From: Thermoproteota archaeon
GTDB taxonomy: Archaea; Asgardarchaeota; Njordarchaeia; Njordarchaeales; Panguiarchaeaceae
DNA length: 59,002 nucleotides
NCBI GenBank assembly: GCA_024720975.1
Contig: JANJXX010000006.1
Coordinates: forward strand, 1-59,002
Direction of reading: 5' to 3'
Positions 1 through 59,002 of this stretch are shown piece by piece; positions within the stretch are counted from its first letter, which is position 1, and each line of letters starts with the position of its first letter. Under the pieces are notes generated by a model. It did not search any database. It was not told the origin of the DNA and worked only from the letters and a program-made list of their open reading frames with translations. Position numbers and translations under genes: made by a program.

Positions 1-1
1 G

Positions 2-379
2 GAAATTGACATATCACTAATAAGTTCTGGTATTACTGGAATATTCACAATGGCTGGCGAACTATCTCGGAGAGCTCTAGATAGAATTGTTCTGTCTGGA
101 GTAGTACCGATTCTTATTGATAAGGGTAAGTATACTCTAATGTGGGTTTTCCTCAGGAGGGAGTATCCCAGGGTAATTAAGCAGCTTAGCAAACTCCATA
201 GAGAAATGGAGAAAGTACACGGTCCTACTCTTGCAGAGTGGTCTGGTATCGCAGAAGAACTCATTGATGTAAAATCCTGGATCGTAATTAGGCTCTATCC
301 GGAAGCGAGATCTAAGGCAAAGAAGGAATTAAGGGCCTTGGGAGAAGATTTTAGGGAAGCATTTGAGAGTGAGAAATAA
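2..379 (+). CDS. Hypothetical protein, probably the 3' part of a gene starting before the window
   Basis: The ORF-track frame (50..379) is open back to position 2 (EIDISLISSGITGIFTM...). No recognisable motif. Confidence 0.55.
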   Translation, partial: EIDISLISSGITGIFTMAGELSRRALDRIVLSGVVPILIDKGKYTLMWVFLRREYPRVIKQLSKLHREMEKVHGPTLAEWSGIAEELIDVKSWIVIRLYPEARSKAKKELRALGEDFREAFESEK

Positions 380-836
380 TCCTTGCTAAATTTCTTTCAT
401 TATATATCTTTCTCTAATTCTTGGCTATCGAAGTTCTAGAGCACGTTGTTAAAATCATTATTCTCCTCGTTGAAATTCCAGTAGAAGAGTACCTGCACTA
501 AATTAGTATATCTTGCAATGGAAAAACATAAGGACTGTCGCCTCCCATTAGTTTTTGTTATTTTATCTTGCGAGGAAGCGCTTGTTACTGAGATTTCGCG
601 GCAAGCTTCATGCTACTCAGACCGTTCACAGGAATTATCTAGGTATGCACGAGCAGGGAATTTGGTCCTATCTGACTAACTCTGTTGTACGATTAACTAT
701 GTGATAAATCGCCAAACTTTGCAGGAAAAATTTCCAAAGGGTTGTGCTTTTTATCACTTGCAAAAGCATTTATTAAACTTGCTTTAATTGAATCTAAACT
801 GTCTAGAACTATGTTCTAAATGGTCTTAGTGTGGTG

Positions 837-1946
837 CTATTGTTCTTTCTTTCTAATCTCCAACTTCACGTGAGGCTCAATTCTTGACTTGAAATATTCG
901 ATATATCTCATTCCGAAGAGTTCTGGTGGAAGTGTTCCGGTTTCTCTGACTTTCTCGACTACGGCCTCGCATAGTACTGCGTTAGTAAATCCTGTGGTTA
1001 TTGCCATTGCACTTAGTCCAAGAGATTCATTATATGATTGCCTGAGAAATGCCTCAGAAGTGTGTTTTCTGTCATCGGCAGTAATGTACATTATTGCCAA
1101 ATCTCTCATATTTGGGTCGTAAATGTGCTTCATGAATATTGCTTCAAGCACTTTTACTGCAGGGATTTTTATATTAGCTAACTCGAACTCCGCATCACTC
1201 AATAGTCCAATTTCTTTAAGAAAGCGCATACGCTCGAGGTGCCCTGGGTAACGGAGTGTTTTTTCGAACATATTTCTAGCCTTTATAGTCCTTAGAAGTG
1301 TCCTTAGTCCATCTGTGTAAAATGCCTCATACTTCACACCCCTAATTTCCACTGTCTCAAGATCGCTCAATGGATCAACACTTAGAATTTTTCCATCTTT
1401 TACAATCCTAGCTGGTCTTAGATATTCATCAATAAAGTCAGATAATGACCAGTTGACCATGTGCCTGAGAGGTCCTCTCAGTTCTATAGGTAGGCCAGCT
1501 ACATAAATTTTCACGTTTTCCAAGGTTCTTAGATTCTTAGCAAAGTATCCAACAACGATATTTGATATACCAGGTGCGAAACCAGCATCTGGAATATAGA
1601 CAACGCCTTTATCCTTCGCTATGGCGTCCAGCTCAAATGGATCCTGTGGCATGTATGATGAATCAATGACCGGGATTCCAAGATTAAGCACACGCTTACA
1701 TGCATCAAAACTTATGCTGCCAGGAAGTGCGCAACTGACACAGTCGCTTCCTTGAACAATCTCTTCTAATTTTTCCAGAACATTTGCTTGGATGGTCTTG
1801 ATAGATTCTCCGAGCAGATTTTTGACCTTTCTTAGATTCTCAGCACTTATATCAGTAACTACTATTGTGTCAAACAATTCGCTCATAGCTAATCTGTAAG
1901 CTATAGCTTGACCAACCAGACCGCTACCAAGAATGGTTACTTTCAA
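837..1946 (-). CDS. Saccharopine dehydrogenase family / L-lysine 6-dehydrogenase-like NAD(P)-dependent oxidoreductase
   Basis: Rossmann GSGLVG; DAGFAPGISN, EAFYTDGLRTL, EKTLRYPGH and SAMAITTG motifs typical of the family; TTG start after a GAGGTGTGA SD. Confidence 0.85.
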   Translation of the reverse strand: MKVTILGSGLVGQAIAYRLAMSELFDTIVVTDISAENLRKVKNLLGESIKTIQANVLEKLEEIVQGSDCVSCALPGSISFDACKRVLNLGIPVIDSSYMPQDPFELDAIAKDKGVVYIPDAGFAPGISNIVVGYFAKNLRTLENVKIYVAGLPIELRGPLRHMVNWSLSDFIDEYLRPARIVKDGKILSVDPLSDLETVEIRGVKYEAFYTDGLRTLLRTIKARNMFEKTLRYPGHLERMRFLKEIGLLSDAEFELANIKIPAVKVLEAIFMKHIYDPNMRDLAIMYITADDRKHTSEAFLRQSYNESLGLSAMAITTGFTNAVLCEAVVEKVRETGTLPPELFGMRYIEYFKSRIEPHVKLEIRKKEQ

Positions 1947-2047
1947 GAAATCACACCTCGCTAATTCTTCATTGAAAATTGAAGTTTAATGCATCCGCCT
2001 TTAAAGCTTATCGAAGACTAATTTTTGTTTGATGAAAAAAGTGAACT

Positions 2048-3319
2048 TCAGAATGTGATTACCTTACCTTTGGTCTCTGGAATCAACCAAATAAGACCTG
2101 CAAGTGCAAAATTTGCGATCGTAGAGAGCGATAATGCTAATGCAATCCCGTAGGTACCAGCCAGATAGGCTGAGATTATCGGAGTAATGAAGTTTATTGA
2201 TCTGCCAGTGTTGAATATAAACCCAGAAAGTGTGGTTCTCACACTAGTGGGGAAAATCTCAGATAGTACTGCACCAAAGGCCGCCCAGTATCCCATGAAG
2301 TAACCAACGCAAATGCCAGTAATTATGAACAGTGGCATATTTAGATTCCCTGCGAGCATATCCATGATTAATTTAATTGAAGCCAAAATCGATATACCCT
2401 CAAGCGTTGTAAATATTGTCAGTGCTGGCCTACGTCCAAGAATATCCTGGATAAACCCATATGTTATATAGCCTAGCAGAGCACTTATTTGCGTGACAGC
2501 TAACCATAAGAAGTTTCTTAGCGAACTAATGTATCCTACATTATATGCATGCTCTAAGTATGAGGGTAACCAAGACCAATAAACCCAATAACCAAACATT
2601 CCAATAAAGTCCAGGAGCAGCCCCACGCTGAAGCCTTTTAAATACATTTTATTCGCTAAAGCCTCTCTCAATCCTTTTCTATCCTTATCGAACAACTTTA
2701 ACTTCCATATTTTTGACTCTGGAACAAATAACGAAACCACTCCGGATAGTATTATAGATGGGACTGCTCCAGCAATAAATGCTAATCTCCAATTTCCAAA
2801 CATGACCTCTCCAGGGGTATAAGCCACCAGATAAGATAAGCTAACAGCCATCAGAAAACCTATTGGGTAACCACACTGTACAATGCCAATAGCCCTTCCT
2901 CTTTCCGATGGATCAATCAACTCAGCAACTAAAGTTACACCAGCAGCCCATGCCCCACCAACACCAAAGCCTGCTATGAAGCGAAGTATCAATACCTCTA
3001 TCCAGGATCTAGTGAATCCTACTAGAAGCGTCGGAAGTCCGTAAAGTAGAATCGCAAAGGATAATATGCGCTTTCTACCATATCTATCAGCTAAGTATCC
3101 CAAGAGCATACCGCCTATGCCAGAAGTCAGAAACGCTACAGAAATAAGCAGAGATCCAATGCTTTGAATATCAAAATTGAGTTGTGATGGATGCGCCATC
3201 GAACGCACAAGTACCACGAGCAATACAAGATCCATCGCATCGAAAAGCCATGCAAGTGTAACTATCAACACGTACTTCAAGGCGGCTCTTAGTGGCAACC
3301 CATGAATCTCGCTTGACAT
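2048..3319 (-). CDS. MFS transporter (aromatic acid/sialate:H+ symporter-like)
   Basis: GYLADRYGRKR motif A, second-half QDILGRR, about 12 hydrophobic segments, C-terminal PETKG. Start set at MSSEIHG (track start 3343). Confidence 0.9.
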   Translation of the reverse strand: MSSEIHGLPLRAALKYVLIVTLAWLFDAMDLVLLVVLVRSMAHPSQLNFDIQSIGSLLISVAFLTSGIGGMLLGYLADRYGRKRILSFAILLYGLPTLLVGFTRSWIEVLILRFIAGFGVGGAWAAGVTLVAELIDPSERGRAIGIVQCGYPIGFLMAVSLSYLVAYTPGEVMFGNWRLAFIAGAVPSIILSGVVSLFVPESKIWKLKLFDKDRKGLREALANKMYLKGFSVGLLLDFIGMFGYWVYWSWLPSYLEHAYNVGYISSLRNFLWLAVTQISALLGYITYGFIQDILGRRPALTIFTTLEGISILASIKLIMDMLAGNLNMPLFIITGICVGYFMGYWAAFGAVLSEIFPTSVRTTLSGFIFNTGRSINFITPIISAYLAGTYGIALALSLSTIANFALAGLIWLIPETKGKVITF

Positions 3320-3585
3320 ATACAAAGCACCAACATAAAACATAACACATACAAGAATATATAGCTGGTGTATTTATCATAGCACCAATACAAAATGACT
3401 TCTTAGCCTCTCTTGCCATGAATACTTATGCCCCTGCACTCTATAAAAGCAAATGAGCAATCTTTAAGCAGTGTGCTATCAGCCATGGTGCAGTCTATAG
3501 AAATCATGGGTGTTTAAATACATGCTGAGTTGTCCAAAGAACTACTGTAAAGAAGTAGTAATTTTTTAAAACCAATTTCACTTGA

Positions 3586-3691
3586 AGCTGAAAGCTTCAT
3601 CCGTTAGGGCGAAAATATATAGTAAGGCTTATAAGTTTCATATATTTATTATATTTTGGAAGACAATAGCCTCGAAGAGCACATTTTGAGG
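3586..3691 (+). mobile_element. Truncated copy of the IS200/IS605-type miniature element (left end plus part of the interior)
   Basis: AGCTGAAAGCTTCATCCGTTAGGGCGAAAATATATAGTAAGGCTTATAAGTT aligns by eye with 35279 (GACTGAAAGCCTTGCCATTTAGGGCAGGAGTAATATAGTAAGACTTATAAGTT). No right end is seen. Confidence 0.65.
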
Positions 3692-3782
3692 AAACACAAC
3701 TTTCAAGCTTTCTTAGTAATTTTAATAAATAACTCGCATGCATTAGTAAAATTTGCATTATTTTCGCTATTAGCATATCTGG

Positions 3783-4853
3783 GTGGATCTATTGAGTTTA
3801 GTCCTAAATGTTAGAAACTTCCTAAGCTTGCGTGATGTATCAATCACATTTGATTATCTAAATGTATTGGTAGGTCCTAACGCCAGTGGAAAAAGTAACA
3901 TTATTAGAGCGCTAGAATTCGTCTCTAAGTTCATAAAGAGCGGAAAGGTTGCCATAGACACCCTATTTGGCGACCGTGATTTCTCCGATGTTACATTCCA
4001 TGGAGGAGGAGGTCAAATAGCATTTGAACTCAAGTTTCGTGATGTTAACTACGTACTAAAAATGGAGCCGGGCTCCCTCCTGGAGGAAGTATACCATGGT
4101 AGCAACTTAATATTTAAGAGAGCCTCCTCGATTAATAAGGAGCAGATATCTTATCTAGATCCTAGTGGTTCTTGGAAATCTATTGTCAACTCAAATGCTT
4201 CTAGATCCATTGCAGGACAAATTTCAATCCCAACCTATCAATTCTCCAAACAAAACAACTGCCACAACCTGGAAAGTGCCATTAGTATATTAGCCTCAAT
4301 AGGTGTATATTCCTTTGACCCAGAGTTTATAAAGACAAGATCGCATGCAGCAACGAAACTCGAACTCGGAAAGAAAGGGAATAATTTAGCACGCCTCCTC
4401 TTTCACTATTATCTTGCGGACAAATTCCTCTTCAGGAATATCGTGGAAACATTTACTATGCTAGCTCCAGATGTCGAGGAGATCGTTCCCATATCAAAAG
4501 GAGATATTATCTCGCTATTTCTAAAAGAGAAGAACTCTGATAAGCTTATAGATTTCGAGTTCGCTTCGGGTGGATATCTCAAAATGTTGGCAATTCTGGC
4601 CTCCCTCATGGGGGAGAACATCATCGTCGCATACGATGATATAGAGAGCTTCATTGACCGATGCGTATATGACACAATTATGTACATAATCAAGAAGTTT
4701 GGCAGAATAGTAATAATGACAACACACTCCCCACATCTATTAGACTACGTTGAGCCCAAAAACATCATATTAGTGAGTAAAATCAATGGAGAAACAAAAG
4801 TACGAAGACTCACAGACTCCATCGACGTAGAGGCAATTAAAACCTGCCGATAA
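3783..4853 (+). CDS. ABC/SMC-type AAA ATPase (AAA_21 / AbiEii-like), possibly C-terminally truncated
   Basis: NFLS N-terminal motif, Walker A GPNASGKS, signature ASGG, degenerate Walker B YDDIE, H-loop TTHSP. Confidence 0.8.
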   Translation: MDLLSLVLNVRNFLSLRDVSITFDYLNVLVGPNASGKSNIIRALEFVSKFIKSGKVAIDTLFGDRDFSDVTFHGGGGQIAFELKFRDVNYVLKMEPGSLLEEVYHGSNLIFKRASSINKEQISYLDPSGSWKSIVNSNASRSIAGQISIPTYQFSKQNNCHNLESAISILASIGVYSFDPEFIKTRSHAATKLELGKKGNNLARLLFHYYLADKFLFRNIVETFTMLAPDVEEIVPISKGDIISLFLKEKNSDKLIDFEFASGGYLKMLAILASLMGENIIVAYDDIESFIDRCVYDTIMYIIKKFGRIVIMTTHSPHLLDYVEPKNIILVSKINGETKVRRLTDSIDVEAIKTCR

Positions 4854-4862
4854 ACTCTCAAT

Positions 4863-4961
4863 TGTGCTGTCCTTTACCGTCACAGCGAAAGCTGTATGTG
4901 AAGCCTTTAAAGTTGAGGCAGAACGAATGGTTACGAAATGCTAACTAACCGATAACGGTAA
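4863..4961 (+). ncRNA. Orphan TnpB omegaRNA-like / IS right-end remnant
   Basis: Hairpin GCTGT..ACAGC followed by GAAAG. The loop TTACCGT (4874-4880) is complementary to terminal ACGGTAA (4955-4961), the same pseudoknot layout as the 3' end of the tnpB element at 53355/53472. Confidence 0.5.
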
Positions 4962-5081
4962 TAATCCTGGAGAAGCTTGACAATAGGTGCAATTTCTAAT
5001 TCTATTTATTTTCCGTATTTCTAGCAATATTAGCAATTGGGTAAGAGTTTCAATATTCTAAGTTGGGTGTGGTTGAGTGCT

Positions 5082-5921
5082 ATGAGAGAGAAAGTGCTAG
5101 TTGCTGGGCTTGGCGAGGTTGGCTCTGCGTTGTATGAAATCATAAAAGATTCAAACCGCTACGAATTATATGGGTATGATATAGACCCTAGGAGAACGGT
5201 GAATAAGCTTGAGGATATTCCAGGGAGGGTGGATTATATTCACATATGTGTACCTTTTAAGGATACTGAGCATTTTGTAAAGGTTGTTGGGCAGTATATT
5301 GATCGCTACCTGCCTGACTTTGTAATAATTCACTCAACAGTCGCACCTGGAACTACTCGAGAGATTTATAAGGCTAAAGGTGTGCCGGTGGCATTTTCCC
5401 CAGTGCGTGGAAAGCATCCATTCCTGAAGTCGCACATGTTATTTTGGCCTAAGTGGGTTTGTGCGCTTCCAAGGGAATATACTGAGGTTTTTGTTGAGCA
5501 TCTTAAGAGTGTTAAGTTGAATGCAAAGGGCTATTATGGAGAGCCTGAAACATTGGAGTTAGCTAAGATTTTTGAGACCACTTATAGGGCCTTACTTATT
5601 GCTTGGTGGCAGGAGATGCATAGGATAGCAAGGCACTTTAATGCTGATATCTTGGCGATAGCTGAGTTTATAGGCGAAATTCATGAAAAGCTTAAGGATA
5701 AGCCACCTATGTTCCCTGGTGTAATTGGAGGGCATTGCCTGATACCAAACACGGAAATTTTATATAGGGTCTATAAGTCGAAATTCCTTGAGGCCATTCT
5801 TGAGTCAAATGCAAAAAGAGCTGATGAAATTAAAGATCCTTCAATCAGAGAGGAGGTCTCAAAGCTTCAAGAGCTTGTTAAGAAGTATATAGTTCTGGAG
5901 TATTATGAAGGAAAAGTCTAG
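5082..5921 (+). CDS. UDP-glucose/GDP-mannose dehydrogenase family protein (short form lacking the C-terminal UDP-binding domain)
   Basis: GLGEVG Rossmann motif, HSTVAPGTT, FSPVRG, ELAKIFETTYR, catalytic-Cys motif IGGHCL. Start moved to MREKVLV. Confidence 0.85.
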   Translation: MREKVLVAGLGEVGSALYEIIKDSNRYELYGYDIDPRRTVNKLEDIPGRVDYIHICVPFKDTEHFVKVVGQYIDRYLPDFVIIHSTVAPGTTREIYKAKGVPVAFSPVRGKHPFLKSHMLFWPKWVCALPREYTEVFVEHLKSVKLNAKGYYGEPETLELAKIFETTYRALLIAWWQEMHRIARHFNADILAIAEFIGEIHEKLKDKPPMFPGVIGGHCLIPNTEILYRVYKSKFLEAILESNAKRADEIKDPSIREEVSKLQELVKKYIVLEYYEGKV

Positions 5922-5924
5922 CAG

Positions 5925-7004
5925 TTGATAGTGATGAGAATTTGGATTGACTTTCTGACACCAAAACACCTACTATTTCTAACTAAGCTAGCTGAGAGGC
6001 TTAAAACAATGGGTCATAAGGTACTAATGACGACACGAGCTCATAGGGAAGTCCTAGGCTTGATGAAGCTAAAAAACATCGACGCGATAGTTGTTGGAGG
6101 ATATGGTCATACAATAAAGGATAAGCTTATCGCAAGTGTTGAGCGAATGCGTGAACTTGTTCCAATAGTGTCTGATTTTGATCCAGACTTAGCTATATCC
6201 TACTCATCTCCTGAAGCAGCTAGGGTGTCCTTTGGACTTGGAATACCTCATTATAGTGTAAACGATTCACCACACGCAATACATGTAGCAAAATTGACGC
6301 TGCCGCTATCTGAGAAGTTGTTCTGCCCTTGGGTCATTCCAAAGGATGTCTGGACTCAATTTGGCATCTCACTAGAGAAAATAATACCGTACCGAGGAAT
6401 AGATCAAGTTGCCTGGATAAGGGATTTTAAGCCCGATGCAAACTATCTGAGACAGCTGGGAATTCCGATGGACAGGGATACAATACTAATTAGGGAGTCT
6501 GAAGTGTTTGCATCTTATCTATTAGGTTCTGTGGAGAGTTCAGCTCCCACGACTGATGGCTTACTCCCGCACCTTATAAATAGGTTCCAAGATGCTATAT
6601 TTGTTATATCGCCTCGATATGAGAGCCAAATAGACTACATTAGGAATAAGTACAAGAATGATAGAGTATTGGTTTTAGACACAGTAGTTGACGGTGCAAA
6701 CTTAATCTACTTCTCTAAAGTGTTTATAGGTGGTGGTGGAACAATGACGGGAGAGGCAGCATTACTAGGTATACCAACGATCTCGGTATTTCCTAAGAGT
6801 GGCCTTTACGTGCTCGAATATCTAATCGAGAAGGGGGCTGTATTCCGACCAACTTCTATGGATGAGATGTTGTCACTTATTGATAAGATGCTTAAAGATT
6901 GCGACTTTATAGCCGAGATTAAGCGGCACTCAGAGGAGCTCTTGAGGTCAATGGAAGATCCTATAGACACAATCTTGGAGCACATACTAAGAGGGCAAAA
7001 CTAA
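5925..7004 (+). CDS. DUF354 family GT-B glycosyltransferase
   Basis: RIWIDFLTPKH, NDSPHA and GGGGTMTGEAALLGIPTIS motifs; adjacent to the nucleotide-sugar dehydrogenase. True start may be 5934. Confidence 0.85.
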   Translation: MIVMRIWIDFLTPKHLLFLTKLAERLKTMGHKVLMTTRAHREVLGLMKLKNIDAIVVGGYGHTIKDKLIASVERMRELVPIVSDFDPDLAISYSSPEAARVSFGLGIPHYSVNDSPHAIHVAKLTLPLSEKLFCPWVIPKDVWTQFGISLEKIIPYRGIDQVAWIRDFKPDANYLRQLGIPMDRDTILIRESEVFASYLLGSVESSAPTTDGLLPHLINRFQDAIFVISPRYESQIDYIRNKYKNDRVLVLDTVVDGANLIYFSKVFIGGGGTMTGEAALLGIPTISVFPKSGLYVLEYLIEKGAVFRPTSMDEMLSLIDKMLKDCDFIAEIKRHSEELLRSMEDPIDTILEHILRGQN

Positions 7005-7041
7005 TAAACATCTTTCTAATAGTGAGAAGAATGATAGATAG

Positions 7042-7077
7042 CTAATCACCCCGCCTTAAAGAGCGAGGTTTTCAGTT
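7042..7077 (-). mobile_element. Short hairpin copy of the IS200/IS605-type miniature element
   Basis: Minus strand reads TTAC|AACTGAAAACCTCGCTCTTTAAGGCGGGGTGATTAG. Lies between convergent genes. Confidence 0.7.
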
Positions 7078-7134
7078 GTAACTGGGAAGTATGACTTCTT
7101 CAATCTAGATTATTTCAAAGCAAAATAGTACATC

Positions 7135-8058
7135 CTAAACTCCATGTAATGCTTCTTCCTCCCTTATGTATGGCTTTCCCAATATAGGTACTCCTACACG
7201 TTTTGATAGCCTTGAGGCTATTGCTAGTACGGGTATCGTTGCTGCATATGGGACCATTTTTGCTAGGTTTATATCTATCCTTAGGAAGACTTGAAATGCA
7301 TATAGAGCTCCGAATAAGTACGACGTAAACAACGCTAAGAGAGGATTCCACAAAGAGACTAATACTAATGCTAATGCTATCCAGCCTTTACTTAATGTCA
7401 GTAAGTCTGTCCATGATCGCATATCTATTAACGATATGTATGCTCCTCCCAAACCTGCAAATGTGCCGCTTAGGATAGCACATATAAGCCTTACTCTCTC
7501 AACGTTTACACCAGCAGATTCTGCGACTATCGGACTTTCTCCAGTAGCTCTTATCTCTATACCAATGCGCGTGTGGAATAACACAAACCACATAACTATA
7601 GATGCCACATAAGCGAAGTAAACCATGATGTTTTGATTAAAGAATGCGGAAAGCATTGGGACATCACTAAATAGAGGCACTATTGGTAATGATCCTCTGA
7701 CTACTTTACCAACGTACTCATGAGCGATAAGCATGGATAGTCCAATGCCTGCGAATGTTATTGCTAAGCCAGAAATCGTTTGGTTTCCTCTGAGGAAAAT
7801 CACAATAATAGCATGCAAAAGACCTAACAATGAGCCCACTAAAGCTGCTGCAATAAATCCCACGAGAAGATTTTGTGTCTCATAAGCTGCGATGAACCCC
7901 ATAGCAGCCCCTAACATCATTGTACCTTCTATGCCTAGATTCAAAATGCCAGAGCGCTCGGCGTAGATCTCTCCCAAGCATGCTAGTAGTAGAGGAGTTC
8001 CCATGCGAACGGCGAGTGCCAGGAATAGTGTTATAGTTAGTATATCCATCAGAACCAC
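7135..8058 (-). CDS. Nucleoside ABC transporter permease (BPD_transp_2 family)
   Basis: ERSGILNLGIEG, RATGESP..AESAGVNV and GWIALA motifs. Confidence 0.92.
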   Translation of the reverse strand: MVLMDILTITLFLALAVRMGTPLLLACLGEIYAERSGILNLGIEGTMMLGAAMGFIAAYETQNLLVGFIAAALVGSLLGLLHAIIVIFLRGNQTISGLAITFAGIGLSMLIAHEYVGKVVRGSLPIVPLFSDVPMLSAFFNQNIMVYFAYVASIVMWFVLFHTRIGIEIRATGESPIVAESAGVNVERVRLICAILSGTFAGLGGAYISLIDMRSWTDLLTLSKGWIALALVLVSLWNPLLALFTSYLFGALYAFQVFLRIDINLAKMVPYAATIPVLAIASRLSKRVGVPILGKPYIREEEALHGV

Positions 8059-9149
8059 CTAAGTATTCTTCTTAACGCATGTATTCTAACACTAATTTCG
8101 TATCTCCTGTAGGTCTCCATAATTGAGAGTATAAGCAACATAACTCCTGTGAATAAGTGCGTTGAGCCTATTCCTCTTGCAAATGAGATTTGTATAGCAA
8201 ATCCAGCCAGAAATACCAATCCCATTAGTATTGACGTAAATATCACTGGTAAAGGCTTTATACCTGACAACCAGGCTACTAAAATTGCCACAAATCCAAA
8301 GCCTCGTGAGACTTGCTCTGGCCTCCTGAGTTGTGGAGTTAAAATACTACCAGCAACAGCATGCACTCCCGCTAGACCGGCAAGACCACCGCTTAGGAGC
8401 ATAGAGATTATGACAGCCTTTGCATATGATATACCGTAAGTCCTAGCAGCAATGGGATTTGAGCCTATTGCACGAATCTCATAACCAAGTTTAGTGCGGA
8501 AGAGCATAAGATGAACTAAAGGAGCGATTGTAAGCGCTAATATTAGCGTAGGTACTGAAACTGGTAGTGGTCTTGAGACTGAGAGAAGCCAGGCTTGCTC
8601 AGGAAATGGCTTGGAGACTGGATAGCTTGTGGCCGGGTTGGCCCAAGGACCCATTACTAAGTAGTAGACAATTTGGTATGCTATGTAATTGAGCATCATA
8701 GTAGTTAAAACTTCATTTACACCAAGCTTTGCTTTAAGGACACCTGCTATAAATCCCCAAAGAGCTCCGAATAGAAAGCCAACAATAAACATCGACGGTA
8801 TCATTACTATTGATGGGGCTTTAGGTATTAAGTAGAGGGAAACCCAGGTTGCTGCTATGGCACCCATAAGCATTTGGCCTTCAGCTCCTATGTTCCATAC
8901 ACCTGCTTTGAAGGCTATCACTAGACCAACTCCACAAAGGAGGAGTATCAAGCCGTTATAGAGAATGTTAGCCCAACCATATACTGTTAATATTGGGAGT
9001 ACGAATGCCTCCCACAGAGCTATCATTGGATTTATTCCAAAGAATGAAAGGACGACTAAACTTAGGAATATTGAGACAAGGATAACTATCGTTGACGAGT
9101 ATGCATAAGGTAGCTCTTTCTCACGCTTTTTGATTATAATTCTAATCAT
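8049..9149 (-). CDS. Nucleoside ABC transporter permease (BPD_transp_2 family)
   Basis: WNIGAEGQ, NEVLTTMMLNY and GYEIRAIGSNP motifs. Confidence 0.92.
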   Translation of the reverse strand: MIRIIIKKREKELPYAYSSTIVILVSIFLSLVVLSFFGINPMIALWEAFVLPILTVYGWANILYNGLILLLCGVGLVIAFKAGVWNIGAEGQMLMGAIAATWVSLYLIPKAPSIVMIPSMFIVGFLFGALWGFIAGVLKAKLGVNEVLTTMMLNYIAYQIVYYLVMGPWANPATSYPVSKPFPEQAWLLSVSRPLPVSVPTLILALTIAPLVHLMLFRTKLGYEIRAIGSNPIAARTYGISYAKAVIISMLLSGGLAGLAGVHAVAGSILTPQLRRPEQVSRGFGFVAILVAWLSGIKPLPVIFTSILMGLVFLAGFAIQISFARGIGSTHLFTGVMLLILSIMETYRRYEISVRIHALRRILRWF

Positions 9150-10664
9150 TTATTTTGCCCTTACCATAAGCCTACCAATGTCATCTAATCTAGCTTCTTC
9201 TCTACTGAAAATCCCCCTGATTTCGCCCTCAGAGATGACGGCAATTCTATCGCTTAAGCTTAGAATTTCATCTAAGTCCTCTGATATTAGTAATATTGCA
9301 GCTCCTTTATTCCTCATCTCTATAAGCATCTCCCAGATGTACCTGGTTGAACTCGCGTCCAAACCTAGAGTTGGGTTGAATGCAATCAATATTGTCGGCT
9401 TACTCTCAAACTCTCTTGCAATGATGAGCTTCTGTATATTACCGCCAGACAGATATTTAGCAAGGACATCTGCACTTGGCGTCGCGATTTCATACTTTTT
9501 GATTATTTCACTAACCTGAGCCTTGATTTTACTCCAGTTTATAAGAAGACCACTTATCGCATCCTCTGAAAACCTAAACCCAAGAATCACATTTTCCATA
9601 ACGGTCATGTCTGGTATGATGCCTTGTCTTATCCTATCTTCTGGAATATAGGAGATTCCACTTTTAAGCCTCCAAATTGTTGGTTTATCCGTTATATCAA
9701 CGAATTTGCCATTTAGCTTCGCGTATATTTTACCTTTTGATGGTTGTCTAATGCCAATAATAGTCTCGACGAGCTCTTTCTGACCATTTCCAGCAACACC
9801 TGCTAATCCGAGGATTTCACCGCTATGTAAGTCAAGCGAAACTCCACGCACGCATTTATACCCATCTAGATCAACCCAAAGGTTGTCAATTCTAAACATA
9901 ACGTCCCCTGGTTTTGTTAGTCTAGGTATGCTTTCTGGCTTAATACTCTTCCCGAACATGAGTTCAGTAAGCTTGTCTGGAGTAACCTCTGAGACATCGA
10001 ATGTTCCAACAACTCTACCGTTTCTCATGACGGTTACTCTATCACCTACCTCGAATACCTCATGCATTTTATGAGTGACAAAAATAATAGCACCACCACT
10101 CCTAGCAAACTTCCTCATAAACTTAAGTAGATCGGCTTTCTCACTAGGAGAAAGGGAGGTTGTTAACTCATCGAAAATCAATATCCTCGCATGTCTAATC
10201 AGCGCTTTGAGGAGTTCAATTCTTTTCTGCTCAGATGCTGAAAGTCTATACACTGGTGCGTCAATATCAACAATAATGTGGTAGCTCTTAGTTAAACCCT
10301 CGACGAGGTCCCTAACTTTGCGCGTGGGAAGAATTATGCCAGCTTTTTTAAGTCCAATAACAACATTTTCGAGAACTGTCATTGACCTGACGAGCTTTGG
10401 CGTTTGGGGAACCAGATAAATCCCCAGCTTAAGAGCATCTTGAGGTGATTTTATTTCTACTTTTTGACCCCAAACATAAATTTCGCCGGAGTCTTTACTG
10501 TAAAGACCCGCAAGTATATTCATTAAAGTTGTCTTACCCGCGCCATTTTCTCCAAGAAGAACATGAATTTCTCCAACTCTGAGCTCAAAGCTAACATTAT
10601 CATTTGCGGTTACACCAGGGAATCTTTTTGTTATTCCAACAGCCTTAATTGCAAGATTATTCAT
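9150..10664 (-). CDS. Nucleoside/sugar ABC transporter ATP-binding protein with two NBDs (CUT2 family)
   Basis: GENGAGKT, second NBD GVAGNGQ, LSGGNIQK, ISEDLDEI. Confidence 0.95.
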   Translation of the reverse strand: MNNLAIKAVGITKRFPGVTANDNVSFELRVGEIHVLLGENGAGKTTLMNILAGLYSKDSGEIYVWGQKVEIKSPQDALKLGIYLVPQTPKLVRSMTVLENVVIGLKKAGIILPTRKVRDLVEGLTKSYHIIVDIDAPVYRLSASEQKRIELLKALIRHARILIFDELTTSLSPSEKADLLKFMRKFARSGGAIIFVTHKMHEVFEVGDRVTVMRNGRVVGTFDVSEVTPDKLTELMFGKSIKPESIPRLTKPGDVMFRIDNLWVDLDGYKCVRGVSLDLHSGEILGLAGVAGNGQKELVETIIGIRQPSKGKIYAKLNGKFVDITDKPTIWRLKSGISYIPEDRIRQGIIPDMTVMENVILGFRFSEDAISGLLINWSKIKAQVSEIIKKYEIATPSADVLAKYLSGGNIQKLIIAREFESKPTILIAFNPTLGLDASSTRYIWEMLIEMRNKGAAILLISEDLDEILSLSDRIAVISEGEIRGIFSREEARLDDIGRLMVRAK

Positions 10665-10702
10665 AATAATGACACCTAAGAAAAAAGAGGAAGAAAGATG
10701 TT

Positions 10703-12007
10703 TTATGAGGCTAGATTAATTATGTTGCTCACAAACCAATCCATTGTCCATAATTCATATCTGTTTAGTCTAAGGCCCGGTAGTACTCTCAGATTTCCTG
10801 CATTATCATAAATAGGGCCAGTGAATGGGTCAAACACTGTGCTTTCCTCCCTCATTTCCTTTAGGCGGAGCATTACTAGATTATAGATGCTTGCATACTT
10901 CTTTCCATCTTGGACTATTATAGCCTTCTCCATTCCAAAGGCTTTGAATTCAGCCTCGAGCTTTTCATCGATCTCAAAGAGCGTGGTATTGAGCTTCTTG
11001 ATGAAGTTTGGATTTATTGGCATGCCAAAGTCGGCACCAAGTTCAACAGCACCTTCTCTTAACATCCACCAGTAGTCTACTTTATCTTTTAAGTTATCCT
11101 TATTGTAGGTGCCAGTGTAAACCTTTGAAATAATATCCTCATATATCACCTCCCAGTGGACTAGCTGGCCACTCACAGTAACGTTTGGTCCGTAGGTATA
11201 CATCGGGGAGTAGTGGCTAAATGTATATACAGGATTTCCAGCATCAAACTGCTCTTGACAGAATTGAACTATTGCATATGAGTCCTCTGTGAAAGCAATA
11301 ACATCGACGCCATAGTTTGATACCAACTGGCTGGCTAGACTTCTAGCGACGTCCGGGTTATACCATGAACCTATCTTCGTGACATAAATCGTTATACTCT
11401 TATTCAGATACTTTGCTGCCTCAAGAGCACCTAAAGCAAATGCGTTGATATGTCTAACTACCTCAGGAATGTAGTGCGCTGCTACATATCCTATTTTACC
11501 ACTGGTTGTAAGAGCACCAGCCATAAGTCCGTTCAGATAATACAGCTGATAGAATTCAGCGAAGTAAAAGCCAAGGTTTGTTGGCTGAGCACCGGGAAGG
11601 TAAATATCCCATCCAGAGCAATGGAAGAAGAGGACGTTAGGATTCTGTAAAGCAGCTGTATAGGATGGTTCTAAGAACTCAAAACTAGTGGCAAAGATTA
11701 TTGTATATCCCTTTTCTATGAGTAGATTGACGCAGGCAGAGAAATCTGCTGCGGTAACGCTCTCAACATATGTTGTATCGAGCCAGCTAGAGAATTTTCC
11801 AGCCACGTACAATCTCCCATAATTGTGGGCGTATGTCCAACCAATGTCTCCTATGGGACCAACATAGATCCATGCAGCCTTAAGCTTCGTAGGCGCTGCC
11901 CCTGCAGGTCCTCCACCAAGCGCAAAATACATAGCTGCAGCTCCAGCAGCGGCTGATAATATGGCTACTATGATGATAGATATGAGGAAGCGAGATTTCT
12001 CCTCCAT
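10703..12007 (-). CDS. BMP family purine-nucleoside-binding protein with N-terminal membrane anchor
   Basis: IYVGPIGDIGWTYAH, IPEVVRHINAFALG and FDPFTGPIYDN motifs; hydrophobic N-terminus after MEEKSRF (track start 12058). Confidence 0.92.
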   Translation of the reverse strand: MEEKSRFLISIIIVAILSAAAGAAAMYFALGGGPAGAAPTKLKAAWIYVGPIGDIGWTYAHNYGRLYVAGKFSSWLDTTYVESVTAADFSACVNLLIEKGYTIIFATSFEFLEPSYTAALQNPNVLFFHCSGWDIYLPGAQPTNLGFYFAEFYQLYYLNGLMAGALTTSGKIGYVAAHYIPEVVRHINAFALGALEAAKYLNKSITIYVTKIGSWYNPDVARSLASQLVSNYGVDVIAFTEDSYAIVQFCQEQFDAGNPVYTFSHYSPMYTYGPNVTVSGQLVHWEVIYEDIISKVYTGTYNKDNLKDKVDYWWMLREGAVELGADFGMPINPNFIKKLNTTLFEIDEKLEAEFKAFGMEKAIIVQDGKKYASIYNLVMLRLKEMREESTVFDPFTGPIYDNAGNLRVLPGLRLNRYELWTMDWFVSNIINLAS

Positions 12008-12681
12008 AAGGACACCAATTCTTCTAATATTACGATTAAGAACTTCAGCCCTATTCAATCCAGGACTATCGTAAGACTGTGGATAAGCAACCGATTTACA
12101 GAATTCAATTATTTGAGAAGCTTGCTTTTGTTTATTGTTTTAAAAGGATAGCGTTTACTACCACCAAATATAGTGCGTCTTGAATCTTCTTTTGAAGTCA
12201 TTAGTAGAACTCGACAGGTATATTAATAAATTGTATATACAGCATCCAGCCCACACTGATTTGGACCAAACATGAATCTTAACTGATATTTTATTAAGGT
12301 TTTGCGTCTGTTAATACACGTATCAGATTGTAAATTTTTCAAACTCTTTTTAGGATAGAACTACTTTATATCCACTGTAAAAAGTGTGAAAGATTGCATC
12401 ATGAAAAACTTGTTTTGCCTTATAAATTAGCCATCGTGGCCATTTAGCTACTATTGTTTTCCCAGACGTGGTTTCTTCCTTAGTGCCTCTAGTAATCATA
12501 AGATTTTTCCCATTAGACTTACGTGTTAAGAGTTTGATAATTGGTGTTCCGTGGAGATGTCCTGGATGTTGAGTATCGCTCCAACTTCTACGTTTTGGTA
12601 GTTGAGGTAGTCGAAAAAATTTTACTAAGAAGATAGCTTGAAAAAACAGAAAGAAGAAAGATACCGATAAAAATATGTGGC

Positions 12682-13800
12682 TTACAAGATCTCTATTCCC
12701 AATAGTATTCTAGCTAGAGTCGCCACTCCATATGCTGCCATTGCTGCTCCTATCACTATTAAAACGTTCAATGTCGCTTTTCTTAGTATTTTCTCTCCGC
12801 TTAGGATTGCTGTGAATATTCCAGCTATGAATGTAATTATGCTGGATATGCCTATGGCAATGATTGTAATTATAGGCACAGATATATTGAATATTCCGCC
12901 TATGAAGAACGGTATTATTGCTGGTAGAGCTCCCAGAATATAATATATTCCGGTGATTTTTGCCACACTAACTGGGTTCGGAGGACTTTCCTCGGTTATT
13001 ATAGCCTCTGCGAATTTGCTCAGAGCTTCCACATTATTTCCGATGCTATCTACAACTACTTTAGCAGACTCTTCCTCTATTCCGCGCTCTAATAAGGTGC
13101 TTTTAAGATGCGTGCTAAGAGTTTCTGGCATTAGATTCTTCTTTATGTTTACCTCCATTAGCTTCCATTTGAGGACATCCCGTTCACTTTTAGCGGATAG
13201 ATATGCTCCTGCTGTCATGGAAAACGAGCCACCAATGGATGCTATCAGCCCAATAAGGCCAACGACAATGGGATCTGCGATTATACCAGCACTACCTATT
13301 ACCAACGCTAATATTTCGACTAGGGAATCAGTCATTCCATATATTGCATCCTTTATTGTAGCAACGTAACTGCTCTTAGCGGTTAGCAAATTGGCTAGAT
13401 CGAATTCGTGCTCTATTTCGTCATAGATTATTTGCTTGACCTTGGAGTATAGCTCTGGAAAATCCTTGAATTTTTCGAGAGCCTTAGAATATGCTATAAT
13501 TGCACTTCGTTCCTCGAGGTAATTCATCACGAACGTTAGAGGCATTATCCTAGCTAAAATTTTTCGAAACAATATCTTCAACCGTAGCCGTAGGGGTATT
13601 CTAAATTTCATCCCAAAACTTTCTGCTATGCCCTCCAAAATCTTTGCATGACTTTTCTCCATATTGGATATCACTAAGAAGTGCTTTTTCCTCTCACCTT
13701 TTGCTGTCTTTGAAAGCGCTGAGTATACTTCACTAGCGACTACTTCACCTTCCCAGAATATTTTTAGCATCTTAAGATCTTCTTTTATAATTGCGCTCAT
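12682..13800 (-). CDS. Erythrin (rubrerythrin-like di-iron) domain fused to a VIT1/CCC1 membrane domain (MbfA-like iron transporter)
   Basis: N-terminal E..H motifs (EKSH, DEIEHE) followed by VIT1 motifs DAIYGMTDSLVE and SMTAGAYLSAKSE. Confidence 0.85.
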   Translation of the reverse strand: MSAIIKEDLKMLKIFWEGEVVASEVYSALSKTAKGERKKHFLVISNMEKSHAKILEGIAESFGMKFRIPLRLRLKILFRKILARIMPLTFVMNYLEERSAIIAYSKALEKFKDFPELYSKVKQIIYDEIEHEFDLANLLTAKSSYVATIKDAIYGMTDSLVEILALVIGSAGIIADPIVVGLIGLIASIGGSFSMTAGAYLSAKSERDVLKWKLMEVNIKKNLMPETLSTHLKSTLLERGIEEESAKVVVDSIGNNVEALSKFAEAIITEESPPNPVSVAKITGIYYILGALPAIIPFFIGGIFNISVPIITIIAIGISSIITFIAGIFTAILSGEKILRKATLNVLIVIGAAMAAYGVATLARILLGIEIL

Positions 13801-14984
13801 ACTTCTCCAACTTCTCTAATTATATTGTTTACCAATTCATCAGCCTTTCCTTTAACCTCAGCTGTAGTTCTACCTTGAAACTCAACTATTGGTTCTATCA
13901 ATTTCCACCCGAGTTCGGCCAGGATTTCCTGGATTTTCTTGTATCCTTTACCAGACCAGCCAAAAGATCCAAAGATGGCATACTTTTTATCCTTTATCAG
14001 CTTGCTCCTTATATAGATCACATGTGTTAGTATCGGAAGAAATGCATCATTATCATATGTCGGACTGCCGATAATAACAACTTTAGAGTCCCAAATCGAG
14101 GATATTGTAAAGCTTGGATGTTCTGTGACTCCATTAAAAACTTCAACTTCGAAACCTTTTTCAGCAAGCCTGCTTGCTATGTACATGGCTAACTCTTCGG
14201 TAAAACCGTACATTGTTCCATATATTATGGTGATTTTGTCTCTTGAAACTCTGCTAGCCAAATTCCTATACAAATTCATTATTGAGTCAATGTATTCTTT
14301 CCATACGGGTCCATGCGCTGGTGCAATAATTTCTATCTTAATGTTCTTTAAGCCCTCCAGAGCCCTTGCAGCGCTCTCTGCATACTTACCGATGATATTT
14401 ACAAAGTATCTTTTAGCCTCTTCTATATAAAATGCCAAATCTAACTCGCTATCAAACACGCATCCACGCAGAGAACCAAATGTACCAAATACATCGCTGC
14501 TAAACAGAATCTTGTTATTAGTTTCGTAGGTGATCATACTATCCGGCCAATGAACCCCCGGAATCGTAATGAATTTCAACTCAGTTTTTCCCAGCTTTAA
14601 AGAATCTCCAGATCCTACACTTGTGACTCTTTCGCTAATGTTATAGAAGCTCCTTATCAGATTTACACCAAATTTTGATGCTATAATTTTTGCTTTTGTG
14701 AGGCGATAGAGAAGGGGGAGAGTGCCGGAGTGATCAGGTTCATTATGATTAACTATGATATAATCTATCTCTGGAAGGGAAACAGCAGTCTCAAGCTCAT
14801 CAAGGTATTTTGCCGCGAGCTCTTTCTTAACACCTGGTTCTATAAGTGCTACTTCATTGTCCTCTATTAGATAAGTGTTGTAGCTTACACCATATGGTAG
14901 AGGCCATATTCCCTCAAAGAACTCGGTTATGTTGTCATCTAGACCTACATAATAAACATTTTCAGCTATCTTCCTAACAACCAT
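13797..14984 (-). CDS. fprA: Flavodiiron protein (A-type flavoprotein; O2/NO reductase)
   Basis: GVSYNTY, HNEPDH, HWPDSM, SDVFG and PAHGP motifs, then a flavodoxin domain (TMYGFT, GSPTY, FGSFGWSG). Confidence 0.95.
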   Translation of the reverse strand: MVVRKIAENVYYVGLDDNITEFFEGIWPLPYGVSYNTYLIEDNEVALIEPGVKKELAAKYLDELETAVSLPEIDYIIVNHNEPDHSGTLPLLYRLTKAKIIASKFGVNLIRSFYNISERVTSVGSGDSLKLGKTELKFITIPGVHWPDSMITYETNNKILFSSDVFGTFGSLRGCVFDSELDLAFYIEEAKRYFVNIIGKYAESAARALEGLKNIKIEIIAPAHGPVWKEYIDSIMNLYRNLASRVSRDKITIIYGTMYGFTEELAMYIASRLAEKGFEVEVFNGVTEHPSFTISSIWDSKVVIIGSPTYDNDAFLPILTHVIYIRSKLIKDKKYAIFGSFGWSGKGYKKIQEILAELGWKLIEPIVEFQGRTTAEVKGKADELVNNIIREVGEV

Positions 14985-15055
14985 AATACCTCCCCCTGAG
15001 AATAAGTTATTAAATCAATATATAGAAGTGGAGACTGATGCCAAGGTGATCGAAC

Positions 15056-15523
15056 TTGATATTTAGCGGCAAGTTTGTTGCTAAGTTTGTTGAGCCGTGC
15101 AAAGATGAGCAGATACAACCCAATGGTGTGGATCTGACTGTAAAAGAAGTATACGTCTTTAAGTCAAAGGTAGAGTTCTCTGGAAAAATTGAGGCGTTGC
15201 CAGTAGAGGAGATAACCCCAGATGACAAAGATTTTTGGGATCTGAATCCTGGGGCATACATGGTCAGGTATGGAGAAGTTATTAGGGTTCCTAGGGGGGC
15301 AATAGGTCTCGTTCTGCCTAGGTCATCATTATTACGAGTGGGGTGCACATTATTCACAGCTGTGTGGGACTCAGGTTATGAAGGTAGAGGTATAGGACTG
15401 TTGGTTGTGTTTAATCCTAATGGAATAAAATTGAAGAGAGGATCACGCATAGGACAGCTAATATTCATCAAAGCAGAAGAACAAGACATTTATAAAGGAC
15501 AGTGGCAGCGTGAAGGATTATAG
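15056..15523 (+). CDS. dut: Archaeal trimeric dUTPase (dCTP deaminase/dUTPase fold)
   Basis: QIQPNGVDLT, RSSLLR, AVWDSGYEGR, RIGQL and C-terminal YKGQWQ motifs; 155 aa. Confidence 0.85.
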   Translation: MIFSGKFVAKFVEPCKDEQIQPNGVDLTVKEVYVFKSKVEFSGKIEALPVEEITPDDKDFWDLNPGAYMVRYGEVIRVPRGAIGLVLPRSSLLRVGCTLFTAVWDSGYEGRGIGLLVVFNPNGIKLKRGSRIGQLIFIKAEEQDIYKGQWQREGL

Positions 15524-15710
15524 CGTTGCGATTGTTGCCAAATCCAATACATCACAGTTTGTTCATATGACTTCAACTATGTTTTGCACAGAAGTGGAGA
15601 GTATTAGATTGATTCCTTAAAGCTTTGCCTAGCCAGACAAGCTACCGAGCCACTATTAACGTGTAGAGAGGTTATTGTCCGAGAAGGCACTAGAAAAAAT
15701 TAAGGCTACG

Positions 15711-16022
15711 CTACTGAGACTGTATTTTGACTAGTTTTTCGATAATTAGTTCCGGTTGAACACCATACTCCTTTATACATGCTAAAATGCGTTCAGCAAG
15801 ATCGTCTGCAGTCTTAAGTATTTTTGAGCCAGCGAGTATAGCTCTGCCATTGTTCTTCACCCACATCCTCTTGGGTAAGGGGCGCATTTTGAATTTTAGT
15901 GACATAACTCTTCTCATAAGCTCAGCGAATGACTCTGAATCAAAACGCTCGGCGAGGACTTTATATTCCTCCGGGAGCTTAGAATACAGTAGCGCCATAA
16001 AATCATTCATGTAGATCACCAA
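15711..16022 (-). CDS. Hypothetical protein
   Basis: 103-aa ORF with a GGTGA SD near MNDF; no motif recognised. Confidence 0.6.
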   Translation of the reverse strand: MVIYMNDFMALLYSKLPEEYKVLAERFDSESFAELMRRVMSLKFKMRPLPKRMWVKNNGRAILAGSKILKTADDLAERILACIKEYGVQPELIIEKLVKIQSQ

Positions 16023-16132
16023 GTATAACTTTCAGCTATTATATAAGATTCATGGTAATATCTAAGTATCATAACCAAATAATGTATTTAAAAGAAATGT
16101 ATATTTAGCTTTTAATTAGAAGTATGGACATG

Positions 16133-17179
16133 CTACTGTGATATATTCTCCACATCAGAGTATATCTCAGCGCTAATCTTCTCATTAGTTCCTCGAGATC
16201 CTTCTAGAGTTTCTATTCTCATGAGAGCTGTTCTATACCAACCCTCTGGAGGCTTCTGCCTAGTGGGTAGCATATTCCATATTTTCATGCTTTCTAGATA
16301 TTCCCAGTTCTGATATACGTTGAAGTCCCTTATTATGTCTGTTATTACCACCTGAAACTCCACCGTTAGAATTCTTTGGACTTCCTGCCACTTATATATC
16401 GAGGAGTCTATGAGCGAGAGAGATACGTAACCTGCACCTCTGGTAGTTAGGGCAGCTATGCCTCTTCCGACGAATAACCTTATCGCTTCAATTGGTTCTG
16501 GTGGATCTGCGTGGAAGGTGTCGTAGCTATGCAGCATGTTTTCAGGTAGTGGATCTGTTATATCTCTAATATCAACGTCTATGTCGAGTCCATACTCTCT
16601 GGAAACTTTAGAAATGTATTTAGCTAGGCGCTCGTCAACTTCGATAACAGTTATCTTTTTTGCTTTTCCGAGTAATCCGATAGCTATTGATATTAGGTCA
16701 TCGTCCCCTATGAGCAGAATTCTTCTCCCTTTTATGTCACCGTAATGATCCATTATTGCCACTCTTGCGAATGCTGTCTCGCATGTAACGAATGCTTGGT
16801 CGTACTTCTGTAGGGGTCTAGGTCTACTTGCTGCTATCTTAGTATATTCCCTTATCGCATCTGGAGGCATATGGCTTGTAATAATGCCTCTGCCACTGCA
16901 AACTTTGCATGTATGATCATTTTCTTCATATCCCTCATCCTTAAGAATTTTAAGCCCAAGGTCGCAGGGTTTTATATCGCCATCAGTATATTCAATTAAG
17001 CCCCAGTTAGCCAGGATAGGAATAGCTTTGGAGACTAATACAAGAGGTTCGCGTGACAGTGTGGAAATCATCCAGATATTATTGGACTTTCTTATGGCGC
17101 TAAGGATTTTGAGTACACTTCTTGTATCGCACTTTATCCCAGAGTGCTTAGTAATCTCGTTGGCAATTTTATCTATCAC
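16133..17179 (-). CDS. bpsA: N4-bis(aminopropyl)spermidine synthase (branched-chain polyamine synthase)
   Basis: CxxCxGRG, RP.P...YDQAFVT, GDDDL.SIA, DPPE and FNVY.NWEY motifs. A GTG start at 17179 after GGTGG gives 348 aa and removes the overlap with the radical SAM gene. Confidence 0.92.
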   Translation of the reverse strand: MIDKIANEITKHSGIKCDTRSVLKILSAIRKSNNIWMISTLSREPLVLVSKAIPILANWGLIEYTDGDIKPCDLGLKILKDEGYEENDHTCKVCSGRGIITSHMPPDAIREYTKIAASRPRPLQKYDQAFVTCETAFARVAIMDHYGDIKGRRILLIGDDDLISIAIGLLGKAKKITVIEVDERLAKYISKVSREYGLDIDVDIRDITDPLPENMLHSYDTFHADPPEPIEAIRLFVGRGIAALTTRGAGYVSLSLIDSSIYKWQEVQRILTVEFQVVITDIIRDFNVYQNWEYLESMKIWNMLPTRQKPPEGWYRTALMRIETLEGSRGTNEKISAEIYSDVENISQ

Positions 17180-17297
17180 CAATCCCACCCGCGGGAGGTG
17201 GCTAGTCAGGATTACCAAGAATAGAACTTTGTTAGCATGAATTTTTAATAATAGACGCAAATTTATAACTGAAAGCTCGTCCTTTAGGAAGAGAAGG

Positions 17298-18233
17298 TCA
17301 GATAAGGAATAGCGTCTCCCCATCATAACGTATTGCTCTAATTTGTCCTCTATTGAGCAGCGATCGAAGCACTTCATGTGGTTTATCATACTCTGTCCTT
17401 AATAATACCTCGCATTGCTCGCGCCTGAGCGGGTGAACGCTTAGCAATGAAAGGAGTATGTCGATAGCATTTCCCCCTAGCACAGCGAAACTCTCTATTA
17501 TATCTGGTTTATCTGACACAATTATGTTACTTCCTTTAAGTTCTGAGAGCAATATGCTTTGTGATAGTTCAAAATCACTACGAGTTGGTTTTTGGACCCA
17601 CTTCTCAAAGGTATATGGAGGCGAAATGAACACAGCAGAGGGATTCAGCGATTTTAGAAAACTCCCGAGCGCATGTAATTCATCCTCTGATGTATTAACA
17701 TTCTTAATTAGCACGGTTTCTACCATAATAGTTCCACCAAATGATTTCGAAAAGTCCCTTATGCCCTGGAGAACGGCATCAAAGAGCAAATCTTTGCAAG
17801 GTCTATTGATTAGCTTCCAGGTGTCCTCAACAACCGTATCGACTCTTAGGATGAGAAAATCGAGAGCTAGAAGGTCATTAATAACGTCCCGTCTCCACAG
17901 AAGGGAGGGATTAATCACAGCACCAACAGGCTTTCCAAATACTGCCCTAAGAGCTTCAGCTAGGTGTCTTATGTTCGAATCAAGTACCGGTTCGCCACTA
18001 GCAAAGAAGATGATTTTATCGGCCTCACTAGCAGGCAAGATCCTTTTAGCCTCCTCAAGAACTTTCTTAGGATCGCTGTAAGGTCTTCTCTCTATGCTAA
18101 TTCTTTTAGGTCCACCGAATCGACAGTAAACACATGCATATGGGCAAACATTGACGGGCACGTTATTTATGCCTATAGTGCTCCCGGCAATGTATTTAAA
18201 TAGGACGGGGCCATAGACATATCTTGGAGACAC
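17298..18233 (-). CDS. Radical SAM Fe-S protein (COG0731, TYW1-related stand-alone type)
   Basis: CPYACVYC cluster motif; YVYGPV N-terminus; SGEP; ETVLIKNVN; C-terminal VHPLR. Confidence 0.85.
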   Translation of the reverse strand: MSPRYVYGPVLFKYIAGSTIGINNVPVNVCPYACVYCRFGGPKRISIERRPYSDPKKVLEEAKRILPASEADKIIFFASGEPVLDSNIRHLAEALRAVFGKPVGAVINPSLLWRRDVINDLLALDFLILRVDTVVEDTWKLINRPCKDLLFDAVLQGIRDFSKSFGGTIMVETVLIKNVNTSEDELHALGSFLKSLNPSAVFISPPYTFEKWVQKPTRSDFELSQSILLSELKGSNIIVSDKPDIIESFAVLGGNAIDILLSLLSVHPLRREQCEVLLRTEYDKPHEVLRSLLNRGQIRAIRYDGETLFLI

Positions 18234-18361
18234 TTTTCCTCCTCAGTAATTCTTTCTTTTTTAATAAGACCGGGTTATACCCAAGAACAAGATATAATTG
18301 AAATAAAAAATATATGTTTTGTGGTTGAGTAATATTTAGGACAAAAAAGAGGAGATAGTGC

Positions 18362-19210
18362 CTATAGAGCGTATTCTGTTACTACATGATATACTAGGAA
18401 GATTAGCAGTACACTGAAGAACAATGTAGGACCAGTAATAACTTGTAGAATCAAGTAATTGAATGCTGTGAGCACATCAAGGAGACTTATGCTTCCTGGA
18501 GCAATAATTGTCGACGTGTAGGTCCTCAGCAGTGTTTCCCAGACAAATCCTAAGATCCATGTAAACACTAGGAGCAGCTTTATTGCTCTTCCGGTTTGCG
18601 CGACTAGTTTGGTCTGTGAACCCTCTTTCTTTATGAATCCAATGATAGCATCAAGTATCAGGAGTATTGCTAGGAATAAACCAAAGACTCCTCCGAGCAG
18701 TAGAGTTTGCGGAATGAGATAGTTGTAGAACAGTAGATTTCCAACCGATGCTTCGAATTTGAGGGCTTTAACCCACAGGAATATTGCTATCAGGTAGAAG
18801 ATTCCTATAATGAACTCAAAGGTTTTCTTTGCTGCTTCAGCCAGTTTTTCTTCGCTTATGAAATAGTACACTAATATTATTCCAAGGAGTAGATATAAGG
18901 CTGCTGCTCCGAAGTACATGCTTGTGTCTAGGTTAAATTTGGCGGCATCTACTAGTAGTAGAGAGAGCGCTGTTATGAATATCGACCCTCCAAACAATAT
19001 CTTTGCTGTCTTTTCCTCTTTTATGGTATATGTTATAATTGCTAGTATTAGACCGATAAATCCTAGGTAATAGAGAATCTTGGCAATGTCATAGCCGTAG
19101 ACTAAATCCGTAGCTCTCGCGACAGATATATACGCTAGGGCTGCAATCAATGCGGCAAAACCGCCGAGATATCTAGATATATCTTTTATCCCGACTTCCT
19201 CTTTGGACAA
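18362..19210 (-). CDS. Hypothetical integral membrane protein (about 8 TM helices)
   Basis: Alternating hydrophobic segments along the whole ORF; no family motif recognised. Confidence 0.75.
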   Translation of the reverse strand: MSKEEVGIKDISRYLGGFAALIAALAYISVARATDLVYGYDIAKILYYLGFIGLILAIITYTIKEEKTAKILFGGSIFITALSLLLVDAAKFNLDTSMYFGAAALYLLLGIILVYYFISEEKLAEAAKKTFEFIIGIFYLIAIFLWVKALKFEASVGNLLFYNYLIPQTLLLGGVFGLFLAILLILDAIIGFIKKEGSQTKLVAQTGRAIKLLLVFTWILGFVWETLLRTYTSTIIAPGSISLLDVLTAFNYLILQVITGPTLFFSVLLIFLVYHVVTEYAL

Positions 19211-19395
19211 GATTTTCGCCTAGTTTTGGTCGGAGATTAAAGCGACTGGAAAGGTAGAAAATATCGAACTTTCTATTTCAAGTATCTATATTCCTAAATT
19301 TAAGCGAGAATATATATCTCTTGGGATTTAAAAAATCAATTGGACATCGTGTTGTTTTCAGTCTCATTTGACTTAAGTTATTAGCTTAAGTTACA

Positions 19396-21873
19396 TCATC
19401 TTAATTTCATTTCTAATCTACTTACCTGGTCTAAAAGCCTTCTATGCTCTTCTCTGATTTTTTCGATTTCTTCTCTCAGTGCTCTATATTCTACTCCTTT
19501 TTCAGTAAATCTCTGAATGCTTCTGATAGTCTCCCTTGCGGCTCTTATTAAACCGCTGTGAAGTTCCCTTCCTATCAAGCTATCTAGTATTGGTATGTAT
19601 CGTGGATCTAATGTTTCACGAATTGCAGTTATAGCGGCTGATCTTATTCTCATGTTCTCATCTTTGCAGGCGTTTATTATTATTTCCCTTGCACTTGCTT
19701 TCTCATTGAACTTAGACATGGATCTTACCGCCTCCATTCTAACGAGGGTTGGTTTATCCTCCTTTGTGTATTCTAGGATTATTTCAAACGCTTCATCAGA
19801 CCCCAATGCTGCGAGACCCCTGATTGCTCCGATAGTTATCACGTTATTGTGAGATGGTTCATCTTTTACTTTCTTGAGGATTTTTATAGCTTCTTCCCAT
19901 TTAGTTTTGCCTAGGCTCTCTGCAGCTGCAGCCCTTACATAGTATCCTTCCTCCTTATTCTTCAGGATTTTCGCCAAAGCTTCGGCAACTTCATGATCTC
20001 TAAAGTTTCCTAGTGCTTCTGCAATGCCCCTTCTGACTCTTGGATTTGCTACTTTTTCGAGAGCTTCTATGAGCACTCTTTTAGCCTTTTCTGTACCTAT
20101 GGAACCTAGCGCCTTTGCGGCTTCGGATCTGGCCATCCAATATTCACTTTCATCAAGAAGTTTTTCCTTAAGAGCCTCCACGGCCCTATCACTAATCTTT
20201 TTTGATAGGTTTCTTATTGCTCTTATCCTGCAGTAGATGCTTGTGCATTTTAACTTCTTTATGAGCTGCTCTAATTCTTCCTCCTCTGTTATTACTGCAA
20301 ACACTTTGAATTTTGGATCTACACAAATATACTCTGGCGGTTCATCTAGCGGGATGTAGAGTGTTTGTTCTTTCTCACTTAGCCAGAATTTTTCTAACTT
20401 TGTTTCTTTCTCGGTCTTAATAAGTATTTCTATAGGCATCTTATACACATCCCAACAGTCCTCTTTTTGAGTCTGTGTTATCGATACCCTTAGAACTTTT
20501 CGCTCAGCATCATATGAGTACCTGACAGTGAGCTCAGGGTGTCCTGCATTGTAAATATATTGATCGAAGAACCATTCCAGGTCCTCGCCGGTAACTTCTT
20601 CAGAAACTTTTCTGAAATCCTCGGTATCAACGCTTGAGAATGCATGTTTCTCTAGGAATTTTCTAAGGATTTCCCTGAATTTATCATCCCCAACAATCGT
20701 GCGTAGTGTATGTAACACTAACGCTCCTTTTGGATAAGAGTGTGCGTCAAAAACCTCTTCTGGATACTTATAAACTCTTGTCATTATTGGTCTGGAATAC
20801 CTAGTTGAATATTCACGGAGGTATGAATCCAGAAAGCTTATGAGTTCACAAATAAACCGATCTTCCCCTTTCAAATGGCCCATATACAGAGCCTCAAGAT
20901 ATGTCGCAAACGACTCGTTTAGCCATATATTTCCCCAGTCTTTCGTTGTTATAAGATCTCCAAACCATTGATGTGCGAGTTCATGAGATACTAGAGGTTC
21001 ACTCTCAAACTCAGCGTGAGCTTTTTCATCGTGAAGCGTTAACTCTGTTAACATTGTTAGAGTTGTGTTTTCCATTCCTCCAACAATAAACTCGCTTACA
21101 CAAACTTGTTTATAGTTCTTCCATGGATATTTGTACATTAGAAATTCTTCAAAGAATTTAAGCATATCAGGCGTATTCGAAAAACTCCTATCTATATCCT
21201 CGCCTCTACCTTTTGGTACTGCATACGTGAGCTTTATGTCTTTGTACATAGTCTCCTTTACATCGAATTCTCCGATCGCTATCGCTATCAAGTAAGATGC
21301 TATTGGTTGATCCATGACCCAATGCCATACCTTCCATTCGCCTTCTTCTCGAACCTCCTTTAATTCTCCATTTGCAAAAACCGTAAGCATTTTTGGAGCA
21401 TATATTTTGAGATCGCAGGTGAATTTCATGTTTGGATAGTCATAGATGGGAATCCAGTATCGATTATCCTCAGGCTCGCCCTGAGACCAAACCTGGAGAT
21501 ACCCACCCTTCCCTTTAGGCTTGACAAAATAAAGCCCTTTTTTCGGATAGGCAGAGTACATTATATCAATTTTGAATGAAGTTCCAGGCTCTATCGCTTC
21601 AGTATTTATTGCTAACTTCTTGCCATTGTAAGTATACTTTGTACTTGAACCATTCACTCTAACGTCGAGTATTTCCATATCAACAGCATCAAGCTCGATG
21701 ACCCCGCCTCTCTTCTTCACAACAGATATTTCTGCGTGCCCCTCAATTTTCTTATCCTCAATGAAGACCTTCAGAGCTAATGACAAATGCTTAATTTCAT
21801 ATGGAGGCGATGGAGGATACTCCGGCTTGTAGTCCGGAAATGCAAAATCTCGACCATGTTTTGTAATATACAA
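19396..21873 (-). CDS. pepN: M1 family aminopeptidase with C-terminal HEAT repeats and coiled coil
   Basis: GGMEN exopeptidase motif, HELAHQWFG...WLNESFA zinc motif, YPKG; repeated R..AA.ALG HEAT units. Confidence 0.93.
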   Translation of the reverse strand: MYITKHGRDFAFPDYKPEYPPSPPYEIKHLSLALKVFIEDKKIEGHAEISVVKKRGGVIELDAVDMEILDVRVNGSSTKYTYNGKKLAINTEAIEPGTSFKIDIMYSAYPKKGLYFVKPKGKGGYLQVWSQGEPEDNRYWIPIYDYPNMKFTCDLKIYAPKMLTVFANGELKEVREEGEWKVWHWVMDQPIASYLIAIAIGEFDVKETMYKDIKLTYAVPKGRGEDIDRSFSNTPDMLKFFEEFLMYKYPWKNYKQVCVSEFIVGGMENTTLTMLTELTLHDEKAHAEFESEPLVSHELAHQWFGDLITTKDWGNIWLNESFATYLEALYMGHLKGEDRFICELISFLDSYLREYSTRYSRPIMTRVYKYPEEVFDAHSYPKGALVLHTLRTIVGDDKFREILRKFLEKHAFSSVDTEDFRKVSEEVTGEDLEWFFDQYIYNAGHPELTVRYSYDAERKVLRVSITQTQKEDCWDVYKMPIEILIKTEKETKLEKFWLSEKEQTLYIPLDEPPEYICVDPKFKVFAVITEEEELEQLIKKLKCTSIYCRIRAIRNLSKKISDRAVEALKEKLLDESEYWMARSEAAKALGSIGTEKAKRVLIEALEKVANPRVRRGIAEALGNFRDHEVAEALAKILKNKEEGYYVRAAAAESLGKTKWEEAIKILKKVKDEPSHNNVITIGAIRGLAALGSDEAFEIILEYTKEDKPTLVRMEAVRSMSKFNEKASAREIIINACKDENMRIRSAAITAIRETLDPRYIPILDSLIGRELHSGLIRAARETIRSIQRFTEKGVEYRALREEIEKIREEHRRLLDQVSRLEMKLR

Positions 21874-22203
21874 TCAAGACACCTACCTTTTGCTAAGAAC
21901 GCGTTCTCTCTAGTATTTGAAAAATCGAATATAAGAGTAGAAATATATGCATACAGAGTGTTCCACGCTATGGGTCCATGTAATCTCTGATTTTTGTTAA
22001 GCTCTTGGAGTTTTCATCCGGCTCATATTCAAATAATAAGTAGCTAATGCTGCTGGAGATTCTATCTGTGCTTTCGAGTCTGAAGAGCCGTTGAAGTTCT
22101 CCTTAGCAAACTCTTTGCTATTGGGATTAGGATCTAGCTTTGTACGTGACCCCCTGAATTTATGTTTTATATCAATTTAGATCCCTGTAATTTGGTGATT
22201 CAA

Positions 22204-22815
22204 ATGCGGATCACGCTGCCAGCTAGGCTCCCATGGACAAGGTTGCCGTTGTATTTTGGTATAATCGCAGTAATCATTGCGGGAATCATAATAGGAGTAT
22301 CATGGGCTCTGAATCCCTGGTTTGTTTTCACGAAAAACGCATTTAGTGACTTCGGAGGACCACAATCTAGTTGTCCAGAGTTGTATAATTACGGATTAAT
22401 AGTAACCGGGCTACTAGTGATTATCTATAGCCTAGCCATTTATTCACTAGCAAAAAACAAAATGGAAATCCTTGGTTGTGCTTATATGGCACTAGCTGGC
22501 GTATTCTTGGCGCTCATAGGAATATTCCCGACGGGAACTGAACCCCATGGATTTGTTTCAGTATGGTTCTTCCTGCAAATGTATCTAGCGCTGATTATTC
22601 TTGGTTTAGGAATGCAAAATAGGGGTCTGAAGTTTGGTAAAGAAACGACAGTAATTGCTGCTATTGCAGTACCACTAGCGATAGTCATAGATCTACTGTG
22701 GGGTTGGCCGAGTGCGGCTGTTCTAGAAGCCTATGGAATAATTCTTATAGGTATATGTACAGTCCTTGTCTCAGTGGCGTATCTTGGGTTGGCAAAAGCT
22801 TCTAGGAGAGGCTAA
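22204..22815 (+). CDS. DUF998 family membrane protein
   Basis: NPWFVFTKNAFSDFG, FLALIGIFP..T.PHGFVS.WFF and W.SAA..E motifs; GGTGA SD before ATG 22204. Confidence 0.8.
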   Translation: MRITLPARLPWTRLPLYFGIIAVIIAGIIIGVSWALNPWFVFTKNAFSDFGGPQSSCPELYNYGLIVTGLLVIIYSLAIYSLAKNKMEILGCAYMALAGVFLALIGIFPTGTEPHGFVSVWFFLQMYLALIILGLGMQNRGLKFGKETTVIAAIAVPLAIVIDLLWGWPSAAVLEAYGIILIGICTVLVSVAYLGLAKASRRG

Positions 22816-22897
22816 CCCACTACTCCATCAGCTTTTTCGAGATCCTTTCTATATTTACCCTGCGATAAAAAAGTGTAACTTGGCAGAGTTTTTATAG

Positions 22898-24634
22898 GTG
22901 TTATTAATGAGTAAAAACCTATTACAGATAACAATTGGAGGCCCAGCGGGCTTTGGAATTCTTAGATCTGGTTGGCTTCTGGGAAAAGCTTTCTCCTTGA
23001 TCGGTTTAAACGTAGCCGCTATAAGTGAATATCCATCGCGGATAGAAGGTGGTCATAACTATGTTGATGTATGCATATCAAAGGATCCTGTAGGGTCAAA
23101 ACAGCCAAAATCTGACGTAGTTGTAGCACTAGATGACTTGGCTGTAGATAGGCATATAGGTAGATTAGAGGATGATGGTATCTTAATTTATGACTCATCA
23201 ATAGTTAAGAAGGAGCTCAAGGGCGATAGGTTCGCGGGTCTACCCTTTACGAGAGTGGCGAGAGAACGCGGCTTTGACGAGATAACCAGAAATACTATGG
23301 CCTTAGGAGCTACTTTATACTCACTTGGTATGGACGTACAACCCCTGAAGGTGGCAATATCAAAGGCGTTCGGTAAAAAAGAAGTCGTAGAAATGAATCT
23401 CAAGGCTCTAGAAGTTGGGCTAGAGCTCATGAGAGAAGTTTATCCGGGTCTAAAGATAAATACCCCAATTGAAATCCTGAAGGCGAATGGCGATCCCAAA
23501 TACTTTATATCCGGCAACGAGGCTGTGGCTGTTGGGGCTATGGCTGCAGGCTTGACAGTGTACGTAGCATATCCAATAACGCCGATATCGCCACTCCTGC
23601 ATTACCTTGTAACTAAGCAAGAACATGGATTATTAGCATACCAGCTTGAAAGCGAGATAGCAGCGATACTGACTGGTTTAGGAGCATCATATGCCGGGGC
23701 TAGAGTCCTTGTTGGAACCTCCGGCCCTGGCTTTAGTCTGATGGCCGAGAGTTTGGGCTTCGCGGGTATGGCAGAAATACCGATTGTGATTGTTCTTGCT
23801 CAAAGATATGGACCAAGCACAGGACTTCCCACGCATACTGGACAGGGAGATCTTCGCTTTGCAATGCACGCATCTCAGGGGGAGTTCCCAAGATTCATTG
23901 TTGCACCTGGTGATGTTAGAGAGACAATATACTATACTCAGGTCCTCCTCAATTTGACCGAAAAATTCCAGGTTCCAGGCATCATATTAATTGATAGGTG
24001 TTTAGCTGAGAGCTACTTCACATTTGATGACATAGATGGTTTAGAAGTCGATATTGACAGGGGTAAAATTGTAGAGGAGGTTAAGGGAAAATACAAAAGA
24101 TATGAAATCACGGACGATGGCGTGTCTCCTCTAGCATTTCCAGGAACACCAAATGCTGTCGTCAGAATAAACTCTCATGAGCACGACGAGGAAGGAATCT
24201 CTTCAGAGGATCCAAAAGTTGCTGTATCTATGAGCGATAAGAGACTGCGAAAACTAAAGTTCATGAGGGAAGAGATAAAGAAATATACACCCGTTAAGGT
24301 TTATGGAGACAAGGAATCTAAAAACGCCATTATATTCTGGGGCAGTGTAAAAGGCCCAGTGCTGGATGCTTACAGACTCCTTGAACGTGATGGTATATCG
24401 TGTAGACTGGTTCAGATTCTCTTCTTCTCGCCATTTCCAGATTCTGAGGTTCTAGACAGCCTTAAAGGAGCAGAGATGATAATTAGCGTGGAGAATAATG
24501 CGACCTCACAACTAGTTAGTGTCTTGAGAGAGTTTGTTGGTGTTAGTGTTTCATATAGGGTAAACAAGTATGATGGCAGACCCTTTACTCCTATCGATGT
24601 ATATGAGGCCGTTATGAAGGTGATGAGAAAATGA
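22898..24634 (+). CDS. korA: 2-oxoacid:ferredoxin oxidoreductase alpha subunit (gamma-alpha fusion)
   Basis: GGPAGFGI, GNEAVA, YPITP, TSGPGFSLM and GPSTGLPT motifs. Substrate specificity cannot be determined. Confidence 0.93.
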   Translation: MLLMSKNLLQITIGGPAGFGILRSGWLLGKAFSLIGLNVAAISEYPSRIEGGHNYVDVCISKDPVGSKQPKSDVVVALDDLAVDRHIGRLEDDGILIYDSSIVKKELKGDRFAGLPFTRVARERGFDEITRNTMALGATLYSLGMDVQPLKVAISKAFGKKEVVEMNLKALEVGLELMREVYPGLKINTPIEILKANGDPKYFISGNEAVAVGAMAAGLTVYVAYPITPISPLLHYLVTKQEHGLLAYQLESEIAAILTGLGASYAGARVLVGTSGPGFSLMAESLGFAGMAEIPIVIVLAQRYGPSTGLPTHTGQGDLRFAMHASQGEFPRFIVAPGDVRETIYYTQVLLNLTEKFQVPGIILIDRCLAESYFTFDDIDGLEVDIDRGKIVEEVKGKYKRYEITDDGVSPLAFPGTPNAVVRINSHEHDEEGISSEDPKVAVSMSDKRLRKLKFMREEIKKYTPVKVYGDKESKNAIIFWGSVKGPVLDAYRLLERDGISCRLVQILFFSPFPDSEVLDSLKGAEMIISVENNATSQLVSVLREFVGVSVSYRVNKYDGRPFTPIDVYEAVMKVMRK

Positions 24635-25497
24635 TTAGTGAGAAGGACATAACAACGAGAATAGTGCCATCCTGGTGTGTGGGCTGCGGGAATTTTGGAA
24701 TACTATCATCCTTGAAGAGGGCCATCGTAAACCTGGTGAACCAAGGGCTCTATAAGCTCGAGCAATTTGTACTGATAAGCGGTATAGGTTGTCATGGCAA
24801 ATTGACGAACTATTTGGAATTAAACTCTGTACATACAATACACGGAAGAGTCCTGCCAGTAGCAACCGGAATAAAGTTAGCAAATCCAGATTTGATAGTC
24901 ATAGGTCATGCTGGGGATGGAGACGCTTATGCTATAGGGATAGCACATTTAATACACACAGCAAAGAGAAATATTCCAGTCGTTTATATAGTGCACAATA
25001 ACTATAGATTTGGTCTAACCGCGGGTCAAGTAACTCCAACAACAGAACTTGGCGAAAAAACTAGATCAACACCTTATGGGAATCCAGAGGAACCAATTAA
25101 TCCAATCCTACTAGCTTTAAGCAGTGGCGCAACTTTCGTAGCAAGAGGCTTTGCAGGAGATGTGCAACACTTAACATGGCTTATTGAGGAGGCAATAAAG
25201 CATAGAGGCTTTGCTCTCATTGATGTTATTCAACCATGTAAGACTTGGGATCCCATTCATACATTTGAATATTGGAGAGAAAGAGTATACAAACTCGAGA
25301 ATACGGGCCATGACCCAAAGGACCTACTCTCAGCAATAAGAAAAGCCATTGAGTGGAATGGCAAAGTTCCCATAGGTATATTCTACAGAGTAGAGAAGCC
25401 GACTCTTATTGATAGAATACCACAATACAAGATAGAACTCAAACCAGTTAGAGTCGTAAAGAGAAGTCTTGCTAAACTTCTCGAGGAATTTCGATAA
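24631..25497 (+). CDS. korB: 2-oxoacid:ferredoxin oxidoreductase beta subunit (TPP-binding)
   Basis: WCVGCGNFG, SGIGC, HGR, GDGDAYAIG and QPC motifs; ATGA overlap with alpha. Confidence 0.95.
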   Translation: MISEKDITTRIVPSWCVGCGNFGILSSLKRAIVNLVNQGLYKLEQFVLISGIGCHGKLTNYLELNSVHTIHGRVLPVATGIKLANPDLIVIGHAGDGDAYAIGIAHLIHTAKRNIPVVYIVHNNYRFGLTAGQVTPTTELGEKTRSTPYGNPEEPINPILLALSSGATFVARGFAGDVQHLTWLIEEAIKHRGFALIDVIQPCKTWDPIHTFEYWRERVYKLENTGHDPKDLLSAIRKAIEWNGKVPIGIFYRVEKPTLIDRIPQYKIELKPVRVVKRSLAKLLEEFR

Positions 25498-25556
25498 TAT
25501 TAGCGTAAGCTCTCTTCACTCCTTTCGAGCAGCTTTTAAATTAGTGAAAGAGAATG

Positions 25557-26732
25557 TTATGAAGAAATCAAAACTTTCTCAAGACTCTCCATGAGCTCTT
25601 TTGTAGCTACATCAAGTACTTCGCTTTTGAGCTGCAGTGGTATAATAAACCAGCCGTCAAGAAAATTCTTAATCTTTTTGTCAATATTCTTCAAACAGAC
25701 AACATCAAACTTCCGTGATACAATACCCTCTAAAACTTCATAGTCCTCCTTAAAGTCCGAAGTCTCTATTCTCGAGTCGAGAACCTCCAGTGTTCTTAAA
25801 TTAATCCTCATCACAAAGTACCTTCCATTAATCCTGTCACTAACCTTAGAATCTTCTATAGGTATTCCGGCAAGTATCTCTGCATCCCTAGTTGTGGCTA
25901 TTGAGATATGGATCCTAACAATATTCCCTAATGTATCTACTATCGGTACTTTTATCGCATTTCCTAATACATCTAACCTATTTCTGACTAATTCGGATAC
26001 AATTAGACTTAAATCAACGGATGCAAGGGGGCCTAGAGCATATATTCTCATCTCTGAGATACCCTTTATTGCGGGTATTTTTGCTAGCAAACTCCTTATA
26101 GCGTTTTCTATCGCAACTTTATTTTCCCTGCTCTTTATCAGCATCTGTAAGCTCCTTAACTTCGCTGGAGCTGGCATTAATGCTAACAGTAGCGTCACCA
26201 GGCTGAGAGGCGAATCTAAAGAGACAACTCCAAAGAATGCTATTGCTGGTCCTATAGCTGCGAATGCCGAGATATAGGTAACTGTAATGAAATCTTCACC
26301 AAGAAATCTGCCAATTCTCCAGTATAGACTAGGAGTGATTTTCTCTACAGTGAGGTTAAAGATGTAGCCAAGTGTAATGAGTAGGATCAGTATAAGTAGT
26401 GCGTAGCCGGGTTCATTTATCTCAACTGGGAAGCCCTTCGACATTAGATGGTATATCTTCCATAAGACTAGTCCAACGAATAATGCGAATATAATTGGCA
26501 AAATTATACGAGGCAAGCGTTTTTCTCTTAACTTTTCATGCGCTGCAAGTATTGCAATGAATACATTGAAGTACGATATAAGTGAAACCGCTATGACTGC
26601 TAGCAAATTGGACGTTTTAGTGAAGATGTAGGATATTGTCGATATAACCAAGAGCAATGTACTAAATGCTACTGTTGTGATTAATACACGCGTGGGGACA
26701 GCGTCACATATATCCTTATTCAAGGTCTTCAC
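25557..26732 (-). CDS. Divergent cation diffusion facilitator (CDF)-like membrane protein with cytosolic C-terminal domains
   Basis: Six TM-like segments, then a ZT_dimer-like stretch (IPAIKGISEMRIYALGPLASVDLSL) and a NifX-like tail. Canonical metal-site motifs are not evident. Confidence 0.55.
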   Translation of the reverse strand: MKTLNKDICDAVPTRVLITTVAFSTLLLVISTISYIFTKTSNLLAVIAVSLISYFNVFIAILAAHEKLREKRLPRIILPIIFALFVGLVLWKIYHLMSKGFPVEINEPGYALLILILLITLGYIFNLTVEKITPSLYWRIGRFLGEDFITVTYISAFAAIGPAIAFFGVVSLDSPLSLVTLLLALMPAPAKLRSLQMLIKSRENKVAIENAIRSLLAKIPAIKGISEMRIYALGPLASVDLSLIVSELVRNRLDVLGNAIKVPIVDTLGNIVRIHISIATTRDAEILAGIPIEDSKVSDRINGRYFVMRINLRTLEVLDSRIETSDFKEDYEVLEGIVSRKFDVVCLKNIDKKIKNFLDGWFIIPLQLKSEVLDVATKELMESLEKVLISS

Positions 26733-27694
26733 CTATAGAGCCAGCATGCCACGTGCCTGTTAGCATTAATTTCGATGAGGTCAGGCTCTTCCACCTTGCA
26801 TATCGGCATGGCGTATGGACATCTTGGATAGAATCTACAACCCTTGGGAAGATGTATTGGTGATGGAGGTTCACCTCTTATGATGATTTTCTTTCTTAAT
26901 CTTGTTTTCTGTGGGTTTGGTATGGGTATTGATGAGAATAGGGCCCTTGTATATGGATGAAGTTGCTCCTTGAAAAGTTCATCAGAATCTCCAATTTCAA
27001 CAATCTTACCGACGTACATAACTCCTATCCTCTGACTCATAAACTTCACTACTGCAAGGTCATGAGAAATAAACATTCCAGTGAGGCCAAGCTCTTTCTG
27101 TAATTGTTTAATCATATTTAGTATACTAGCCTGAACACTAACGTCGAGGGCACTTGTTGGCTCATCAAAAACTACAAATTCAGGATTCATGGCAAGAGCT
27201 CTCGCTATCGCTATCCTCTGTTTTTGTCCTCCCGAGAATTCATGGGGGTACCTGTATAGATGATATTCCTCCAGACCTACTTTCCTGAGTAGTGAAATTA
27301 CGAATTCTTCTGGGTCTCCAACATCAATACCATGATAACGTGGTCCCTCAATTATCACGTCAAATATTGTCTGCCTTGGATCCAATGAGGAGTACGGATC
27401 CTGAAAGACTATTTGTGTCTTCCTTCTGAACTCAATCATCTTTTTATTATCATACTTTAGAACATCCTCCCCGCGATAATAGATCTCACCAGCCGTGGGA
27501 GGGGTTAGAAGTAACACAGTCCTTCCAAGTGTCGTTTTTCCACATCCAGATTCGCCTACTACGCCAAACATTTCCCCTTCATAGATATCAAAGGAAACAC
27601 CATCAACTGCTTTTACGTAATCCTTAGCCAGTAAAAAACGTCTAACCGGGAAATACTTCTTTAGATTTCTGATTGATAATAAGGGCTCGCTCAT
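26729..27694 (-). CDS. dppF: Oligopeptide/dipeptide ABC transporter ATPase
   Basis: GESGCGKT, RYPHEFSGGQKQR, DEPTSALD, HPYT, GCRFYPRC. Confidence 0.95.
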   Translation of the reverse strand: MSEPLLSIRNLKKYFPVRRFLLAKDYVKAVDGVSFDIYEGEMFGVVGESGCGKTTLGRTVLLLTPPTAGEIYYRGEDVLKYDNKKMIEFRRKTQIVFQDPYSSLDPRQTIFDVIIEGPRYHGIDVGDPEEFVISLLRKVGLEEYHLYRYPHEFSGGQKQRIAIARALAMNPEFVVFDEPTSALDVSVQASILNMIKQLQKELGLTGMFISHDLAVVKFMSQRIGVMYVGKIVEIGDSDELFKEQLHPYTRALFSSIPIPNPQKTRLRKKIIIRGEPPSPIHLPKGCRFYPRCPYAMPICKVEEPDLIEINANRHVACWLYR

Positions 27695-28680
27695 AATCCA
27701 CTACCTGCATATAACCAACATTCGACACGATGCCCTTCGGAAACATTAATTCCTGGGGGAGCTTCTCTTTTGCATATATCCATTGCTCGCGAGCATCTTG
27801 GCCAGAATCTACATCCACTTGGCGGATTTATTAGGTCTGGAACTGTACCAGCTATTGGATACAATTCTTTTAATTCCTTCGTTGGATCTGGAACACAATT
27901 AATCAATCCCTGCGTGTATGGGTGAAGGGGCTCCTCAAATATTGTATTTACATCGGCAATTTCTACAATTTTGCCTGCATACATAACAGCAACTCTATCA
28001 GCCATTTCAGCTATCAGTCCCATGTTATGTGTTACGAGTATAATTGACATCCCCTTCAGATTCTTAAGCTGACTTAAAAGCTCTATCATTTGAGCCTGTA
28101 TGGTAACATCAACATTTGTAGTCGGTTCGTCCGCAACTAAAAGTCTTGGTTCGTTCACTATAGAAGCGCCTGCAACAACACGCTGCTTCATACCTCCAGA
28201 CAACTCATGTGGATAACTTCTTGCGCGAATCTCAGGTTCCGGAATTAGTACACGTCTTAGAGTCTCTATTGCTTTGGACCATGCTTCTCTAGGGTGCGTT
28301 TTATTATGTGCGAGGATCGTCTCCACAATCTGATATCCAGCAGTGTAGAGCGGATCTAGAGCACTTGTAGGATCTTGAAACACATATGTTATCATGCTCC
28401 CCCTGATTTTTCTAAGCTCATCCTCTGGTAACTTCAACAAATCAACCCATCTTGAATTTATTCTAAACAATGCTCTTCCACTTTCAATTCTTCCAGGATC
28501 GGGTATTAGTCGCGTTATAGCTCGGCTAGTGACAGTCTTTCCGCAGCCAGTCTCACCAATGAGTCCAAATACCTCTTTATTGTATACTTCAAATGAGACT
28601 CCATCTACAGCTTTAACTACACCAGCATATGTGTAGAAGTAAACCCTCAAATCCTCTACTTTAAGTATGGGATCACTCAC
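27691..28680 (-). CDS. dppD: Oligopeptide/dipeptide ABC transporter ATPase
   Basis: GETGCGKT, YPHELSGGMKQR, ADEPTT, HPYT, GCRFWPRC. Confidence 0.95.
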   Translation of the reverse strand: MSDPILKVEDLRVYFYTYAGVVKAVDGVSFEVYNKEVFGLIGETGCGKTVTSRAITRLIPDPGRIESGRALFRINSRWVDLLKLPEDELRKIRGSMITYVFQDPTSALDPLYTAGYQIVETILAHNKTHPREAWSKAIETLRRVLIPEPEIRARSYPHELSGGMKQRVVAGASIVNEPRLLVADEPTTNVDVTIQAQMIELLSQLKNLKGMSIILVTHNMGLIAEMADRVAVMYAGKIVEIADVNTIFEEPLHPYTQGLINCVPDPTKELKELYPIAGTVPDLINPPSGCRFWPRCSRAMDICKREAPPGINVSEGHRVECWLYAGSGL

Positions 28681-30110
28681 TTAACGCCCCTCCTCTTACC
28701 TATCTCCTCAGAGGACATCTTAAGAACGACACCACATAAAACTATCAATCCGCTGGGGTAAGTTGATGGTAGGAATTTTGCTAGAGCTGTTATTAGCCAT
28801 AGATAAGCTATCAAACCAAGCGCATAGCCAACGTAATGCCTGCTCAAGAACCTGACAGTATTTAGTCCCTTCCAGACGACATATAGCAGTACCAAAGGTG
28901 CAAATAATATAACCATTCCTGGCGCATCGCGGTAGACTATGCCTGCGGTGAGAAAACCGGCAATAATAGCTATGTCTCCAAGGAGCCCAATGATATCATG
29001 CACCATTATTGGCCGCTCCTTTATGCCAAATTCAATACTCCTCCTAGTCTTTGGGTCAAAGATATCTCTCAAACCGTCGCCGAGAAGGTTCCAGCCGAGG
29101 CCAACTATAAACAGGAATGCTCCTGGAATTATTATCAACCACCACTTTTCCGGCCAGTAGGCTCTCCCATCACTTATGAGTCTACCAATCTCAGGAAGTG
29201 GGGGCTGGGGTCCGAGTCCAAGGAACGAGAGAGCGGCTTCGAGGATTATTATCGAACCTAAGTCTATTGTAATTGTCACTAGCAATACTGATGAAGTGTT
29301 TGGGAGGATATGTTTAAACATTATTGTCCTATCAGAGAGTCCGAGCGCTTTCGCAGCTTCCACATAAACTTTTTCGCGCTCAGACAGCGCTACAGCTCTC
29401 AGTAATCTAGTGTAAACGGGCCACCAGACTACAGCCATAGCAACTATTATCGAAACTGTAGTAGCCAAATAGCCCCCGTGTTCAGGCCTTATTCCAAATA
29501 GCAATACTAAAAAGTCCTTCAATATTGGCACTTCCCTGAGCAGAATATCTATCCTCGAAGGCAGCGTGGCTGAAAGAGCTATAGCTAGAACTAATGCTGG
29601 GAAAGAATAAAATACGTCTACAATTCTCATGATTACTTCGTCAACTTTCCCGCCATAATAGGCCGCGACCAGCCCAAGTATGATCCCCAGTGGAACACCT
29701 AATGCTATAACAGCCAGACCTATGACTAGTGATATTCTTGCTCCCCAAAGTATCATTGAGAGGAGATCACGACCATAGTAATCCGTTCCAAACAGGTGGA
29801 CTACGCCATTCGAGTCAACCCAGCCTGGGGGCATGTTTTTGGGATATACGTAGACTTCCCAGTATGGTTCAGGAGCAACGTACGGTCCTATGATTCCAAT
29901 AATTATGAATAATAACACTAATGTTAGCCCGGTCCAGGCTAGAGGAGACCTATTAAATGCCCTTAGCATGAGCTTAAGTTCGCTCACTTTGGACCTGTTT
30001 TTGGTTTTCCAACCTGGAGAAATGAATTCTCTGAGTGCAGCATAAATATCAATGATTTTGTCAGTAAACTTGTCAAGGCGTTTAGCGATCTTAATCCAAA
30101 TGACGCCCAC
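28677..30110 (-). CDS. dppC: Peptide ABC transporter permease with an extra hydrophobic C-terminal extension
   Basis: FGTDYYGRD, EAAKALG, HILPN, LSFLGLG and LGDGLRDIFDPK motifs, followed by about 120 extra hydrophobic residues. Confidence 0.92.
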   Translation of the reverse strand: MGVIWIKIAKRLDKFTDKIIDIYAALREFISPGWKTKNRSKVSELKLMLRAFNRSPLAWTGLTLVLLFIIIGIIGPYVAPEPYWEVYVYPKNMPPGWVDSNGVVHLFGTDYYGRDLLSMILWGARISLVIGLAVIALGVPLGIILGLVAAYYGGKVDEVIMRIVDVFYSFPALVLAIALSATLPSRIDILLREVPILKDFLVLLFGIRPEHGGYLATTVSIIVAMAVVWWPVYTRLLRAVALSEREKVYVEAAKALGLSDRTIMFKHILPNTSSVLLVTITIDLGSIIILEAALSFLGLGPQPPLPEIGRLISDGRAYWPEKWWLIIIPGAFLFIVGLGWNLLGDGLRDIFDPKTRRSIEFGIKERPIMVHDIIGLLGDIAIIAGFLTAGIVYRDAPGMVILFAPLVLLYVVWKGLNTVRFLSRHYVGYALGLIAYLWLITALAKFLPSTYPSGLIVLCGVVLKMSSEEIGKRRGVK

Positions 30111-30120
30111 TTTTCAAACC

Positions 30121-31128
30121 CTAGAGGCGTATTCGTGGATCTATTATCGCATAAAGTATGTCTACAAGCAGGCTTGTTATGACTATGAATAGACCAGTCA
30201 TAAGTGTATATAGTATTATTGATGGAATATCGAAGTTGTTTATGGCAAGTACATATTTGTATCCAATACCTGGGAGCTGAAAGACTGTTTCCGTTATTAT
30301 GGCTCCAGAGAGTAAACCAGCGAACATAAATAGTATTACTGTCACCACTGGTATCAAAGAGTTTTTAAGAGCATGCTTCCAAACACGGAAGGGAGGCAAC
30401 CCCCTAGCATGCGCATACAATATATAATCCGATGACAATACATCCAACATAGTATTCCTCACGTATCTAGCGAGGCCACCAAATGATATAAAGGCTAATA
30501 TAAATGATGGCAGTAGAAGTCGTGAGACTATCGCATCCAATATATTAAACTCTCCCAGTATTATTGCATCAATTACAAAGAGCCCAGTTATTATCCGCGA
30601 GGGAATTGGAACTCCAACCAACGTTATCCAGCGGAGTACATCGTAAAATATCCACACAAAAATGTAAGCTATCCAAAAGCTCGGAGTTGAATATCCTATA
30701 AGTGCAAGCAGACGAACAGCGTTATCTATAGCCGTATCTTTTCTGAGAGCTGCTATTATACCCAGTGGTATACCCAAAATTATTGTGAAAAACGTCGCCA
30801 ACACGGCAATATTGGCCGTTACAATGAAACCTTGCATCCACTCCACGATTATATTATTGTGCGTGACTGGTGAGTATATCGAACCAGAGAGAATATGACG
30901 CATAAAGAAGTAGTATTGAGTCCAAAAGGGTTCATCTAAGTGATACATCTTTCGAACTTGCTCCACAACCTCAGGGCGAGCTTTCTGACCACCAGCCCAA
31001 GCCCTCGCAGGATCGGCCGGTGTATAGAAAGCTATCGTAAAAGTTAAAAGAGTTATTCCTATAATCGTAGGGATGAATGTTATCGCTCTCCTGACAAGAT
31101 AGCGTCCTAAACCAGCCAGCTGAATCAC
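30121..31128 (-). CDS. dppB: Peptide ABC transporter permease
   Basis: PADPA, STPSFW, DYILYAHARGL, HALKN, ETVFQLPGIG, DPRIR. Confidence 0.95.
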   Translation of the reverse strand: MIQLAGLGRYLVRRAITFIPTIIGITLLTFTIAFYTPADPARAWAGGQKARPEVVEQVRKMYHLDEPFWTQYYFFMRHILSGSIYSPVTHNNIIVEWMQGFIVTANIAVLATFFTIILGIPLGIIAALRKDTAIDNAVRLLALIGYSTPSFWIAYIFVWIFYDVLRWITLVGVPIPSRIITGLFVIDAIILGEFNILDAIVSRLLLPSFILAFISFGGLARYVRNTMLDVLSSDYILYAHARGLPPFRVWKHALKNSLIPVVTVILFMFAGLLSGAIITETVFQLPGIGYKYVLAINNFDIPSIILYTLMTGLFIVITSLLVDILYAIIDPRIRL

Positions 31129-31192
31129 CTACAAAAAAGATCAATAAACGTATAAAAACCTATAAAATGCTACCCATATATTTGATATTGCG

Positions 31193-31879
31193 TTATATTT
31201 GTCGCGTTAAAGCAGTAGCTAATTTGCTCATTCGTATTCTAATTATCAGGCAGGAGAGCGGATAAAGAATTATTGAAAGCATTGTAGGCACAAATTTCTC
31301 AATGAGATAGATTGCACTCGCAATAAAATATAACCAATAGGCTTTCCCTAGAAATTTAAAGAAGCCAATTTTGTCCTGAAGTTCTAACATTATAATCGAA
31401 ACTACAAGAGAGGTAACTCCAAATAGTACCCCGTTGAAGTACATGAAGAATCCTGTTAATATTGAACTAAAACTCGTTATCTCCAAACCCTCAACCAGAG
31501 CCTTCTCTAGGGCTTTTATGTTTTCTGGCACTAAGATTGCTACCACCGCAATTGTTGCTAAGGTATCAACGACGTAAAAGATACGTAACGCCCGTAGGAT
31601 GTTTCTGGATCCCCTCCAGCTGAGTATGTCGAAAGTCGTTTCTGTGCGTCTTAAAAAGAGAGAAAATGCTAACAACAAGGCTAGTAGTCCAAGCAATAGC
31701 AGGAAAGTTAGAACGAGGAAACTATTTATGACACTTGAGCTCGTCTGCTCTCCGTGCAGAAATTCGTTGTATGTATCTTCGAAATGCATTTCTCCAGCTA
31801 TTACCAGGGCTATATAAAGCACATAGCTAAGTCCAAGCAGCAATGCCGCCTTAGATAATTCAGAGAGATTGTCCCTCAA
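31193..31879 (-). CDS. Hypothetical membrane protein
   Basis: 5-6 hydrophobic segments; lies between dppA and dppB. Confidence 0.7.
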   Translation of the reverse strand: MRDNLSELSKAALLLGLSYVLYIALVIAGEMHFEDTYNEFLHGEQTSSSVINSFLVLTFLLLLGLLALLLAFSLFLRRTETTFDILSWRGSRNILRALRIFYVVDTLATIAVVAILVPENIKALEKALVEGLEITSFSSILTGFFMYFNGVLFGVTSLVVSIIMLELQDKIGFFKFLGKAYWLYFIASAIYLIEKFVPTMLSIILYPLSCLIIRIRMSKLATALTRQI

Positions 31880-31884
31880 GATTT

Positions 31885-32574
31885 CTATCTTTCTCTTCGT
31901 TTGAATTCACCGACGAGGAACTTAAAAAACTCATTATTTTGAACCAACCACTCAAATATTACGCTCTCTTCGAGCTTCCATGCTGGTTCATAGATATGAC
32001 CATTTTTTCCAATAAGCACTGGATACCAAACAATCTCTTCTTGAACAATGCCAATGCGCTCATTAAGAACGTCTTCAGTGATTCCTAATCCTTTTTCTAT
32101 TAAAAACTTTACAAAGCTTGCGACAGAGAACTTGGAAGCACTAAAATTGCCTAACAAATAACGAAATATGGATCTGGTACGATCAAGGAGTTTTGCTGAT
32201 GGAACAAAAATGGCTCTATATCTAGACCAGCTTATATTGAGATTCATTTCATCTAGGAAATCACTTCTGTGTCCTTCAACTAACGCTTTTGCAGATAAGT
32301 AAACGCTCTCGATATCTTCAAATATGGCATTGGAATTACATGAGAAGTCTGTGATTGCATTTGTGATCTCCTCCACCCGCTGCATCTTAATGAGGCTGGC
32401 TTCCCTGGCGAGAAGTATGGTAGTTAAGGGGTCTTTAGTAAGGGTACTAGTAAAACAACTGAACAGAATATCTTTTTTCTCATTTGCCTTGTAGATTAGC
32501 CGCACGTAGGGAAAGAAATAGATAGCTCCCAGCTCGTATGCTATATCGTGAAGAACCGTAGCGACGTTATACAT
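31885..32574 (-). CDS. Hypothetical soluble protein
   Basis: 229-aa ORF with an AGGAGTGA SD; co-oriented within the dpp cluster. Confidence 0.7.
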   Translation of the reverse strand: MYNVATVLHDIAYELGAIYFFPYVRLIYKANEKKDILFSCFTSTLTKDPLTTILLAREASLIKMQRVEEITNAITDFSCNSNAIFEDIESVYLSAKALVEGHRSDFLDEMNLNISWSRYRAIFVPSAKLLDRTRSIFRYLLGNFSASKFSVASFVKFLIEKGLGITEDVLNERIGIVQEEIVWYPVLIGKNGHIYEPAWKLEESVIFEWLVQNNEFFKFLVGEFKRRER

Positions 32575-32668
32575 GCTTCACTCCTGAGACAATAGAAGAA
32601 AAATAGAGCTATATGAAGACAAAAAATTGCTAAGAAATTAAAAAAAGAGTGAAAGTGCAAAATTATAC

Positions 32669-34933
32669 TTATTCTTCTTTCTTTCTCACAATGAGAGGCA
32701 GGACCACTATTGGTACGGCAGGTATGACTGATTCTATTGCGGCACTTGTCTTGAATATTCCGCTCGCTTTAATTAGTTCTTTAGCCTTGGTCAGATTATA
32801 CGTGTACTTTATAATGTTCTTCTCTGTGTATCCAAGCATTCCCTTTGGAATGACACCATAAAGCTGCGCTACTAGTCCCTCATAGATCTCCTTATATATC
32901 TTTTCGAATGGCACAGCCCATGTTAACGCTTGACGTACGAGCGATATGTTAAGTGGATACCTATATGTGTTCAGGACTATAAAATCGATGTCAAATGTTA
33001 GTAATTCTGGACTGGCCACAATATTTATCTTGTAGGGCGTGTCTGGATATGTAGTACCATTTACTTCAGGTATATTTGCACGCGGCACGTAGCAGAAGTC
33101 AGCAGCACCTGCCTTATATAGTGACAATCTTGGAGCAGTTTCGTCATAGATCACAAAAATAACGTAATCTATCGTTCCATAATTAGGATTCTCTATGTAT
33201 AATGTAGCGTTCCAGTAGTATGGGTTCTTCTTCAAGATGATGAATGTATTATCTTTATAGTCGTAGACGTAGAATGGTCCAGTCGCTATTGGATATTTGT
33301 GTAACAGTCTGTGAGATTTCTCCTCCTCGAAGGCAGTTTTGTTTATGTACTTTGCGAGGTTGTATATTTTCTTTCCATTCTCAATATCCAGGAGTGCTTG
33401 TGTGTAGTTCCATCCAATAGCATCAAACACATACTTCATTGGCACAACGGATAGGAATGCATCAGCTAGAATTGCTAGGATTGCTGGGTAGGGCATCGTT
33501 AGCTTGAGTTCCACTACATTAGCTGTCGAGATATTAGTAGAGCCAAAGAACTCAAGAAGCTGACTCAAGTTACTAACTTGTGCCGTTTGTCCTTTATATT
33601 CAGCGATTAGGGGCGTTGTATTGAGTAAGCTGTTAAATTCATCCTCGGTTAGTACCTTTGATTCATTATAGTCAATGTATGCTGTGACCATCCAGGATGG
33701 GTCAGCCTCAAGCCAACCGACTCTCCAAATGCTAAATAGCACGTCCAAAGCTGAGATATTATATAGTTCCTGCGTTGTTCCGCCGAACTCGGGATCTGCG
33801 CTGATCTTGTCTACCCATCTATTGTATGCCTTGATATCTCCTCTTATCACAAAGTAGTAGGTTGATGCGTCTTCAGTTCTAGCCCAGGCAATGGCTAAGT
33901 CTTTGTCTGGATATATAGTCTCAGTTCTCCAATAGGTTACTAGTTGATCTCCAGTCTCCCAGAGAATTTCCCAACCGAAAGTCTCATACGTAAAGGCACC
34001 ATCGAAACTCTCTGGCCAACCAATGGTAGCAATGACAATTACAGACTTATTATTGTAGTATTTTACTGTGGGAGTTCCCGCAGCGCCTCCACCAAGCGTT
34101 CCAATCTCAACCTGAGGCGTATCAGGTTGCTCCCAAAGGAGGTCATATCTAATAGGCATCACTGGATGATAGTACCATCCATTAACCCAGGTCCAGTGAT
34201 TGCGCACCAACATGTGTTGACTTAGCCAGATTATTGGAACCTCGTGATTTGTTATTTGCTGAATAGCTTGGTATATTGCATTTCTGTGCGTTGGATCTCC
34301 ATCTATCACTCCGGCTTGGATTAACGCGTCCAAGGTGACATTTCTATACATTGAAGGGGCTATAGTAATCCAAGGCGTGGAATTTTCTATTGGAAGCGTG
34401 TGTACTTCATCAACTTCATATTGGACTACAAGTATCTTTGCTCCAGTGGGGATGTCAACAGTCGCACCTGTACCCTTAGGTCCGACAACTACATACCATG
34501 AATTTTCGACTTCAAATACCTTAGCACTAGATAAATAATTCGCAACATCAGCCGCTGTTGTAACTTCAATTGTTTTCAGCGTAGTGAAGCGAGTTCCTCC
34601 GTAAGCCATGGGTGCAGCGTAGTCGTCTGGATCAATGTAGTCTGGGGCCCAACCGATTATATACACATCAAATGCATTTGGATCCATGATTGTATCCAAG
34701 TATACCGGCCATTCCATGCTTTGCACTACAACTTCAAACCCTAATTTACCCCACTCAGCTGCAAGTGCTGTTGCTATTCTTTCTCTCTCCACGTTACCTG
34801 CGTTGTAGAATACCCTTATTTTAGGTTTGGGCGGCGCTGGTCGGAGCAATAGGTATGCAGCTATACCGCCAATGATTATAATCGCTACTATTATTCCAAC
34901 TACAATTTTTCTTCTTTGCACTGCAGCTAACAT
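32669..34933 (-). CDS. dppA: Peptide ABC substrate-binding protein (family 5), circularly permuted, with hydrophobic segments at both ends
   Basis: Domain-III motifs (YNAGN, EWPVYLD, GWAPDYIDPD, R..IY..IQ) come first. The usual N-terminal motifs (IATIGWPESFD, SALDVLFS, TGPF, KNPYYW, VRQAL) follow. Confidence 0.9.
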   Translation of the reverse strand: MLAAVQRRKIVVGIIVAIIIIGGIAAYLLLRPAPPKPKIRVFYNAGNVERERIATALAAEWGKLGFEVVVQSMEWPVYLDTIMDPNAFDVYIIGWAPDYIDPDDYAAPMAYGGTRFTTLKTIEVTTAADVANYLSSAKVFEVENSWYVVVGPKGTGATVDIPTGAKILVVQYEVDEVHTLPIENSTPWITIAPSMYRNVTLDALIQAGVIDGDPTHRNAIYQAIQQITNHEVPIIWLSQHMLVRNHWTWVNGWYYHPVMPIRYDLLWEQPDTPQVEIGTLGGGAAGTPTVKYYNNKSVIVIATIGWPESFDGAFTYETFGWEILWETGDQLVTYWRTETIYPDKDLAIAWARTEDASTYYFVIRGDIKAYNRWVDKISADPEFGGTTQELYNISALDVLFSIWRVGWLEADPSWMVTAYIDYNESKVLTEDEFNSLLNTTPLIAEYKGQTAQVSNLSQLLEFFGSTNISTANVVELKLTMPYPAILAILADAFLSVVPMKYVFDAIGWNYTQALLDIENGKKIYNLAKYINKTAFEEEKSHRLLHKYPIATGPFYVYDYKDNTFIILKKNPYYWNATLYIENPNYGTIDYVIFVIYDETAPRLSLYKAGAADFCYVPRANIPEVNGTTYPDTPYKINIVASPELLTFDIDFIVLNTYRYPLNISLVRQALTWAVPFEKIYKEIYEGLVAQLYGVIPKGMLGYTEKNIIKYTYNLTKAKELIKASGIFKTSAAIESVIPAVPIVVLPLIVRKKEE

Positions 34934-35278
34934 GCCTCACACCAGAGAATAGAGTTTGCTATATCACAGATGAAAATTTTTTAAAAAAAAGATGACTACA
35001 TTTCATTAAAGACATTTCAATCACTTCCTTTAATGTCTCTGGGGTATCTACAAACTATCTGGTAGATGGAACATTTGCATAGGCATCCTCTGCATCTTAC
35101 ATACAATAGTGCTTCTTTTAGCTCGTGGACCTCCTGAATTTGATTTTTCTATATCTACCAATAGCTTAAGCGGAAAGGCTGCGTATTTGTCCCTTTGGTG
35201 TACTTTCGTGGTTTATAGAAACTAGTTGCGTGCTTCTTCGGAACCATCTACAGAACCAAGATCTGAGGTATATGTTAT

Positions 35279-35515
35279 GACTGAAAGCCTTGCCATTTAG
35301 GGCAGGAGTAATATAGTAAGACTTATAAGTTCTGTATCTCTTGGTACGTTCCTAGAGCTAGCATGCGATTCAAAGCAAAAATAATAGCTCCAAGCCCGTA
35401 CTATGCGAGGCAGAGTAATTCACCTGAGGGATCGAACTCATGCTGAACTAACAGGAGCTGGAGACGTAGCCTGAACCTCTCCTCAGAACGCTTGTTTCCC
35501 AGGACGGAAGATCAG
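35279..35515 (+). mobile_element. 237-bp non-autonomous IS200/IS605-type element (left end, TATA-like box, omegaRNA-like interior, right end; no ORF)
   Basis: TTAT|GACTGAAAG plus hairpin ... CAGAAC plus decayed hairpin plus GATCAG|. The interior is homologous to the 46746 copy. Confidence 0.75.
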
Positions 35516-36192
35516 TAAATATAGCTTAAGAATCTTGTTCTATATTCTTCTAAGGTAATGTTACCCCTTAATTCACCAGCATCGATTAGCATTACTCTCC
35601 CTGGTAACTGCAGGGGGAGGGCCAAATCACGTGTTGCAATGACTTTCTTAGTGTGCTTTCTTCGGATAAAATCTATGACGCGCCTTCTATTTTCTATATC
35701 AAGCATGCTAGTAGGCTCATCGAGGAAGATATACTCAAGATCATCGAGCACAAAAACCCTACAGAGGGAAACAAGCTGAGCCTGACCTGAAGATATATCT
35801 TTTCGCCTCTTATTCTCTATATTCTCCAGTCCAAACTCTCTCAGTATATCTCTAGCCCGCTCTGCAGCCTCATTTTTGGGAATACCTCGGAGGATTAGAG
35901 GAAGAGCCACGTTATCCACTACTGTGCCCCTTAGGAGGATTGGCTTTTCATGAACATACGCTATACTCTTACGTAACTTTAGTAGCTTTCCACTTCGCCA
36001 GGGGTTTTCTCCATTATATAGTACTTCTCCCTTTGTCGGAGGAATTATTAGCGACATTAACTTTAAGAGTGTCGTTTTTCCTGAAGCATTTTGACCAATG
36101 ACATAGGTTACACTATCACTCAATGTTAAGCTTATTCCTTTAATTATGGGGCTTTTTCCATGAAAGTACCAGACATCCTCAAGCCTAATCAC
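35512..36192 (-). CDS. tupC: ABC ATPase, tungstate/molybdate TupC-like
   Basis: GQNASGKT, ISSGQAQ, IFLDEPT; H-loop reads IATRD; 4-bp overlap with the permease. Confidence 0.75.
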   Translation of the reverse strand: MIRLEDVWYFHGKSPIIKGISLTLSDSVTYVIGQNASGKTTLLKLMSLIIPPTKGEVLYNGENPWRSGKLLKLRKSIAYVHEKPILLRGTVVDNVALPLILRGIPKNEAAERARDILREFGLENIENKRRKDISSGQAQLVSLCRVFVLDDLEYIFLDEPTSMLDIENRRRVIDFIRRKHTKKVIATRDLALPLQLPGRVMLIDAGELRGNITLEEYRTRFLSYIY

Positions 36193-36827
36193 TCTTTGTA
36201 CACCTTCAATAACCTTACCATTAATGATATTGAAACTAGCACTAGCACCAGTATGCCACCGAGATAGAAAGCTGATGTAAAATCTCCCTTCGAAATAGCT
36301 GCCGCTATAGCTGTTGTTAAGACGCGAGTTCGACCCTCAATATCTCCCCCAACAATTAGAGCTATACCAAGTTCACCGATAGCTCTTGAAAAGACTAATA
36401 AGAGGATTACAAGAATTTCAGGTAATGTTTCACGCAGCATTATTAAATCAGCGGTTCTATAATCAGCTCCTATCGAAATTACCAACTCCCAGTAAGTGTT
36501 TCTTGCATTGAAGAATACATCATAACTTAGTGAAACAAGCCAAGGAGTTATTAACAGCGCCTGACCTATTATTATAGCATATGGTGTATAGAGAAGATTG
36601 AGAAATCCAAGTAAACCTGTGCTGCTTAGAAGTGTACTCAGAACTAGACCAATAAGTACAGTTGGAATCCCAACTAAGCTCGTGAAAATGCTTACAATTA
36701 CTGCTGAGACCTTAGTCCTACTCCTAGAAATTGCTAGCGATAGAGGAATCGACCACAGAACCGCTAGAAGCACAGCTGAAAAAGAAATCGCTATAGACCT
36801 TAGCGTTATGTCCAACAAACTCTCCAA
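36189..36827 (-). CDS. tupB: ABC permease, tungstate TupB-like
   Basis: GIPTVLIGL, LLYTPYAIIIGQALLITP and FSRAIGELGIALIVGGDIEGRTRVLTTAI motifs. Confidence 0.85.
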   Translation of the reverse strand: MESLLDITLRSIAISFSAVLLAVLWSIPLSLAISRSRTKVSAVIVSIFTSLVGIPTVLIGLVLSTLLSSTGLLGFLNLLYTPYAIIIGQALLITPWLVSLSYDVFFNARNTYWELVISIGADYRTADLIMLRETLPEILVILLLVFSRAIGELGIALIVGGDIEGRTRVLTTAIAAAISKGDFTSAFYLGGILVLVLVSISLMVRLLKVYKE

Positions 36828-36988
36828 GAGCTCTCACCTGTCTCGTTAGACACCAGTATTACGCATCTCTCCAAAAACTTTATCCTTTAAGATTCCCCTG
36901 GTAATATACATTAATATATTACATGCCTATGACTACAATAGGTATTTATATAAATTCTGGTTTTCCCTGATCCTTCGGTGAAAACGTT

Positions 36989-38359
36989 ATGATTGATGAT
37001 TTATTCTCACAAATTGAAGCACGATACAAGCGCTTTGATATCCGCTATGAGATTGCATCTATCCTGACTATAAAATTAGTAAGAGGAAGCATTGAAAAAC
37101 TGCATGAGATGAGATCAGCCGGCTACGCAATTAGGATCCTTGAAGATGGCAATGTAATGCATATATCTACAACTGGAGAAGAAATTGAACCACAGATTGC
37201 ATTTAAGCTAAGGTACCCATGGACAAAGCCGATCGACCTAGCGCCAGTACCTGCCGTCAAGGATAACGTCAATGTAATAGCTTCAAAGCCACTGGAGCAT
37301 ATTGATGTTGATGAGAAAGTTTCTCTGCTTAGAGAGCTTGACCAAATCCTCGTTGAGGCCGGTATTGAAAATCGAGACATACGATACAGAGAAATTATTG
37401 TTGAGAAGCATATTAAAAGTTCAGACGGTACGGACGTACGCATGAGAATTCCATATGCACATATTCTTATGACGGCCAGTTACAAATACCAAGATAAAAT
37501 TGCAAGTATTAGGAGATCCTGGGGTATAATTGGAGGATGGGAACTAATGAATACTGATATGGTTAGGGATATCTTCAGGGATGCGTCAGAGAAAGTAAAA
37601 ATCAGTTCTCAAGCAAGATCAGTCAAGCCCGGAGTGTATAATGCAATTGTTGACGGCGATCTAAATCATCTGCTAGCCCATGAAGCATTTGGACATGCAT
37701 CTGAGGCAGATGAACTGCGAACAGGATCCATTCTAAAAGGCAGAAGAGGCAAGAAGGTGGCAAGTTCTCTGATAAATTTAGTTGATGACAAGAAATTCGA
37801 GGTGAATGGAATTAGAGGATTTGGTTGGATACCGTATGACGACGAAGGAGTAAGCGGTGGCAAAACTTATATAATTAAAGAAGGAATTCTTAATAGCTTT
37901 CTCTCTAACAGAGAAACGGCCTTTGAATTTAAACTCACGCCGACAGGTAATGGACGAGCTCAGGATTGGATGAACCCCGCCGTTGTTAGAATGACTAACA
38001 CCCTAATAGAACCAGCAGATGTGAAGCTTGCCATGAGTAATGATGAGCTTATAGAGGAGCTTAGAAATGGTTTGCTCTTAAGGTTTGGCCGAGGCGGAGA
38101 AGTTAATCCCATGGCTGGGGTATTCACTTTCGGCGTTCAAGAGGTTTATCTCATTGAGAATGGTGAAATTAAGGAACAAATGGCAAGTACAAGCATTTCT
38201 GGAAATATACTAACAACTCTAAAGAACATAACTGCCATTGGAAAGGATTATGATAGACCGGAAATCGGGGCTGGATTTTGCGGAAAGGCAATGCAAATGG
38301 TTCCTGTCGGCGCTTGTGGTGTATGGTTACTCATCAAAAATATTCATGTTGGTGGTTAG
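36989..38359 (+). CDS. tldD: TldD metalloprotease subunit
   Basis: HEAFGHASEAD zinc motif, YDDEG, GNGRA, RMTNT, CGK ligand. Confidence 0.93.
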   Translation: MIDDLFSQIEARYKRFDIRYEIASILTIKLVRGSIEKLHEMRSAGYAIRILEDGNVMHISTTGEEIEPQIAFKLRYPWTKPIDLAPVPAVKDNVNVIASKPLEHIDVDEKVSLLRELDQILVEAGIENRDIRYREIIVEKHIKSSDGTDVRMRIPYAHILMTASYKYQDKIASIRRSWGIIGGWELMNTDMVRDIFRDASEKVKISSQARSVKPGVYNAIVDGDLNHLLAHEAFGHASEADELRTGSILKGRRGKKVASSLINLVDDKKFEVNGIRGFGWIPYDDEGVSGGKTYIIKEGILNSFLSNRETAFEFKLTPTGNGRAQDWMNPAVVRMTNTLIEPADVKLAMSNDELIEELRNGLLLRFGRGGEVNPMAGVFTFGVQEVYLIENGEIKEQMASTSISGNILTTLKNITAIGKDYDRPEIGAGFCGKAMQMVPVGACGVWLLIKNIHVGG

Positions 38360-38360
38360 A

Positions 38361-39773
38361 ATGGATGTGGCTAAAAAATCGCTAGAAATCGCTAAGGAGC
38401 TTGGAGCAGATGCTACTGAAATATTCCATGGAAAGACGTTAGTAAAGATTATCTGGGTTGAGAAAGATATACTAAAACCAAGATACCTCGAAACAGAGGG
38501 CTTGGCTTTTAGAGTGGCTAAGAATGGAAACATAGGTTTCTCATATACGCTTCACTTAAGCGAAGATCATATAAGAAAAACGATAAAAGCAGCAATAAGG
38601 AGTGCAGAACTCAAGGGCAGAGATCCAAATTATGTAGGTCTCCCAGCCGCGAAAAGTATTACATCTAACTACATTAGGGAGGATATAAGAGACACTAGCC
38701 TGGAGGATCTCGGAAAGATATACAATGATTCATGGTCATTGCTAAAGGGAAATAAGAAAGTCACACTGATAGCAGGAAGTTCAATTTACTTTGAAGGACA
38801 TTACAGAATCCTCAACACAGAGGGTGTTGATAGTACATTAAAAGGAAATGCTATAATCATAGCGCTATTTGCTTTGACGCAAGAGATACCACCGAACGTA
38901 GTTGCTGAGTTCTTGGTCGAGAGGAAGAGAGCCATAAAAGTTGAGGAAATTGTAGAAAGGCTTCTAGGAAAAGCTGAGAGAGTTCTGGGTTGTAAAGAGG
39001 TAAACTACTCTGGCAAACCTGAAGTCATACTGGCACCTAGTGCACTTGAGCCACTGCTATGGATTTTCATAGAGCAAATAATGGCATCTCGAATAAAGGC
39101 CGGAATGAGCCCATTCACAAAGGAGAGCTTGGGTCAAGAAGTTGCAAGCAAAAACGTTGATATAATAGATGACCCTTATAGTGAGAAATCAAAATTTATA
39201 GCAGATGTAGATTTCGAAGGCATTCCAACAAGACGAAAACCTTTAGTTAAATCCGGAAGACTCACAACAATACTTAATGACTTCTACCATGCTAAGTTAT
39301 TCGATTTAGAATTATCAGCTAATACTATAAGGTTTGCTCCCAACATCTTTGATCCAGTACAAGTGGAACCGGCGATATCTCCATGGTTTATCACATTTGA
39401 GGGCAAAGAAAAAAGCCTCAACGACATCATAAGCGAGGTAGATAGAGGATTCTTAGTAGAGCAAGTCATGGGGGCACACCAAGCAGACCCCGTTAGTGGC
39501 AAGTTCTCTGTGCCAGCACTCGCGGTATATATAGAAAATGGAGAACTCAAGCATCCGATTAGGAACGTCATGCTAAGCGGAACCATTGGTGACGTCCTCA
39601 AAAATGTTGATGTTATAAGCAAGGAAAGAGAACTCTCCGGCATGGGGGCCGTAGAGGCACCATATGTGCGAACTAGTGGAATTGATGCATCCGCTGTTAA
39701 GGCACCTCTGAGCTACAGAATTCAAATGAAGATAGCAAATCTTCTACTCAGGCTCGGAGTAATAAAATTCTAA
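38361..39773 (+). CDS. tldE: TldE/PmbA non-catalytic subunit
   Basis: DFEGIPT, GAHQADPVSGKFS, IENGE and MLSG motifs; no HExxH. ATG lies 2 nt after the tldD stop (track start 38238 is too long). Confidence 0.9.
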   Translation: MDVAKKSLEIAKELGADATEIFHGKTLVKIIWVEKDILKPRYLETEGLAFRVAKNGNIGFSYTLHLSEDHIRKTIKAAIRSAELKGRDPNYVGLPAAKSITSNYIREDIRDTSLEDLGKIYNDSWSLLKGNKKVTLIAGSSIYFEGHYRILNTEGVDSTLKGNAIIIALFALTQEIPPNVVAEFLVERKRAIKVEEIVERLLGKAERVLGCKEVNYSGKPEVILAPSALEPLLWIFIEQIMASRIKAGMSPFTKESLGQEVASKNVDIIDDPYSEKSKFIADVDFEGIPTRRKPLVKSGRLTTILNDFYHAKLFDLELSANTIRFAPNIFDPVQVEPAISPWFITFEGKEKSLNDIISEVDRGFLVEQVMGAHQADPVSGKFSVPALAVYIENGELKHPIRNVMLSGTIGDVLKNVDVISKERELSGMGAVEAPYVRTSGIDASAVKAPLSYRIQMKIANLLLRLGVIKF

Positions 39774-39785
39774 AAAATATGAGAA

Positions 39786-40289
39786 TTAGGAGTTATCTTT
39801 TTCTTTTCCTATATTCTTAGAGCAGACAAGGATTACCTCTTCCCAAGTATCGGGCCTCTCAGCGATGCTAAACAGGATTCTATCTAGTATTTCTTTATTC
39901 TTCCTCACCGCATTGGCTAATGCTTCAGGCCAGATACCACAGAGAGCTACTCCCGCCTTAATTAATATCATCAAGAAACCATACTTTCTATTCCCTTTAT
40001 CCGCAGCTAAGATTATAAAATACTGATCAAGATTCACATCAACTTCCTCTGGGGGCTTCACATCTTTTATATTATTCCATGCATAATAGTTCTCTCCCCT
40101 CCCTATCATCTCAACTATTTTCTCTAGAAATGATCTCTTTAAGATTGGTACACCACCAAAAATATCCACTACATCAGAAAAATTCATTCCTATATCCATA
40201 GCCTCCCCAGAACGAGGCTCTTTCCCCTCAAGAGTAACTACCCATTGCCGAGTCAATTTATACAACCTAAGCAATTTAAAAGAAGACAA
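39786..40289 (-). CDS. Hypothetical protein
   Basis: 167-aa alpha/beta-looking ORF; start uncertain. Confidence 0.6.
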   Translation of the reverse strand: MSSFKLLRLYKLTRQWVVTLEGKEPRSGEAMDIGMNFSDVVDIFGGVPILKRSFLEKIVEMIGRGENYYAWNNIKDVKPPEEVDVNLDQYFIILAADKGNRKYGFLMILIKAGVALCGIWPEALANAVRKNKEILDRILFSIAERPDTWEEVILVCSKNIGKEKDNS

Positions 40290-40523
40290 TTAAAATAAGT
40301 TATATAAAAACAAAACATATAAGTATACTACAACCAAAAGAGAAAATCCATGAGAAAATATATAACGCTTGTCGATATCAATCGGGGTAACATAATTCAC
40401 GCAATTGACCTAAACTAGTCAACGAAAGACAGACACAAGGTATATACCGCGTCTTTATTATTGCATTACTATTATTATATTTCATTTTACAAATTCATAT
40501 AAGTTCGGGCTGAGGTATTTGAT

Positions 40524-42572
40524 ATGAATAATAGGGCACGCATCCTAGTACTATCGATGCTTGTAGCCCTAGTAATGATGCCCTTACAAACAGTCGCAAC
40601 AACCTACAATATCTTAGAGAAAGCAATCCCAATAAGCACACACGAACCGATTAATAATATGGACGCAACAAGAGAAATGCCCTCCGCGAGATTAAGAAAT
40701 CTTGATGTTGAGATTAAGCACACTCCAATCAAACGCTTACTAATAGAACCGAAATTCCAAAACATCATCGTGATTCCTGCAGGTAACACAACAATAATTA
40801 CTGGTAATCAGACATACACTGATACTGGATTCGAGGTATATGGCAACCTGACAATAGTTGATGCAAATGTAATATTCAATGGGACTAGTGGAATAATTGC
40901 AAAGAATGGAAGCATTGTCAAGATAGTCGACTCTAAAACGGAATGCTATCAAACTTCAATATACACTATAGATGCAGAAGCTAACACTACAATCACTGTA
41001 GAAGGGGGAGAAATAGTCGGCTGTACTGAATTCTCTATTGGTCACAACTATGCGGATATAGGAGTAAAAGCAACCCTAACAATTAAGAACTCTAAGCTCA
41101 TTGATACACCACTCTATGCAATGTACTCCGATGTGACCATCAATTATGTTGAAGCTTTAGCGGAGGTTGGCGGAGGATACGATGCAATAACATTGGAAGG
41201 AGCAACTGCAACAGTCGAAAACTTAAACATTTGTGGAAAGAGTGGCCATGAATTCACTACTGGCCTTCACTTAAATGGAGTAGTCAGTACACTAACAGGT
41301 GTTAATGTAAATGGAACTTATCTTGCTCTATTTATGGAAAACTACACAAGCGCTGTGGTAAGAAACTGTATTTTTAAGAATAACTTGTTAGATATTGAAA
41401 TCGTCGTCGGCGTGGGGATCTCCATCGAGAACTGCAAATTTAATGCCATTAGCGTCGCATACTCAGTGGGTGTGAGTATTATTGGCTGCCAAATTGAAAA
41501 GGCAGCAGGAGAATATTCACCAATGTATTTTCCACTCTACTTCACTGATACAGAGAATGTAGCGCTGATAAATAACACTATGATAGGCCTATCACCAGTA
41601 TTTTACGGTTCTAGGTTTTACCATTTCTCAACGCATAAGATAGAGGGTAATAAAGTTAATGGGAAAAACCTATTATACTTAGTGAATGCGACAAACGAGG
41701 TAATAACTGAAGAATATGGAGCGATAATCCTAGTAGGTGTCGATAACGTAGTCATAGGCAAGCAAAATATATCTGACGTGACTTTAGCAATGGAGATAGT
41801 ATTCTCGAAACATGTGACTACAGAAAATCCACTGATAAAAAATGTCGTGTATGGGATGTACATATTCGGTTCAGATGTCATGATTAAAGACGGCAAGATA
41901 AAAGACGCTCTTGCGGGTATATGGGCAGAAGGATCGAATGTATCTATCAATAATGCTTACATGAAATACATACAGGAATATGGTATTTTCGCTAAGAACG
42001 CGACAATATTCGTTAACAGGACTCAAATTGTTGAAAGCGGGATTGGTATTATAATAAATGTCGGTAAATTAGAGGTTATGAATTCAGTAATCTATATGAA
42101 TGCTCTTGGAATATCGGTGGGGAAAGACACGAACACAACTGAGGTGCATTACTGCAGCATATACACAAACATGCAACATGGCATCTATTCAGAGGCTGCA
42201 ATTGTCATCAATGCATCTTACAACTGGTGGGGCGTAAATGGAGCAGCACCTGAGCTCAAGGAGTCCGGCGAGCCATTTGATCCCGAAGAGGTTTGGGGTG
42301 ATTTCACCGATGACACCTTCACGAAGCCTCTTAATGAGCCTATGTGGCTTCCATCTGAAGAAGGAGAAGAAGGCCCACAGCCTCCTCCACAGCCTCCTCC
42401 CGAAGAGGAAGGAGGAGAAGGTCCTGGAGGCGGTCTACCTGGAGTACCTACATCGGGTGTACTCGTCGCCTTAGCCTTAGCAATAGTGGTGGCTGCTATA
42501 ATAGTCATAATTCGCAGAAGGGTCCCGGTAGCTAAGATTGCAGCGATGGCTATTCGTGGGAGAGGAGCATAG
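40524..42572 (+). CDS. Secreted right-handed beta-helix (NosD/CASH-like) surface protein with Pro/Glu linker and C-terminal TM anchor
   Basis: Signal peptide; repeated I.NC/GI.. units; N.VNGK..LY; INASYNWWG; EEGPQPPPQPPPEEE linker; TM followed by RRR. Confidence 0.85.
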   Translation: MNNRARILVLSMLVALVMMPLQTVATTYNILEKAIPISTHEPINNMDATREMPSARLRNLDVEIKHTPIKRLLIEPKFQNIIVIPAGNTTIITGNQTYTDTGFEVYGNLTIVDANVIFNGTSGIIAKNGSIVKIVDSKTECYQTSIYTIDAEANTTITVEGGEIVGCTEFSIGHNYADIGVKATLTIKNSKLIDTPLYAMYSDVTINYVEALAEVGGGYDAITLEGATATVENLNICGKSGHEFTTGLHLNGVVSTLTGVNVNGTYLALFMENYTSAVVRNCIFKNNLLDIEIVVGVGISIENCKFNAISVAYSVGVSIIGCQIEKAAGEYSPMYFPLYFTDTENVALINNTMIGLSPVFYGSRFYHFSTHKIEGNKVNGKNLLYLVNATNEVITEEYGAIILVGVDNVVIGKQNISDVTLAMEIVFSKHVTTENPLIKNVVYGMYIFGSDVMIKDGKIKDALAGIWAEGSNVSINNAYMKYIQEYGIFAKNATIFVNRTQIVESGIGIIINVGKLEVMNSVIYMNALGISVGKDTNTTEVHYCSIYTNMQHGIYSEAAIVINASYNWWGVNGAAPELKESGEPFDPEEVWGDFTDDTFTKPLNEPMWLPSEEGEEGPQPPPQPPPEEEGGEGPGGGLPGVPTSGVLVALALAIVVAAIIVIIRRRVPVAKIAAMAIRGRGA

Positions 42573-42702
42573 TCTTCCTACTTCTATTTTTTAGTCTTCC
42601 ATTTTTAACTTTTCTTTCCTAAAGTCCACACAATTAAGTTAGAGTCACACAATTCTATGTTTATAAAAAAGAGTAGGAATTATATGCTTATACTATTTAG
42701 CT

Positions 42703-44373
42703 TCAAAGATGCACGCCGAGTACGGTGAGTAGAGCTAGGATAAAACCTACTATTCCTTCGCCACCTAGTATTCCAGATGCTGCGATTATTCCCTCTTTTT
42801 CCGTCTTGTTGCCTCTCTGGGCAAGTAGTAATCTTATCGTGCCTCCTATAGCTGCCAGTATAGCTAATGAGAAGCCTAGGAATATGCCGACGCCAAATGC
42901 TATAACACTTAGTGGAATTTTTCTGCCTTGTTTTTCAAATGTACTCATGAGACCCTCAAGTAAGAATCCTGCTAGTATTCCCCCTATGAAGAATTCTGGT
43001 GAAACTTTTCCTACGAGTACTGATGCGACAAGTTTCGATTGCGCAGCCGTTGGGTATTGGAGAGATAATACTTCGGGATGCGCCTTAAGGATGACTATTA
43101 ATGCCAGGGAAGCTGCTATTCCACCTACTATTGAGGCTATCATGTCGCCGTAGGCTATATCAGCTGGTCTAGTTCCTATGATCTTGGCACTCTTGAAGTC
43201 ATGACCTATGTCTCCAGCCAGTGCTGATGCTATAGATACGAATGCAGTTAACAAGATTGCTTGATTAAGGTCCATAGTTACACCAAGAAAGCCTAGGAAT
43301 TGCATTGTGAATATACCTACGAGTAATCCAAATTGTTCGAGTGGGTCTATGTTAGTCTCTCCAGTAGTTTTTCCAGCTATTGTGCTCATGATCCATGCTC
43401 CTATAACACCCAGGAGGGCTCCAAGTGGATTTATCCCAATGATTACTAGTAGGAAGTAGCTAACTATAGAGAGAATCAGAGGAAGTCTTAGAATTAATGG
43501 AACAGACTTTAGCGTAAAGAAGGCTTTATACACTTCTCCAGATCTTGGAAAAGCTTTGAAGCAAAGAAATCCTATGCCTGCGCCAAGAACAATGCCCATA
43601 CCAAAATTGCGGACTGGGGTCATAAAGTCTCCATACCCAATCACTTGAAATATAGGCATCAATATTACCCAGCCAGCAATGGCTCCTGCGAACCATGAGA
43701 ATGAAGGTACAGGCCCCATTATGTACCCAGCACCAGCTGCCATGAGGAGTGGAAGTACCTGAATAATTATAACAACTGACAGAACGTGAATCTCCCATGA
43801 TAGTATATTGATCTTTAGCATCCATCTAGCAATAGTGAATGCTGCAGCTAGGAGGCCAAAAATGAATAGGATTTTCGCTTCATGACCACCTTTCTCGATT
43901 GCTATGAGGACTTCAGCTCCCGCTCGTCCCTCCGGAAACGGTAGATCCTCACGATCTATGGTAATCCTCCTGACGGGGAGGGAGAGAGCAACACCGAGAA
44001 GAGCACCAACAATGCTTATAGCAATAATAGTACTCATTGGAGGCAAAGGAAGGTTGTAATTGTAGTTTTGGGAGATGACTATGTAAGCCGGTATCGTGAA
44101 TGCCACTCCCGCAGCTATTAGCCCACCAACACTGCCCCCTGCTTGAGCAACATTAGCCTCATGCATGCTGTGACGTCTATTAGATACTACATCCAATGCA
44201 ATGAGAGAAACATATGAGACAACTACAGACAGTATCACTGGCCATGGCAAAGCAGAGAGAAATATCGCAACGTAAGCCGAGGATACTCCGACAAGCATAG
44301 AGATTAAACAAGCAATGAGAATTGATCTTAGGCTTATTCCACGCTCTCCCTCAAATTCAGGATTCTGCTCCAC
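42703..44373 (-). CDS. OPT family oligopeptide transporter
   Basis: LPFPEGRAGAEVL, GETNIDP, DIGHDFKSA and ASGILGGEGI motifs. Confidence 0.9.
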   Translation of the reverse strand: MEQNPEFEGERGISLRSILIACLISMLVGVSSAYVAIFLSALPWPVILSVVVSYVSLIALDVVSNRRHSMHEANVAQAGGSVGGLIAAGVAFTIPAYIVISQNYNYNLPLPPMSTIIAISIVGALLGVALSLPVRRITIDREDLPFPEGRAGAEVLIAIEKGGHEAKILFIFGLLAAAFTIARWMLKINILSWEIHVLSVVIIIQVLPLLMAAGAGYIMGPVPSFSWFAGAIAGWVILMPIFQVIGYGDFMTPVRNFGMGIVLGAGIGFLCFKAFPRSGEVYKAFFTLKSVPLILRLPLILSIVSYFLLVIIGINPLGALLGVIGAWIMSTIAGKTTGETNIDPLEQFGLLVGIFTMQFLGFLGVTMDLNQAILLTAFVSIASALAGDIGHDFKSAKIIGTRPADIAYGDMIASIVGGIAASLALIVILKAHPEVLSLQYPTAAQSKLVASVLVGKVSPEFFIGGILAGFLLEGLMSTFEKQGRKIPLSVIAFGVGIFLGFSLAILAAIGGTIRLLLAQRGNKTEKEGIIAASGILGGEGIVGFILALLTVLGVHL

Positions 44374-44829
44374 TGGTGATCACTGGACTAAGCTTTCCGA
44401 TTGAGGTGTCAAAGAATCATTTCAGCATTTAAGTATTAAATATATATCTCAACCATTGCATTAATACACAGCGGAGCAATGAATCCTAAGCTTTACGGTT
44501 ATAATCGCCTGAGCTATGGCTGGGTTGCTTTTCAATTCTTCGGGATAATGCCTCCCTGGAAGACTTAGTTGTAGCCCGAGGACAATTGACACTACTGAAA
44601 CTATCCTAGGAGATACGCACTTCCGTCTTGATAGTTACAAACGTCATGGCGTAACATGTTTAGCGCTGTCTTGCTTAACTCATTTCTTGGCAGTCAAAAC
44701 ACTCAGTTAAGGAGTTTTTCAATTCTACTAGTCTTGTAGAGCTTTCACTCATTTATCAGATTTATTCCATAAAAGCAATGCCGATAAAAAAAATCAGAAA
44801 GAGGTTTTAGTAGGCTTTCAAGTAATTTT

Positions 44830-45522
44830 TTACCAGGCCTTCACAAGGAAGAATCTTATCCCCCTGTCCATATAATGGTAGTTCGGTTTTGAATAGCTGT
44901 ATTCGAGGCTGTGGAGATGTTTGAGAATGAGACCATATTTCTTGAAGTACTTAAGCATCGTTGAGATTGGTATTAATGTATTTGTGAGCCTGTCCCATAT
45001 AACGAGTGGGTATCCCATGTATAATTCACGAATGAGAGCATCAAGGACCAATACCGCCTTATCATTCATGAGCTTTACTAGATTAAAGAAAGCCGTTTCC
45101 GTCCTCTCTAAAGAGTCAGTGTGATTAATCACAAATCCAAGACATAGAACAACGTCAAAGTAACCGTGAGCATCGATGAAATCATCAACACTCTTGGGAT
45201 CGAAGATATCCAATAGATACGTTCTCCCTTCAAATTCAGAATACTTTGCCGTTGCTATATTTAGAAGCTCTGGGAGTATATCAGTAAGGTATACTTCAAA
45301 ACCATAACGGAATGCAGCCCTAGATAAACGACCAGTTCCTCCTCCAACATCAATGAGACGTCGCTTGCCTTCCTTGCCATTCTCGTTTAAAAGTCCAAGT
45401 ATTAGACTCCACATATCAAAAGTAAAGTCTGACTCTGAAGTTATCAGCTCCTCATCCATAGAGTTATAGAACTTAGACAACCTTTCTTTTTCGTGGTCTG
45501 ATATGTACCCACTATCTCCCAT
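44830..45522 (-). CDS. Class I SAM-dependent methyltransferase
   Basis: Motif I LIDVGGGTG, acidic TDI, FDVVLCLG.V.NH, VLVLD. Confidence 0.85.
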   Translation of the reverse strand: MGDSGYISDHEKERLSKFYNSMDEELITSESDFTFDMWSLILGLLNENGKEGKRRLIDVGGGTGRLSRAAFRYGFEVYLTDILPELLNIATAKYSEFEGRTYLLDIFDPKSVDDFIDAHGYFDVVLCLGFVINHTDSLERTETAFFNLVKLMNDKAVLVLDALIRELYMGYPLVIWDRLTNTLIPISTMLKYFKKYGLILKHLHSLEYSYSKPNYHYMDRGIRFFLVKAW

Positions 45523-45921
45523 CTAAGACACCAAAACTGGGGGGAGCGTTCCCTTTTGCTTACCCCTACCTTTCTATAATGCCTCTATACCAATATAATA
45601 CATTAATGAATAATCCTATTAATATATATGCGTAGTATTACTCTATTGCATAATAGTTTCATGAACGCGATATAAATAATCGGAAGAACTGCTATTACTG
45701 CAATTAAGCGTATTATGATGCGATTAGAGAACAGGATAAATATGCGAGATAATTCATTATCGATGCATCAAAAGCAGGTCTATAGCATTAGGCATTAGAG
45801 ACTTCTACAAATCCTTTGTTACGTGGTATATAAACCACAGAATGAATGCACTAGAATTTTACATAATCTATTAAGAAGTACAATTTGCAGTAGTATTCTC
45901 TTTTAGAATGTACCCGGTGAT

Positions 45922-45990
45922 ATGAAGTGGCAGAAAAGAAGAAGAAAGAGGAGAAGAAGAAAGAGGAGAAAAAGCCACCTGCATAGATAG
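45922..45990 (+). CDS. Unannotated tiny ORF: either MKWQKRRRKRRRRKRRKSHLHR (eL41/eS32-like) or, in the overlapping frame 45927-45986, MAEKKKKEEKKKEEKKPPA
   Basis: Purine-rich island in an AT-rich intergenic region, preceded by GGTGA and followed by T-rich terminator-like tracts. Confidence 0.4.
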   Translation: MKWQKRRRKRRRRKRRKSHLHR

Positions 45991-46084
45991 CAAATAAATA
46001 CAACTCTTTTTAAGTTCTCATATTTCTTTTATTCTTCTTTTTCAAAATAAATGATCTTGCTTCCTCCAATAAGGTGTTACCGTA

Positions 46085-46720
46085 GTGGACTTGCTCTTCT
46101 TCTTACCTAAAAGTCTGACACATAATATTAAGCATAAACTAACTGCTAGACATACCTACCGAAAAACTATAATCACATTCAATGGCATCAAACGAGTAAA
46201 GTTGCACGTATATAGTGTTGGCAAAGGTCTGTGTGAAATCCTTGGGCCTCTTGTAGTTGAGTACGATGAGAGGGTCTTCCCACGGTTCAGATATGGAGCT
46301 GATGTAGTGCTTGAGATTTTCAAATTGAGGGAGAAGGAGCAATTCTCCTTTCAGGACATTGTCTACATATTGAAGGATAAGTATAAGTGGCTAGGGCTCA
46401 ATAGATGCACAGTCAAGAGACTCTATGACTTTGTAACAGATATCATTATAAATGCCATTCAGGGATCAGATAGCGATTGCGAGCTCATTAAACTCGTTCC
46501 CGATAAGCTACTACTGTTGATAGTACCCCAAAATAAGAAATTTATAAAAAGTGCACACCCGCCGATACCAGCTGCAAAGAAGGATGTTATATTTGTTAGC
46601 AATAGTGCTAACTCATATCTCTACAAGCTAATAACATACATTGAGCACTATCTGCAAGACAAACAATTCCAGGTCAAAAGTCTATCTAAACCAAATTTTA
46701 AATGGAACCCGCAAGGTTGA
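46085..46720 (+). CDS. Hypothetical protein with a predicted HTH resembling transposase N-terminal DNA-binding regions
   Basis: YGADVVLEIFKLR...SFQDIVYILK...LNRCTVKRLY has an HTH-like pattern; no DDE catalytic domain is evident. Confidence 0.55.
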   Translation: MDLLFFLPKSLTHNIKHKLTARHTYRKTIITFNGIKRVKLHVYSVGKGLCEILGPLVVEYDERVFPRFRYGADVVLEIFKLREKEQFSFQDIVYILKDKYKWLGLNRCTVKRLYDFVTDIIINAIQGSDSDCELIKLVPDKLLLLIVPQNKKFIKSAHPPIPAAKKDVIFVSNSANSYLYKLITYIEHYLQDKQFQVKSLSKPNFKWNPQG

Positions 46721-46745
46721 GACTATATTCTTTATAAACAATTAC

Positions 46746-46967
46746 AACAACTGAAAGCTCCGCTCTTCAGGGCGGAAATGATGATATAGCAAGGTTTTAA
46801 ATCCTGTATCCTTTGGTATATCCTGTTAATTCGAGCCATATCCCTGAGCCCTACATTATGCGGGATAAGGTAATACGCCTGAGACTGGCCGGGGCTGAAC
46901 CAGCAGGAGCCAGGAATTTAGCTCAAACCTTTCAGATCCTTGCTCTTCAGATTAAGAAGGAGGTCAA
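46746..46967 (+). mobile_element. About 220-bp non-autonomous IS200/IS605-type element with omegaRNA-like interior (no ORF)
   Basis: TTAC|AAC AACTGAAAGCTCCGCTCTTCAGGGCGG ... CCCTGAGCCC...GGTAAT...CCTGAG...GGGGCTGAACC...AAACCT ... GGAGGTCAA|. Homologous to 35279-35515. Confidence 0.78.
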
Positions 46968-47097
46968 AAGATCTCGCCATTCAGAACTTTGAATATGTAC
47001 GATCTATAGGATTTAAACAATCGCTTCTTTTTTAAGTCTCATTGCTTATGATGTATTCACTGCTGCCTCTGTCATTAGGAGTTTGAGGTGTTTGGAT

Positions 47098-47976
47098 ATG
47101 ATGAAGCCAGCCATTATAGCTCATGGTGGGGCGGGTGATGTTCCACTAGATCTCGCTAAAAAGCGCCTTGATGGTGTCATTGAGGCAGTCTCTTATGCAT
47201 GGGATCTACTCATTAGTGGGGACTCTGCTTTAAATGCTGTTGTCGAGGCCGTTCGTATAATGGAGGATAATCCATGGCTTAACGCAGGGCGTGGCTCAAG
47301 CTTAAATGCAGATGGATATGTGGAGATGGATGCTCTTGTTATGGATGGCACTACCCTGAAGGCTGGCGCTGTTGCTGCAGTGAGAAGAATCAGAAATCCA
47401 ATTTTGCTTGCGCGTTTAGTGATGGAGAGAACAAATCACATTTTATTGGTTGGAGAGGGCGCTGAGAAGTTTGCCCAATCACAGGGAATGAAGCTTGTTG
47501 ACCCTGAGGAGCTTATTGTGCCTTATCAAAGGGAGAAATGGGAGAAAGCCAAGATGACTAGTGGTGCGTCCATTGATACTGTCGGGGCTGTAGCTCTGGA
47601 CTTCGAAGGGAATATAGCTGTAGCTGTTTCTACAGGTGGGTTATTTATGAAACTTCCAGGGCGCGTTGGCGATACACCAATAATTGGTGCTGGTGGGTAT
47701 GCTGATAGCAATATTGGCGGTGCATGTGCCACTGGACTTGGTGAGGCTGCTATGCGTGTTTTGCTCTCTAAGAAAATCGTTGATCTGCTAGAGATGGGAT
47801 ATGATCCTCAAACCGCAGCGAGGATGGGAATAGAATACATGGAGAAAAGAACCAATGGTTCATGTGGTGTTATAGTTCTCGATAAATTTGGGAGAGTGGG
47901 ATTCTATAAGAATACAAGAATGCTACTATATGCCTATAAGACTAAAGATAAGTTTGATGCGCAAATCTACATTTAA
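47098..47976 (+). CDS. iaaA: Isoaspartyl peptidase / L-asparaginase (Ntn hydrolase)
   Basis: HGGAG, NAGRGS, EMDA, autocleavage site D|TVGAVA, STGG, GRVGD, TGLGE. Confidence 0.95.
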   Translation: MMKPAIIAHGGAGDVPLDLAKKRLDGVIEAVSYAWDLLISGDSALNAVVEAVRIMEDNPWLNAGRGSSLNADGYVEMDALVMDGTTLKAGAVAAVRRIRNPILLARLVMERTNHILLVGEGAEKFAQSQGMKLVDPEELIVPYQREKWEKAKMTSGASIDTVGAVALDFEGNIAVAVSTGGLFMKLPGRVGDTPIIGAGGYADSNIGGACATGLGEAAMRVLLSKKIVDLLEMGYDPQTAARMGIEYMEKRTNGSCGVIVLDKFGRVGFYKNTRMLLYAYKTKDKFDAQIYI

Positions 47977-47999
47977 TCAACTCTAAAACAGATAGTAAT

Positions 48000-49073
48000 T
48001 CATTGAATCACAATTTTTGGTTTTTGACCTTCCTCTGCAACTACTTTTACGACAACACTATCAGTTAATTTCAAAACTTTTGCCTCTTCTTTACTTATGT
48101 AGATTGCATATCCAGCTCCAAGCTTTGATACTTTTCTTACTGATGCAGACAAAACCCCGCTCTCACCCTTGAGTACCTTAGAGGCCAACTTCACGACGCC
48201 TCTTAATATAACTCTTCGTTCGATAAACTCAGATAGAATTATTGCCTTTTTGAGCTGCCTAAGGTCAGCCTCAATATCTTTGAGAATATTGACTAATTCG
48301 GGTTTAGACTCTAAGGTTGGAGGTATGAATGGTATTGCCCCGCCCTGAATAATTGTCTTAGCTAACTCTATGCTCCCCTCGACTTCATGTAACCGCTGAA
48401 ATAACTCAACCTCACTGTTCACCCTAAAGCTTATTCTGACGCTTTCAAACAACTTTTGAATCTTCCCCAGGAACTCCGTTACATTAAACACTCTAAGAGA
48501 ACCATCACTATCAGGTACATAAGTTAGCACAGAACCATTAGCCTTCCAACTCAGTATTGGGAGGTAAATATTGTTTAAACCTACATTCGATTGAAACCAT
48601 CCATTTTCATCTGGAAGCGAAATATAAGCATCAGAGAATAGTCTTCCAACTTTCTTCACGTCTGAAATCACCTGAAATTTCATATCAAGAAATCTAACGA
48701 CAAATCCGCCGAGCAGCCTGAAGGCTTCGGTAGGTCTATCATATGCATATGTTTCATATATTGACCTTAGCGCACCTCTAAGACGATCAGGACTGCAACT
48801 TTTGCTAACTGCCAGTATTGGTATGTCATCTGCAAAATCTCCACGAATCTCGGGATATTCGGCCAGGATAGCAGTCAGATATTCTAGGTAGGCTTTGGAG
48901 ATTTCTGGAATAAAATTCTTCACAAGTATATGCTCATTGGTCTCACTAATTACTATGGTGTGCCTATCGTCCTGGGTTAATTGGATGTAAAACTCCTCGT
49001 TTAACTCATTATAATCCCTGTTTAATAGCTCACGAAGAATTTCAGCAACAACTCTAGTTGTCAAATGAGACAT
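48000..49073 (-). CDS. Hypothetical protein with a C-terminal AbrB/SpoVT-like swapped-hairpin region
   Basis: C-terminus RKVSKLGAGYAIYISKEEAKVLKL.DSVVVKV matches the AbrB-type pattern by eye; the remainder is unrecognised. Confidence 0.6.
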   Translation of the reverse strand: MSHLTTRVVAEILRELLNRDYNELNEEFYIQLTQDDRHTIVISETNEHILVKNFIPEISKAYLEYLTAILAEYPEIRGDFADDIPILAVSKSCSPDRLRGALRSIYETYAYDRPTEAFRLLGGFVVRFLDMKFQVISDVKKVGRLFSDAYISLPDENGWFQSNVGLNNIYLPILSWKANGSVLTYVPDSDGSLRVFNVTEFLGKIQKLFESVRISFRVNSEVELFQRLHEVEGSIELAKTIIQGGAIPFIPPTLESKPELVNILKDIEADLRQLKKAIILSEFIERRVILRGVVKLASKVLKGESGVLSASVRKVSKLGAGYAIYISKEEAKVLKLTDSVVVKVVAEEGQKPKIVIQ

Positions 49074-49206
49074 TCTACGTCAACCTACTTATCAAAACTG
49101 CATCAATGCTAACTATATCAAATAATATGCTAATCTACAGATAAAATAGCATAATACAGACCGAAAATATTAAATTCAATATTATATGCAAAGTATGTTA
49201 GTATGT

Positions 49207-49227
49207 ATGTTAAACAATGTTTAACAT
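49207..49227. promoter_or_regulatory. Perfect 10-bp inverted repeat, candidate operator between divergent genes
   Basis: ATGTTAAACA-A-TGTTTAACAT, flanked by additional TATGTTA copies. Confidence 0.5.
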
Positions 49228-50950
49228 TATGTTATACGTAAGAAGGGCTAGGTGTCTTACTCTGTACCAGAGTCCAGAGATCAGAAGCTACCTAGAACAC
49301 ATAGAGAGGGAAACATCAATCTATGGAAAGATCAGTGACGCCACTGCCATAAAACTGGTGGATAGTCTAAGTACTATTAGCAGTGATCAAACTTTAGCTT
49401 CAGCTCTGAGGAAATTCTTCAATGTACTGTCAGGAAGTAAGAGTTGGGATTTTGCATTCTTCGTTCCATATACTATAGATAAGGGCTTAAATGATGCATG
49501 CGTCGCTAATATTGTTAGCGACAGCAAACAAATTCTCATTAGAGCATTTAATGAGGCTGCTAGAATACCGAGTCTTAACGCACAGAATTATGCTTACATG
49601 ACAGTAATTAAAGGTCTGTATTCGTGTGGATTAACCCGCATCGGTGATAATCTCTCTCGCTCGCTAACCAAAAATGTTAATGACATTTCTTCCTTAGAGC
49701 GCTATATGTATGTTGCTAGAGCTATAGCAGTGAAGGATTTTGATGAATCGGACAATGCGTTTATGCTAATTAAAGCGAAAATTAATCAAATCAGAGAAGA
49801 CCTTAGCAAGGCAGTTCTCCTGGTTAAGCTTGCACATCATATATCAAAGACACTTAATGACGCAGAAGGAAAAAGGATTGCCACTGAATGCCTAAGGGAA
49901 AGTCTAGAGATCAAGAACGGTTCAGCTATAGATCACGTAAAGTACCTGTCCTTAGCTCTACCTTATATATTCTCAGTGGATCTGACTCTTGGATCCAAAT
50001 TGCTTGATTCCCTGCTCTATTCAGTAATCTCCAGAAGAAATTGGGTTGAACACTGTAGGCAATTTCTAGAGAATTGTGATCTAGTCATTGATAGTGTTGA
50101 AAGAATTCTTAGGATTGAAAATTGGGTTCACCGCATTTACACAGAGAAACGAATATCTAAGGCGGATTATTACAGGCTTATAGCAGCAACAAGAGGTGTT
50201 ATTGTTTACTTGGACCCATTCTATGCATCTGCCATAATTACTTCAAATCATAGTCCTGTTGCTGGAGTTTCTACTCAGAGCGTTGAAGCTTCAGTTGATA
50301 TAATAAAGAGCCTAACTAGACTCAATATCTCCACAGCTTACGAACTATCTTCAACGTTAATGCGCGAGCTAATTGCCGAGAATAGACACTCAGAAGCCAT
50401 AGAGCTATGCGCCGAGCTGCAACAATACTTTCCTATGAAGACTCGAGAACAGTATGACTTTATCATACTCCCTTCCCTTAAGAAGCTCAATAGAAGCCAG
50501 ATAATTCAACTACTTCCAAGTCTATCATTATTAAACACAAGTAGTGTGGTAGACTTAATTAAAAACCTGTTGAGGAGCATAGAGAAAGTCTCTAATCCAC
50601 TGATACGAGCCCTTGAGGTAGCGAAGATAGCATCAGCAATACATAAAGGTCAGCCAACCTGGAGTAAGCAGCTTCTCTTGTATGCTGAGGAACTTGTGGA
50701 GGGATATGACTGGGAGAAAAAAGCAGATGTTATCGAGATTATCATTGAAACTCTTATAAAAATCGATGAACGAGTTGGTTTAAAGAAGTTCCAGAAATTG
50801 ATAAGTTCAATAGCTGAAACTAATCCCAAAGTAGCAACTCGTATTATCGAAAGACTAATGCCACACTTGAAGTATCATGAAACAAGAACGATAACAAAGC
50901 AACTCCTTCAATATGCTACAGAAAACAAGAAAAATGATGTTAAGGACTGA
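49217..50950 (+). CDS. Hypothetical all-alpha helical-repeat (TPR/HEAT-like) protein
   Basis: 577-aa ORF of amphipathic helices; start uncertain; stop codon supplied by the miniature element. Confidence 0.7.
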   Translation: MFNIMLYVRRARCLTLYQSPEIRSYLEHIERETSIYGKISDATAIKLVDSLSTISSDQTLASALRKFFNVLSGSKSWDFAFFVPYTIDKGLNDACVANIVSDSKQILIRAFNEAARIPSLNAQNYAYMTVIKGLYSCGLTRIGDNLSRSLTKNVNDISSLERYMYVARAIAVKDFDESDNAFMLIKAKINQIREDLSKAVLLVKLAHHISKTLNDAEGKRIATECLRESLEIKNGSAIDHVKYLSLALPYIFSVDLTLGSKLLDSLLYSVISRRNWVEHCRQFLENCDLVIDSVERILRIENWVHRIYTEKRISKADYYRLIAATRGVIVYLDPFYASAIITSNHSPVAGVSTQSVEASVDIIKSLTRLNISTAYELSSTLMRELIAENRHSEAIELCAELQQYFPMKTREQYDFIILPSLKKLNRSQIIQLLPSLSLLNTSSVVDLIKNLLRSIEKVSNPLIRALEVAKIASAIHKGQPTWSKQLLLYAEELVEGYDWEKKADVIEIIIETLIKIDERVGLKKFQKLISSIAETNPKVATRIIERLMPHLKYHETRTITKQLLQYATENKKNDVKD

Positions 50951-50985
50951 CCTCCTCCCCGTCCTAAAGTGCGGGGCTTTCGGTT
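50947..50985 (-). mobile_element. 39-bp single-hairpin IS200/IS605-type miniature element
   Basis: Minus strand reads TTAC|AACCGAAAGCCCCGCACTTTAGGACGGGGAGGAGGTCAG|. Best-preserved short copy. Confidence 0.8.
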
Positions 50986-50998
50986 GTAATCCCAAGCT

Positions 50999-51655
50999 TC
51001 AGGGGAATTCTAGGACTAGAATCTTTGTCTCCTCTGGTAATTTATCGGGTATATCCCAAGTATTGCTTCCTGCTCTTATGATCTCGCCCTTCCATAATTT
51101 TATGAATTCATCAATCGTACTTAGCTTGCCGAAAACTCCCGGATTTAATTTTCTGTGTTTATAGTGCATTGGGACAGCAATCCTTGGATTAAGTTGTGCA
51201 ATTACATTCAGTGCTTCCTTGGGATTAATTGTGTACACACCACCCACTGGTATAAATAGGAAGTCTGGGCGACCAAAACTTAAGATCTCTTTAGCCTGCC
51301 CCTCTGTGAGAACGTGACCCAAATCCCCAAGGTGTACAAATACTTTGCCGCCATATTTTACGACATAAATTACATTCTTTCCTCTTAAACTACCACCTCT
51401 TGGATCGTGGGCCACTTCTACGCCTTTAATTACCGCGGATCCAATAGTTCTTTCACCCTTTGCACCTATAAGACAGCTCTTTGCCACACTACAATTGTTA
51501 TGGTCAAAGTGATCATGAGAGCATAAAGCTAGGTCGGCATGAACTTTGAGCTCAATTTCACCTGTGCCACTTCCATATGGGTCAAAAATTATAGACTTGG
51601 GCTCCTCTGTTCCCTGAATTTCGAAGCAAGCATGTCCATGATATAGCAGCTTCAT
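50999..51655 (-). CDS. Metallo-beta-lactamase-fold hydrolase (Lactamase_B_3 type)
   Basis: GHACF, DPY, SHDHFDH, HLGDLGH, IPVGG and VPMHY motifs. Confidence 0.92.
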   Translation of the reverse strand: MKLLYHGHACFEIQGTEEPKSIIFDPYGSGTGEIELKVHADLALCSHDHFDHNNCSVAKSCLIGAKGERTIGSAVIKGVEVAHDPRGGSLRGKNVIYVVKYGGKVFVHLGDLGHVLTEGQAKEILSFGRPDFLFIPVGGVYTINPKEALNVIAQLNPRIAVPMHYKHRKLNPGVFGKLSTIDEFIKLWKGEIIRAGSNTWDIPDKLPEETKILVLEFP

Positions 51656-51755
51656 AGAAAATCACCAATATGCTAGCAAGAAGAATAAAAATAGACTTTA
51701 AATACAGAAGCTCTGATTACCAAAAGTGTCAAAGTCACAAAGAAAAAAGACTGAG

Positions 51756-51905
51756 CTATAGAGTTGCCCTTTCAAATACAATAAGAGCCATACTCACAAA
51801 CAAAATCATCAACATTATAAGCGCTATTAGGTCCACTAGGACACCCATTACTGACATACCAAGCGCAAGACCCCTAACAAGATCTACACCATAAGTTAGT
51901 GGACT
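51756..51905 (-). pseudogene. C-terminal remnant of an ABC-2 type permease
   Basis: Minus strand reads SPLTYGVDLVRGLALGMSVMGVLVDLIALIMLMILFVSMALIVFERATL*, the typical (N/S)PLTYGVD end of ABC-2 permeases. The 5' part is replaced by the IS. Confidence 0.8.
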
Positions 51906-51976
51906 GTGTCTTCCGTAAAAGTTTTTAAGCTGTTTTAGCTACTATAGATACTTGGAATCAAGAGAGGTACTAGGTG

Positions 51977-52132
51977 GTGTCCGAGAAGCTCTATAGAACT
52001 AGTGAGGTTGCCGAGTTACTGAGCATTAGTGTTTCTACTGTTAAAAAGTGGATAAAGCAGGGTAGACTGCACGCTCTCAGAGTCGGGAAGCTGTGGATGA
52101 TCCCGGAGAGCGAAGTCAGGAGAACACCATAG
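51977..52132 (+). pseudogene. tnpA: HTH-only remnant of IS607 serine-recombinase TnpA (51 aa)
   Basis: MSEKLYRTSEVAELLSISVSTVKKWIKQGRLHALRVGKLWMIPESEVRRTP*; no YARVS catalytic domain; below the ORF-track cutoff. Confidence 0.8.
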
Positions 52133-52138
52133 AAGGGG

Positions 52139-53452
52139 TTGTTGGGAACGGTCACCAAAACTATTCAGAAGACGCTGAAGATTAAGCTTGTACCAGTCTC
52201 CAAGAGAGATAAGGTTCTTGTACATTGCCTGCTAAGCGATTACACAAACCTTCTCACGGATGCTTTGAACATAGTAGTTAAAAACGATGTGAGGAGCAGG
52301 AAGAAGGCTCACGAGTTCTGCTATAGGTATCTCAGAGAAAGGTATCCGCATCTCCACAACAAATACGTTGAAGAAGCATACAAGAGGGCTCTCTCAGTAT
52401 ACAGAAGCTACAGGAGGCTTCTCAGAAAGTGGATGAAGCACAAGCGAGGGAACCCGCCTTCACCACCAAGCGTTGATGTGAACAGAGTGGTTGATCTACA
52501 CATCGATACGTTCAGAATCGAGGAAGAAAACATCTTCAAAATCCTCAGGTTGTCCATTGGTGGTGGCGAGTATGCTAAGTTTATCATGCTGGTTTACGAC
52601 CATGCGTTGAGAGAGCTCAGTAATGCTAAAGTCTCTAACTCGAAGATCATCGTAGATAGAGATGCCCTATACCTTCTCCTAACCATTAGAAAGAATGTTG
52701 AGGTGTTTGAGCACAGGAATAAGCTGGTGATTGATATCAACGAGGATAGCGTAGCATGCCTCCTCGTAGACTATGAGAAAAGTAGAGCTGTGCTCTTCAC
52801 GATAAGCTACAAGATAAGCAGGTTACGAATGAACTACAGGAGGATTCGAAGATCTATTCAGAGAAAAGTGGACAACATCTACGAGAGGAACAAGTTGCTG
52901 GAGAAGTACGGTGCTAGAGAGAGGAACAGAGTTGAGGATATAGTGAAGAAGGTTACAACTGTTATAGCTGAAATCGCTAGAATGCACAAAGCGGATATTG
53001 TTAGAGAGAACCTGGAGAACATGAAGATGAACAGTAGGAAAAGTAGTAGAAAGCTAAACTACAGGCTTCAAACACTTCCATATAGAAAGATGATATTCAA
53101 CCTAGAGTACAAAGCGTACGAGAGAGGCTTTAACGTCGTTGAAGTTGATGCTAAGAAAACCTCTATAACGTGCCCATCCTGCTGGTACGTGGACAAGGAG
53201 AACAGAAGCGACGACAGATTCAAGTGCAAGAAATGCGGATTCGAGTTTAACTCACACTATGTAGCTTGCCTAAACCTCTTCTCCCGCCTCAATGACGGCG
53301 TGGTAGCCATCAGAGGCGGGAGAATATATGCATACCTCGAGGCGGGCTCAGTGGTGCCCGTCGATGTAGCTCCCGATGACCCTGCGATAGGTGAGCAGGT
53401 GACGAGGGAGAAGCCCGTGTTGACAATACCCAAGATAATCAAAAACACCTGA
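52139..53452 (+). CDS. tnpB: TnpB RNA-guided endonuclease family protein
   Basis: RuvC-I VIDINE, RuvC-II VRENL, LEYKA, TSITCPSC..FKCKKCG zinc finger; RuvC-III reads NSHYVACLNL. Confidence 0.93.
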   Translation: MLGTVTKTIQKTLKIKLVPVSKRDKVLVHCLLSDYTNLLTDALNIVVKNDVRSRKKAHEFCYRYLRERYPHLHNKYVEEAYKRALSVYRSYRRLLRKWMKHKRGNPPSPPSVDVNRVVDLHIDTFRIEEENIFKILRLSIGGGEYAKFIMLVYDHALRELSNAKVSNSKIIVDRDALYLLLTIRKNVEVFEHRNKLVIDINEDSVACLLVDYEKSRAVLFTISYKISRLRMNYRRIRRSIQRKVDNIYERNKLLEKYGARERNRVEDIVKKVTTVIAEIARMHKADIVRENLENMKMNSRKSSRKLNYRLQTLPYRKMIFNLEYKAYERGFNVVEVDAKKTSITCPSCWYVDKENRSDDRFKCKKCGFEFNSHYVACLNLFSRLNDGVVAIRGGRIYAYLEAGSVVPVDVAPDDPAIGEQVTREKPVLTIPKIIKNT

Positions 53453-53478
53453 ACAAACCCAAATAAGCAACACGGGCA
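53279..53478 (+). ncRNA. Predicted omegaRNA scaffold overlapping the tnpB 3' end
   Basis: Perfect 12-bp stem TTCTCCCGCCTC/GAGGCGGGAGAA (53279-53324); CGGGCT/AGCCCG and CTCCC/GGGAG stems; TGCCCGT (53355-53361) complementary to terminal ACGGGCA (53472-53478). Confidence 0.7.
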
Positions 53479-54166
53479 ACCACTTTAACTCATCGGGTGT
53501 GCCAATAGCAATTATTTTGCCGAAGTCAATAATCGCTATTCTATCGCACAGAGCATCGGCCTCCTCCAAATAGTGAGTCGTGAGAAGAATCGTTACATCC
53601 TTTTCCTTTTTTATCCTGCGTATAAACTCCCACGTATAAGCCCTGGTGTGGGGATCAAGACCGAGTGTTGGCTCATCTAGGAAGAGTATTTCTGGCTCAT
53701 TAAGCAAACTCCTAGCTATCTCTAGTCTTCTAATCATTCCACCGCTGTATTTCCTCACAGGAACATCTTTCCACTTCTCAAGTCCCATGAATTTCAATGC
53801 ATCAAAAATCCTCTCCTTAAGAACACCACCTGCCAGTCCATATAGCTTTCCATAAACCCAGAGATTCTCGTACCCAGTCAAATTTCTATCCACTGTGACA
53901 TCTTGAAAAACGATGCCAATTTTCTCTCTGACAGCCTTTGACTCCCTTATTACATCATATCCTCCCACGAGAGCTGTCCCCTCAGTAGGCTTTAGAATAG
54001 TAGCTAACATATGTATTGTAGTGGTTTTGCCAGCACCATTAGGACCAAGCAAACCAAAGATTTCACCCTGTGCTATCTCTATATTTATGTGATCAACTGC
54101 CACAAGATTACCAAACCTCTTAGTCAAATTGAAGGTCTTTATTGCTGGTCCCACAACAATCACCAC
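53479..54166 (-). pseudogene. DrrA-like ABC exporter ATPase truncated by the IS
   Basis: GPNGAGKT, YSGGMIRR, LDEPTLGLD, TTHYLEEA, GTPDELK. The ORF then reads into IS sequence (track ORF 53348..54166). Confidence 0.85.
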
Positions 54167-54202
54167 TATCCAAACATTTTGAATGTTTATCTATTTATTT
54201 AA

Positions 54203-54224
54203 ATATATCAAAATGATATATCAT
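54203..54224. promoter_or_regulatory. Candidate PadR operator (overlapping inverted repeats)
   Basis: ATATATCA-AAA-TGATATAT (54203-54221) and palindrome ATGATATATCAT (54213-54224) between the divergent ABC ATPase and padR. Confidence 0.6.
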
Positions 54225-54237
54225 AGTGTAGTATACT

Positions 54238-54807
54238 TTGCCTTCACATGTGGTGGTAATGATGCATATTAAATGTGGATGCGGATGGGGACATGGATCA
54301 CATTTTCGCGGACCTTTATGGCGACATATCCCAATACCTCTTAGAGTCCTTGAAGTACTTATACTGAAAATGCTATCTGAGGCTCCGATGCACGGCTATG
54401 AAATCAAGAAAAAGTTAGATGAGATCGCAGGCGGTTTCTGGGACGTGTCTTTCTCTAGAATTTACCCACTATTAAGGAGAATGCTTCACCATGGACTGAT
54501 TAAGCGGGAAGTTTCTGAAAGGGGCAAGAAGACGCTCTTTACATACTCTCTAACTGAGAAAGGAAAAGAAATTCTAGAAGAAATGCTAGGAGAAATCGAT
54601 GAAGCTATACTCCTCTTAACTGAAAAGAGTAAGAAAAGCCCATTTGCAGTGCTCAAACTGGTGCCTCTCCTTAGCCCACTGGGCCTGGCTGTAATAAAAA
54701 TGTTGCCCGATGAAACACAAAAGGAGGTACTTCAAACTCTAAAAAATGCGCTAACGAGCCTCTTGAAAGTCATAGAAGAGCACCTAAAAGAAACTGAAAA
54801 GGCCTGA
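54238..54807 (+). CDS. PadR family transcriptional regulator
   Basis: LILKMLSEAPMHGYEI, IYPLLRRM...GLI, YSLTEKG. Start may be slightly downstream. Confidence 0.92.
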   Translation: MPSHVVVMMHIKCGCGWGHGSHFRGPLWRHIPIPLRVLEVLILKMLSEAPMHGYEIKKKLDEIAGGFWDVSFSRIYPLLRRMLHHGLIKREVSERGKKTLFTYSLTEKGKEILEEMLGEIDEAILLLTEKSKKSPFAVLKLVPLLSPLGLAVIKMLPDETQKEVLQTLKNALTSLLKVIEEHLKETEKA

Positions 54808-54828
54808 AGCAAAGCCCCAGCAATTTAT

Positions 54829-54866
54829 AACTGAAAGTCTCGCCCTTCGAGGTGGGAGGAGGTCCA
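54829..54866 (+). mobile_element. Short single-hairpin copy of the IS200/IS605-type miniature element
   Basis: TTAT|AACTGAAAGTCTCGCCCTTCGAGGTGGGAGGAGGTCCA, just downstream of padR. Confidence 0.75.
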
Positions 54867-55066
54867 ACCACAATTTAACTCTTTTTTAGATATCCGGCTC
54901 ATTTAGGCTTCGAATATCCAGTTAAGCCTGGATCTGTGGTATAAATTCAATTGTTTTATTCAATATATCACACCTAGAGATAAACTAGATTGTTATCAAA
55001 TGTTATCACAAGACCTTTTCTTAGCCAATTGATTTATATACAACAAACAGTAAGTCGGTGTGCTTT

Positions 55067-58000
55067 ATGTTGTATAGAAGAGCCCTATCCGTCTTAATCC
55101 TAGCAGCCCTTATCATTCAACCCATAGCATTAATCAACGAAATAATGGGATATTATTCCAACGCCCACAAAAAACCAGAAACTACAATAAAAGAGGTTGG
55201 AGACAGTATCTACATAATTAAGAGACTCCCAAATGAAATCATAACAGTTAAAATAGACAAAAAGCTCCTAAAAGCAGAACAAGCTGGCTCTACACATAGT
55301 CTCTGGTGGAACGAAAGCTGGGAGTATAGAGTCAATTTGACAATCACAGAACCTAACGTCATAGATCGAACCGACTGGCCTGTAGACGCCTATTTATCAT
55401 TCAATCCACCAGCTCAAAAATACTCCGTGAGACTTATTGAAGTACTAAGTAGCGAACCATATTTTCAAGAGGTACCCTATCAACTATGGAACATAACAAT
55501 GTATAACTCAACACACATATCATCAGCAACAATAACTTTCCTAACATCGATAGCTTACGGAGGAAGCAAGCAATTTCAAATATATTGGAGCACACTAGAA
55601 AAAGATCCGCCGAGCTATCCAAAACGAGTATCAGTCACTACAGCATCATCGCCAGAAGGAACTCAATATACAGTATCGTCCTCACAAGGGTGGTCCGTGA
55701 AAATCCCCCCGACTTTAGGAGGGAAAGTCAGCAACTTGACTTTAGCCTCTGGTGATACCATAGGCCACACTCACTTACACTTCGGAATATCAAGAAACCC
55801 CACACTGACGTATGAAGGATACCTTGGAACTGGCAATACAGATAGCGGATCCTACATGTGGCGTGGTATAGACGAATATCAGGATCCTTTAACCAACATC
55901 TACGCTGGCATAGTTTTTGTGACATACAAAGTCACAAACTTGGCACTAATTGATCAGAACCTAGGTGAGATAGCTAAAGTAAACTTCACATATAGGTTTT
56001 ATCCATGGGGCATAATTGTAGAGGAGAAAGTAGTGTGGCAAACAAGCGACGATGCAACCTACTTCGTTGGAGGCTGGGTATTCGACCAAAATAATGGAGC
56101 CGGACCAGCCTCAACGTTCGATAGAGTCGGAAGTGACACTGATATTTCTAGACTCCCTCCAGTGATTGAGTATCCAAGACTGACTGGATCCATCGCAGGT
56201 ACTTTTGGTAAGATTCTTGGTAATACATCAGGCCCTTGGTTGAGAGTTCACAGAGTGTATCTCACAGCAGGCTCTCATACAATAGCGGTGACCGGCACGC
56301 CAGATGATCCCGGGCTGATCGTATATGACCCAAATGGTGCCTATGTAACCAGTAGATCCGGAGTTGAAAATTCTGTTTCAGTAACCGTGAGTGTTACTAC
56401 GGCGGGATACTATTTCGTTGCAGTCTATTGTTATGATGAGGATGCTCCCTTAAATGGTATAATGGATTATACTCTATCTATCGATGGTGTTGTATACACG
56501 GTATCCTGGGTTTATGCCGCGAACAACTATGGAACAATACCCTATAGTGCAATTTCGGTCCGCGACTTACCCGTAACTAGTGAAGCTGTGGGTAAGGAAT
56601 ATACTGTTGATTTATCATGGAGTACAAGTGATAACCTGGACTTATACATCTGCAATCCCGATGGAAACATATCAGGGCTCTCAATAGGAACTACTATAGG
56701 GGAAAGAGTTATATTTACGCCGCCTAGTGCCGGCCACTATACGATACTAGTTAGTCGATACAGTGGGACTTCCACTTCAGTAGCATACACAGTGGATATA
56801 CTTGTCAAAGCAGGTCCAGAATATGAAGATGTTTCTGGTACTGCAACGGGGAGAAACCTAGCCTTCTTCCACTCAACCGAACCTAGAGGTATAGGCATAG
56901 ATATACTTAGTGAAGAACTTCCGGGAACTCCGGGATCCGTGAGCACAATATGGTATAATGAGGGAGATGATTCCGAGGAGGATTATATTTTCTGGGCGCG
57001 CAGATACACAGGATTGCAAGTATCTTTAGGTAGTTCCCTAAGGATCAGATACGCTATTATACTTTGGTCCCCTGCTGGAACTACAGATAGTGAAAGATTT
57101 GCTGATTTCTCCAGATTAGTTAAAATGGTTGAGAATCCTCTTCAACGCAGCCTTGGTAGTGTTGAAAGATACAAGATACTGGTAGCGGTTGAGGCGCTAG
57201 ATAAAGATGAAGCAGGCATACAAAATGTTAACATATCGTTCTATGACTCTTCTGGCATAAAAAGATACTCAAGACTGACGGGTGCGGATGGCAGAGCAAT
57301 TTTTGATGTCGAGAGGGTATTCTGGAATATAACAGCAGAATTTGCAAGTGGTGGATATACTTATAAGAGTTTCATTCAAGCCTACTATAATAACTCAGCA
57401 GAATATGGCTACACTGTTCATAGTACTTCAGAATCAATACACTTTAGTGAACTAGTCAAGTTTGTTATAAGGGCATTTACAAACGAAACCCCACCTAATA
57501 TACTTTCAGGAGGTTACATCTACCTAAATAGTAGCGCAGAGAAGAACGCTAAAAATATGGACATGGTGGTAGCCGGGTATACTGATGCTTATGGATATTT
57601 CCATGCATACATTCCTTATGGAAGTTGGTCGCTAAGATTCAACAGAACAGGCAACTGGGATCACACTATTCTGTACGTAGATGAAAGCCTACAAAACAAT
57701 ATCACACCAGTTGGGATCATTCATACACTAGATATTAATACTGGAGTTATATACTATTTGAGAGACTGGGACTTCCCGCAATTAGGAGTAACAACAGTTG
57801 CTGGGAAGCTTGAAGTAGTAACAACGCCGTCGCCTTTAGTTATTTATTGGAAGGATACATTTACAATCACGATTGGTCTCAAGAGATCAGATACAGATGA
57901 GTTAATTAATGGTACTATAAACTGGTGGATAATTGCTCCTGATGGTACCATATTAGATAGTGGCTCAGTTATATCCAATCGAAACTATGTATACATTGTA

Positions 58001-59002
58001 TACAACACATCAACACTACCAGCCGGTGTTACATATACGATTCGAATAGAGGCCAGCATAACAGAAACTCCTCCACCAGGCATTATATTCTTGGATCCAG
58101 TACCTGTTCTGAGGGATCTTACAGTAAGGGAAAGAATAGCAATATCAGAAGTTACAGTAGATCCTGCAACGGTAATATTCTGGAACGAATCGCTAACAAT
58201 AACTGTTAGATTGACAGACGCCTTTGATGGCTCAATTGTAGGCGGCGCATCCGTGAAAGCTACTATAGTTGGTGTAGGCGACTTTACATTAGTGGAAGTG
58301 TCTGGCGGCGTGTACAGGCTACATATAGGAAACTTCTACTGGAGTGCCGGGCTGTATAACGTAATGATAGTTGCTCACAAGGACAACTATGCACGAGTGG
58401 AGAAGTCATTTGCTGTGTATGTAGATGAAAGACCGACCGATCTTAATGCACCACAGTACATAGAAATACAATGGCAAAGTAGTTATAGTCTAATTGCAGA
58501 GTACATAGATTCTAGAACCAACCGCCCGATACCTGATGCGAATGTCACATATTATCTGACTGACTTAGCTGGAAACGTAATCTTACAGGGCCAAATGATT
58601 TATTCTCAGGGCAAGTACTCTGTGACACTTAACATAGCTCTATTATCGGAGGGCACATATATGGTAAACATTCAGGCGAGTAAAAGCAACTACCAAAGCA
58701 GAACCGTGAGTATTTACCTCGCGATAAGGGCCCGAGCTACACAACTATCCGCGGAGACTACTAAGCTATCTCTAATCTATGGGCAAGATATCTCTATCAG
58801 ATTCTACTACAAGGATATAGAGTCTGGTGAACTAGTGACTGAAGCCGAGGCCTCGTATGATATGCTAGGCGTGGACGTTGACTACTCCTCAAGTGGTAGC
58901 TTGCTAGACCTTGGAAACGGAACATACCTGCTATTTATACCAACGACAAACATAGGCTTCATTGGAACATTCTCAGTCACAATATTCCTATCCAAAGTCC
59001 AC
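55067..59002 (+). CDS. Giant secreted/surface protein (>1312 aa, 3' partial): DUF2341-like N-terminus, PPC-like domains, Ig-like repeats
   Basis: ATG 55067 after GGTG gives MLYRRALSVLILAAL (signal peptide), WWNESWEYRVNLTI, DPGLIVYDPNG and DNLDLYICNPDG, then beta-rich repeats. The start and the last codon are in the same frame and the track lists no closed ORF there, so the frame appears open to the window end. Confidence 0.88.
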   Translation, partial: MLYRRALSVLILAALIIQPIALINEIMGYYSNAHKKPETTIKEVGDSIYIIKRLPNEIITVKIDKKLLKAEQAGSTHSLWWNESWEYRVNLTITEPNVIDRTDWPVDAYLSFNPPAQKYSVRLIEVLSSEPYFQEVPYQLWNITMYNSTHISSATITFLTSIAYGGSKQFQIYWSTLEKDPPSYPKRVSVTTASSPEGTQYTVSSSQGWSVKIPPTLGGKVSNLTLASGDTIGHTHLHFGISRNPTLTYEGYLGTGNTDSGSYMWRGIDEYQDPLTNIYAGIVFVTYKVTNLALIDQNLGEIAKVNFTYRFYPWGIIVEEKVVWQTSDDATYFVGGWVFDQNNGAGPASTFDRVGSDTDISRLPPVIEYPRLTGSIAGTFGKILGNTSGPWLRVHRVYLTAGSHTIAVTGTPDDPGLIVYDPNGAYVTSRSGVENSVSVTVSVTTAGYYFVAVYCYDEDAPLNGIMDYTLSIDGVVYTVSWVYAANNYGTIPYSAISVRDLPVTSEAVGKEYTVDLSWSTSDNLDLYICNPDGNISGLSIGTTIGERVIFTPPSAGHYTILVSRYSGTSTSVAYTVDILVKAGPEYEDVSGTATGRNLAFFHSTEPRGIGIDILSEELPGTPGSVSTIWYNEGDDSEEDYIFWARRYTGLQVSLGSSLRIRYAIILWSPAGTTDSERFADFSRLVKMVENPLQRSLGSVERYKILVAVEALDKDEAGIQNVNISFYDSSGIKRYSRLTGADGRAIFDVERVFWNITAEFASGGYTYKSFIQAYYNNSAEYGYTVHSTSESIHFSELVKFVIRAFTNETPPNILSGGYIYLNSSAEKNAKNMDMVVAGYTDAYGYFHAYIPYGSWSLRFNRTGNWDHTILYVDESLQNNITPVGIIHTLDINTGVIYYLRDWDFPQLGVTTVAGKLEVVTTPSPLVIYWKDTFTITIGLKRSDTDELINGTINWWIIAPDGTILDSGSVISNRNYVYIVYNTSTLPAGVTYTIRIEASITETPPPGIIFLDPVPVLRDLTVRERIAISEVTVDPATVIFWNESLTITVRLTDAFDGSIVGGASVKATIVGVGDFTLVEVSGGVYRLHIGNFYWSAGLYNVMIVAHKDNYARVEKSFAVYVDERPTDLNAPQYIEIQWQSSYSLIAEYIDSRTNRPIPDANVTYYLTDLAGNVILQGQMIYSQGKYSVTLNIALLSEGTYMVNIQASKSNYQSRTVSIYLAIRARATQLSAETTKLSLIYGQDISIRFYYKDIESGELVTEAEASYDMLGVDVDYSSSGSLLDLGNGTYLLFIPTTNIGFIGTFSVTIFLSKVH

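Follow-up and report, generated by a model that had tools for sequence, protein, structure and literature searches.

We consider it likely that two intergenic repeats in the genome of an Asgard (Njordarchaeales) archaeon, elements A and B, are gene-less, non-autonomous, IS608-like derivatives of IS200/IS605 transposons, which target TTAC and are orphaned in this genome. A has decayed to a relic, as very probably has B. Both lie in the window, the whole stretch of 59,002 nt that was analysed. Their features are as follows (bit scores are those of R2, a covariance model of the omegaRNA scaffold).

35279-35515, plus strand: element A, a whole protein-less mini IS200/IS605 element; preceded by TTAT (35275-35278), ending in GATCAG
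35279-35306, plus strand: left end of A, with GACTG, the AAAG guide tetranucleotide and the subterminal hairpin CCTTGCC/GGCAGG; homologous to the left end of a full-length Zestosphaera element
35310-35329, plus strand: promoter-like region of A, ATATAGTAAGA CTTATAAG, of putative activity; a homologue of the AAGCTTATAAAC box that precedes tnpA in full-length elements
35373-35515, plus strand: omegaRNA-homologous segment of A (tnpB 3' end and right end), badly eroded (18.4 bits)
35516-35535, plus strand: candidate guide of A, the flank TAAATATAGCTTAAGAATCT, within the 3' end of an ABC ATPase gene on the opposite strand
46746-46967, plus strand: element B, a whole protein-less mini element; preceded by TTAC (46742-46745), ending in GGAGGTCAA
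46746-46776, plus strand: left end of B, with AACAACTG, AAAG and the hairpin CTCCGCTC/GGGCGGA
46783-46802, plus strand: putative promoter region of B, GATATAGCAAGG TTTTAAAT, judged by homology and fit to an archaeal TATA box
46827-46967, plus strand: omegaRNA-homologous segment of B, partly eroded (44.7 bits)
46968-46987, plus strand: candidate guide of B, the flank AAGATCTCGCCATTCAGAAC

Boundaries and layout of the two elements

A preliminary description of this DNA had placed A and B at these coordinates, with a common left-end hairpin, an ATATAG..AAG..TT(A/T)TAA box, four interior blocks and a TCA(G/A) end, and had stated that neither encodes a protein. All of this was recovered. The elements are ~61% identical over ~200 nt and contain no protein-coding gene, only ORF remnants of 27 and 59 amino acids that still resemble the C-terminal tail of TnpB.

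A and B lack terminal inverted repeats, and the flanks of A (..ATGTTAT / TAAATAT..) and of B (..CAATTAC / AAGATCT..) show no duplication of the target site. The order of a TTAC-type 5' flank (TTAT in A), AAAG and hairpin is also found in two further full copies of this genome, D and E, in short derivatives and in foreign copies. The right ends themselves, GATCAG in A and GGAGGTCAA in B, are kept; the adjoining hairpins are both degraded, as the preliminary description had noticed. These right ends thus fit the ancestry, but it is doubtful that they are still competent. A right-end hairpin followed by AGGAGGTCAG is present in D and in canonical relatives.

A converging ABC ATPase gene (35512-36192, minus strand) takes its stop codon from the TCAG end of A. 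After in-silico removal of 35279-35515, this gene ends in FLSYI* and has the length of its orthologue in the closest species, G003, which ends in FLNIH*. Since the removal restores both a stop codon and the length of the orthologue, the boundaries of A are exact.

Full-length parents and the omegaRNA scaffold

It had been proposed that tnpB was deleted from these elements while the promoter region and the scaffold were kept. Full-length parents found in other hot-spring archaea, and independently made minis found in other archaea, bear this out, and they show that tnpA was deleted too. The parents consist of a left end (TTAC, then A(A/C)C(T/C)GAAAG, a hairpin and a TATA box), tnpA, tnpB, and a right end with a hairpin and AGGAGGTCAG. 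In Zestosphaera (locus L144), the order is TTAC, ACCCGAAAG, hairpin, GCTTATAAAC, tnpA, tnpB, hairpin, AGGAGGTCAG, and tnpA encodes a Y1 transposase (Y1_Tnp, E 1e-36). Both ends of our elements are homologous to this autonomous element. A profile of A, B, D and E also matches the 3' end of its tnpB (E 4e-13), a similarity expected in the preliminary description, as well as full-length or mini copies at L160, L118, L175, L171, L173/L153, L034 and L158. The interior of the four elements shares its ancestry with the final ~150 nt of tnpB and the right end, the region of the omegaRNA; this segment is co-oriented with tnpB and ends at the transposon boundary. All five copies, among them a truncated one, C, conserve the promoter-like box, a homologue of the promoter region of tnpA. 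Canonical copies target TTAC, have AAAG directly adjoining the hairpin foot on its 5' side, and end in TCAG 10 nt 3' of the foot of the right-end hairpin.

These homologies suggest how the elements arose and worked. One ancestral internal deletion probably took out tnpA and most of tnpB, and would have brought two pieces together: a ~90-nt left end, with the TnpA-binding hairpin, its AAAG guide tetranucleotide and the promoter region of tnpA, and the final ~150 nt of tnpB with the right end, the part that encodes the TnpB omegaRNA scaffold in this family. In an active mini-element, TnpA supplied from elsewhere would excise the top strand and insert it after TTAC. The left-end promoter would be expected to transcribe the scaffold past the TCAG end into the flank, and this flank, acting as a guide, would let a TnpB from elsewhere cut the emptied site, so that the element is restored. 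Such cutting of the emptied site is the known role of TnpB guides in homing and retention. Minis of independent lineages elsewhere have different deletion junctions, and always keep the whole 150-nt scaffold even though a bounded element needs no more than 41 nt, which argues that the scaffold was useful to active elements.

To follow the scaffold in the present genome, we used R2, which was built from foreign sequences only, none of them from this genome. Under the covariance model, canonical family members score 90-173 bits; the genome search found exactly D (70.1 bits, E 4e-20), B (44.7 bits, E 8e-12), E (25.7 bits) and A (18.4 bits, E about 3e-3 genome-wide). Covariation, a check proposed in the preliminary description, is strong in the model-fitted alignment of 26 family members: 91.7% of cells pair, compared with 37-57% when the partners are slid, and changes on both sides occur in 22 of 31 pairs, a level reached by 0 of 500 shuffles, all figures that the fitting makes lean towards structure.

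The copies keep this structure to different extents. Eleven reference sequences from other genomes retain 23-31 of the 31 modelled base pairs. D, which lies outside the window, retains 27 of 31 as well as both hairpins, and still looks structurally intact. B retains 22 of 31 (P4 6/7, P5 5/5, P1 3/5, P2 4/7). Only 16 of 31 remain in A, where P2 (0/7) and P5 (1/5) are lost or nearly so, and 14 of 31 in E. In A and E, structure is being lost, not kept.

Copies, partners and alternative readings

A genome-wide count, suggested earlier, added two full copies, confirmed the truncated third copy that had been seen in the window and revealed ~12 short derivatives:

C11:90087-90310: element D, a full copy (family profile)
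C17:~585-834: element E, a full copy (family profile)
3588-3691, plus strand: element C, truncated, with the left-end hairpin, promoter-like box and scaffold start but neither TTAC nor right end (profile E 9e-5)
50947-50989, minus strand: short 41-nt derivative, with TTAC, AACCGAAAG, one hairpin and AGGAGGTCAG
54825-54865, plus strand: short derivative directly after a PadR-like ORF (54238-54807)
7037-7087, minus strand: short derivative flanked by convergent genes; right end degenerate
17257-17303, plus strand: short derivative

The family profile recovered the four full copies with E-values of 1e-65 to 1e-70, a likeness well above chance level, and these are 60-72% identical to one another. 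The short copies, 41-45 nt in length and four of them within the window, comprise the start of the left end, a single hairpin and AGGAGGTCAG; more than 100 foreign short copies have only a TT(AC) left flank in common. The CTGA end of the copy at 50947-50989 forms the stop of an ORF (49217-50950), and similarity to contigs of four metagenomes ends exactly at 50947. Copies are absent from the orthologous loci of G003. Contigs from other studies read through A and B, and no skipping joint or empty site was found at either among four other metagenomes: A and B are fixed in all strains seen.

We then searched for the proteins that would serve these elements. The parent tnpB, sought since the preliminary description, was found in other archaea (Zestosphaera) and not in the elements' own assembly, which is 81% complete. 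In this assembly, there was no match to the Y1_Tnp domain, tblastn with the Zestosphaera TnpB gave nothing, and tblastn with its TnpA gave only a 38-aa fragment; no intact TnpA and, in the R2 search, no tnpB-linked copy of the scaffold was found. The best TnpB-like match was an IS607-type gene (24% identity, E 0.02). The only intact TnpB, the IS607-type protein of the window, shares 24-26% identity with the TnpB of the family over ~110 aa and has no R2 match at its 3' end, in agreement with the earlier remark that its scaffold differs. The system thus appears orphaned, with TnpA left as a 38-aa relic. This orphaned state, the erosion of the right-end hairpins and of several scaffold helices in A and B, and the fixation of the copies mark A as a relic and, very probably, B too; the relic reading, to which the preliminary description had given its closing caveat, is the better one for A and probably for B.

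In the main reading of that description, A and B would be working stand-alone omegaRNA genes with their own promoters and guides, for a TnpB encoded elsewhere. This reading, extended here to D and E and to a TnpB encoded in the unassembled ~19% of the genome or on a plasmid or virus, appears unlikely. It draws on the promoter-like box of the five copies with its homology to the tnpA promoter region, on the score of B and its retained P4, P3 and P5, on the intact appearance of D, on the full scaffolds of independently derived minis in other archaea, and on the accepted trans use of omegaRNAs encoded by PATEs (PMC10055086). At 81% completeness, and because assemblies break at repeats, the assembly could indeed lack cognate tnpA and tnpB genes. 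However, the searches gave no cognate TnpB, P2 and P5 are gone from A, the guide-adjacent hairpin is degraded in both A and B, and empty alleles were unseen in the four other metagenomes. Moreover, neither the genome nor viral contigs contained a TTAC+guide match for A or B beyond their own flanks, and a second match to the guide of A was absent from the genome at up to one mismatch. Since the guides match their own flanks alone, the only predictable target is the empty donor site, and the "dispersed guide repertoire" that had been proposed is not upheld.

The conservation of the promoter-like box and scaffold blocks among copies of 60-72% identity, together with the intact D, may nevertheless reflect some selection for RNA function. 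There is a small chance that the tnpA promoter kept in the better-preserved B and D still drives their transcription, and that they serve a TnpB of the unassembled genome or of a co-resident mobile element. If so, an Asgard archaeon would keep gene-less "guide-only" elements as trans-acting parasites of a nuclease. More broadly, whole-scaffold minis with different junctions across archaeal lineages, beside scaffold-less 41-nt elements, would then reveal that the guide RNA itself is under selection.

Very improbable is a host-domesticated structured RNA or cis-regulatory element (terminator, leader or sRNA) with no relation to transposon function. In its favour, the copies lie between genes and show fixation across strains, blocks of the scaffold are conserved and the right end of A gives a neighbouring gene its stop codon. 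Yet the four full copies lie in unrelated gene contexts and orientations, the truncated one is in an unrelated context too, there is no Rfam match, the closest species lacks copies at the orthologous loci, A and E are losing structure, and transposon ancestry explains every feature. An RNA read from the minus strand is hardly credible: RNAalifold on four sequences gave a terminal stem, CTGAAAGC/GCTCTTCAG, with G:U pairs when the minus strand is read and C:A when the plus strand is, but this "stem" is only the complementarity of the left-end start with part of the right-end hairpin (loop and 5' arm), which arises because the two end hairpins are near-identical, and the covarying family structure is on the plus strand, co-oriented with tnpB.

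Relation to known gene-less elements

The preferred reading, of orphaned IS200/IS605 derivatives, involves no new mechanism: the gene-less design (PMC3119797, PMC10055086) and its presumed use in trans have been published, and A and B are further members of it, mostly relics. To the gene-less, omegaRNA-carrying elements on record they add a host among the Asgard archaea (Njordarchaeales) and an archaeal family of IS608-like type. The preliminary description had correctly recognised transposon-derived guide-RNA cassettes from the letters alone. For annotation, the ~230-nt intergenic repeats and the related ~41-nt single-hairpin repeats should be masked as IS200/IS605 derivatives and should not be called new cellular RNAs, terminators or regulatory motifs, and R2 can serve as a scaffold model for one TnpB family of hyperthermophilic archaea, whose TAM is TTAC.

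In Geobacillus stearothermophilus, PATEs are minimal gene-less elements with left and right ends that "often encode omegaRNAs" for use in trans by the TnpB of other IS copies, while TnpA mobilises PATEs in trans (Meers et al. 2023, PMC10055086). A and B have the same minimal design; however, PATEs are bacterial and share their genome with active TnpA and TnpB, whereas A and B are archaeal and degenerate, and their cognate proteins were not found.

OrfB-derived "MITE-like" repeat elements were reported from Acidianus hospitalis W1, where the associated orfB elements insert after TTAC; each genome has multiple copies, and other crenarchaea are reported to have copies as well (You et al. 2011, PMC3119797). 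They have the design of A and B, which likewise retain relics of the TnpB C-terminal frame, and were described without an RNA reading before omegaRNAs were known (PMC3119797). A. hospitalis has 10 near-full copies, compared with four eroding ones in the present Asgard genome, and the likeness is one of described design; a locus of Acidianus copahuensis (L160) is a clear family member.

With IS608 of Helicobacter pylori, the IS200/IS605 prototype, the family shares insertion 3' of TTAC, AAAG directly 5' of the left hairpin foot, cleavage on the right at TCAA/TCAG, about 10 nt beyond the foot of the right hairpin in the 3' direction, and the lack of inverted terminal repeats and target duplication (He et al. 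2011, PMC3201880). The distance from TTAC to the left hairpin foot is 9 nt in the present family and 19 nt in IS608. Unlike those of IS608, the two hairpins of the family are nearly identical to each other, and the sequences of the family are unrelated to those of IS608.

Mini-elements and their parents

Two protein-free derivatives of IS200/IS605 elements, A and B, had been described from the window as possible stand-alone, promoter-equipped omegaRNA genes, each with its 3' flank as guide for a TnpB encoded elsewhere. Their identity and origin are established by the comparisons presented here; however, their present function is not. A and B lie exactly where the preliminary description placed them, align end to end with ~61% identity, and have in common a hairpin, an ATATAG..AAG..TT(A/T)TAA box, four interior blocks and a TCA(G/A) end. 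Neither encodes a protein, only ORF remnants of 27 aa and 59 aa being present. A profile run against the entire assembly (1.36 Mb in 29 contigs, 81% complete; the window is contig C26) set the copy number at four full copies (E 1e-65 to 1e-70) and one truncated copy. Further, much shorter matches in the same search cover the hairpin alone.

Copies of the element found by profile search
Full copy A: window 35279-35515
Full copy B: window 46746-46967
Truncated copy C: window 3588-3691
Full copy D: contig C11, 90087-90310
Full copy E: contig C17, ~585-834

At the gathering threshold no Rfam family matched the window, and at E<=10 the 3.25-kb locus around A gave two chance-level matches only, none of them on A. 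BLAST of B against 40 relatives, a covariance model built from A, B, D and E alone (R1) run on genomes of the same order, and an interior-block pattern run on genome contigs each returned nothing or chance bacterial matches only. Foreign members of the family were reached only via a short-repeat pattern and then Y1 transposase loci, Y1 transposases being present in 4 of the 5 genomes checked that bear the short unit. A locus of Zestosphaera tikiterensis (L144) holds a full element with left end, tnpA, tnpB and right end: TTAC is followed by ACCCGAAAG, a hairpin and then ATGAAAGCTTATAAAC; tnpB has one in-frame stop; the right end finishes in GAACCCTCGTCCTTTAGGGCGGGGAGGAGGTCAG. The A/B/D/E profile matches the last ~150 nt of this tnpB plus the right end (E 4e-13), and also full-length or gene-less copies in Acidianus copahuensis, several Desulfurococcales, Caldivirga and Wolframiiraptor. 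The tnpB of the Acidianus locus is broken, and the Zestosphaera ORF was taken for protein comparison instead. Alignment of the left ends showed that the supposed TATA-like box has its homologue upstream of tnpA in the full element.

Foreign gene-less minis (for example two identical copies in Desulfurococcales KUA_Bin18, and loci L034 and L158) show the same layout of left-end hairpin, TATA box, ~30 nt, scaffold and right end; the deletion junction common to A, B, D and E differs from theirs. Two genomes of the same genus and one of the same order contain subfamilies that end in GGAGGTCAA and are related to, yet distinct from, this family; some of their members are linked to tnpB. At locus L118 (1528-1651, minus strand), a short element sits inside the tnpB of a Desulfurococcales-type full-length copy, a tnpB that is also split into several ORFs; thus, the elements nest within one another.

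The design of A and B is already known (You et al. 2011, PMC3119797; Meers et al. 2023, PMC10055086): MITE-like repeats of Acidianus hospitalis carry the downstream end of OrfB and adjoin orfB elements inserting after TTAC, with copies also noted in other crenarchaea (You et al. 2011). PATEs, minimal IS200/IS605 elements that retain both ends but no genes, often encode omegaRNAs for use in trans by TnpB of other IS copies (Meers et al. 2023).

The scaffold and its erosion

The consensus fold of nine foreign sequences has five main helices, arranged as P1; P2; P4 around P3; P5 (ACCUCC/GGAGGU) around P6, the right-end hairpin; CAG and the flank follow. A covariance model of foreign scaffolds (R2), built without any sequence of the source genome, matched there only D (70.1 bits, E 4e-20), B (44.7 bits, E 8e-12), copy E (25.7 bits) and A (18.4 bits, E about 3e-3), plus weak matches to short copies; canonical members score 90-173 bits. 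In a model-fitted alignment of 26 members, which leans towards structure, 91.7% of cells pair versus 37-57% with slid partners, both sides change at 22 of 31 pairs, and the observed pairing values were reached by none of 500 shuffles. A minus-strand RNA, prompted by a G:U asymmetry in a four-sequence alifold, was rejected because the parents show that the "terminal stem" arises from the left and right ends being complementary to each other.

Scaffold pairs kept, out of 31
Reference sequences from other genomes (top eleven): 23-31
D: 27
B: 22
A: 16 (P2 0/7, P5 1/5)
E: 14

In both A and B the right-end hairpin is degraded, as had been noticed at the outset. A is a relic and B probably is one too; the best-preserved copy is D, outside the window.

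Cognate proteins, guides and insertion context

In the source assembly (81% complete), the Zestosphaera TnpB had no match by tblastn, and a search for Y1_Tnp domains was likewise negative. Among TnpB-like matches, the IS607-type gene of the window comes closest, with 24-26% identity over ~110 aa; R2 has no match at the 3' end of this gene, consistent with the earlier view that the two scaffolds are unlike. The sole IS200/IS605 transposase trace in the assembly is a 38-aa fragment (contig C23, 26721-26834), which by tblastn shares 58% identity with the Y1 TnpA of Zestosphaera. As for guides, the 16-nt flanks of A and B match only themselves in the genome, no second site having fewer than two mismatches, and the expected targets (TTAC plus the 16-nt guide) did not appear in viral contigs. 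Among the sequencing runs listed as containing this DNA, none is of RNA.

A is flanked by an SBP_bac_5 gene on one side and an ABC ATPase gene on the other; its TCAG end provides the stop codon of the latter. Removal of 35279-35515 restores ...FLSYI*, equal in length to the orthologue of the closest species (FLNIH*), which fixes the boundaries of A. Both A and B are missing from the orthologous loci of that species, where divergence of the intergenic regions prevents their alignment. In other hot-spring studies, contigs running through A (in two runs) and through B (in one) are 98-100% identical, and depth there equals that of the flanks; no joint skipping A or B was seen in contigs of four other studies. 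In these metagenomes, depth reaches 15-1300x at the short unit (50947-50983) and at the IS607-type tnpB. In the opposite reading direction, the right-end CTGA repeatedly provides or borders the stop codon of a converging gene, as at the ABC ATPase gene (35512-35517), ORF 49217-50950 (50947-50950) and an ORF on contig C28 (1565-1568); insertion at the 3' end of a gene is thus tolerated, with about one codon changed.

Short relatives and the IS607-type element

Some 12 short units of ~41 nt occur in the genome, each reading ACAAC(T/C)GAAAG, an 8-bp hairpin and AGGAGGTCAG, with TT directly before.

Short units in the window
7037-7087, minus strand
17257-17303, plus strand
50947-50989, minus strand
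54825-54865, plus strand

The long copies start like the short units, with TTAC or TTAT followed by (A/G)ACTGAAAG and the hairpin, and their ends (GATCAG, GGAGGTCAA, GGAAGTCAG) resemble short-unit ends. Long and short units have the end geometry of IS608, which inserts 3' of TTAC, has AAAG as its guide tetranucleotide, adjoining the hairpin foot on the 5' side, and is cleaved on the right at TCAA, 10 nt 3' of the foot of the right hairpin (He et al. 2011, PMC3201880).

A pattern scan of one genome per species found the short unit in >119 loci. Those listed are almost all in hyperthermophilic archaea (Desulfurococcales, Sulfolobales, Ignisphaera, Caldisphaera, Caldivirga, Archaeoglobi, Nanoarchaeota, Methanomethylicota and Nitrososphaeria), and the copies are near-identical and sharply bounded, with only the TT left flank in common. 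In foreign loci L025-L143 and the window, the single-hairpin element reads ACAACTGAAAG-CCTCGCCC-TTYA-GGGCGGGG-AGGAGGTCAG, always preceded by TT, and joins the initial 11 nt of the left end to the terminal ~30 nt of the right end. Its depth is ~15-120x in four hot-spring metagenomes, where the source genome stands at 2-6x; in IMG/VR it occurs on a single contig. The element has the appearance of a minimal IS200/IS605 "nano-MITE" spreading across phyla, and is not described in the archaeal papers compared here.

The window also contains an IS607-type tnpB element (51902-53484), with a truncated MerR-like HTH (51977-52133) and tnpB (52139-53452). That the short copies at 50947-50989 (minus strand) and 54825-54865 (plus strand) form the two ends of one composite around it was rejected, because an unrelated gene immediately precedes each of them and short copies elsewhere are sharply bounded 41-nt units. 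The IS607-type element reaches 250-1300x in four metagenomes, and in many metagenome contigs ~51936-51958 is fused directly to ~53282-53289, with ~1330 nt missing; such contigs represent gene-less minis of the element, abundant in the communities. In pairwise alignment, FNSHYVACLNL of the window TnpB (residues ~368-378; 53240-53270) stands opposite FNADIAAAYNI of Zestosphaera, which aligns a His of the window protein with the RuvC-III Asp.
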